In this document: positions 1 to 32,000 of the stretch, piece after piece | How the letters are laid out: each line of letters starts with the position of its first letter | Position numbering within the stretch: position 1 is the stretch's first letter | From: Erysipelothrix inopinata | Lineage (GTDB): Bacteria; Bacillota_I; Bacilli_A; Erysipelotrichales; Erysipelotrichaceae | Length of the DNA stretch: 32,000 nucleotides | Assembly: GCF_014396165.1 (NCBI RefSeq) | Contig: NZ_CP060715.1 | Location: 930,001 to 962,000, forward strand | Reading direction: 5' to 3' | The notes under the pieces: model-generated | Databases searched by the model: none | What the model was told of the DNA's origin: nothing | The model's input: the letters and a program-made list of their open reading frames with translations, nothing else | Program-made: the position numbers and the translations under genes

Positions 1-68
1 CAAGTTTAAAGAGAATCGAATCAATCTCTTTAACATCACCACAGAACGTTCAATTATTGAAGGAGTTG

Positions 69-1736
69 ATGAGTGTGAATAAGACTAAAGATAAATCAAG
101 ATTTACGATATGGCATGGATTAACACTTGCGATATTCATACTCTTTGTTGTATTTATCGGATATCCACTATTTTTAGTACTGTATAAATCAGTTGTTGTG
201 AATGATTCCATAGGGCTATCAAACTTTGTGAAATTCTTTGAACGGAAATTCTATTGGTCAACGCTGGTTAATAGCTTTAAAGTTACAATTGTTGCAACAC
301 TAATTTCAGTAGCAATTGGACTTCCACTTGCATATGCCACGCGTAATGTGAAAATAAAATTCAGTGGTGCGGTTGATTTACTCTGTATTGTTGCATACCT
401 ATCACCACCATTTATTGGTGCATACGCATGGATCCAACTACTTGGTAGAAATGGATTTATTACAAAAATAATTAACAGTCTATTTGGAATTCAATATAAC
501 GGAATCTATGGTTTTGCTGGAATCGTATTGGTCTTCGCTATGCAATCATTCCCTCTCGTATATCTCTATGTATCAGGGGCAATGAAAAATATGGACCATT
601 CTCTCAACGAGGCAGCTGAAAGTTTGGGGTCCAGTACTTGGAAACGAGTTCGCACAATTATCGTTCCCTTACTGGTACCGAGTATTTTGGCAAGTTCTCT
701 CTTAGTGTTTATGCGCGTATTCTCGGATTTCGGGACGCCAATGTTGATTGGTGAAGGATACAAAACGATGCCCGTCTTAGTTTATACTCAATTTATGAGT
801 GAACTGGGTGGGGATGCCAGCTTTGCTGCAGCCCTTTGTGTTATCGTGATTGGAATCATCATCAGTCTCTTCTTCATTCAAAAATACTTTGCGAAAAAGT
901 TCAATTATTCAATGACAGCTCTCAAACCAATCCAACCACGTCAGTTAACGGGTGCGAAGAATATTTTGGTTCATGCACTTGTTTACTTCACCGTCTTTGT
1001 AGCTTCATTGCCGCAACTGGTTGTAATTTATACATCATTCTTAAAAAGTAATGGTGGACAAGTCTTTACGAAAGGCTTCTCACTCGACAGTTATCGTAAT
1101 ATCTTTGCGAATGGTGAAGGATTTGTAATTGGAAATACATACTTCATCGGTATTATTGCCATACTTATCATTGTTGTTCTCGGGGTTTTGATATCTTATA
1201 TGAGCGAGAGAAAACCGAATGCGTTAACGGGATCTTTAGACACGTTATCGATGCTTCCATACATTATTCCTGGATCTGTATTAGGGATTTCGTTCTTATT
1301 TGCATTTAATGATTATCCATTGCTGCTATCGGGGACCTTCTTGATTTTAGTAATATCTTTCGTAGTTCGAAGACTTGCTTATACAATTCGGTCAAGTACA
1401 GCCATTATTGGTCAAATTAGTCCAAGTATGGAAGAAGCAGCCGTATCTTTAGGTTCATCAGAAATGAAGTCATTTAGAGACGTTATGCTACCGATGATGA
1501 TGCCAGGAGTAATATCCGGTGCATTGATGAGCTGGATTACGGTAATTAGTGAATTGAGTAGCTCAATTATTCTTTATACCAGCAAGACGAAGACACTTAC
1601 CGTCGCAATCTATACCGAAGTTATTCGTGGTAACTATGGAAATGCCGCAGCATTTTCAACGATATTGACATTAACTTCAATCATTTCACTCCTACTCTTC
1701 TTTAAAATAAGTGGTAAGAAAGAAATCAGTTTATAA
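69..1736 (+). CDS. ABC transporter permease, fused double-domain (Fe3+/thiamine/polyamine-type, FbpB/ThiP-like)
   Basis: Track ORF 57..1736. About 12 hydrophobic segments and two EAA-type permease loops (NEAAESLGSSTWKRVRTIIVPLL and MEEAAVSLGSSEMKSFRDVMLPMM). GGAG at 62-65 favours ATG 69 or GTG 75 over TTG 57. The partner ATPase and binding-protein genes would lie upstream of the window. Confidence 0.8.
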   Translation: MSVNKTKDKSRFTIWHGLTLAIFILFVVFIGYPLFLVLYKSVVVNDSIGLSNFVKFFERKFYWSTLVNSFKVTIVATLISVAIGLPLAYATRNVKIKFSGAVDLLCIVAYLSPPFIGAYAWIQLLGRNGFITKIINSLFGIQYNGIYGFAGIVLVFAMQSFPLVYLYVSGAMKNMDHSLNEAAESLGSSTWKRVRTIIVPLLVPSILASSLLVFMRVFSDFGTPMLIGEGYKTMPVLVYTQFMSELGGDASFAAALCVIVIGIIISLFFIQKYFAKKFNYSMTALKPIQPRQLTGAKNILVHALVYFTVFVASLPQLVVIYTSFLKSNGGQVFTKGFSLDSYRNIFANGEGFVIGNTYFIGIIAILIIVVLGVLISYMSERKPNALTGSLDTLSMLPYIIPGSVLGISFLFAFNDYPLLLSGTFLILVISFVVRRLAYTIRSSTAIIGQISPSMEEAAVSLGSSEMKSFRDVMLPMMMPGVISGALMSWITVISELSSSIILYTSKTKTLTVAIYTEVIRGNYGNAAAFSTILTLTSIISLLLFFKISGKKEISL

Positions 1737-1744
1737 TTTGAAAG

Positions 1745-1766
1745 AGCTAATTTAATTAGCTTTTTC
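1745..1766 (+). terminator. Intrinsic terminator after the ABC permease
   Basis: Stem AGCTAAT/ATTAGCT (7 bp, 3-nt loop) followed by a T-run, 9 nt after the stop codon. Confidence 0.6.
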
Positions 1767-1770
1767 TGCG

Positions 1771-1796
1771 TTGATAATAAGGTGCTGTGGTATGAT
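1771..1796 (+). promoter_or_regulatory. Candidate promoter of the two-component operon (extended -10)
   Basis: TGgTATGAT at 1788-1796. TTGATA at 1771-1776 gives only a 14-nt spacer, so the call rests on the extended -10. Confidence 0.25.
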
Positions 1797-1819
1797 TGTG
1801 CCGAGAAGGGGACTAACTT

Positions 1820-3460
1820 ATGAAGCGAAAATTTAGCGACTATATTCGAAAACAATTTCAAGTATATTTGATACTCGTACTTTTGACCATTGCAATTGTT
1901 TTTAGTGCAGTCACTTTTAGCCTCTTTAGTTTGTATATCAAAAATGAGTTAAAACGAGACAATCAGCATATTACCGATACGATTCACCAAGATTTTTCGG
2001 AACTCTTCTATAAATTGGATACGTTGGAAGATAAAGTAGCGCAAGAAGAGATTGCGGAAAATATCTTATATCGTGAATTGTACAATATGAGAAGTCAATC
2101 AACCATCAAGTATAATTTCACGATATTAGATGGTGACTTAAATATCGTGGTGAGTAATCTCTACCTCTATAATCAAGAACAACTGTTGAAAAGTTCGAAT
2201 CTTAGTGAGTCACTGAGATATATGAAACTTCAAGATAAATCAGTCATCGTTGATGAAGCTAAAACTTCTTATTTAGAACAACAGAAAGCATCGATGTTTA
2301 TTCTGACACGATTTGCAGATGGGTATATTGCAATTGAGCCGCTCGTAGAATCTTTGACTGAGATTACGAATCAATACTCGTCCTTTACCATCCTTTCGGA
2401 TCAATATAGTAATATTCTATTTGAAGACACTACCCGTTATCGTGATGAGATTGGAAAAGTCTCGGTGGATAAGAAACAGAATATGACAGTCAAATCTCAA
2501 TTCTATATTTATGATACACCTGTATTCTTGACAAGTATTCGCGAAACGACACTTAATCAAAATGTCTTTGTTATCGGGTTAGGATTGATACTAACAATTC
2601 TTATAGTATTGATAATTTGCGTTCGACCCCTAATTAATCGGATTACTAAGTCTTATGCTTCGCCACTTGATGAGCTGATGAATGCCATTGAGCAAAATAA
2701 ATCTGGAAGCACAACCTATCTCATTAAGGAACAAAGCTTTGAAGAATTTGAAACACTTTATGAAGAATTTAATGAACTAACGTTAAGTGTAAGAGATTTG
2801 ATTGCGAAGAATCAAGAACTTGCTGAAAGAAAGCGTTGGATGGAAATTAAACATCTTCAAGATCAATTTAATCCTCATTTCTTATACAATACTTTGGAAT
2901 CTATTCGTTATGAGATTATTTTTGACCCCGATAATGCTTCAAAAATGATTATGGCTCTCGCACGTTTAATGCGTTATATATTAAACTATGGGCGAGATAC
3001 AGTGACTGTTACCGAGGATTTAGGATATATTGAAGATTATCTCGAACTTCAAAAAATGCGCTTTAAAGAAAGGCTCAACTTTAAGATTGAAATTCAAGAT
3101 GAAATCCTCACACAACAAATCCCCAAGTTGATACTTCAACCTATTGTAGAGAATAGTATTAAATATAATATGGAACATGTCGAAGTATTGAACATTGCAA
3201 TTCTAGGCAGAATTGTCGAGAATTATATTCAATTTGATGTTGTGGATGATGGTATTGGAATCAACCAAGATCAGTTGGACGAAATTAATGATAACTTGCA
3301 AAATAATCAGAAAGCACGTGATAATTTAGGACTCTACAATGTCCATAAATCAATTCAACTTCTATACGGAAAAGAATATGGTGTATTTATACAGAATATT
3401 GGAAAAGGATTGCATGTAATGATTCGAATTCCATATAAAGGGGAGGTCAATCATGATTAA
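1820..3460 (+). CDS. Sensor histidine kinase, YesM/LytS-type (PF06580-like His_kinase + HATPase_c)
   Basis: Two TM segments flank an extracytoplasmic domain of about 215 aa. Carries the motif FNPHFLYNTLESI and the ATPase boxes DDGIGI and GLYNV..LYG. Overlaps the downstream regulator by 8 nt. Confidence 0.85.
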   Translation: MKRKFSDYIRKQFQVYLILVLLTIAIVFSAVTFSLFSLYIKNELKRDNQHITDTIHQDFSELFYKLDTLEDKVAQEEIAENILYRELYNMRSQSTIKYNFTILDGDLNIVVSNLYLYNQEQLLKSSNLSESLRYMKLQDKSVIVDEAKTSYLEQQKASMFILTRFADGYIAIEPLVESLTEITNQYSSFTILSDQYSNILFEDTTRYRDEIGKVSVDKKQNMTVKSQFYIYDTPVFLTSIRETTLNQNVFVIGLGLILTILIVLIICVRPLINRITKSYASPLDELMNAIEQNKSGSTTYLIKEQSFEEFETLYEEFNELTLSVRDLIAKNQELAERKRWMEIKHLQDQFNPHFLYNTLESIRYEIIFDPDNASKMIMALARLMRYILNYGRDTVTVTEDLGYIEDYLELQKMRFKERLNFKIEIQDEILTQQIPKLILQPIVENSIKYNMEHVEVLNIAILGRIVENYIQFDVVDDGIGINQDQLDEINDNLQNNQKARDNLGLYNVHKSIQLLYGKEYGVFIQNIGKGLHVMIRIPYKGEVNHD

Positions 3461-4172
3461 AGTACTCTTGGTTGAAGATGAAGAGAATATTCGAAAAGGA
3501 ATCGGATATATGCTCGATTGGAAAAAGCTCAACATTGTTTTAGTTGCTCAAGCGTGGAATGGAAAACAGGGACTTGAATACATTGAAGAGTTCAAACCAG
3601 ATCTCGTGATTACTGACGTAAGAATGCCATTTGTTGATGGCCTCGAAATGATTCGTGAAGGTAAAAAAATTCATGACTTCGAGTCGATAATTATTTCTGG
3701 CTTTAGTGAATTCGACTATGCGAAAGAAGCACTTGTTTTAGGAGTGAGTGAGTATATTCTTAAACCTATTGACTATGAGGAACTTTCAGAAGCTATCATG
3801 AGAATTAAACCTAAAATAAAGGCCAAGAATCCACAAACAAGTTCTGACCCGGCAATTCGTTGTCAGTCTCAGAAAATGAAACGAATTATTAAGTATATTG
3901 ATGATAACTTAAGTCAGAAATTAACCCTAAGTGATCTCTGTGATATTTTTGAAATTTCGAGTACATCGATGAATGATTTATTCAAACAAGAAGTGAATAC
4001 CACTGTGAATGATTTTGTAAATCAAAAAAAGATTAACAAGGCAATCCAACTCATTAGAGAAGAGGATTATAAAATATATGAAATTGCTGAAATGTTGGGG
4101 TACAGTGACTATAAATATTTTAACTATGTCTTTAAAAAATATACAGACGTAACTCCCTCTAAATTCAAATAA
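3453..4172 (+). CDS. Response regulator with AraC-type HTH output (YesN-like)
   Basis: N-terminal receiver (VLLVEDEE, DLVITDVRMP) and C-terminal AraC HTH (IYEIAEMLGYSDYKYFNYVFKKYTDVTPSKF). GGGAGG lies 6 nt upstream of ATG 3453. Confidence 0.85.
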   Translation: MIKVLLVEDEENIRKGIGYMLDWKKLNIVLVAQAWNGKQGLEYIEEFKPDLVITDVRMPFVDGLEMIREGKKIHDFESIIISGFSEFDYAKEALVLGVSEYILKPIDYEELSEAIMRIKPKIKAKNPQTSSDPAIRCQSQKMKRIIKYIDDNLSQKLTLSDLCDIFEISSTSMNDLFKQEVNTTVNDFVNQKKINKAIQLIREEDYKIYEIAEMLGYSDYKYFNYVFKKYTDVTPSKFK

Positions 4173-4221
4173 AGCTTAAATTGGAATCTGTAATGGAGTG
4201 TGATAGAATGGTAAAGGATAC

Positions 4222-4297
4222 GCACCCATGGCGCAACGGATAGCGCGTTTGATTCCGGTTCAAAAGGCTGCAGGTTCGATTCCTGTTGGGTGTACCA
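4222..4297 (+). tRNA. tRNA-Arg (anticodon CCG), CCA encoded
   Basis: Hand-folded cloverleaf. Acceptor GCACCCA/TGGGTGT (G1-U72 wobble). D-stem GCGC/GCGC with loop AACGGATA. Anticodon stem TTTGA/TCAAA with loop TTCCGGT (anticodon CCG). Variable loop AGGCT. T-arm GCAGG-TTCGATT-CCTGT. Discriminator A, then CCA. Confidence 0.85.
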
Positions 4298-4307
4298 TAT
4301 TGAAAAT

Positions 4308-4331
4308 AACCTACTTTCGAGTAGGTTTTCT
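4308..4331 (+). terminator. Intrinsic terminator after the tRNA
   Basis: Stem ACCTACT/AGTAGGT with loop TTCG, followed by TTTTC. Confidence 0.7.
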
Positions 4332-4572
4332 TATGGAAAAATGTCGAATGAGAAGATATCGAGAAGAAATGAATGTAAAGAGACTGTGTGACGTAAATTC
4401 TTAGTAATTAGATTGGGCCTTCTGGAAGTATGGGGTTCACAGGAGTGATTTATTTTATATCGTTAAGTTATTGTGATATGCTCGTGAAAAAATGATGACT
4501 AAATTATGAGACACACTCCTTGGAACTTTTTTGTAACAACTAGAGTGATATACTGTTGCTAGAGGTGAAAAT

Positions 4573-5679
4573 ATGAAAAAGAAATTTAGTTTATATTTAT
4601 TAGCACTAATACTAATGGTAACGCCCGTTGCGCTCAATGTAGCCGCTGATAATGATCCATTTGAAGGGCAAATTGTATTAAATCAAAGCGTCGTAAAATT
4701 AGAGTATGAAGACGGCGAAGTAATTGGAAAACTAGAGGTAAACTTACCTTTAGATGAATTTGGTCCTTGGCAAAGATTGATGTCAGAAACTGAAAATAGC
4801 ACTTGGACTGCGCATGATGACAACCTTCTTACTGATTTGATGAATGGCGGAAATGTATTTAGAGAAACACCATATACCTATTATGGGTATTACATATTGT
4901 ATAAGGATGGAACTAAAGAAATCGGATATGAAAGAACACTAACTTACGAAATGTTACATCAAAAAGAGATTGATAACAACAAGCGTATCGATGTGGTTGA
5001 AGCCTACTTTGGTGAAACTTCTCAAATGATACTAAACTATCAATTAAAAGACATTGATGGTAGTACATCTTTAATTCGCTCAGATGTGACTTACGGAAAA
5101 TATGATTTGAAGTACTTAGACGAAATTAATGTAAAAGGTGAAACACAGCCAATCGCCCAAGACTTAATATCAAAATATATTTTAGTGGATTCAAGCACAC
5201 CAATGAGTTATGCATATACTAAAGAAAACAGTGCTTTTGATGTGAACTTAAGACTTCCAATTTATACAATCCAATTTCAAGATGAAGAAGGAAATAGCTT
5301 AAGAGCAAATGAGACTATTCAAGCAACTTTAGATAAAGCATTTGAATACGTTGCTCCTGGAATAGAGGGATATGAAATAAAAGGTATGAATAAAATTTCA
5401 AGCCCCTATACAAATGAAGATAAGGAGTTTACGCTTGTTTACAGTAAAAAAGTGACTGACTCTGTTGGTCCTGAAGATCCAGTTGACCCAGTAGACCCTG
5501 TAAAACCTGTCGAACCCTCGAAGCCGACCAATCCGGTTAAGCCAACGAAAAAGGTTAAATCTAACGAAACATTACCGGGTACGGGGATTGGGAATTCAGA
5601 CAATCTTGCTGCCGCAACATTTATTATCACAGGAATCACTTTCTTAGGCGTATCAGTATTAAAGAAAAAAGAATTATAA
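4573..5679 (+). CDS. LPXTG-anchored surface protein with a C-terminal MucBP-like domain
   Basis: Signal peptide MKKKFSLYLLALILMVTPVALNVAA. Pro-rich wall spacer PVDPVDPVKPVEPSKPTNPVKP. LPGTG motif followed by a hydrophobic helix and a KKKEL tail. AGAGGTGA SD upstream of the ATG. Confidence 0.8.
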   Translation: MKKKFSLYLLALILMVTPVALNVAADNDPFEGQIVLNQSVVKLEYEDGEVIGKLEVNLPLDEFGPWQRLMSETENSTWTAHDDNLLTDLMNGGNVFRETPYTYYGYYILYKDGTKEIGYERTLTYEMLHQKEIDNNKRIDVVEAYFGETSQMILNYQLKDIDGSTSLIRSDVTYGKYDLKYLDEINVKGETQPIAQDLISKYILVDSSTPMSYAYTKENSAFDVNLRLPIYTIQFQDEEGNSLRANETIQATLDKAFEYVAPGIEGYEIKGMNKISSPYTNEDKEFTLVYSKKVTDSVGPEDPVDPVDPVKPVEPSKPTNPVKPTKKVKSNETLPGTGIGNSDNLAAATFIITGITFLGVSVLKKKEL

Positions 5680-5865
5680 TTTGTACTAAAAAATTGGTAT
5701 CATATCAATCTCTATAAAAAATAAACATCCAGAGTGACACTTACTTTAAAAAAGTATTAATTTTGTAGAAGTAATACTAAACCACAGTCTGAAATAATAG
5801 GTGCGTTTAGGAAACGATAGATAATTTACTTTGTTAGTAGTAAAAAAATGTTGCACACACTCAAG

Positions 5866-5903
5866 CTCCGTATGAGATTCAAATAATCTTGTGCGGAGTT
5901 TTG
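5866..5903 (+). terminator. Long imperfect hairpin plus T-run (possible distal terminator of the surface-protein gene)
   Basis: CTCCGTATGAGATT pairs with AATCTTGTGCGGAG (several G-U pairs), followed by TTTTG. It lies 187 nt after the stop at 5679. Confidence 0.45.
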
Positions 5904-6104
5904 TAATGTAATAATATTCTGAACATACAATTATAATGATCTAGTACCATGCCTATATTCGATAACTAAATGGTCTAGTTATCGAGTATAAATAAAAATA
6001 TGATTATTTGCCATGAATCTTAATGTATCAAAGTAAACATGATTAGATTCAGATAATAGAGGTAACTTTAGTATCCATAAAATACAAGTGTTATATAATT
6101 ATTG

Positions 6105-6133
6105 TTGAGCTCTGTTAACAAATTCGTTACAAT
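6105..6133 (+). promoter_or_regulatory. Candidate sigma-A promoter of the RpiR gene
   Basis: TTGAGC, a 17-nt spacer, then TACAAT, about 80 nt upstream of ATG 6212. Confidence 0.3.
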
Positions 6134-6211
6134 ATCAATGATATGTAAGGGTTTTCTTTAAACGGGAATACACTATGACTTTACATTCTGGGGGATGAAA
6201 AGAGGAAAACT

Positions 6212-6961
6212 ATGAATCGATTAACACATCATTTTGACTTGCTAACTGAAGCTGAAAAGCGCGTTTGCAATTATATAGTTCACAATTTTGATACCGTTAG
6301 CAAAATGAGTATCAATGATTTAGCTGATAAATCATATACTTCAAAGACTGTTGTAATAAACATGTCTCAAAAATTAGGTTTTGAAGGTTATACAGATTTG
6401 CGCTATTACTTAAAGGATATGGAATCGGAAGTATTGTCTGTAGAAACAACAGAAGTTATAAAAGATAATATCCTCAAAAATGCATCGATGACTGGAAATA
6501 TCTTAAATTACGAAAAATTAAAAAGCGCTTCGGTTAAAATATTAGAAGCAAAAACAGTTTATATTGCAGCTCGCGGCACATCAAAATCTATTGCGAATCA
6601 CCTAGCACATCTCCTTCTTACAATGGGAGTCAAATGCATGCTTATTGATGATTATAATTTATTGTCTATTATTGCTAACCAGGTCGACCCTAGAGAATTA
6701 TTCATATTGATTTCGTTATCAGGCGAAACTCGAAAAATTGTTGATGCGGCGAAAATTGTTAAAGCACGTCAAGGTGAAATAATTTCGCTGACCGCATTCA
6801 CACATAACTCGCTTGCACGATTATCTGACTTAAGTCTCTTTGCAGCTACTGAATCAGTAGAGACCGCAACGAATGATGATATATCTCGAATCGGTTTTTT
6901 TGTAATTTGTGAGATGCTGGCACATCAAGTAAAATTTGAGATTCAAGAAAGAAAAAAATGA
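6212..6961 (+). CDS. RpiR/MurR-family transcriptional regulator (HTH_6 + SIS domain), GlvR-like
   Basis: N-terminal HTH (MSINDLADKSYTSKTVVINMSQKLGFEGYTDLRYYL). SIS-type core (VYIAARGTSKSIANHLAHLL, ILISLSGETR). AAGAGGA SD. Confidence 0.85.
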   Translation: MNRLTHHFDLLTEAEKRVCNYIVHNFDTVSKMSINDLADKSYTSKTVVINMSQKLGFEGYTDLRYYLKDMESEVLSVETTEVIKDNILKNASMTGNILNYEKLKSASVKILEAKTVYIAARGTSKSIANHLAHLLLTMGVKCMLIDDYNLLSIIANQVDPRELFILISLSGETRKIVDAAKIVKARQGEIISLTAFTHNSLARLSDLSLFAATESVETATNDDISRIGFFVICEMLAHQVKFEIQERKK

Positions 6962-6992
6962 CCTAAGTCACATTGAGTGACCTAGGTTTTTT
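6962..6992 (+). terminator. Terminator hairpin that doubles as an inverted-repeat operator candidate
   Basis: CCTAAGTCAC-ATTGA-GTGACCTAGG (10-bp stem, one mismatch) followed by TTTTTTCTT. It begins 1 nt after the RpiR stop. Confidence 0.6.
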
Positions 6993-7092
6993 CTTAGGTA
7001 AGGATAATTCTCTTTTAAGTATCATTTAAATACCAATCCCTCTATGATGAATTTATAAGGCAGTATTGATTGCTATAGATAGAGGAGAAAGC

Positions 7093-8415
7093 ATGAGAAA
7101 AGAACAAAATATCACCATTGTCGGTGCGGGAAGTTCGAGAACACCTGCACTCGTCGGATCGATTGTGGACTATAAAGATCGATTTAAAATTAAAAAGATT
7201 GTATTTTTTGACATACACACAAAAAGAACGTCAAAAATGGAGACATATATTCGTTTGGTATTGAAACAGGAAATTCCAAACGCAACTGTAATCTTCACCA
7301 CTGATAAAACGGTCGCATATGAAGATGCGGATGCTGTTTTAGTACAAATGAGAGCGGGAAACACGGAAATGAGAAGCCTTGATGAGAAAATCCCACTAAA
7401 ACATGGACTTGTTGGTCAAGAAACATGTGGTCCTGGAGGATTTGCTTATGGTATGAGATCAATTGGCGCAATGATAGAAATGGTCAATGATATTCGGGCA
7501 GTTAACAAAGATGCATGGATCTTAAATTATACTAATCCTGCAGCAATCGTTGCATTAGCACTTGATAAAGTATTCCCAGATGACAAGCGCATCTTGAACT
7601 TGTGTGATCAACCATACTCTATGATGCGTTCCTACGCAAAAATATTAGATAAACCGCAACATGATTTAAAGTGTACTTATTTTGGTCTAAATCATTTTGG
7701 ATGGTTTACCGAAATTGAAGATTACCAAGGTAACAGTTATTATAACCAAGTTAAAGAATACTTAACAGGTCATGAATTTAAACCTTATAACGCAGAACAA
7801 AGATCTGCATCCTGGTTAGAAACATATAAAAGAGTCAATAAATATTTATCCTTCTTTCCAGAGTATCTTCCAAATACCTATCTACAGTACTACTTCTTTC
7901 CAGAGGAGATTGTAGAGGAGAGTGATCCAAACTATACACGTGCTGATGAAGCAAGAGATAGCCGAGAAAAAGAGGTATTTGAACTCTGTGCTAGTGCGGA
8001 AGGCCGTGATGATTTAGGAAATCTGGAAATTTTAAAAGGTTCAGTGTTTGGAAATCTCATGATTGAAGTTGCTGAATCGATCCTTTATGATTTAAACAAT
8101 GAATTTGTAATCATGGTAAGAAATAATAACCTTATTCCTAACTTTCCTGCAGAAGCAATTGTAGAACTAAGTGGACAATTGGGGTTAGATGGTGCAAAGG
8201 CATATCCTTACGGAGCTATTAAACCATTTTATAAGGGATTGATGGAGGGGCAATATGCATATGAGTTGCTAACAGTAGAAGCTTTCTTAGAGAAAGATTA
8301 TACAAAAGCTCTGGAGGCATTAACAATCAATAGAACCATAGTCGATCCCCAAAAAGCAAAAGCAGTACTTGATGATCTGATGGAAGCAAATAAAAATTAT
8401 TGGACACTAACTTAG
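7093..8415 (+). CDS. Glycoside hydrolase family 4, 6-phospho-alpha-glucosidase-like (GlvA/MalH/AglB group)
   Basis: NAD-binding ITIVGAGSSRTP. GQETCGPGGFAYGMRSIG is nearly identical to my recollection of B. subtilis GlvA. Metal and catalytic motifs NLCDQP and GLNHFGWF are present. AGAGGAG SD precedes ATG 7093, and the track start 7066 has no SD. Confidence 0.85.
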   Translation: MRKEQNITIVGAGSSRTPALVGSIVDYKDRFKIKKIVFFDIHTKRTSKMETYIRLVLKQEIPNATVIFTTDKTVAYEDADAVLVQMRAGNTEMRSLDEKIPLKHGLVGQETCGPGGFAYGMRSIGAMIEMVNDIRAVNKDAWILNYTNPAAIVALALDKVFPDDKRILNLCDQPYSMMRSYAKILDKPQHDLKCTYFGLNHFGWFTEIEDYQGNSYYNQVKEYLTGHEFKPYNAEQRSASWLETYKRVNKYLSFFPEYLPNTYLQYYFFPEEIVEESDPNYTRADEARDSREKEVFELCASAEGRDDLGNLEILKGSVFGNLMIEVAESILYDLNNEFVIMVRNNNLIPNFPAEAIVELSGQLGLDGAKAYPYGAIKPFYKGLMEGQYAYELLTVEAFLEKDYTKALEALTINRTIVDPQKAKAVLDDLMEANKNYWTLT

Positions 8416-8468
8416 AAAGTTGAATTAGTCGAAAAACACGATTGTCTAAAGAATAATTAAATATATTC

Positions 8469-8510
8469 AAGAGATTTATTTACATGAATTAAATAAATCT
8501 CTTTTTTATT
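8469..8510 (+). terminator. Strong intrinsic terminator after the GH4 gene
   Basis: Perfect 14-bp stem AAGAGATTTATTTA/TAAATAAATCTCTT with a 7-nt loop, then TTTTTTATTTT. Confidence 0.8.
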
Positions 8511-8581
8511 TTCCAAGGAAAACTTAGACAAAATAGTTGATTATTGAGCTGAAAAATTGAAAAAAAACAGAAATTTTAGTT

Positions 8582-8609
8582 ACCTAGGTAAGATGTAGTG
8601 ACCTAAGTC
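8582..8609 (+). promoter_or_regulatory. Operator-like motif pair shared with the 6961-7006 region
   Basis: ACCTAGGTAAGAT-GTA-GTGACCTAAGTC. The same two words (GTGACCTAGGT/ACCTAAGTCAC and TTAGGTAAGGAT) occur between the RpiR and GH4 genes. Confidence 0.3.
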
Positions 8610-8642
8610 CTTTAAGGTGTAAACGAATGATAAGTCAAGAGT

Positions 8643-8656
8643 TGTAAACGCTTACC
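8643..8656 (+). promoter_or_regulatory. cre (CcpA catabolite-responsive element) candidate
   Basis: TGTAAACGCTTACC matches TGWAANCGNTNWCA at 13 of 14 positions, 35 nt upstream of the EIICB start. A weaker TGTAAACGAATGAT lies at 8618-8631. Confidence 0.55.
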
Positions 8657-8690
8657 GCCGATGTTAAATTAAATGCACAGGAGGAGAATT

Positions 8691-10244
8691 ATGAAGAAGT
8701 ATAGTGAACAGATTCAACGATTTGGACGCTCATTGCTTTTACCAATTGGGGTAATGGCACCCGTTGGATTACTACTCGGAATTAGTGGCGCATTTTCTCA
8801 AAAATATATGATTGAGCTGCTACCTTTCTTGGGGAATCCAGCTGTTAGCCAAATTTTTATTGGTATACGTACAATGAGTGATGTTATCTTTAATAACTTA
8901 CCGCTATTATTTGCAATGGGAGTTGCATATGGAATGTCGCGTAAGGATAAAGGAATTGCAGTATTTTCATCAGTACTTGCATATTTAATATTGATGATTG
9001 TCATGAATATTTGGTTAACAAATACAGGAAACCTTATCAAAGAAGGAAATATTGCTGTTGGTGGACAAGCCATGGTGCTTGGTATTCAAACTGTAAACGT
9101 TAACGTATTTGGAGGGATAATAGCTGGTCTTATTGCATCTTGGGCAACAGACAAGTATTATGATCTTCAACTTCCAATGGCATTCGCGTTCTTTGCAGGT
9201 AGAAAATCAGTTCCTCTGATCTCTATGGGTGTAGCAATTGTATTTGGACTTATAATTCCTTTTTTCTGGGAATATCTAATCGCATTCTTTGCAAGTATGT
9301 CGGGATTATTACTGAGTCCAATTTTAGGCCAAATATTAAACGGGGTTATTAACCGTTTGCTTATTCCTTTCGGATTGCATCATGTTTGGAATGCAATGCT
9401 CCGTTTCACAGAGGCTGGTGGAGTCTATTTAATTAATGGAGTTGAGTACATTGGTTACCTAGATGCGATGAACGAAATCCTATTTAATTTGGGACCAGAT
9501 AGTGAGTATTGGGCAATGATGCCAGAATTAACTCGATTTGGAGCTCAAAACCAGATGGTTCGTGCATTGTTTGTATTCCCAGCAATAGGACTTGCAATGT
9601 ATCATACTGCATATAATGAGAATAAAGCTATGGCGAAAGGTTTGATCATTACCAGTGTTGCAACTGCATTCTTTGGTAATGTTACCGAACCATTAGAGTT
9701 TACTTTCTTATTTATTGCTCCAGGACTCTTCTTAATATATTCTGTTTTAGGTGCTATTGGTGGTATTGCTCTTTACTTCATGAATACTGCTGTTGGTTAT
9801 ATTCGTGGAACGATATTTGATTTTATAATATTTGGAGTAATGTTTAAGAATTCAAACTGGATAAATATTGTGATAGTCGGAGTTATAGAAGCGGTATTAA
9901 TATACTTCATATTCAAATGGTGGATTGTTAAGTTTAATGTTCCGACACCGGGACGAGAAGACTCTGCAGGGACAGATAATATATTAATTACTGAACGACG
10001 TTTCGATGAAGTAGCTGCACTCGTGATTGAAGGATTAGGTGGAGCATCAAATATAGGAAACGTAGAAAATTGTATAACAAGACTTCGAGTCGACTTTAAA
10101 GATAAAACGAAAATTAATAATGATTTACTTAAGAAATCTGGATGTTCAGGTGTGTTCTTCCCATCAAGCGGACACATTCATGTTGTTTACGGACCTATGG
10201 TTGAATTTGTAAGAAATGCTGTCGATGATCAACTTGGACGATAA
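8691..10244 (+). CDS. PTS glucose/maltose-family EIICB component (MalX/GlvC-like)
   Basis: Polytopic EIIC with IPFGLHHVWN. C-terminal EIIB with the phospho-Cys motif NCITRLRV. AGGAGGAG SD precedes ATG 8691, and the track start 8673 sits inside the SD. Confidence 0.85.
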   Translation: MKKYSEQIQRFGRSLLLPIGVMAPVGLLLGISGAFSQKYMIELLPFLGNPAVSQIFIGIRTMSDVIFNNLPLLFAMGVAYGMSRKDKGIAVFSSVLAYLILMIVMNIWLTNTGNLIKEGNIAVGGQAMVLGIQTVNVNVFGGIIAGLIASWATDKYYDLQLPMAFAFFAGRKSVPLISMGVAIVFGLIIPFFWEYLIAFFASMSGLLLSPILGQILNGVINRLLIPFGLHHVWNAMLRFTEAGGVYLINGVEYIGYLDAMNEILFNLGPDSEYWAMMPELTRFGAQNQMVRALFVFPAIGLAMYHTAYNENKAMAKGLIITSVATAFFGNVTEPLEFTFLFIAPGLFLIYSVLGAIGGIALYFMNTAVGYIRGTIFDFIIFGVMFKNSNWINIVIVGVIEAVLIYFIFKWWIVKFNVPTPGREDSAGTDNILITERRFDEVAALVIEGLGGASNIGNVENCITRLRVDFKDKTKINNDLLKKSGCSGVFFPSSGHIHVVYGPMVEFVRNAVDDQLGR

Positions 10245-10274
10245 CAAAGGAAAATAAAGGAAACGGAGGAAAAC

Positions 10275-11462
10275 ATGTATTTATATTCTAAGAATATTTA
10301 CTTTCCTAATCAAATAAAAAGGGAAGGATATCTAAAAATTGAGGAAGGTGTTATTACAGGGTTTGTTACTAACATTGGTTCAGAAAGTTTTGAAGATTAT
10401 GAAAACTATCTAATAATACCTGGATTTATAGATCAACATCTTCATGGATGGGGTACAGGTTCGTTTGGAAATGACAAAACTCATCATGGGTTGTTAGAAA
10501 TGAAAAAACATCTTCCATCAGTTGGAGTGACAAGTTTCTTGGCAACATCTGGTGCTGAGCCAATTGAAGATTTAATTCAAGGAATTAAGACAAGCTGCGA
10601 GATAATGGAAACACAGAAAGATGATGGAGCAAGTTTACTAGGCGTTCATCTCGAGGGTCCATTTGTAAGTCCTAAGCAAAAAGGCATGATGCGCGAAGAA
10701 TTTTTTAGAGATCCATCCGTTTCACTAATGGAAACATTCGTAGAAACTCAAACGGTGCCAAACGCAATTAAGTTGATGACTATGGCACCTGAATTACCCG
10801 GATCAAAAGAAGTAATAAAATTTTGTAAGGCAAATGGAATTCAAATAAATATTGGACACTCACACGCTACTTTTGAAGAAATAGCAAATCTCAAAGAATA
10901 TGGATTAGGTGGTGTAACCCACATGTTTAGCGGCATGAGAGGATTTCATCATCGTGAGCTGGGCGTAGCCGGAACAGCACTATTCTTTGATGACTTGTAC
11001 TGTGAATTTGCGAAGCAAACGGGAATGACTGTGAAACCGGAAGCATTCCAAATAGCATATCGACTAAAAGGACCTGATCGTATTATTATGACTACAGATA
11101 ATACAGCGATGGCACAGCTTACGCAAGAGCGATATCATTATATACGAAAACAAACATTTATACCTGATGGGGATTGGTTTGTTATCCGAAATGATGATGG
11201 AAGTGAGCAACGATATGATAGAACAGATTATGAACAAGTTAAACATCTTGAATTAAGTTATATTGAATCAATTCAAAATTTAATAAAAAATGTTCATCCA
11301 TCAGTGCATGATGTTATTAAGATGACATCTGAAAACTGCGCAAAGTATCTAAATGTATATGATCGTAAAGGATCAATCGAAGTAGGGAAAGATGCAGATT
11401 TGCTTATCATTGATGAAGACTTTAACATCCATGCAACATATTGTATGGGGAAGAAATACTAA
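10275..11462 (+). CDS. nagA: NagA-family amidohydrolase (N-acetylglucosamine-6-phosphate deacetylase-like), paralog 1
   Basis: 395 aa. Carries HxH (IDQHLHG), GVHLEGPF, IGHSHAT, THMFSGM and MTTDN metal/catalytic motifs. The true substrate is not established. Confidence 0.75.
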   Translation: MYLYSKNIYFPNQIKREGYLKIEEGVITGFVTNIGSESFEDYENYLIIPGFIDQHLHGWGTGSFGNDKTHHGLLEMKKHLPSVGVTSFLATSGAEPIEDLIQGIKTSCEIMETQKDDGASLLGVHLEGPFVSPKQKGMMREEFFRDPSVSLMETFVETQTVPNAIKLMTMAPELPGSKEVIKFCKANGIQINIGHSHATFEEIANLKEYGLGGVTHMFSGMRGFHHRELGVAGTALFFDDLYCEFAKQTGMTVKPEAFQIAYRLKGPDRIIMTTDNTAMAQLTQERYHYIRKQTFIPDGDWFVIRNDDGSEQRYDRTDYEQVKHLELSYIESIQNLIKNVHPSVHDVIKMTSENCAKYLNVYDRKGSIEVGKDADLLIIDEDFNIHATYCMGKKY

Positions 11463-11479
11463 AACCCGGAGGATAAATC

Positions 11480-11962
11480 ATGTTTAGTAAAATTTTCAAA
11501 CCAAAACCTTTAGATTTGGTATCTCCCATGATGGGAAAGGTAATTGCAATGGAACATGTGAATGATCCTGTATTTTCGGAAAAGGCGATGGGAGACGGAT
11601 TCGCTATAGAGTTCACTGACGGAAACGTTTTTGCTCCCGTTGACGGTGAGGTTGTAGCATTATTTCCTACAAATCATGCGATTGGTATTAGGGGGAATGA
11701 TCGTAATGAATTCTTAATACATATTGGTCTTGATACTGTGAATTTCAAAGGAGAAGGATTTAAAGCACATGTTGAAATGGGGCAACAAGTTAAGAAAGGT
11801 GACTTACTTTTAGAAGTAAATCACAAATTTTTCAAAGATAATGATGTGGATATGACATCTCCTGTTATAGTAACAAATTTAAATGGAAGACGTGTTATTT
11901 TGTTAAAAGATGGAGAAAATGTAGAATCAGGAACACCTGGAATTATTGCGATTAAGGTTTAG
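11480..11962 (+). CDS. PTS EIIA(Glc)-type component
   Basis: 160 aa with the two conserved His contexts FPTNHAIGIR and EFLIHIGLDTV. Starts 17 nt after the preceding gene. Confidence 0.85.
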   Translation: MFSKIFKPKPLDLVSPMMGKVIAMEHVNDPVFSEKAMGDGFAIEFTDGNVFAPVDGEVVALFPTNHAIGIRGNDRNEFLIHIGLDTVNFKGEGFKAHVEMGQQVKKGDLLLEVNHKFFKDNDVDMTSPVIVTNLNGRRVILLKDGENVESGTPGIIAIKV

Positions 11963-11970
11963 GAGGAAAT

Positions 11971-12741
11971 ATGGGAACAATTAAAGAGTTATCAAGAGAG
12001 ACTGTACGTGATAATCGACTCATAGTACTAGTTGGTACTTTAGGATATGCTTCTGTCACGGCATTAATTTCTGGAATCTTTCAAGTTATAAATTTATGGT
12101 GGATTGGAATTATACCGATGACACTATGTGTTTACGCATATTTATATAAAATCCATGAGTTAAGTCTAAAAATGGTCAAACATCAAGAAATAACAATAAC
12201 CATGTTTTTTGAGAAACCGTTTGGGTCTAAGAAAACAACGATAGTTTTCCTAGGATATATTATATGGGCGCTGATTACAGCTGCAACTCTGTTTTTAATT
12301 ACGATTGTTCCTAAAATGGGGATTTTATTACTCATTCTAATCTTTTGTATGCTGGTATTTGGTAATGAAGTAAGTAACTTCGTCATGTTACAAGATGATC
12401 TTGATGAAGGTATTTTAAAAAGCTATAAACAAGCAATTAACAGTGTTCTTACAAACAGATCACTTTTTGGACATAATATGTTGCGTTCCTTTACTGCAAT
12501 GGTTCAAGGTGTCATTCTCGTTGTTTGTACTAATGTATTTGTTTATGGACCTCAGATTCAAAAAGCACTTCAGTTGGATGTATCCACATCTGAAAGTACA
12601 ATCCGAATGATATTTTCAAGTCCATTAAGTTCATTTGTACAAACTGTTGGAATTCAAGTAGTAATCCTATACATACTCTTTATTAGTACAATAGTCACTA
12701 CAACTTATGCTAAGCAAAAACAAATAATCAAACTACATTAA
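11971..12741 (+). CDS. Polytopic membrane protein of unknown function (possibly DUF975-like)
   Basis: 256 aa with about 6 hydrophobic helices. GGAGGAAAT SD, 8 nt after the EIIA stop. I recognised no catalytic motif. Confidence 0.6.
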   Translation: MGTIKELSRETVRDNRLIVLVGTLGYASVTALISGIFQVINLWWIGIIPMTLCVYAYLYKIHELSLKMVKHQEITITMFFEKPFGSKKTTIVFLGYIIWALITAATLFLITIVPKMGILLLILIFCMLVFGNEVSNFVMLQDDLDEGILKSYKQAINSVLTNRSLFGHNMLRSFTAMVQGVILVVCTNVFVYGPQIQKALQLDVSTSESTIRMIFSSPLSSFVQTVGIQVVILYILFISTIVTTTYAKQKQIIKLH

Positions 12742-12778
12742 CAATTGCTTCGCTTCTCAGTGAAGCAATTGTTTTAAA
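12742..12778 (+). terminator. Intrinsic terminator inside the carbohydrate island
   Basis: CAATTGCTTCGCT-TCTC-AGTGAAGCAATTG (13-bp stem, one G-U) followed by TTTTAAAAATT. It starts immediately after the stop at 12741. Confidence 0.7.
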
Positions 12779-12796
12779 AATTGAAAAGGAGAAATT

Positions 12797-13990
12797 ATGA
12801 TTTATTATTCGAAAAATATTGTCACACCTCGCGGAGTCATTGAAGGGTTTCTGAAAGTATCTAATGGCAAGATTGTAGGTGTTTCAAATGAGTGCAAAGA
12901 ACCCTTTATAGACTATACTGATGAAATAATTTTGCCTGGTTTTATTGATGTTCATGTACATGGTTGGGGTCGGGGATCATATATGTTTGAAAAGACACCA
13001 GAGTCTATCGTGTTGATGGCAGAAGATCAAGCTAAGGAAGGTGTAACTGGATTTTTAGCAACTACAGTTACGGATTCCTTGGAAGAAACATATAGATATA
13101 TAGAAGCAGCAAATGAAATATATGGAAAACCAATTCACGGTTCTAAGTTCATGGGAGTCCATTTAGAGGGGCCATTTATGAATAAAGAACATAAAGGTAT
13201 GCAGAAGGAAGAATACTGTATTAATCCGGACTTAAGCTTGATGAAGTCTTTTGTCGACCTCCAAGTAGAACCGCGAATGATAAAACTTATGACAATTGCT
13301 CCAGAATTGGATGGATCAAAAGAAGTTATCAAGTATTGCAAAGAGAATGGAATTCAATTATCTATTGGGCACTCTGGTGCTACATTTGATGTTATTTCTG
13401 AACTTAAAGAATACGGACTTGGCGGTGTTACCCACATGTTTAGTGGCATGAAGGGAATTCATCATCGTGAGCTAGGTGTGGTAGGAACAGCACTATATTA
13501 TGATGACTTAATGTGTGAGTTCGCAAAACAAACTGGAATGACAGTAAGACATGAGGCATTTGATATTGTATATCGTATCAAAGGGGCAGATGGTATTTTT
13601 ATGACAACCGATTGCGCAGGACTAGCAAATCGAAGAGAGCCATCCTATCATTATGTCAGAAAAATTACATTCTCTCGTGAAGGTAATGAATTTATAATGA
13701 AACATGACAGTGGTGAAGTTGAAAGAATCAATATTGATGACTATTCTTCATTGAGAACGTTGGAGATGGGATATATTGATTCAATTAAAAACATGTTGAG
13801 ACATACTCCAATGACTTATCCCGAATTAGCAAAAATCACGAGTTTAAATCCTGCTCGATATATAGGGATGGATGATCACAAAGGTAAAATTCAAGAAGGT
13901 TATGATGCGGACTTAACGATAGTCACTCCTCATATGACGCTATGCGAGACTGTTGTAGAAGGAGAGCGTGTCGTCGTTGTTGAGAGATAA
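12797..13990 (+). CDS. nagA: NagA-family amidohydrolase, paralog 2
   Basis: 397 aa with the same motif set (IDVHVHG, GVHLEGPF, IGHSGAT, THMFSGM, MTTDC). Roughly half its residues are identical to paralog 1 by eye. Confidence 0.75.
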   Translation: MIYYSKNIVTPRGVIEGFLKVSNGKIVGVSNECKEPFIDYTDEIILPGFIDVHVHGWGRGSYMFEKTPESIVLMAEDQAKEGVTGFLATTVTDSLEETYRYIEAANEIYGKPIHGSKFMGVHLEGPFMNKEHKGMQKEEYCINPDLSLMKSFVDLQVEPRMIKLMTIAPELDGSKEVIKYCKENGIQLSIGHSGATFDVISELKEYGLGGVTHMFSGMKGIHHRELGVVGTALYYDDLMCEFAKQTGMTVRHEAFDIVYRIKGADGIFMTTDCAGLANRREPSYHYVRKITFSREGNEFIMKHDSGEVERINIDDYSSLRTLEMGYIDSIKNMLRHTPMTYPELAKITSLNPARYIGMDDHKGKIQEGYDADLTIVTPHMTLCETVVEGERVVVVER

Positions 13991-15180
13991 TGAAACGATT
14001 TAGTGATCGTACGGTAGTAGTACTATTTGTTATCTATGGATTTGAAGCCGTGGCGGCAAATTTAGCACATCCAATAACACCGAATTTAATCGAATACCGC
14101 AATATGCCTAATTATATGTTCGGAGTAGTATTTGCAGCAATGTCCCTAACAAATTTTTTGTTATCACCCTTTTGGGGGAATATATGTAATCATATTGAGT
14201 CAAGAAAATTGCTAATGATTAGCGGTATTGGTTATGCTGTTGGCCAAGGCATGTTTGGAATAGCAACGAATCCGTTGGTGATGACGATGGCTCGCTTTGT
14301 ATCAGGTTTATTTGTATCATGTATGAGCATCGCTGCAACATATTATGTTATTCTACACTCACCTCCAGAAGAAAAATCCAGAAATTTAACAATCACAATT
14401 ACGACATTTACAGTAATGGGAACTTTTGGATATTTCTTAGGGGGATACTTAGGGAACATAAATATTTTTATTCCATTCCTACTTCAATGTATTCTACTTA
14501 GCTTATCGGGAATTTTATACTATATATTTCTTAAACCAAATTCTGTAGTGAAAGTGGCTAACTACAAGGAACTTATACATAAGTCAAACCCAGTTCAATC
14601 ATTCATAGACATTGGACCAAGTCTCAGCCCACTAGTTATTTCACTCTTTGCTACGGTTTTATTTGCATCGCTAGCATCAACATCATTTACACAAAACTAT
14701 GCTTATTACTTACAAAATACATTGGGTATGAGTCCATTAATTAATGGAATAACCAAAGGTCTTGTTGGTATATTTGCGACAATTTTCAATTTTACGATCA
14801 CGCTAATGATTTTAAGGAAAAATGATGTAGAAAAGCATTTAAGTTATCTCTTTGCAGTATTAGCTTCAGTTCTTACAATTATCGGATTATACCGATCTAA
14901 TCCAACCATTTTTATTGTATTGGGAATCGTTGTTATGGTTTTAGATACAATCCAAGTATCAATTTTGCAAGACAGAAATGCTGCTTACGCAACACCTGAG
15001 AATCAAGGTGTTATGTTAGGCATGCACAATGCAATGAAGGCGTTAGGAATGATTGGTGGATCTTTAATTTCTGGATTCATATATGATTTCAATCCATTTT
15101 ATCCTTTCGTGATGACGTTAATTCTTTATGTGCTAGCTATGTTCAGTGCAAACAAATTAAGGAAAAGGAGTTGTTTATGA
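13990..15180 (+). CDS. MFS transporter (MFS_1, drug/metabolite-type)
   Basis: 396 aa with about 12 TM helices. The start overlaps the NagA-2 stop (TAATG). Confidence 0.75.
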   Translation: MKRFSDRTVVVLFVIYGFEAVAANLAHPITPNLIEYRNMPNYMFGVVFAAMSLTNFLLSPFWGNICNHIESRKLLMISGIGYAVGQGMFGIATNPLVMTMARFVSGLFVSCMSIAATYYVILHSPPEEKSRNLTITITTFTVMGTFGYFLGGYLGNINIFIPFLLQCILLSLSGILYYIFLKPNSVVKVANYKELIHKSNPVQSFIDIGPSLSPLVISLFATVLFASLASTSFTQNYAYYLQNTLGMSPLINGITKGLVGIFATIFNFTITLMILRKNDVEKHLSYLFAVLASVLTIIGLYRSNPTIFIVLGIVVMVLDTIQVSILQDRNAAYATPENQGVMLGMHNAMKALGMIGGSLISGFIYDFNPFYPFVMTLILYVLAMFSANKLRKRSCL

Positions 15181-16364
15181 AAAGCAGTTTTAACACAATA
15201 AATTGTCGGCGTAATGATGGATCAGTTAAATGGCAACGATTTATTGAACAATGCCCCAAAGTAGAAGAGGGAATCATTCCATTTACTTTGGCGGATTGCG
15301 ATTTTGAACATCCTAAAGAACTACGAGAAGGGCTTCAAAATTATTTGGACACAATGGTTTTTGGGTATACAATTCCAACAAAAAAGTACTATGATTCGGT
15401 CAAAAGTTGGTTTTTTAGAAGACATCATTGGGAACTTGATGAAAAATCGATACTTCATTCACCTGGGGTATTACCGGCCATTTCAAATTCAATTCAAGCT
15501 TTTACTAAAGAACAAGATAGTATACTAATTTTATCTCCAGTTTATTATCCTTTTAAAAGAATAATCGAATCTTTGAATCGAAATGTTACTGAAGTTAACC
15601 TTATCTACGAAAATGGTGTATATAATTTGGATGAGAATTCTTTAGAGAAGGCAATCCAGCAAAATAAAGTTAGGGTAATTATTTTATGTTCGCCACATAA
15701 TCCTATCGGAAAAGTATGGAAGAGAGAAGAATTGGAAGTAATTGTAGAACTGTGTGTTAAATATAATATTCTAATTATTGACGATGAAATTCATCATGAC
15801 TTGATTATGCCAGGTCACCAACATCTTTGCCTACCAACTCTTAGTGAAGAAGCCAAAGCGCGAACAATTTTACTGACATCAACAAGTAAAAGCTTTAATT
15901 TAGCCGGGTTGCGTACGTCTATCGTAATAATAGAGAACGACGAACTAAGATCTAAATATGAAAACTATGCCCGACACATGGAGTCGGGAATCTTATCGGT
16001 AAATGCATTTGGATTAAAAGCAACCGAGATTGCATATAATGAGTGTGGGGACTGGTTGGATTCATTTATTTTACATATTTTTGAAAATCATAAATTAGTT
16101 AAGGTTTTTTTTGAAACTAATTTACCACAAATCCATGTATTACCATTGGAGGGAACATACCTGCAATGGATTGATTTTAATCAGTTAAATCTTGATGAGG
16201 AACAATTAGTTGATAGGATGGAAAAATTGTCCAACGTGTATTGCGATCATGGCAAGCTATTTGGTGCGAATGGTAAGGGATTCTTTAGGATGAACCTTGC
16301 GTATCCACAAGATATAATTATTAACGCTCTTAAAAGAATCGAAAAAGAATTCAAAGTTAATTGA
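15177..16364 (+). CDS. PLP-dependent MalY/PatB-family beta C-S lyase (class I/II aminotransferase fold)
   Basis: PLP-lysine context TSTSKSFNLAGLR, SPHNPIGKVW, IIDDEIHHDL. AAGGAG SD lies 6 nt before ATG 15177. ATGA overlap with the MFS stop. Confidence 0.8.
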   Translation: MKSSFNTINCRRNDGSVKWQRFIEQCPKVEEGIIPFTLADCDFEHPKELREGLQNYLDTMVFGYTIPTKKYYDSVKSWFFRRHHWELDEKSILHSPGVLPAISNSIQAFTKEQDSILILSPVYYPFKRIIESLNRNVTEVNLIYENGVYNLDENSLEKAIQQNKVRVIILCSPHNPIGKVWKREELEVIVELCVKYNILIIDDEIHHDLIMPGHQHLCLPTLSEEAKARTILLTSTSKSFNLAGLRTSIVIIENDELRSKYENYARHMESGILSVNAFGLKATEIAYNECGDWLDSFILHIFENHKLVKVFFETNLPQIHVLPLEGTYLQWIDFNQLNLDEEQLVDRMEKLSNVYCDHGKLFGANGKGFFRMNLAYPQDIIINALKRIEKEFKVN

Positions 16365-16381
16365 TAACTAACAATATAGAG

Positions 16382-16408
16382 ACGAAGTACAAACTTCGTT
16401 TTTTTTTA
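16382..16408 (+). terminator. Intrinsic terminator closing the carbohydrate island
   Basis: ACGAAGT-ACAA-ACTTCGT followed by T9. Confidence 0.8.
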
Positions 16409-16655
16409 TCTTGGAAATTAAAAAACACTGTTAATTAAGAACTGCTTGTGAATATTTCATTGGAAGTACATATTGCTATAAATAAGAAATGATACGATAC
16501 GAATAAAGATGATTGTAATATGAATCAACTTTGCGATTAAAAATTATTGTAAAGATTAAATTGAAAAGGAGGCAATAGCACACAAACAATAAAATAGTGA
16601 TGAAAGCAAAAGTTATTTCTTGAATCTTAACTAATTATTTGAAGGGAGACTTAAT

Positions 16656-19025
16656 ATGAAAAAAAGGGTTCGGATACTCCAATTGTTTTTAGTACTTTCT
16701 TTAATCCTAACGGGATTTCTCGTTACACCAACAAAGGCAGATGATACACGCTTGTTTGCTGGGATAAATCGATTTGAAGAATCGTCGCCAGCAACAATTT
16801 TTCATCGAAATATTCGCTACAAGAAGAATATTGAACCACTCCCAGAAGGGGTTCATCTTGAGTTGGAATATTACAATAAAGATGATGTTATGATACGTAA
16901 AGATGATTACTATACAATAGATAAAGAAGCTAATACGTATAATATTAAATTAACACTGGACTTGTGGACAGATAAAATTACGTATGTAAAAGTATATTCT
17001 GTAGATCCTAGTATTACTGAAGAAATTGAGCTTGGAAACAGTGCCAGTCAGTTAATGCGTATACCGGTCAACTTTCATGCTGAAGGAGGAAAATTTTCCG
17101 ATGGGAACAGTGAAAATCTCACGGTATCTTATCAAGGTGGAAAAGTATATCAAGCAGATATCTATGAAGAGCCTACTCACGAGAAATATGCATTCAGTCA
17201 TTGGGTATATTTAGGGGGACGTTGGGAGGATGAGCAAGTTCATAAGACAGCGATTAACCCCAATAAGGTTCGTGATTTTTATGCGGCGTGGGAAATTCCA
17301 GTTCATTTTGAGACTAATGGTGGCTCGGACATGGCCTCTATCATCGTTGAAGGGCAAAATAATTATATTCCCGAACCTATTGAACCCACTAAAGATGGAT
17401 CAATATTTCAAGGGTGGTATGCAGATAAAGAACTCACTGAAAAGTGGGAATTCTATCTCGATGAAGTTAGAGAAGAACGAACGCTCTATGCTAAATGGAA
17501 AAGTGAAACCTTTGAAGTTAAATTCGAAACAGATGGTGGAAGTCCAGTTGAGGCTCAAACAATAGAAGTTGGGACAAAGATAACTGATCCAGGGAAACCA
17601 ACAAAAGATGGGTATGAGTTTGAAGGGTGGTATCGTGACAATGGCTATCAAACGCAGTGGGATTTCAATAGCGATACTGTTGTTGAAGATACCGTACTTT
17701 ATGCTAAATGGAAACGTATCGATGTCTATTACACGGTAACTTTTGATACTCAACTAAATGAACCCCCAACAACAAAATCAGTCTTAGAGAATACTCCAGT
17801 TGAAAAACCTATTGATCCAACACGTCCAGGATATAAGTTTGATGGATGGTATACTGACACAAAAGGTAAAAACTTATGGAACTTTGAAACCGTTATTACA
17901 GAGGATAAGACTCTATATGCAAAGTGGTCTGTTATTACTCATACGATTGAATTTGAAACGAATGGTGGAAGCAATATCAAAAGCGTAAAAGTTAATGAAG
18001 GTAAACCGGTCAAGGAGCCCAAAGAACCGGTCAAAGATGGATATAAATTTGATGGTTGGTATCAAGATGATTTATTAACTATTTCGTGGGACTTTAGCGC
18101 GCCAATTACAGATTCAATGACACTTTACGCTAAATGGGAAAGAATTACATATGAAGTAGAATTCGTGACTAACGGGGGGAAGGAAATTCAAAGTATACAT
18201 GTTGGTTCAGGAGAAACTTTACTATTACCTGAACCACCGACTCGAGATAATTATGAATTTGAGAATTGGTATAAAGATGAGGAACTTACCGAAATATGGC
18301 TAGATGAACCTGTTTTTAATGATTTAAAACTCTATGCTAAGTGGAATAAAGTAGATGTTTACTACATCGTAACTTTTGACTATCTCTATAATGATTTAAT
18401 TCATACCGAGATTGTCTTAGAAAATACTATTTTAGCGTATCCAGAAGAGCCTGTGAGAGATGGATATACATTTAGTGGATGGACTCTTGATAAAGCCGGA
18501 AATATCCCGTGGGATAATAAGAAACCAGTCAATGACAATGTCACCCTTTATGCAAAATGGGAAAAGGAAGTCGTATATTACACGGTTACCTTCTATCCAG
18601 AGAATGGTGAAACAGTAAAAATTGAAACTGTTGCAGGAGGTACGACAGTTACTAAACCCACGGATCCAGAAAGAAATGGGTATCTTTTTATGGGGTGGTA
18701 TCTTGATGTAGAGAATGAGGCCCTTTGGAATTTTGATGAAAAAGTAAATCAAAATCAGACATTGTTCGCAAAATGGGCATTACAGATTGAGGGAGAAGAG
18801 AAACCAACAGAAGAAAGACCAACAGAAGAAAATCCAATTGCTGAGGATTCATCAGGTGAGATAATAATTCCAGAAAAAATATCAACTGATCAAGACAAAG
18901 AGGGGAAATTACCAACGACTGGTATTGCTAGCTACGGAATTTATGTTGGTATTAGCTATATAACTTTAGGGGTCATTTTAATTGTACTGAGATTTAAAAT
19001 TCGTAAAGTATGGTCACACCGATAG
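16656..19025 (+). CDS. LPXTG-anchored surface protein with Listeria-Bacteroides (Flg_new/InlB B-type) repeats
   Basis: Signal peptide, a unique N-terminal region of about 135 aa, and eight repeats of about 70 aa ending in LYAKW. Then LPTTG, a hydrophobic helix and a basic tail. Confidence 0.85.
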   Translation: MKKRVRILQLFLVLSLILTGFLVTPTKADDTRLFAGINRFEESSPATIFHRNIRYKKNIEPLPEGVHLELEYYNKDDVMIRKDDYYTIDKEANTYNIKLTLDLWTDKITYVKVYSVDPSITEEIELGNSASQLMRIPVNFHAEGGKFSDGNSENLTVSYQGGKVYQADIYEEPTHEKYAFSHWVYLGGRWEDEQVHKTAINPNKVRDFYAAWEIPVHFETNGGSDMASIIVEGQNNYIPEPIEPTKDGSIFQGWYADKELTEKWEFYLDEVREERTLYAKWKSETFEVKFETDGGSPVEAQTIEVGTKITDPGKPTKDGYEFEGWYRDNGYQTQWDFNSDTVVEDTVLYAKWKRIDVYYTVTFDTQLNEPPTTKSVLENTPVEKPIDPTRPGYKFDGWYTDTKGKNLWNFETVITEDKTLYAKWSVITHTIEFETNGGSNIKSVKVNEGKPVKEPKEPVKDGYKFDGWYQDDLLTISWDFSAPITDSMTLYAKWERITYEVEFVTNGGKEIQSIHVGSGETLLLPEPPTRDNYEFENWYKDEELTEIWLDEPVFNDLKLYAKWNKVDVYYIVTFDYLYNDLIHTEIVLENTILAYPEEPVRDGYTFSGWTLDKAGNIPWDNKKPVNDNVTLYAKWEKEVVYYTVTFYPENGETVKIETVAGGTTVTKPTDPERNGYLFMGWYLDVENEALWNFDEKVNQNQTLFAKWALQIEGEEKPTEERPTEENPIAEDSSGEIIIPEKISTDQDKEGKLPTTGIASYGIYVGISYITLGVILIVLRFKIRKVWSHR
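17064..18779 (+). repeat. Eight tandem, diverged coding repeats of about 210 nt (G(Y/W)x(F)xGW...LYAKW modules)
   Basis: Repeat boundaries were read from the translation (…FYAAWE, LYAKWK, LYAKWK, LYAKWS, LYAKWE, LYAKWN, LYAKWE, LFAKWA). Confidence 0.8.
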
Positions 19026-19100
19026 TGTGCATTGACAATTCACAGTACAAGAAGTAGACTATGGGTAACGAGTCAGTGGATTGTTACTGAAGAAGGCAAG

Positions 19101-19136
19101 ACCCAACGTAAGTGTTTTTACGTTCGGGTTTTTTCT
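19101..19136 (+). terminator. Intrinsic terminator downstream of the surface-protein gene
   Basis: ACCCAACGTAA-GTGTTT-TTACGTTCGGGT (one bulged C) followed by TTTTTTC. Confidence 0.7.
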
Positions 19137-19162
19137 TTGGACTCGTGTCTTTCAATGAAGGT

Positions 19163-19190
19163 AAAAAGATCCCAAGGGGTCTTTTTATTT
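19163..19190 (+). terminator. Second, weaker tandem terminator
   Basis: AAGATCCC..GGGGTCTT hairpin followed by TTTTATTT. Confidence 0.45.
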
Positions 19191-19201
19191 AAGCTAAAAT
19201 A

Positions 19202-19230
19202 TTGCGATTTAAAATAAAGCTTGTTATAAT
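19202..19230 (+). promoter_or_regulatory. Sigma-A promoter of the ABC-F leader
   Basis: TTGCGA (19202-19207), a 17-nt spacer, then the extended -10 TGtTATAAT (19222-19230). Confidence 0.55.
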
Positions 19231-19257
19231 GCGTCTTAGTAAGGGAGGTGTTTGACC

Positions 19258-19380
19258 TTGGTTAAATTTGCCGATGAGAAACAACAATATGTTACAAATG
19301 TTCATCACTTTGATGCTTTTTGTCGTGCAATTATTTTTACATCAATTCTTTCAACATGGGATAAGTGTCAAAAAAATTGA
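19258..19380 (+). CDS. Candidate leader peptide uORF (40 codons) upstream of the ABC-F gene
   Basis: A strong SD AAGGGAGG (19241-19248) lies 9 nt before TTG 19258. Translation: MVKFADEKQQYVTNVHHFDAFCRAIIFTSILSTWDKCQKN. It is below the track length cut-off. Confidence 0.35.
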   Translation: MVKFADEKQQYVTNVHHFDAFCRAIIFTSILSTWDKCQKN

Positions 19381-19417
19381 AGGAATCGTAAAAAAACCAA
19401 TGTCAAATTGTATCCCG

Positions 19418-19444
19418 ACCTGGCTTTTACGCTAGGTTTTTTTA
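19418..19444 (+). terminator. Leader terminator (attenuator candidate) immediately upstream of the ABC-F SD
   Basis: ACCTGGC-TTTTAC-GCTAGGT (one G-U) followed by T7. It ends 17 nt before GGAGGA 19461-19466. Confidence 0.6.
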
Positions 19445-19469
19445 TTCCTTCAAGTATATAGGAGGAATT

Positions 19470-21005
19470 ATGAAAATAATAATTAAAGATTTAGTGAAAA
19501 TATATGCTGATGAAGCAGTTCTAGATGAGTTATCAATGGAAATCGTAAAGGGTTCACATTGTGCTATCGTTGGAGAAAATGGTAGTGGTAAGTCTACCTT
19601 GATGAAAATATTAGCAGGAATTGAAAACTACCAATCAGGACACGTTATCATTCCTAAAGAAATGGAAATTGGATATATGGATCAACAATTCTCTCAGTAT
19701 GATAAGGATGCAAGAAGCTACATACTCAAAGATTTTGAAACATACCAGTATCTTTCGAAAAGTCTCAAAGAGATAGAGTTATTAATGTCAGAGAATTATA
19801 CAGAGGAATTGGGTGAGAGATATGCGAAGCTCATGGATCGCTTTAGTGATATAGACGGATACGTATTTGAAAATAAGTTGGAATCTTATGCTAAAGGACT
19901 GGGCGTTTATCCATTTCTTGATCAAGCTTACGACACTTTGAGTGGTGGGCAAAAAACCAGAATAGCACTGGTTAAGTTGCTACTTGAGGATTGTGAAGTA
20001 TTATGCTTGGATGAACCCACCAATCATCTTGACCTAGCTGGTATTGAATGGTTGGAAAGTTATTGTAGAAATTCAAATAAAACGCTAATTATCGTATCGC
20101 ATGACCGAAAGTTTTTACTGAATACCGTCGATGTATTCTATGAAGTGGAAGACGGAATTAGTATTTGCTATCACGGAGATTACCATTCTTACAGAGAACA
20201 AAAGAAACAACGTTTTATTCAACTCGTTGAAGACTATGAGATTCAACAACAAGAAATAAAAAGATTAAGATTGGCTATTAGAAGGTATCGCCAATGGGGA
20301 CATGAATCTGACAACCCTGATTTCTTTAAGCGTGCTAAAGCACTTGAAAAGAGAATTGAGCGTCTTGAAACATTACCGAAACCAGTCGAACTTAAAAATC
20401 AGCTCAACTTTGATTTTAAAACACCATCTAAAAGTAGTAAAAGAATTGTGAGTGGTCATGATTTACTTATCGGTTACGATACGCCACTTACAAACCCTCT
20501 TAATTTTGAAGTGTTATCTCAAGAACATTTCGCAATTTCTGCACATAACGGCAAGGGTAAATCGACACTGATTAAGACAATCACGGGGGATATTGAGCCA
20601 CTAGGTGGTACGCTTAAATGTGGCGAAAGTATTAAATTCGGAATCATTCCGCAAATTATTGAATTTGAGAATGAGTCAGACCGACTTTTAAATTATGTTA
20701 TGAAAACATGCACAATGCAGGAAGAACAAGCACGGAGAACTTTGGTGCAGTTTGGCTTTTATCATGATGTTGTGTATAAACCGCTAACGGTTTTAAGTGG
20801 TGGAGAGCGTGTTCGCTTAAAATTATTGGAGTTGATGTTAATGGAATGCCAGTGCATCATTCTTGATGAACCAACTAATCATCTTGATATCCAAAGTAGT
20901 GAAAAACTCGAAGATGTCTTACAACACTATGGAGGAACAATCATAGTTGTCAGCCATGATCGTTATTTCCTAGAAAATCTTAAAGTTCGAACTTTTGAGT
21001 TATAG
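19470..21005 (+). CDS. ABC-F family ATPase (ribosome-associated/ribosomal-protection-like, no TM domain)
   Basis: Two cassettes. Walker A: GENGSGKST and AHNGKGKST. Signatures: LSGGQKTR and LSGGERVR. Walker B: LCLDEPTNHLD and IILDEPTNHLD. A charged inter-domain linker of about 60 aa. Confidence 0.85.
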   Translation: MKIIIKDLVKIYADEAVLDELSMEIVKGSHCAIVGENGSGKSTLMKILAGIENYQSGHVIIPKEMEIGYMDQQFSQYDKDARSYILKDFETYQYLSKSLKEIELLMSENYTEELGERYAKLMDRFSDIDGYVFENKLESYAKGLGVYPFLDQAYDTLSGGQKTRIALVKLLLEDCEVLCLDEPTNHLDLAGIEWLESYCRNSNKTLIIVSHDRKFLLNTVDVFYEVEDGISICYHGDYHSYREQKKQRFIQLVEDYEIQQQEIKRLRLAIRRYRQWGHESDNPDFFKRAKALEKRIERLETLPKPVELKNQLNFDFKTPSKSSKRIVSGHDLLIGYDTPLTNPLNFEVLSQEHFAISAHNGKGKSTLIKTITGDIEPLGGTLKCGESIKFGIIPQIIEFENESDRLLNYVMKTCTMQEEQARRTLVQFGFYHDVVYKPLTVLSGGERVRLKLLELMLMECQCIILDEPTNHLDIQSSEKLEDVLQHYGGTIIVVSHDRYFLENLKVRTFEL

Positions 21006-21038
21006 AAAAAAAACAATCAGAATTTCTGATTGTTTTTA
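21006..21038. terminator. Bidirectional terminator between the convergent ABC-F and metQ genes
   Basis: AAACAATCAGA-ATT-TCTGATTGTTT, flanked by an A-run on the left and a T-run on the right. Confidence 0.75.
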
Positions 21039-21044
21039 ATGTAA

Positions 21045-21830
21045 CTAGAATGATGGAACGAGTGTTTCACTATTCTTTTCTGTTAGGAACTTACGAACAG
21101 CTTCGCTATTCATTGCTTCCTTTAATTTTTGAATCTTTTCTTCATCTTTATTATCTTCACGAGCAACGAGTGTAATTGCATAGTGACCATCTGATTTTTC
21201 AAGTGCTAAAGCATCTTTGGGTGTTAAACCAACGCTCTTGATGTAAGTAGGGTAGTTAAATACAAGATCCACTTCTTCATATGCTTGATTCAAAGTAAGA
21301 AGTGCTACTTCAACCCATTGGTAGTTATTAGGTTTTAGGTCTTTAAGTGAAGCATCGTGATTTGTTTCTCGGTCAATTTCCACAATACCTTCAGCTCTCA
21401 ATATTTCTAAAGCACGTGCTTGGTTTGGAGCGTCATTAGGAATTGCGATTTTTGCATTGTCAGGAAGATCTTTGAGATCAGAAACTGTTTTTGAGTAAAA
21501 TCCCACTTTCGCGTCATATACAGCTGTAATACCTACAAGGTTAGCGTCGTTACCTTCGTTGTAAACTTGCATGTAAGGAACGTTTTGGAAAAAGTTTGCA
21601 TCAATTTCTTTGTTTTGAAGTGCTGTGTTTGCTGCAGTATTATCAGATACTGGAACAAGTTCAAGCTCATAACCTTCTTTCGCAAGTTCTTCTTTCGCAA
21701 TTTCTACGACGGTTGTCATTGGTTCAACATGTGATGCAACTCTGATTTTTGTATCTGCAGTTGCTTTAGGTGTTGAACATCCTGCTAAAACTAATAATGT
21801 AGTAACTATGATTGCTATTTTTTTCATCAT
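21045..21830 (-). CDS. metQ: Methionine-type ABC transporter lipoprotein (MetQ/NlpA family)
   Basis: Lipobox LLVLAGCS. NlpA-family length and layout. Last gene of an N-I-Q operon. Confidence 0.8.
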   Translation of the reverse strand: MMKKIAIIVTTLLVLAGCSTPKATADTKIRVASHVEPMTTVVEIAKEELAKEGYELELVPVSDNTAANTALQNKEIDANFFQNVPYMQVYNEGNDANLVGITAVYDAKVGFYSKTVSDLKDLPDNAKIAIPNDAPNQARALEILRAEGIVEIDRETNHDASLKDLKPNNYQWVEVALLTLNQAYEEVDLVFNYPTYIKSVGLTPKDALALEKSDGHYAITLVAREDNKDEEKIQKLKEAMNSEAVRKFLTEKNSETLVPSF

Positions 21831-21838
21831 CTTCTCCT

Positions 21839-22510
21839 TTATCGATGGTCAATCTTGCGTGCAATTGTACTTCCAAGAACTTGTACAAGTTGAACTAAGA
21901 TAATCATTAATATAATGGTAAAGTACATGAGAGGGTAATCGTATTTCTGGTAACCATATCGCATGGCAAAATCACCAATACCACCACCACCTACAACTCC
22001 CATTACGGTAGAATAAGAAACAAAACTAATTAAAGATGAGGTGAGTCCAAGAATTAATCCAGAACGTGCTTCTACGAATAAAAAGTAGAAAACAAGTTGA
22101 TAAATATTCGCGCCTAAGGATTGAGCAGTATCTACGATATCTTGGGGAACATCGAGCAGGGCTTGTTCTACAAATCGAGCATAGATTGCGATAGATACAA
22201 CGGCCATAGGTACTGAGGCTGCAGCAGTTCCTAAAGACACGCCCATGAGCCATCGGGTAAACGGAACTAAGAAAACAATAAGGAGTAAAAATGGAAATGA
22301 ACGTACAATGTTGACGTATCCATTCAGTATGACAGAAATAAATTTGTTTTCTAAAGGTCCGTCTTTTCGTGTTAGGTAAATTAGAGTACCCACAGGAAGT
22401 CCGATAAGAATTGCAAAGAGTAAAGAAATACCAAGGAGAAAAAATGTTTCAGAGAACCCCTTCACGATTTCTGCTTGATGTTGACTGATATGCAAGATGA
22501 AATCATTCAT
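21839..22510 (-). CDS. metI: Methionine-type ABC transporter permease
   Basis: 223 aa with 5 TM helices and the EAA loop DIVDTAQSLGANIYQLVFYF. Overlaps metN by 4 nt. Confidence 0.8.
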   Translation of the reverse strand: MNDFILHISQHQAEIVKGFSETFFLLGISLLFAILIGLPVGTLIYLTRKDGPLENKFISVILNGYVNIVRSFPFLLLIVFLVPFTRWLMGVSLGTAAASVPMAVVSIAIYARFVEQALLDVPQDIVDTAQSLGANIYQLVFYFLFVEARSGLILGLTSSLISFVSYSTVMGVVGGGGIGDFAMRYGYQKYDYPLMYFTIILMIILVQLVQVLGSTIARKIDHR

Positions 22511-23241
22511 TGTTCTAAGACCTCCTTAGCCCAATCAGAATAACTCGTACTTGTGGACTTGGGTTTTGTATTATTGACAGATATGACATCAATAAGGTTC
22601 CCTTTTTCTAAAATCGCGACTCGATTACATAAGGCCTTCGCAACACTCAATTCATGTGTCACGATGACAATGGTAGTTTGAAATTCTTGGTTAATTTGTT
22701 TGAGTACTTCAAGAATTTCAAAAGTCGTATGTTGGTCAAGTGCCGATGTTGGTTCATCACAAATTAGAATATCCGGTTTTGTAACTAAAGCACGAGCAAT
22801 CGCAACACGTTGTTTTTCACCGCCACTCAGTTGTCTTGGATACTTATGGGCGTGATCAAACATGTTTACAAACTTTAATGCCGCTTCAACATCCTCTTTA
22901 CTTACTTTGCCTCTTATTTTGAGGGGTAAGGCAACATTATCATAAACAGTCTTGTTCTTTAAAAGATTGATATTTTGGAAGATAACGCCAATAGTTTTGC
23001 GAGTATCTGTTAATTGTTTCTTTGAAAGTGTTCTTAAATTAGTGCCATCAAGTATAATTTGCCCAGAACTTGGAAGTTCAAGAGCATTGAGTAATTTAAG
23101 GGTTGTGCTTTTCCCTGCACCACTCTCGCCAATTATTCCAAATATTTCAGATTTTTCAATATGAAAAGAAATATCCGATAATGCTACTTTTGAATGTTTA
23201 GTATCGTGGTAGGTTTTCGATACATTTTGAAACGTAATCAA
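22507..23241 (-). CDS. metN: Methionine-type ABC transporter ATPase, short form without a C-terminal NIL domain
   Basis: Walker A GESGAGKST, signature LSGGEKQR, Walker B ILICDEPTSALD. TTG start preceded by AGAGGTGA. Only 244 aa. Confidence 0.75.
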   Translation of the reverse strand: MITFQNVSKTYHDTKHSKVALSDISFHIEKSEIFGIIGESGAGKSTTLKLLNALELPSSGQIILDGTNLRTLSKKQLTDTRKTIGVIFQNINLLKNKTVYDNVALPLKIRGKVSKEDVEAALKFVNMFDHAHKYPRQLSGGEKQRVAIARALVTKPDILICDEPTSALDQHTTFEILEVLKQINQEFQTTIVIVTHELSVAKALCNRVAILEKGNLIDVISVNNTKPKSTSTSYSDWAKEVLEQ

Positions 23242-23354
23242 GGGGAATCACCTCTCTTATTCCACGACCATTATAAGCGAACTTTGTTAAAAATGCATGG
23301 TTTATACACAAGTATTTTTATTATCACTAATGAGAAAGATTTATTATTATTGAC

Positions 23355-23368
23355 GATAATTAATTATC
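23355..23368. promoter_or_regulatory. Perfect 14-bp palindrome in the metN/ohr divergent intergenic region
   Basis: GATAATTAATTATC, about 115 nt upstream of the metN start. AGTGATAAT recurs about 38 nt closer to metN on the minus strand. Confidence 0.25.
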
Positions 23369-23643
23369 ACTCGTAAATGAAGACGAATAGCGCTGTATAA
23401 GTGCGTATTATTAAAGTTTGAGTGTCAATTATGGTGTTTGTGAAGGGTTTGAAATTGACGATTTCTCTAAAAAAATGATGAAAATATTATTGTTTAAAAA
23501 AGGATGTAAGGCTATACATTATTAATGAATATTAAACAATTCACTAACTAATAAAATGAAAATAGTGTCAATAATTATTAGATGATTGCATTACTATGTT
23601 AACTAATGAAATCAAGCATAATCATTTCGAATTTTAACGTCTT

Positions 23644-23675
23644 TGATATAATAGTGCCAAGGAAGGTGGCACTAT
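23644..23675 (+). promoter_or_regulatory. Extended -10 promoter plus overlapping 8-bp inverted repeat upstream of ohr
   Basis: TGaTATAAT at 23644-23652. ATAGTGCC (23651-23658) and GGCACTAT (23668-23675) bracket the SD AAGGAAGG. Confidence 0.4.
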
Positions 23676-23677
23676 TT

Positions 23678-24079
23678 ATGGAAAAGAAATATACGACAAC
23701 AGCTGTAAATGATACAAAAATAAGAGATACGACACGAATTGAAGGAGGTATGGAATTGAAAATGACCTCGCCTTTACGTGACACAAGTGGATCAAATCCT
23801 GAACAAACAATTGGAATCGCTTGGGCAACGTGCTTTAACATGACCCTCAAACAAATTCTTAATGCAAAAGGGCTTGATACGGATAGTAAAGTTTCTGTTG
23901 AAGTTAACTTAATGAAGGAAGGTGTCGGCTATTATTTTGAAATGATTGCAACGGTCGCAATTGATGGAATGAGCCTCGAAGATACTGACTATTATGCCGA
24001 TTTAGCACACCACCGTTGCCCAGTTTCTAAACTTATTTCCAGTAATCCACATGTTCATGTGAAAAGTGAAACATATTAG
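23678..24079 (+). CDS. Ohr/OsmC-family organic hydroperoxide reductase
   Basis: NPEQTIGIAWATCF (peroxidatic Cys context) and AHHRCPVSK (resolving Cys). The SD precedes ATG 23678, and the track start 23606 lacks an SD. Confidence 0.8.
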   Translation: MEKKYTTTAVNDTKIRDTTRIEGGMELKMTSPLRDTSGSNPEQTIGIAWATCFNMTLKQILNAKGLDTDSKVSVEVNLMKEGVGYYFEMIATVAIDGMSLEDTDYYADLAHHRCPVSKLISSNPHVHVKSETY

Positions 24080-24087
24080 TTTATGTG

Positions 24088-24112
24088 AAGAGGGGTCAAA
24101 CCTTCTTTTTTT
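24088..24112 (+). terminator. Weak intrinsic terminator after ohr
   Basis: AAGAGGG-GTCAAA-CCTTCTT (one G-U) followed by a T-run. Confidence 0.45.
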
Positions 24113-24166
24113 GTGGAATTCAGTGGCTTTCCTTGATAGACTATTCCATGTGAGGTGTTAAGAATT

Positions 24167-26452
24167 ATGATTAATAAATACGAAACACTAGTATTAATAA
24201 AAGGCCGGGATGCAACGGATCAAATCGAATCGTTGCAACCTGCTAAAAATAAAAAAGAATATGAAATTAAACTAAAAGGAAAAGAAGAAAGTTTTATTCG
24301 TTCTCGCAAAGATGTCCAACTTAACGCATGTATTGAGAAAAAGGATTTAACTTATGAAGCGGTGATCATTCACAATGAAGTTTTTTATAATGTAGAGTCT
24401 GTTTGTTACTATGAAAATCATTATGCCAAACTGTATTTCAAAGATGGAAGTGATAACTTGTTTTTAATCCAAGATTTTGAACTTGTGCGTATTGTTGATG
24501 GTTCAGAACCATTTGGAGATAAGACAACTGCATGGTCCGCTTGGAATGTTTATGCTCAAAAAACAAACCACCCGCTTGCTTCAAAATTCACAACGATGAA
24601 TTGCCTTCCAACCGACACGGCTGCTTATGCTCTTTTAGATCGCACAGGGGTTCTTGAACTCCCTGAAAAAGACAAATTAATGTACTATTTGGGTGGATAC
24701 TCATTTGGAATCAAAGAAAGCCTTGACTATGCATTGACGAGTCGTTTATCGCAAGTTCATGTTCCTATCGCTACAAATTACGAATCCACATTACTATCAA
24801 TGATTATGAATGCTGTAATTGATCAAAGACAAGTAACTGTGTTTGGTGATACCTTGAGCTTAACGAAAGCTTACGATTTACTGAAACGGTATGATTATGA
24901 TTCCCTAATTTATTATGATGAATCGGAAGTTACAGACCTTTTTGATGCATGCCAAGAAAATATTAAGTCTCGAAAAAATCCAACTTATGATGTGTTTGAT
25001 GAAGATTCATATCGTCATACAGAAGCAGACTATCGCCATAATTTGAATCAAATTGAAATCATGAAAGATTACGAACTTGAATTAGATACTTATGAAAAAT
25101 TATTTTTTGATATACAAACTGAATATCAATACTTTAAAAATTTCAATAAAGATCAGTATCTCATGTACAACAATGAGATTATCCTAAATAAAGTTGAGTC
25201 ATCTTTAATTTTAGACTTAATTGATGAACTTGTGGAAATGAAAGTTGAAACAGAAGAGTTTTCACATGAATATCGAAAAAGTTTAAAACATCGATTTGGA
25301 TTGGATCTCATGGATGAACAGATATCATATCAGCACATTGTACTCCGATTACAAAATATGTTTTATCAAGCAATCCTCGCAGAATTATTAGAAAAAATAG
25401 ATCAAATTCGATATAATATCGAATCATTAAAACCGGAACTTCTAAATGAAAAACTTGCGAGTTTGGGAGAAAAATTGATTGACTACCATCTTCATCATTA
25501 TTATATGACGATGAAAAATATTGATGAGACAAATGAGGAAAGTGTTCAGATGAGATTCCCAATTACGTTTAGATCATGGGATCACGTCAATGAAACTGAC
25601 CATGAGTTTGACTGTGTAATTGGACTGAATACGGGAGATGTTGACTTAGTAACCGGAGCGTATGTATTGGCGCATGCTCAACAAATGATTTCCTTTGATA
25701 AAGTGATTGAAGAAGATGGTGAAGAAAGTTCGTATGTAGATACGAACTACAGTGTTGCAGATCATTTAGATCCTAACACTTCATCTTTCGCACAAATGAT
25801 TCACAGCCATCCAAAGACACAAGCGTATATTACGATGACCACTGAATTCAAAAATGAATCATCACTGATGAAACGAATGTTTTTAAATCAAAAATTGTAT
25901 CGAAATCAGCTTCATGAAAGTCGCCATTTCCATGATTCTCGAATTGAAATGCTTCACTTCAATGATATGCTGGATCCGTACTTCATATTGGAAAAGGATG
26001 AGTACCTCTTCGAAGCAACTGCAGAAAGTGACTTGGATGATTATTGTATTGAACATCAAGAACTCTATGATATGTTTAGTTCTTATACACAATTGAAATC
26101 GTTTGATAGACCGATTGTTTTTTCTAAGTTTTATGAGTTCAAAAATGTTCGTCGTTTCCAAGATGATACAATGCTAATGATTAAAAATCATCTGAAAATG
26201 AACCGTTCAATATTAAATGTTGAACAAGATATTTTACTTATTAATATTATTAAGAATGTTCAGGATTTAAATTTAAGTATTAAGGACGAAGTTGTTCCAT
26301 ATATAATCTACAATCGTGTCAGTCATGAAATTGTAACGGTAGTCTATTCTGCAGAAATGGATGAAACTTACATTGAAATAATAAAAAAACAGTATAATAC
26401 ATTACCACTTGAAGTGTTTTTGGAAGAACCGCTCCAAGCACTCGTGGTATAA
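24167..26452 (+). CDS. Full-length homolog of Upf1-like SF1 (AAA_11/AAA_12) helicases with degenerate catalytic motifs
   Basis: Collinear with my recollection of the Firmicute family, but every catalytic motif is replaced. SVIQGPPGTGKTQTILNII has become QVHVPIATNYESTLLSMI. YDYVIIDEASQVDLVTGALAL has become FDCVIGLNTGDVDLVTGAYVL. HYRCHP..FCNQKFY has become FKNESS..FLNQKLY. GAGGTG SD lies 9 nt before ATG 24167. Confidence 0.55.
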   Translation: MINKYETLVLIKGRDATDQIESLQPAKNKKEYEIKLKGKEESFIRSRKDVQLNACIEKKDLTYEAVIIHNEVFYNVESVCYYENHYAKLYFKDGSDNLFLIQDFELVRIVDGSEPFGDKTTAWSAWNVYAQKTNHPLASKFTTMNCLPTDTAAYALLDRTGVLELPEKDKLMYYLGGYSFGIKESLDYALTSRLSQVHVPIATNYESTLLSMIMNAVIDQRQVTVFGDTLSLTKAYDLLKRYDYDSLIYYDESEVTDLFDACQENIKSRKNPTYDVFDEDSYRHTEADYRHNLNQIEIMKDYELELDTYEKLFFDIQTEYQYFKNFNKDQYLMYNNEIILNKVESSLILDLIDELVEMKVETEEFSHEYRKSLKHRFGLDLMDEQISYQHIVLRLQNMFYQAILAELLEKIDQIRYNIESLKPELLNEKLASLGEKLIDYHLHHYYMTMKNIDETNEESVQMRFPITFRSWDHVNETDHEFDCVIGLNTGDVDLVTGAYVLAHAQQMISFDKVIEEDGEESSYVDTNYSVADHLDPNTSSFAQMIHSHPKTQAYITMTTEFKNESSLMKRMFLNQKLYRNQLHESRHFHDSRIEMLHFNDMLDPYFILEKDEYLFEATAESDLDDYCIEHQELYDMFSSYTQLKSFDRPIVFSKFYEFKNVRRFQDDTMLMIKNHLKMNRSILNVEQDILLINIIKNVQDLNLSIKDEVVPYIIYNRVSHEIVTVVYSAEMDETYIEIIKKQYNTLPLEVFLEEPLQALVV

Positions 26453-26477
26453 TAAATAGGTTAATGCGAGGTGTCTA

Positions 26478-27323
26478 ATGATTAATTTAGAAAATGACTA
26501 TTTAAAAGTAACAATTGCACTAGATGGTGCTGAAATACGTTCAGTATTTGATAAGAGTAGAAGAATTGAAAGAATGTGGCATGCAGATGCAAAATACTGG
26601 GGGAGAACATCACCAGTATTATTTCCAATTGTAGGCCAAGTTAAAGGTGGTAGCTATACCTTCGATGAAAAGGATTATAACTTATCTCAACATGGATTTT
26701 TGCGTGATCAAAAATTCGAATTGGAATCTAGTAGTGAGAATCAAGTAAGTTTTATCTACGAAAGTCTTGATAAAATGAAAGATGTTTATCCATTTGAACA
26801 TCGTGTTACAATCACGTATACCCTAGTGGAAAAGACAGTTTCAGTTACGTGGAAAGTGGAGAACTGTGATACACAAGAAATGTACTATAGTATCGGAGCG
26901 CATCCAGCGTTTAATTTAAATGGCGATCACTATGAGTTTGAATTTGAAACACGTGGAGATGTTCGAGAGTTCAGTCTTAAACAAGGATTGGTTGCAAACA
27001 GTGAAATAATTGCTGTGAAACCAGTGGAAGTTAATGTTGAAAATCTTCAAAACGATGCCATTATTTATGATAATATCGATGCAGTATCTTTAATTAACCG
27101 CGATAACGGTGAAGTAACGCGATTAGCGTGTCCTGGATTTGACTATGTTGGACTTTGGATGCCTGTGACTGATGGAATTCTTGCACCATTTGTATGTATA
27201 GAACCTTGGATGGGAATTACCGACAGCTTTGATGAGTACGGTGATTTTAGAAATAAACTATCTATTAAGAAACTAGCGCCTGAACAACAAGAAAGTTATG
27301 AATATACGGTATCTTATCTATGA
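26478..27323 (+). CDS. Aldose 1-epimerase family protein (LacX-like)
   Basis: WGRTSPVLFPIVGQVKGG, LSQHGFLRD, YSIGAHPAFNL and CIEPW motifs typical of LacX/YihR-type mutarotases. GAGGTG SD, 25 nt after the upstream stop. Confidence 0.8.
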   Translation: MINLENDYLKVTIALDGAEIRSVFDKSRRIERMWHADAKYWGRTSPVLFPIVGQVKGGSYTFDEKDYNLSQHGFLRDQKFELESSSENQVSFIYESLDKMKDVYPFEHRVTITYTLVEKTVSVTWKVENCDTQEMYYSIGAHPAFNLNGDHYEFEFETRGDVREFSLKQGLVANSEIIAVKPVEVNVENLQNDAIIYDNIDAVSLINRDNGEVTRLACPGFDYVGLWMPVTDGILAPFVCIEPWMGITDSFDEYGDFRNKLSIKKLAPEQQESYEYTVSYL

Positions 27324-27727
27324 GACAAAAACTAACTGAGTTTATGAGAGGACGTTATGGCGTCGATATGTTGAATAAGTTTTTAATGAACTTTACGATT
27401 GCGATGGCGATTATTGCGACAGTCGTATCATTAATGACGGGTAATCAATATTTATTTATTTTGTGGTTGATTCCTTTAGTGTTATCTTACTATCGTATGC
27501 TCTCTAGAAATATAAATCGTCGTTACCAAGAGAACCAAAAATATCTCTTAATCTATAACAAAGTTCGGAATAAAGTAAGAGCTATTAAAAATAGAATTGT
27601 TGATTTCCCTAAATATAAATATTTGAAATGTCCAAACTGTGGTGCGACAATGCGTGTACCACGTCGTAAAGGGAAGATCACAGTAACGTGTCCAAAATGC
27701 TCTCATCGATTCGATGCGAAGTCATAA
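27320..27727 (+). CDS. Small membrane protein with a C-terminal zinc ribbon
   Basis: Two TM helices, then CPNCG...CPKC (four-Cys ribbon). ATGA overlap with the LacX-like stop. Confidence 0.7.
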   Translation: MRQKLTEFMRGRYGVDMLNKFLMNFTIAMAIIATVVSLMTGNQYLFILWLIPLVLSYYRMLSRNINRRYQENQKYLLIYNKVRNKVRAIKNRIVDFPKYKYLKCPNCGATMRVPRRKGKITVTCPKCSHRFDAKS

Positions 27728-27737
27728 TTAACACAAT

Positions 27738-27755
27738 ATGTTAATAATTTCACAA
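27738..27755 (+). promoter_or_regulatory. Rex (redox repressor) operator candidate upstream of adhE
   Basis: ATGTTAATAATTTCACAA matches TTGTGAAWWWWTTCACAA at 16 of 18 positions. A weaker TGTGCAAAATATCGCA lies at 27824-27839. Confidence 0.4.
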
Positions 27756-27756
27756 T

Positions 27757-27790
27757 GTAAGCGTTTCACTAATTCGCTTGCATTTTTTTA
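27757..27790 (+). terminator. Intrinsic terminator after the zinc-ribbon gene
   Basis: GTAAGCG, an 11-nt loop, CGCTTGC, then ATTTTTTTA. Confidence 0.6.
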
Positions 27791-27884
27791 TACCTAAAAT
27801 TCGTAGAAAAGTATTGAAAATCATGTGCAAAATATCGCATATAGACTACGATATACCTGTGAAAGAAATAACAAGGAGGAAGTT

Positions 27885-30518
27885 ATGTCAGAGAAAAAAG
27901 AAACAATCGATAACGAAGTAAATGTCTTAGTTGCAAATGCGCAGGAAGCATTACAAGAGTATCTAACATTAAATCAAGAACAAATTGATTTCATTGTCGC
28001 AAAGGCAAGTGTTGCAGGGGTAGATCAACATGGTAATCTTGCAGCTTTAGCTATTGAAGAAACGGGTCGTGGTGTCTTCGAAGATAAAGCAACCAAAAAT
28101 ATGTTTGCGTGTGAACATGTTATTAACCATATGCGTCATCTTAAAACTGTAGGAGTTGTAAGTGACGACGAAGTTACAGGTATTACTCAAATTGCGGATC
28201 CAGTTGGTGTTATATGTGGTATTACACCAGTTACAAACCCAACATCTACTGCAATGTTTAAATCATTAATTGCTTTAAAAACGAGAAATCCAATTATCTT
28301 CTCATTCCACCCATCTGCACAAAAATGTAGTGTTGAGGCAGCACGTGTAATTCGCGATGCAGCAGTTGCAGCGGGTGCTCCTAAAAACTGTATTCAATGG
28401 ATCGAACGTGGATCAAAAGAAAAAACTGATGAATTAATGAATCATCCAGGTGTTGCAACAATTCTTGCAACAGGTGGTAACGCAATGGTGCGTGCAGCAT
28501 ACTCATGTGGTAAGCCAGCACTTGGTGTTGGAGCTGGTAACGTTCCTGCATATATTGAAAAAACAGCTGATCTTGATCAAGCAGTTAATGATATCGCGCT
28601 TTCAAAAGGATTTGATAACGGTATGATTTGTGCTTCAGAACAAGCAGTTATCATCGATAAAGAAATCTACGATGAAGCAATCGAAAAATTCAAAAAATAC
28701 GGTGTTTACTTTGCGAATGCAACAGACAAGAAAAAAATTGAAAAATTCATGTTTGGTGTCGCATCAACAGATAAAAACTATGCAGAAGCAGTACTAAATC
28801 CAAACGTAGTTGGTAAAGATGCTACATGGATTGCAGAACAATCTGGAGTTAAAGTTCCTGCAAATACAATTATTCTCGCAGTTGAATGCGCGCAAGTAGG
28901 ACCTAAGGAAGTGTTAACACGTGAAAAATTATCACCAGTTCTTGCTTTCCTCAAATCTGACAGCACAGAACAAGGTATTGATTACGCACGTCAAATGGTT
29001 GAGTTTAATGGACTTGGTCACTCAGCTGCAATTCATACAAAATCAAAAGAAATATCAGAACGCTTCGGGGAAGCAGTTCCAGCAATCCGTATTATCTGGA
29101 ATTCACCTTCAACATTTGGTGGTATTGGTAACGTTTATAATGATTTTATTCCTTCCTTAACACTTGGTTGTGGATCATACGGTCACAACTCAGTTGGCGA
29201 TAATGTTGGTGCAGTTCACTTACTTAACATCAAAAAGATAGGGAGACGTAATAACAATATGCAATGGTTCAAAGTACCTCAAAGAATTTATTTCGAAAGA
29301 AACTCAATCCGTTATTTAAAATCAATGAGAGATGTACAAAAAGTATTTGTTGTTACTGACCAAGCAATGGTTGATTTAGGTTTCTACAAACTTGTATGTG
29401 ATCAATTAAATCTTCGTGCAAACCGTGTCGATATCAAGTTGTTTGCTGATGTTGAACCAGATCCATCAATCGAAACAGTTGAAAAAGGTGTTGAAATGAT
29501 GAAAGCATTCCAACCTGATACAATCATCGCATTAGGTGGTGGTTCACCAATGGATGCTGCTAAAGGAATGTGGATCTTCTACGAACATCCAGATGTAGAC
29601 TTTAACGACTTAAAACAAAAATTTATCGATATCCGTAAACGTGCATTCAAATATCCTGATCTTGGAGAAAAAGCACAACTTGTATGTATTCCAACGACAT
29701 CAGGAACAGGTAGTGAGGTAACGCCATTTGCTGTTATCACAGATAAGAAAGCAAATAAGAAATACCCACTTGCTGACTACTCAATGGTTCCTAATGTTGC
29801 AATTGTTGACCCAATCTTCACAACAAATCTTCCTGCAACAGTTACTGCAGATACAGGACTTGATGTATTAACACATGCAACTGAAGCATTTGTATCTAAC
29901 TTTGCAAACGACTATACAGACGGACTTTGTATCCAAGCAATTAAAATTGTCTTCGAATATCTCGAACGTTGTGTTAAAGATGGTAGAAATGATTTAGAAG
30001 CACGTGAAAAAATGCATAATGCTTCAACAATGGCAGGGATGGCATTTGGTAATGCATTCCTTGGTATGAACCACTCATTAGCTCATAAAATTGGTGGACG
30101 TTGGCATGTAATTCCTCACGGACGTATCAATGCTATCTTAATGCCAAACGTAATTCGTTATAATGGTACACAACCTGAAAAACCATCACTATGGCCAAAA
30201 TACAATGTGTATCGTGCAGACCAAAGATATGCAGAACTTGCACGTATCCTAGGGCTTAAAGCAGATACAGTTGAAGAAGGTGTTGAAAGCTATGCTCAAG
30301 CATGCTACGACCTCGCTGTACGTTGTGGTGTCACAATGAACTTTAAAGACAATGGTATTGCCGAAAAAGAATTCTTCAAATATGAAGAAGAAGTAGCATA
30401 CCTTGCTTATGAAGACCAATGTTCACCATGTAACCCTCGTTTACCTCTTGTAAAAGATATGCGAGACATTCTAAAAGCATCATACTATGGTGAAGTTTAC
30501 GATCCAAAGCGTAAATAA
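27885..30518 (+). CDS. adhE: Bifunctional acetaldehyde-CoA/alcohol dehydrogenase
   Basis: N-terminal ALDH domain with the catalytic Cys context GMICASEQ. C-terminal Fe-ADH domain with [10 protein letters not shown] and [19 protein letters not shown] precedes ATG 27885. 877 aa. Confidence 0.95.
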
Positions 30519-30533
30519 TTAATCATAAATAAA

Positions 30534-30563
30534 GGCAGTTATCATCATGATAGCTGCCTTTTG
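30534..30563. terminator. Bidirectional terminator between adhE and the convergent adhesin gene
   Basis: GGCAGTTATCAT/ATGATAGCTGCC hairpin with TTTTG on the plus side and a T-rich run on the minus side. Confidence 0.75.
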
Positions 30564-30570
30564 ATATGGT

Positions 30571-32000
30571 TTAGTTTTCTTTTCGTTTCATTAATTTCAC
30601 AACAATTAACATTGAACCAAGGAGTACAGAACCAAATCCAATGTAGGACGGAGCGACTCCTGTTGCTGGTAAAACATGGGTTGTTACTTCTGCTGGTGTT
30701 TCTTTTGAAATTAATGGTTTTTTAATTTGTTCTTTAGGTTTCTTCTTAACCCCTAAAACCACCGGTTGAGAATACGTATAGATAACAACTTGATCTTCTA
30801 ATGTGAACAATCCTTTGGCATTGTCTGTAACAGAAACAAAGTCATAGTCTTCGCTATTCATTGCCTCAGTTTCATAGGGTAATCCATATTTGTTAAGGCC
30901 ACTGATGAATTCAGGTTTGATAATTTCGTTACCTTCATCATCAAGATGCTTCACAATAACATTTCCTGCATTTTTGCGTTTATAAATATAAGTTACTGTT
31001 TGATCATTTTCGGTATAAGTTCCAGAGGCATTGCTTGGCACTGTGGTTAATTCAAAGTATTTTATTGAAACACTTTCAGTTTTAAAAGGTAATCCAAGTT
31101 TATTGTTTCCTTCTAAAACAACTGTAGTTGCGAGCGTATTTCCTTGTGTATCAACATGTTCCACTACGATATTTCCGGCGTTTTTACGTTTGTAAGTATA
31201 CGTTACGATCTGTTCTTCGGCAGTAAATGTACCCGTTGCATTATCAGGTGTCCTTAAGAGTTCATAGTTAGTGATTGAAGCAGAACTTGTAGTATATGGT
31301 TTTCCTAATTGATGAGTACCATCAATTGTTTCAGAATCGGCTAATTTATTACCCAGTTCATCTACGTGGTTTACTGATATATTTCCAGCGTTTTTACGTG
31401 AATAGACATACGTCACTGACTGAGTTTCTAAAGAGAAGATTCCATTCGCGTTATTTGGAGTCTCTTTAAGTTCATAATTTTTAATATCATGTGATGTTGT
31501 AGCGTAAGGTAAACCAAGTTTTGATTCGCCAGATAGTAAATCACTATCTACTAATTTGATACCATCTGTATCAACATGGTTTACAATGACATCGCCTGAA
31601 TTTTTACGTGCATAGATATAGTTTACAAATTGAATTTCTTGAGTAAAGGTACCTGTAGCATTAGTAGGTGTTTCTATTAAGTCATAGGATTCAATATCAA
31701 CAGCGTGGGTTGAATAACTTAATCCGTATTTCCCACTTCCGTCTAACATGCTACTTTCAGCAAGAGGTTCACCCGCCGTGTCAAAGTGATTCACAATAAC
31801 AGGGGCAGCATCTTTACGTTGATATTTGTAAATGACTTCCTGTGGCTCTTTTGTGAAGACACCACGTGTATTGCTTGTTGCAGATATAAAGTCATAGAAC
31901 TCGAATGTTTGTTTTAAAGTCGTATAATCCTGTCCTAATTTGTTATGGCCAGATAGTGTGATTGAATCTGCAATTGGATTATCGTTATTGTCAACGTAAT
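30571..32000 (-). CDS. MucBP-repeat LPXTG cell-wall-anchored adhesin (5' end outside the window)
   Basis: LPATG, a hydrophobic helix and a KRKEN tail. I translated 31795-31998 by hand. The frame stays open and encodes another MucBP repeat, so the track start (GTG 31794) is internal. Confidence 0.85.
   Translation of the reverse strand, partial: YVDNNDNPIADSITLSGHNKLGQDYTTLKQTFEFYDFISATSNTRGVFTKEPQEVIYKYQRKDAAPVIVNHFDTAGEPLAESSMLDGSGKYGLSYSTHAVDIESYDLIETPTNATGTFTQEIQFVNYIYARKNSGDVIVNHVDTDGIKLVDSDLLSGESKLGLPYATTSHDIKNYELKETPNNANGIFSLETQSVTYVYSRKNAGNISVNHVDELGNKLADSETIDGTHQLGKPYTTSSASITNYELLRTPDNATGTFTAEEQIVTYTYKRKNAGNIVVEHVDTQGNTLATTVVLEGNNKLGLPFKTESVSIKYFELTTVPSNASGTYTENDQTVTYIYKRKNAGNVIVKHLDDEGNEIIKPEFISGLNKYGLPYETEAMNSEDYDFVSVTDNAKGLFTLEDQVVIYTYSQPVVLGVKKKPKEQIKKPLISKETPAEVTTHVLPATGVAPSYIGFGSVLLGSMLIVVKLMKRKEN
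30766..32000 (-). repeat. At least six tandem, diverged MucBP coding repeats of about 207 nt
   Basis: Repeating V(I/V)VNHVD..G..L......G....LG.PY.T......YEL...P.NA.G.FT...Q.V.Y.Y.RK units, about 40-50 percent identical by eye. Confidence 0.75.

Follow-up and report, generated by a model that had tools for sequence, protein, structure and literature searches.

Organization of the locus

The 32,000-nt stretch of Erysipelothrix inopinata DNA analyzed here (the window) contains an island of nine co-oriented open reading frames at positions 6212–16364, all of them on the forward strand. All nine frames lie where a sequence-only reading of this DNA had placed them, and Pfam and NCBIfam profiles confirmed the families that it had named. 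The first gene (6212–6961) encodes an RpiR/MurR-family regulator, in which both the N-terminal HTH_6 domain (PF01418) and the C-terminal SIS phosphosugar-binding domain (PF01380) are present. The second (7093–8415) encodes a protein assigned by both Pfam GH4 domains (PF02056 and PF11975, 151 bits each) to the NAD+/Mn2+-dependent 6-phospho-alpha-glycosidases of family GH4; its start is likely the ATG at 7093, because the called orthologue has 440 aa. The phosphotransferase system (PTS) is represented by an EIICB of the glucose/maltose (MalX-like) family (8691–10244; Pfam PTS_EIIC and PTS_EIIB) and an EIIA of the glucose class, EIIA-Glc (11480–11962; PTS_EIIA_1 and TIGR00830). Two NagA-like amidohydrolases, A (10275–11462) and its paralogue B (12797–13990; 50% identical), are predicted from TIGR00221 and their residue pattern to be metal-dependent de-N-acylases. 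The remaining genes encode Mem256, a 256-aa all-helical membrane protein (11971–12741), an MFS transporter of the drug/H+ antiporter type (13990–15180; MFS_1) and a PatB-family PLP-dependent C-S lyase (15177–16364; TIGR04350). Neither nagB, nor a sugar kinase, nor a second glycosidase is encoded in the island, as the earlier reading had said, or in the rest of the window.

That reading described a tight island, and several junctions agree with it exactly. The gaps between NagA-like A and EIIA and between EIIA and Mem256 are 17 and 8 nt, the genes for NagA-like B and the MFS protein overlap in TAATG (13988–13992), those for the MFS protein and the C-S lyase overlap in ATGA (15177–15180), and an intrinsic terminator on the forward strand (16378–16408; stem 16382–16399 followed by T8) ends the island. 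However, the first two junctions are wider, with gaps of 131 nt between rpiR and GH4 and 275 nt between GH4 and EIICB. Downstream of the GH4 gene lies a terminator-like AT-rich hairpin on the forward strand (8460–8512), an inverted repeat with 23-nt arms of 83% complementarity followed by a T-run, and the interval between Mem256 and NagA-like B contains a perfect 10-bp hairpin, CAATTGCTTC...GAAGCAATTG, followed by TTTT (12742–12775, forward strand). Since the first two junctions are loose and hairpins occur at 6961–6987, 8460–8512 and 12742–12771, the island probably consists of three or four transcription units sharing one regulator, rather than of a single nine-gene operon.

A separate GH4 clade with its own partners

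For comparison, GH4 loci from 80 species-level genomes were divided into a clade of 37 loci and a control set of 44 classical 6-phospho-alpha-glucosidase loci. The window GH4 is 57–93% identical to the enzymes of 36 loci/species, and the remaining 44 loci fall at 47–51%. The catalytic features are those of the family: the GAGS NAD-binding motif (residues 11–14) is present, and CDQP, GLNHFGW (metal His) and NTYLQYY (Tyr base) align with 1u8x, 6dux and 6vc6, the closest solved relatives (359–400 bits). The clade is recognized by the signature G-A-G-S-x-R-[TVI]-P together with the metal/acid motif CDQP, which is also the majority motif among the control loci. An aromatic residue two positions past the GxGS serine is the rule for solved and control GH4s and is absent from the window enzyme; Arg16 is invariant in the clade, whereas all 44 controls have W or Y at this position and the four solved relatives have F or Y.

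Clade members are accompanied by an EIICB subfamily of their own. The window EIICB is 52–97% identical to EIICBs encoded beside clade GH4s and 29–36% identical to those beside control GH4s. Its best NCBIfam model, TIGR02004 (malX), gives 378 bits, below the cut-off of 632, and TIGR02005 (alpha-glucoside IIBC) gives 204 against a cut-off of 607, so that by identity and by score the window GH4 is not partnered by an alpha-glucoside EIICB of the GlvC/AglA type. A NagA-like gene adjoins GH4 in 25/37 clade loci and in 0/44 controls (Fisher p=3.5e-12), and an rpiR gene adjoins it in 23/37 clade loci. The cluster is real and is kept in many anaerobic Firmicutes. The gene order is maintained in relatives, and in a literature search we found neither a published equivalent system nor an orthologous locus with an assigned substrate, in agreement with the earlier view that the island matches no characterised operon.

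Mem256 had been counted among the nine genes, correctly, but left unnamed, and the system-specific family to which it belongs had been overlooked. The protein has no Pfam or NCBIfam match, and its relatives are rare: a set of 5.8 billion proteins contained two clusters of them, and a set of 1.84 billion contained 21 representatives. These relatives (22–29% identity) are also encoded directly 3' of EIIA in RpiR-EIICB-GH4-amidohydrolase loci. An AlphaFold2 model (pLDDT 86, pTM 0.83) matched no PDB fold at E<=0.001. Mem256 belongs to a new, rare membrane-protein family found only in the present GH4/PTS system.

Mem256, the C-S lyase and the MFS transporter are lineage-specific accessories, and the latter two, present in 3/37 and 6/37 clade loci, respectively, are not core components. 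The C-S lyase scores 370 bits with TIGR04350 (cut-off 340) and contains the fold-type I aminotransferase domain PF00155. C-S lyases of the PatB type were found repeatedly, in four lineages having this GH4/PTS system; outside the window their genes lie in loci L010, L042 and L092/L093, and the L092 copy is 39% identical to that of the window. The link of the C-S lyase to cysteine is tentative, being drawn from a few loci (3/37 and L092/L093). The MFS protein gives weak Tet/MdtG-like NCBIfam matches and is probably an exporter.

Operator-like sites

The window RpiR scores below every NCBIfam equivalog cut-off and therefore has no named orthologue. An operator-like double box, ACCTAAGT-N11-ACCTAGGT, lies 5' of GH4 at 6961–6987 and doubles as the hairpin directly after the rpiR stop. 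A second one, ACCTAGGT-N11-ACCTAAGT, is located at 8582–8608, 83 nt 5' of the EIICB start. The pattern occurs twice in 32 kb, in the GH4 and EIICB upstream regions only, with 0 occurrences expected from 100 shuffles. Matching paired boxes precede GH4 in loci L010, L011 and L013, the EIICB-upstream double box is kept in L010, and in the Clostridium loci L014, L015 and L036 a single TTACCTAGGTC lies 27–77 nt 5' of a malic-enzyme operon. These boxes connect GH4, EIICB and, in Clostridium, the malic-enzyme operon. Inspection of the sequence also revealed a weak cre-like site, TGTAAACGCTTACC, with one consensus mismatch (8643–8656, forward strand). This site does not satisfy the strict cre pattern, which matches the window once, at another position and no more often than expected by chance.

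Candidate substrate and nature of the aglycone

A gene for malic enzyme (7 loci) or for a PurB-like Lyase_1/ADSL_C protein of the fumarate-lyase superfamily (9 loci) is found in 16/37 clade loci and in 0/44 controls (p=3.8e-7). For the malic enzyme, at least four distinct gene orders were observed; its gene often overlaps the neighbouring one or lies 2–10 nt from it, and it was found again in loci L095 and L096. Where the GH4 is closest to that of the window (85% and 80% identity), the malic enzyme is fused to the 3' end of the GH4 gene. The PurB-like lyase keeps the catalytic signature SSTMPQKIN, scores below every NCBIfam cut-off, and resembles adenylosuccinate lyase and XcbD more than fumarase; it is not a known malate enzyme. 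In locus L097, EIICB, the lyase, a HAD protein and a NagA-like gene stand together without GH4, a content that fits a 2-O-substituted succinate as substrate.

We propose, with a probability of about one in two, that the E. inopinata island is a version of a conserved PTS system that breaks down an N-acyl-alpha-D-glucosaminide with a C4-dicarboxylate aglycone, most likely L-malate. Candidate substrates would be GlcNAc-alpha-L-malate, GlcN-malate and bacillithiol (Cys-GlcN-malate), the last being an alpha-glycoside of Cys-GlcN with L-malate (PMC5790435). Among the substrates guessed in the sequence-only reading, the GlcNAc-alpha-malate or bacillithiol type thereby gains support from the 16/37 versus 0/44 count and from L095–L097. 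Mucin alpha-GlcNAc, teichoic-acid and S- or N-linked amino-acid glycosides gain none, and no genes for a galactose, inositol, glycerate, polyol or amino-acid aglycone are recurrent across the 37 clade loci.

Several observations count against this proposal. Like 20 other clade loci (21/37 in total, within 8–9 kb of GH4), the window itself carries neither a malic enzyme nor a lyase gene, and in Clostridium tertium-type loci the amidohydrolase is not adjacent. It is less likely, at perhaps one chance in four, that the chassis of PTS, de-N-acylation and GH4 cleavage of an N-acyl-alpha-glucosaminide is shared while the aglycone is something else. This could be a 2-substituted succinate other than malate, or an alcohol or thiol of an unrelated kind, for instance from an S-glycoside or from an alpha-GlcNAc glycoside of the host or the cell wall; some other linked purpose would then account for the malic enzyme and the lyase. 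Besides the loci devoid of both genes, the closeness of the lyase to adenylosuccinate lyase and XcbD favours this explanation and makes N- or S-succinyl compounds conceivable, and the recurrence of PatB-like lyases points the same way. GH4 chemistry moreover accepts many leaving groups, including thioglycosides. However, a different aglycone would leave the presence of two non-homologous enzymes that have malate or fumarate in common in 16/37 versus 0/44 loci, across several gene orders and bacterial orders, hard to reconcile, and the GH4–malic enzyme fusions in the 85% and 80% identical relatives and the lack of recurrent galactose, inositol, glycerate or polyol genes argue against it as well.

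Proposed pathway

We infer the substrate and each chemical step of the malate pathway from what the sequences show: which genes are present and conserved, how often they occur together, which residues they keep or replace, and where the operator-like sites lie. The RpiR repressor would bind the paired ACCTAGGT boxes 5' of GH4 and EIICB and be released by a phosphosugar acting through its SIS domain. EIICB and EIIA would bring in the glycoside, phosphorylating its amino sugar at O-6, after which the two NagA-like enzymes would strip the C-2 N-acyl group with the aglycone still attached; as a conjecture, one paralogue may remove an acetyl and the other a cysteinyl group. GH4 would then split 6-phospho-GlcN-alpha-malate into GlcN-6-P and malate by NAD+/Mn2+ redox-elimination. 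Enzymes encoded elsewhere in the E. inopinata genome would finish GlcN-6-P and malate, while in relatives the operon itself carries a gene for malic enzyme or a fumarate-lyase homologue. The role of the PatB C-S lyase in the E. inopinata lineage would be to clear cysteine or Cys-S-conjugates; the MFS transporter and Mem256 would either deal with a by-product or help in transport. We found no published breakdown route for bacillithiol, a bacterial antioxidant.

De-N-acylation before or after cleavage

The order of the two hydrolytic steps could also be the reverse: GH4 may cut a 6-phospho-GlcNAc-alpha-glycoside directly and the NagA-like proteins may act afterwards as ordinary GlcNAc-6-P deacetylases, which would make the island a glv-type operon with nagA genes. 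We regard this as improbable. It is favoured by the scores of NagA-like A and B, 270 and 250, respectively, above the TIGR00221 (nagA) cut-off of 225.65, by the full set of metal and catalytic residues (HxH, HLEGPF, GH[ST], TH, [TS]D and HHR in 28/28 clade copies), and by public sources, which name these proteins only NagA or generic amidohydrolase. The substrate-binding residues tell against it. In canonical NagA, a His hydrogen-bonds the anomeric OH of alpha-GlcNAc-6-P, an Asn binds the phosphate and GTLAGS is conserved (PMC6016474); we putatively assign the Leu backbone of the GTL(A/G)GS loop as the C4-OH contact. In 28/28 clade copies the His is replaced by Thr (KQTGMT) and the Asn by Ser (HMFSGM), and GTLAGS gives way to an 11-residue insertion. 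LELSY follows this insertion, and an extra Trp comes after HxHG. LAGS is likewise absent from all 120 best database homologues of NagA-like A, which show the same replacement pattern. In addition, one downstream step hardly explains two amidohydrolases per locus, or up to three in Holdemania, and E. coli ChbF, the one GH4 enzyme with a known activity on an amino-sugar glycoside, cuts GlcN-6-P glycosides only after deacetylation by ChbG (PMC12791066). De-N-acylation before GH4 cleavage fits the evidence, given the 25/37 versus 0/44 association of the NagA-like subfamily and the lost anomeric-OH contacts, and the earlier proposal of PTS uptake, de-N-acylation and then GH4 cleavage is supported in this respect.

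An ordinary glvA-glvR-glvC-type PTS operon for maltose or another alpha-glucoside (sucrose isomer), with nagA, MFS and patB as chance neighbours, agrees with the RpiR, GH4 and EIICB composition and with the best solved GH4 relatives being 6-phospho-alpha-glucosidases, but it is very improbable and largely refuted by the separation of both the GH4 and EIICB clades from the classical ones and by the NagA-like association in 25 species against 0/44 classical loci, and the operator boxes and tight junctions bind the parts together.

Comparison with known systems

The sequence-only reading was thus partly supported: its gene content and its idea of uptake and de-acylation stand, whereas a single operon and a fusion of three known paradigms do not, the latter being descriptive only, as the C-S lyase (3/37) and the MFS transporter (6/37) are not core. 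With B. subtilis glvA-glvR-glvC (malA-glvR-malP), Klebsiella aglA-aglB and Fusobacterium malH, the island has in common RpiR, a glucose-family EIICB and an NAD+/Mn2+ GH4 in which the catalytic Cys-Asp, His and Tyr motifs are retained. It differs in a GH4 of 47–51% identity to the classical loci, scoring 359–401 bits against solved members, with Arg16 in place of W/Y/F, in an EIICB of another subfamily (29–36%), and in partners, the NagA-like proteins and malic enzyme or lyase, that occur in 0/44 classical loci. The likeness to E. coli malX-malY had been overstated. Both clusters combine a MalX-like EIICB with a PatB/MalY-type C-S lyase, but the proteins are only 34% (EIICB) and 28% (C-S lyase) identical, the island genes are non-adjacent with the lyase in 3/37 loci, and the E. 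coli locus contains neither GH4 nor amidohydrolase.

Canonical NagA (B. subtilis 2VHL, E. coli 1YMY and M. smegmatis) shares with the NagA-like proteins the amidohydrolase fold, the binuclear-type HxH/E/H/H/D residues and the phosphate-binding Arg of HHR, and differs from them at the His-to-Thr, Asn-to-Ser, GTLAGS and added Trp positions. Bacillithiol producers use a paralogue pair, BshB1 and BshB2 (Bca), as deacetylase and cysteinyl-conjugate amidase for GlcN-malate compounds, both working at the C-2 amide (PMC5790435), and we propose this pair as a possible analogy for NagA-like A and B. The BshB enzymes are LmbE-family Zn hydrolases that act on unphosphorylated substrates in producers, whereas the island proteins belong to the amidohydrolase superfamily, are encoded among PTS genes for catabolism and come from lineages with no known bacillithiol synthesis.

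The E. coli chb system follows a common logic, in which a PTS-phosphorylated N-acetyl-hexosaminide is deacetylated before GH4 cleavage (PMC12791066). It differs in its beta-linked substrate and lactose/cellobiose-family PTS, and ChbF lies in the 6-phospho-beta-glucosidase branch of GH4. ChbG is a member of the YdjC family and not an amidohydrolase-superfamily NagA homologue. The island, by comparison, combines Amidohydro_1 de-acylases with a glucose-family PTS and a GH4 nearest to alpha-specific enzymes.

Island layout, putative operator and flanks

All nine co-oriented open reading frames that the sequence-only reading had placed at 6212-16364 were recovered by ORF calling with Pfam and NCBIfam searches, and the junctions it had quoted (17 nt, 8 nt, TAATG and ATGA) were borne out, as was the terminator at 16382-16408. 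The RpiR protein has HTH_6 and SIS domains (Pfam, NCBIfam), the GH4 protein has both of its domains (Pfam), and EIIA-Glc and the MFS_1 transporter were assigned by Pfam/NCBIfam. The top NCBIfam model for EIICB is of the malX type, at 378 bits versus a cut-off of 632; the PatB-family C-S lyase scored 370 bits versus a cut-off of 340, and the island's two NagA-like amidohydrolases are 50% identical to each other. NagA-like A matches an Erysipelothrix inopinata protein of NCBI at 100% identity, and the 256-aa protein is also present on a contig of assembly GCA_965139835.1. The first two intergenic gaps measure 131 and 275 nt with hairpins in both, and a perfect hairpin (10 bp, then TTTT) separates the genes for NagA-like B and for Mem256, a 256-aa membrane protein (11971-12741). 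Therefore, the island is best seen as several units broken at hairpins, namely rpiR, GH4 and EIICB-NagA-EIIA-Mem256, with NagA-MFS-lyase possibly forming a further one.

Exactly two copies of the double box ACCTARGT-N11-ACCTARGT are present in the 32 kb, one before the GH4 gene (6961-6987) and one before the EIICB gene (8582-8608); by chance none is expected (100 shuffles). These boxes stand at matching places in related Erysipelothrix loci, and in Clostridium loci one ACCTARGT copy lies directly upstream of a malic-enzyme operon. The double box looks like a putative RpiR operator. A strict cre scan of the EIICB leader gave no match; TGTAAACGCTTACC, considered as a cre site, has one mismatch that places it outside the strict pattern, and was set aside as weak. 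Rfam revealed no riboswitch or leader RNA in the island.

Upstream of the island, a His_kinase/AraC-type two-component pair and an ABC permease (1820-4172) are syntenic in the relative L002, so the island sits in a stable chromosomal context; its GC content (0.33-0.37) does not depart from that of the flanks. The only Rfam hit, a tRNA gene (4222-4294, plus strand; RF00005, 64 bits), is placed between the gene for the AraC-type response regulator and a MucBP-domain gene (4573-5679). Putative surface-protein genes flank the island, the latter upstream and, downstream, one whose 789-aa product has seven Listeria-Bacteroides repeats (16656-19025). Farther on, an ORF of 765 aa that starts with GTG and has no Pfam match (24155-26452, plus strand) is followed by genes for an aldose 1-epimerase-like protein (26478-27323) and for a bifunctional AdhE-type aldehyde/alcohol dehydrogenase (27825-30518).

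Conservation across species

Gene-neighbourhood conservation, which the sequence-only reading had proposed to check, proved real: the juxtaposition is conserved in relatives, and L002, whose membrane protein is 76% identical, has the same gene order and the same flanks. Scanning GTDB at one genome per species with a GH4 alignment as query, we obtained 80 loci whose identities to the window GH4 follow a bimodal distribution. Thirty-six loci at 57-93% come from Erysipelothrix, Holdemania, Bulleidia, several Clostridium, Fonticella, Hungatella, Enterocloster, Wansuia, Proteiniclasticum, Maledivibacter and others, and with the window they make up a clade of 37. The other 44, at or below 51%, are of the classical 6-phospho-alpha-glucosidase type (Bacillaceae, Enterobacterales, Vibrio and others) and served as controls.

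The GH4 gene has an EIICB neighbour in 32 of the 37 clade loci, at 52-97% identity to the window EIICB compared with 29-36% in controls. A NagA-like gene is found in 25/37, RpiR in 23/37, EIIA in 15/37, a Lyase_1/ADSL_C protein and a Mem256 homologue in 9/37 each, malic enzyme in 7/37, MFS in 6/37 and a PatB-like lyase in 3/37. NagA-like, malic-enzyme and lyase genes are all absent from the 44 control loci; Fisher's test gives p = 3.5e-12 for NagA-like genes and p = 3.8e-7 for having either malic enzyme or the lyase. Neighbours seen in single loci (GH5, His_biosynth, ABC ATPase, Peptidase_S9, Dak2/CutC and an opposite-strand Beta_elim_lyase) looked unrelated and were dropped.

In Erysipelothrix sp. 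HDW6A (L006:14222-15435) the gene for NagA-like A is broken into two ORFs (123 and 272 aa), probably by a frameshift or as a pseudogene, and NagA-like B is intact. Clostridium amazonitimonense has EIICB-RpiR-NagA-like with no GH4 gene in the 9-kb flanks (L098:6581-10194); since a clade GH4 of this species (P0072) is on record under NCBI naming, its system may be split over two loci.

The GH4 clade

Over its whole length the window GH4 can be aligned with the solved 6-phospho-alpha-glucosidases 6vc6, 6dux and 1u8x, and it keeps the motifs Cys-Asp-x-Pro, GLNH and TYLQYY. Clade members share the signature G-A-G-S-x-R-[TVI]-P, in which Arg16 is invariant, whereas position 16 is W or Y in 44/44 controls and F or Y in the solved structures. 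Such a cation in place of a conserved aromatic residue would suit an anionic aglycone more than a sugar; the GH4 subsite literature yielded nothing on the placement of Arg16. Strict specificity-determining positions between clade and control GH4s are few, and CDQP versus CDMP failed as a marker to separate them. The gastric-mucin-induced Hoskinsella GH4 (PMC13096917) probably lies outside this clade, because its identity to characterised 6-phospho-alpha-glucosidases is 68-72%. GH4 is not mentioned in PMC10952124, on Clostridium tertium.

NagA-like amidohydrolases

In 28/28 clade NagA-likes the residues for metal binding and catalysis are kept (HxH, HLEGPF, GH[ST], TH, [TS]D and HHR). Compared with canonical NagA, all 28 have KQTG[MLI]T for DG[IVF]H, H[MT][FY]SGM for HL[YF]NAM, and an 11-residue insertion followed by LELSY in place of GTLAGS. 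Mycobacterium smegmatis NagA binds its substrate as the alpha-anomer, with a His hydrogen-bonded to the anomeric OH, an Asn holding the phosphate and the C4-OH touching a main-chain carbonyl (PMC6016474), which we ourselves assign to the GTLAGS region; these contacts are stated to be conserved among NagA enzymes (PMC6016474). If the clade NagA-likes act on the intact alpha-glycoside, loss of a contact made to a free alpha-anomeric OH would be expected. This would match the E. coli precedent, in which the GH4 enzyme ChbF cuts GlcN-6-P glycosides only after deacetylation by ChbG (PMC12791066).

LAGS is absent from 120/120 of the closest database homologues, down to 50% identity, and 103/120 have the full signature. 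Every neighbourhood sampled among them belongs to this same system. Public sources name these homologues NagA or generic amidohydrolase, and every specific name among the 120 is NagA. In Holdemania (L032:13879-18635; likewise L035 and L037) the Mem256 homologue is followed by two further Amidohydro_1/3 genes, giving three amidohydrolases per locus, and also by genes for a DUF362 + 4Fe-4S protein and a PGA_cap (CapA-like) protein.

Mem256

Mem256 is a membrane component dedicated to this system. It has no match in Pfam or NCBIfam and is rare: a set of 5.8 billion proteins contained two clusters of it, and a set of 1.84 billion contained 21 representatives. Members at 22-29% identity lie directly after EIIA in RpiR-EIICB-GH4-amidohydrolase loci. 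The AlphaFold2 model from 17 sequences is confident (pLDDT 86, pTM 0.83) and all-helical, with no significant fold match in PDB.

The aglycone

Malic-enzyme genes occur in several arrangements: malic-RpiR-EIICB-GH4 in the Clostridium tertium/intestinale group, RpiR-GH4-malic-... in Erysipelothrix (genes 2 nt apart or overlapping), RpiR-EIICB-GH4-malic in Fonticella, GH4-malic in Desnuesiella, EIICB-RpiR-GH4-NagA-malic-EIIA in Clostridiaceae M8S5 and ...GH4-NagA-EIIA-malic in Irregularibacter. In Lachnospiraceae the gene between those for EIICB and GH4 instead encodes a PurB-like protein that belongs to the fumarate-lyase superfamily; its SSTMPQKIN signature is intact and it scores under every named NCBIfam family. 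An uncultured Clostridium sp. (L097:5067-10239) has Mga-like regulator, EIICB, PurB-like Lyase_1, HAD and NagA-like genes and no GH4, which suggests that the lyase itself may take off the aglycone as fumarate. Since two non-homologous enzymes of malate, fumarate or 2-substituted succinates recur only in this clade, we propose a malyl aglycone, at a probability of roughly 0.5.

Natural alpha-glucosaminides of L-malate are known from the bacillithiol literature as GlcNAc-Mal, GlcN-Mal and Cys-GlcN-Mal, and in bacillithiol producers two paralogues, a deacetylase and an amidase, act on the C-2 amide (PMC5790435). By analogy, we conjecture that a similar pair might account for the two NagA-likes in the window and in Irregularibacter. 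PatB-type C-S lyases recur in four lineages of the system (window/L010, L042, L092/L093), for which a Cys-GlcN-Mal-type substrate could, again as a conjecture, give the reason. In Wansuia hejianensis (L042:12660-16895) the PatB-like lyase gene is followed by one for a TctC-family tripartite tricarboxylate transporter receptor and by ORFs of 144 and 494 aa; this carboxylate transport gene fits an acidic aglycone.

Proposed function and significance

The island most likely serves the PTS-dependent catabolism of N-acyl-alpha-D-glucosaminyl-L-malate compounds. The general scheme, an N-acyl-alpha-glucosaminide de-acylated before GH4 cleavage, takes in both this best explanation and its first rival, and we consider it likely. 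The sequence-only interpretation is thus partly supported: for this scheme and, of its candidate substrates, for the GlcNAc-alpha-malate type. More tentatively, this could be the first catabolic (scavenging) route for bacillithiol-family metabolites, which would be spread over anaerobic Erysipelotrichales, Clostridiales, Lachnospirales and Tissierellales. Besides the dedicated membrane family, it would comprise four new activities: a PTS specific for malyl-glucosaminide; 'NagA' look-alikes de-acylating the intact 6-phospho-glycoside, one perhaps a cysteinyl amidase; a GH4 acting as 6-phospho-alpha-glucosaminyl-malate hydrolase; and, in Lachnospiraceae, a PurB-like C-O lyase driving fumarate off the glycoside. 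Our full-text literature searches turned up no description of this system.

If true, this route would define how other bacteria obtain the carbon, nitrogen and sulfur of bacillithiol, provide a new substrate class for GH4 and for the glucose-family PTS, and mean that members of the NagA-like subfamily are mis-annotated. It would also suggest that a homologue of adenylosuccinate lyase cleaves a C-O bond, and it would link a membrane-protein family without known relatives to a functional context. Even with another aglycone, the clade definition, marked by GH4 Arg16, the EIICB subfamily and KQTGxT / HxFSGM / LELSY in the NagA-likes, corrects the default labels 'maltose-6'-phosphate glucosidase' and 'GlcNAc-6-P deacetylase'. 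The system is of interest because each step is directly testable with already synthesisable compounds.

Comparison with known systems

The island shares its chassis with the glv-type PTS/GH4 operon, but its GH4 lacks the conserved aromatic residue of that type and its EIICB is of another subfamily. With the E. coli chb pathway it shares the logic only, as its de-acylase is not a ChbG homologue, and membership tests placed it in neither. Its NagA-likes differ from canonical NagA in lacking the substrate contacts. The malX-malY pair, which the sequence-only reading had also invoked, turned out to be distant (34% and 28% identity), and that likeness concerns an accessory gene.

Follow-up and report, generated by a model that had tools for sequence, protein, structure and literature searches.

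A 761-residue protein of Erysipelothrix inopinata raises the question of whether a helicase can lose the residues that drive it and still be kept by selection, and what kind of work it would then do. Within the window analysed, a stretch of 32,000 nucleotides, its coding sequence runs on the + strand from the ATG at 24167 to the TAA at 26452 (761 aa plus the stop codon), and the frame is free of stops and frameshifts over 2.3 kb, as a preliminary description had it. The good Shine-Dalgarno sequence mentioned there can be read as GAGGTG at 24152-24157 (+), 9 nt 5' of the ATG; it is the same upstream of all four orthologs, and the start codon is likewise conserved. A terminator-like hairpin followed by a T-run, a feature of a consensus scan only, closely follows ohr and precedes the coding sequence (24087..24108, +), and its sequence is kept at the three other orthologous loci. 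Downstream, a lacX-like aldose-1-epimerase gene (26478-27323, +) begins after a gap of 25 nt in which the same type of scan finds no terminator-like site, and is followed by a zinc-ribbon membrane protein gene (27320-27727, +). Both genes are genomic context, not partners.

The closest family consists of helicase-nucleases of ~910 aa that combine an N-terminal beta domain, AAA_11, AAA_12 and a DUF2726 nuclease. It includes P0014 (Bacillaceae bacterium S4-13-56), P0024 (Bacillus sp. UNCCL81) and P0100 (Clostridium baratii), and at E <= 1e-20 its membership exceeds 6000. The consensus given in the preliminary description does exist: 26 active members share FGFNLSQK, GPPGTGKT, LQKxYYExKxxEL, DEASQVDIVTGA, VGDxKQLP and HYRCHPKIIGFCNQKFY. 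No Pfam model covers the N-terminal domain of the active family, and a PDB sequence search with this domain returned no match. The family may be Nhi or Hna, but a literature check established neither.

Direct searches with the 761-aa protein gave nothing usable in Pfam, NCBIfam, PADLOC, PHROGs or the PDB sequences; the Pfam gathering threshold of AAA_11 is not reached, and AAA_11, AAA_12 and DUF2726 go unmatched in Pfam even at E 10. By contrast, hhalign against the family profile yields a probability of 99.1% (E 1.7e-18) over aa 2-507, the family HMM scores 97 bits over aa 2-508 (hmmsearch), and BLASTP against P0014 produces a single HSP spanning aa 2-508 (E 2e-18), values that place the similarity far above chance. 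In addition, a phmmer search of 1.84 billion representatives matched, besides the orthologs, only AAA_11/AAA_12/DUF2726 helicases. These comparisons bear out the proposed kinship and support the assignment of the protein as a homolog of this Firmicute family of AAA_11/AAA_12 (Upf1-like SF1) proteins. The two share the N-terminal domain, a 1A domain split by a coiled-coil insert, VDxVTGA after Walker B and an FxNQKxYxNxL box in equal position, and they are collinear up to family position ~819 of 920. On the other hand, identity is only 18-21%, every helicase motif is replaced, ~57 aa are gone in internal deletions, the last ~90 aa (the DUF2726 catalytic core) are absent, and just 55 of the 237 family columns conserved at >=95% are kept.

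The family-specific N-terminal beta-rich domain (aa 1-175; 24167..24691, +) aligns to family positions 1-175. Its full ~175 aa are present, with alignments starting at residue 2 in BLASTP, hmmsearch and hhalign, and the AF2 model (pLDDT mostly 70-88) predicts nothing but beta-strands up to ~aa 110. The first half of RecA-like domain 1A follows (aa 176-260; 24692..24946, +; z = 11 in the semi-global profile test) and contains the Q-motif (NLSQ to SFGI), Walker A and motif Ia (VSNNNSA to FGDTLSL), all of them degenerate. In place of the Walker A sequence GPPGTGKT, all four orthologs have VPIATNYE (aa 199-206, nt 24761-24784, +), a counterpart already named in the preliminary description and upheld by the actual alignments. 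It does not conform to GxxxxGK[ST], as K has become Y, T has become E, and three of the four family P-loop Gly positions are replaced. The long helical (coiled-coil) insert (aa 261-460; 24947..25546, +), by which the 1A domain is split as in the family (EYxYF ... LQKxYYExKxxEL), aligns to the family insert, including EYQYF, and with LQNMFYQAILAEL opposite LQKxYYExKxxEL. Long helices are predicted by AF2 at aa 279-326, 388-420 and 423-449, and this is the most constrained region of the protein, with a dN/dS of 0.033-0.035.

The second half of 1A (aa 461-510; 25547..25696, +) contains a degenerate Walker B, in which DEASQ aligns to LNTGD (aa 487-491, nt 25625-25639) and the DE pair becomes LN. 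The string first put forward, GLNTG (aa 486-490, nt 25622-25636, +), was right as to the replacement but shifted by one residue. It is followed by the retained segment VDLVTGA (aa 492-498, nt 25640-25660, +). Homology then reaches aa 582 through a motif III-to-IV remnant (aa 511-582; 25697..25912, +): in the semi-global profile test the block aa 509-582 gives z values of 4.9 and 3.7, with 0 of 200 and 2 of 200 shuffles scoring as well, and aa 511-582 have a local hhalign match at E 0.028; the MAFFT and hhalign MAC alignments concur. GDxKQLP is lost from this remnant, EFKNES stands in place of HYRCHP, and FLNQKLYRNQL (family FCNQKFYNNEL), with its FLNQKLY box at aa 572-578 (+), is retained. The block in which SFDKVIEE (aa 509-516, +) had been paired with VGDxKQLP, and FKNESS (aa 561-566, +) with HYRCHP, is significant, but the residue pairing within it varies by aligner: MAFFT and hhalign delete GDxKQLP instead.

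The residues of the Q-motif and of motifs Ia, III and IV are lost together with those of Walker A and B, and the replacements are identical in all four orthologs. All strings quoted in the preliminary description lie in the translation where it put them; its claim that each catalytic element is replaced holds for every alignable motif, and the flanking VDLVTGA and FLNQKLY that it regarded as retained are both present in the alignments. The loss of all ATP-using motifs would make ATP hydrolysis or translocation impossible.

The C-terminal region (aa 583-761; 25913..26449, +) is strongly constrained (dN/dS 0.07-0.08); it may be a 2A domain and linker that have degenerated to the extreme, or else a replacement. 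Block and shuffle tests detect no significant similarity to the family (z -0.4 to 1.5) and no HMM signal, the search of 1.84 billion representatives gives no match to it, and AF2 models it with a pLDDT of 23-44. When aa 509-761 are compared with separate family blocks, no local HMM or hhalign match is significant, and only the semi-global result for aa 509-582 is. Two aligners concur on weak collinear 2A anchors at noise level (NVRRFQ vs TVHKYQ, LNV vs INVAVSRA), which end at family position ~819 of 920 in MAFFT and hhalign. In both aligners the protein stops just before the DUF2726 catalytic core; this Vsr-like PD-(D/E)xK nuclease yields no Pfam match at E <= 10 and no block-HMM signal with shuffle control. 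The C-terminal segment PYIIYNRVSHEIVTVVYSAE was considered as a dead DUF2726 core; no test favours this, and the aligners put PYIIYNRVSHEIVTVVYSAE at the post-2A linker RYIxYNNFEII. The term "full-length", applied to the protein at the outset, is right only in part: active relatives are ~150 aa longer, and for the last 180 aa, where pLDDT is below 50, statistical tests detect no similarity to the second RecA domain. Since the C-terminal 180-250 aa are neither modelled nor assigned, a further activity could reside there.

Structure prediction from the single sequence was useless (pLDDT 32). With a multiple sequence alignment, AF2 models aa 1-510 with a pLDDT mostly of 60-90, and the best Foldseek matches of this part, IGHMBP2, SETX, Upf1 and Aquarius, point to Upf1-like helicases, a result that is partly circular because the alignment consisted of the helicase family. 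The Foldseek probability to these Upf1-like SF1B proteins (IGHMBP2 4b3g, SETX 8ftm, Upf1 2gk7/2xzo, Aquarius) is 0.99-1.0, while TM-scores are low (~0.2), owing to an unreliable C-terminal third of the model and to a different N-terminal domain. In both them and the model, a stalk is inserted in the RecA 1A domain. Unlike the Erysipelothrix protein with its replaced motifs, however, they are active ATP-dependent RNA/DNA helicases with motifs I-VI intact. Foldseek against viral structures gave no match.

The gene is confined to one small clade, in contrast to the widespread parent family: it was found in 2 of 28 Erysipelothrix genomes and on two metagenome contigs, the four orthologs being 83-97% identical. 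Its insertion site lies between ohr and lacX. Four other species of the genus that were examined have the metQIN / ohr / lacX / adhE synteny without it, ohr and lacX keeping their order, and three of these four have the zinc-ribbon gene. No active family member was found elsewhere in the genome. The ~720-740-aa Erysipelotrichaceae ORFs that match the family profile near Walker A are unrelated to the protein (phmmer E > 0.09), and are thus not further dead homologs. In the tree, computed with no outgroup, the dead clade has a very long stem branch and short tips, and the long stem and lack of an outgroup prevent its placement within the family; this shape is consistent with a burst of change that gave way to stasis.

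The gene is no pseudogene; it is maintained by purifying selection. Across all ortholog pairs and regions dN/dS is 0.05-0.09, at dS values of up to 1.6-2.0 over which the frame has stayed open in four lineages, and the neighbours are on par with it (MetQ 0.061, Ohr 0.062, LacX 0.052). The orthologs of relatives have the same degenerate motifs and no sign of relaxed selection. The argument for selection rather than pseudogenisation made in the preliminary description is thereby strengthened. In addition, the protein is highly acidic in every region, with a net charge of -55 and a pI of 4.8 (family mean ~+2.5, range -14 to +18); among ORFs of >=300 aa in the same genome, only 3.4% match its acidity per residue.

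The reading that best accommodates these observations, to which we assign a probability of about 80%, is that the gene encodes a pseudohelicase derived from an Upf1-like SF1 helicase-nuclease, held under purifying selection for a non-catalytic function. Its alignments demonstrate helicase descent with the catalytic motifs lost, and selection has demonstrably preserved the result. The ancestor would have been a stand-alone helicase-nuclease with the beta domain, 1A with its coiled-coil insert, 2A and a C-terminal DUF2726 (Vsr-like) nuclease, acquired once between ohr and lacX by the ancestor of one small Erysipelothrix clade. Three changes would have occurred after that acquisition or before it: the loss of motifs, comprising every residue that binds or hydrolyses ATP as well as the canonical motifs that contact nucleic acid; the loss of the nuclease core; and acidification. 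Afterwards the sequence would have stayed near-constant under purifying selection. Judging from the residues that are left, the protein most likely acts by binding and not by catalysis, most likely as a protein-binding scaffold or adaptor that would use the retained N-terminal domain and coiled-coil stalk, and less likely as a nucleic-acid motor or clamp. The preference for protein binding comes solely from the protein's acidity and from the low dN/dS of its insert. Of the roles first suggested, scaffold or sensor may apply; the decoy role suggested alongside them is excluded in the form of a decoy for a resident active paralog, given that the genome lacks an active family member.

An alternative that we regard as unlikely is that the protein would be a non-catalytic nucleic-acid binder, a sensor of sequence or structure or a static clamp resembling the inactivated SF1 helicase domains of AddB and RecC, by which Chi is recognised on ssDNA. 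Precedent exists, as the inactivated helicase domain of AddB carries a putative Chi-recognition site (PMC3321194) and inactivated helicase and nuclease-like domains are also present in RecC (PMC1185551). The retained RecA-1A scaffold and VDLVTGA segment would suit such a role, but a net charge of -55 with all regions acidic, where active relatives are near neutral, would not. Nor would the replacement of motifs Ia, III and IV, which in SF1 helicases make the nucleic-acid contacts. Unlike the situation of AddB and RecC, moreover, no motor partner is encoded nearby, and the neighbours are older than the gene.

More doubtful is the proposal that a defence-type helicase-nuclease has been domesticated and survives here as a relic. 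Strongly acidic and independent of ATP, the protein would serve as a decoy or mimic, or else as an adaptor whose orphan C-terminal module is new. Through its retained N-terminal sensor domain and coiled-coil stalk it would recognise one particular protein, for example a DNA-binding protein of a phage or of the host. If true, this would be a new way of recycling immunity hardware. The related notion of a repurposed immunity protein, in which the N-terminal sensor domain is kept and aa 583-761 form a new ATP-independent effector or a decoy or mimic surface, appears improbable as well. Active members often neighbour genes of restriction or defence type (DNA methylase, MutH-like, EVE-HNH, SRA-HNH, caspase-like or PLD-helicase genes), and their helicase core matches the PADLOC models of MkoA, MkoC and Hhe. 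The C-terminal region, orphan as it is, shows strong constraint, and high acidity is a trait of DNA mimics. However, the locus lies among housekeeping genes and not in a defence island, the pseudohelicase itself has no PADLOC match and no recognisable effector-like domain, and the defence role of the parent family is itself putative.

A few RecA-like proteins bind ATP without a P-loop, but an NTPase or helicase still working through non-canonical residues is very improbable here, as the P-loop Lys/Thr are Tyr/Glu, three of four family P-loop Gly have given way to other residues, Leu-Asn stands where Walker B has Asp-Glu, and the arginine of motif VI cannot be aligned. Finally, slow decay of a pseudogene whose frame is open by chance would explain the absence of every catalytic motif and the very narrow distribution, but is hardly credible for a 2.3-kb frame with a conserved start codon and SD and the substitution pattern of functional neighbours.

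Among defence-related helicases, CnuH of the CoCoNuT systems is an Upf1-like helicase with a coiled-coil helical insertion proposed for protein contacts, and in type III-B CoCoNuT it is fused to a Vsr-like PD-(D/E)xK nuclease (PMC11090510). The PADLOC models of Hhe and of Mokosh MkoA/MkoC match only the generic helicase core of the parent family, and neither this family nor the pseudohelicase belongs to Hhe, Mokosh or CoCoNuT. In contrast to defence helicase systems, no McrBC-like or other partner genes lie near the pseudohelicase.

Pseudohelicases are already known as a phenomenon, and the Erysipelothrix case is narrowly distributed; the presence of the gene in only one small clade limits its practical reach. 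To our knowledge, few helicase-derived pseudoenzymes are documented in bacteria (AddB, RecC and Deinococcus radiodurans PriA), and we know of none recorded from this widespread, uncharacterised family of Upf1-like helicase-nucleases. The case is unusually clean: a conserved site has received a single, datable insertion, the motor and nuclease residues are completely lost, the charge has reversed by ~55 units, and selection since then has been as strong as on housekeeping neighbours. It amounts to a naturally occurring "separation-of-function" form of its parent family, and the binding targets of its N-terminal domain and stalk may tell what the active enzymes recognise. The known pseudohelicases, AddB, RecC, D. 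radiodurans PriA and yeast Utp25 (PMC3321194, PMC1185551, PMC4504706, PMC9539457), differ from it in several respects. AddB and RecC bind ssDNA and each form part of a complex that includes an active motor, whereas the Erysipelothrix protein stands alone with no identifiable partner; PriA and Utp25 belong to SF2, whereas it is a highly acidic derivative of an Upf1-like helicase-nuclease. In all of them, as apparently in this protein, the helicase fold has outlived its ATPase motifs, kept by selection for a binding or structural role.

The open reading frame of P0001, the pseudohelicase of 761 aa studied here, runs on the forward strand from an ATG at 24167 to a stop codon at 26450-26452. The frame is already open from a GTG at 24155; the conserved start of the gene is the ATG, with GAGGTG 9 nt upstream. 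The preliminary description of this ORF proved accurate, all the peptide strings that it quoted being found where it placed them. A terminator-like hairpin after ohr (24087-24108) leaves about 58 nt before the pseudohelicase start, a stretch without a strong sigma-70 consensus, in which TGATAGACT represents a possible extended -10.

P0001 descends from a Upf1-like helicase-nuclease. Direct searches with the protein returned a single noise match in Pfam at E <= 10, no match in NCBIfam or PADLOC, and noise matches only among PHROGs and PDB sequences (E from 0.08 to 1). In 1.84 billion representative proteins, phmmer found one ortholog and six weak matches (E 1e-5 to 5e-4), all six containing AAA_11 and two of them, full-length proteins of 907 and 919 aa, combining AAA_11, AAA_12 and DUF2726. 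The parent family comprises more than 6000 proteins at E <= 1e-20, of about 905-920 aa, mostly from Firmicutes and annotated just as 'AAA domain-containing protein' or 'DNA helicase'. An alignment of 26 members (A1) displays the consensus boxes FGFNLSQK, GPPGTGKT, LQKxYYExKxxEL, DEASQVDIVTGA, VGDxKQLP and HYRCHPKIIGFCNQKFY, exactly those given in the preliminary description. Profile-profile comparison of A1 with an alignment of the four orthologs, P0001 included (A2), places aa 2-507 on family positions 4-520 (probability 99.1%, E 1.7e-18), the parent-family HMM scores 97 bits over aa 2-508, and the best single member, P0014 from Bacillaceae bacterium S4-13-56, aligns with aa 2-508 in a single BLASTP HSP (E 2e-18, 21% identity). 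Because these comparisons agree, the proposed helicase homology can be regarded as secure for the N-terminal two thirds: the beta domain at the N-terminus, and RecA domain 1A with the coiled-coil insert that it carries.

As judged from the alignments, all ATPase and nucleic-acid-contact motifs have been lost, together with the nuclease core. Walker A GPPGTGKT is replaced by VPIATNYE (Lys to Tyr, Thr to Glu), the Q-motif NxSQ by SFGI, motif Ia VSNNNSA by FGDTLSL and Walker B DEASQ by LNTGD, while VDxVTGA after Walker B is retained. The replacement of the catalytic elements had been recognized earlier, with Walker B read one residue off the aligned position, as GLNTG. These replacements are identical across all four orthologs, and of 237 columns that the family conserves to at least 95%, P0001 keeps 55.

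The extent of homology beyond this point is less evident. When aa 509-761 were compared locally with blocks of the family, by HMM and by hhalign, nothing was significant, with the exception of one short match in the right place, FLNQKLYRNQL to FCNQKFYNNEL (E 0.028). Semi-global profile alignment with 200 shuffled controls revealed that aa 509-582 resemble the family sequence between motifs III and IV (z 4.9 for P0001, equalled by 0/200 shuffles; z 3.7 for P0003, equalled by 2/200), and that aa 583-761 do not rise above noise (z from -0.4 to 1.5). MAFFT and low-threshold hhalign MAC independently yield identical collinear anchors in the C-terminal part: NVRRFQ with TVHKYQ (motif V), LNV with INVAVSRA (motif VI, Ser-Arg deleted), PYIIYNR with RYIxYNNF, and the final EPLQALVV with QPLKMLIK at family position ~819 of 920. 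The last anchor falls immediately ahead of the catalytic core of DUF2726, which makes it plausible, though not proven, that this part is a degenerate 2A domain followed by a linker. Certainly the nuclease core is absent and the chain falls about 150 aa short of the length of its relatives, so that the term 'full-length' first applied to it is only partly right. In an AlphaFold2 model, aa 1-510 mostly reach pLDDT 60-90, and aa 514-539 and 549-761 stay below 50. The best PDB matches of the model are the Upf1-type helicases IGHMBP2, SETX, Upf1 and Aquarius, in agreement with the sequence comparisons; this agreement is partly circular, as the helicase family served as the MSA.

P0001 is under strong purifying selection. 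One ortholog belongs to another species (G017, an Erysipelothrix MAG, 92% identity), and two more, 97% and 83% identical, lie on separate contigs of a single metagenome. Within the resulting set of four closely related sequences, P0001 included, the dN/dS of sequence pairs by the Nei-Gojobori method ranges from 0.049 to 0.093, and dS from 0.16 to about 2. All regions are constrained, including aa 583-761 (0.07-0.08), and the lowest values belong to the coiled-coil insert (0.033-0.035). The protein has also become acidic in every region, with a net charge of -55 and a pI of 4.8, against a mean charge of +2.5 (range -14 to +18) and a mean pI of 7.6 in 121 active relatives. Among the ORFs of 300 aa or more in its own genome, just 3.4% are as acidic per residue; the most acidic of these start with signal-peptide-like N-termini, suggesting secreted surface proteins.

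P0001 would neither hydrolyse ATP nor move on nucleic acid, and would work by binding. It is most likely a protein-binding scaffold or adaptor, a mode favoured by its strong acidity and by the coiled-coil insert being its most constrained region, given that the insertion of this kind found in CnuH, a related helicase group, has been proposed to mediate protein contacts (PMC11090510). The main rival is a static reader of nucleic acid, like the inactivated helicase domains of AddB (PMC3321194) and RecC (PMC1185551).

A decoy role, one of those initially suggested, is excluded in the form of a decoy for a resident active paralog, because none exists. In the source genome, AAA_12 has no match and AAA_11 a single marginal one, which lies outside the window (L057, G000:C1:2097959-2098132) in an unrelated ORF whose open frame spans 715 aa, and is confined to the Walker A region. 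The parent-family HMM finds only the P0001 ORF (97 bits) and one unrelated 649-aa SF1 helicase-like ORF (28 bits), and P0001 has no paralog of its own there. Other Erysipelotrichaceae genera do have active members, such as the full-length protein of G090; these are not the members nearest to P0001. The tree does not place the dead clade within the family; its stem is very long and its tips are short. Pseudogenisation, already argued against in the preliminary description, is excluded, since between G000 and G017 the dN/dS of the gene (0.066) equals that of its functional neighbours MetQ (0.061), Ohr (0.062) and LacX (0.052).

The gene is present in two of 28 genus genomes. Four other species (G007, G021, G005 and G020) retain the order metQIN(-), ohr, lacX, adhE, lacX and adhE being separated by the zinc-ribbon gene in three of them, and in all four the pseudohelicase is absent between ohr and lacX; the gene therefore represents an insertion ahead of lacX that is specific to its lineage, and its 'three-gene operon' arrangement with the downstream genes is secondary. 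The ohr-lacX spacer is only about 50-120 bp in G007, G020 and G021. In G005 it measures 942 bp and is occupied by a different gene, encoding 254 aa in the reverse orientation (L047, 4319-5083). This position seems to have received insertions repeatedly. Downstream, the lacX-like epimerase gene and adhE (26478-30518) keep their synteny across the five Erysipelothrix species under comparison, and the zinc-ribbon membrane protein gene, whose start overlaps the lacX stop, lies between them in four; in more distant species identity is 83-88% for AdhE and only 47-55% for LacX.

The genes for active parent-family proteins stand alone, in surroundings that vary; of four neighbourhoods inspected, three contain restriction or defence-type genes (L051, 1-7622; L055, 1914-2735 and 15766-17505; L004, 28-3150). 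These neighbours fall into three sets: a DNA methylase with MutH-like, EVE-HNH and HNH proteins; an SRA-HNH protein with a caspase-like protease; and a 1040-aa PLD-helicase protein. Together with the matches of the helicase core to the PADLOC MkoC, MkoA and Hhe models, and with the Vsr-like restriction-endonuclease fold of DUF2726, which is tied to defence-type fusions and mobile elements (PMC3710099, PMC3424549), this makes a defence role plausible; the uncharacterised family may be a stand-alone immunity gene.

P0001 should not be filed as an AAA_11/AAA_12 member in a functional sense, since the defining motifs were tested and found absent and it falls below Pfam thresholds. It is a pseudohelicase, an already known kind of protein that includes AddB, RecC, D. 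radiodurans PriA (PMC4504706) and Utp25 (PMC9539457). P0001 is stand-alone, nuclease-less, charge-reversed and derived from an uncharacterised helicase-nuclease family, and it is in these features that it is new.
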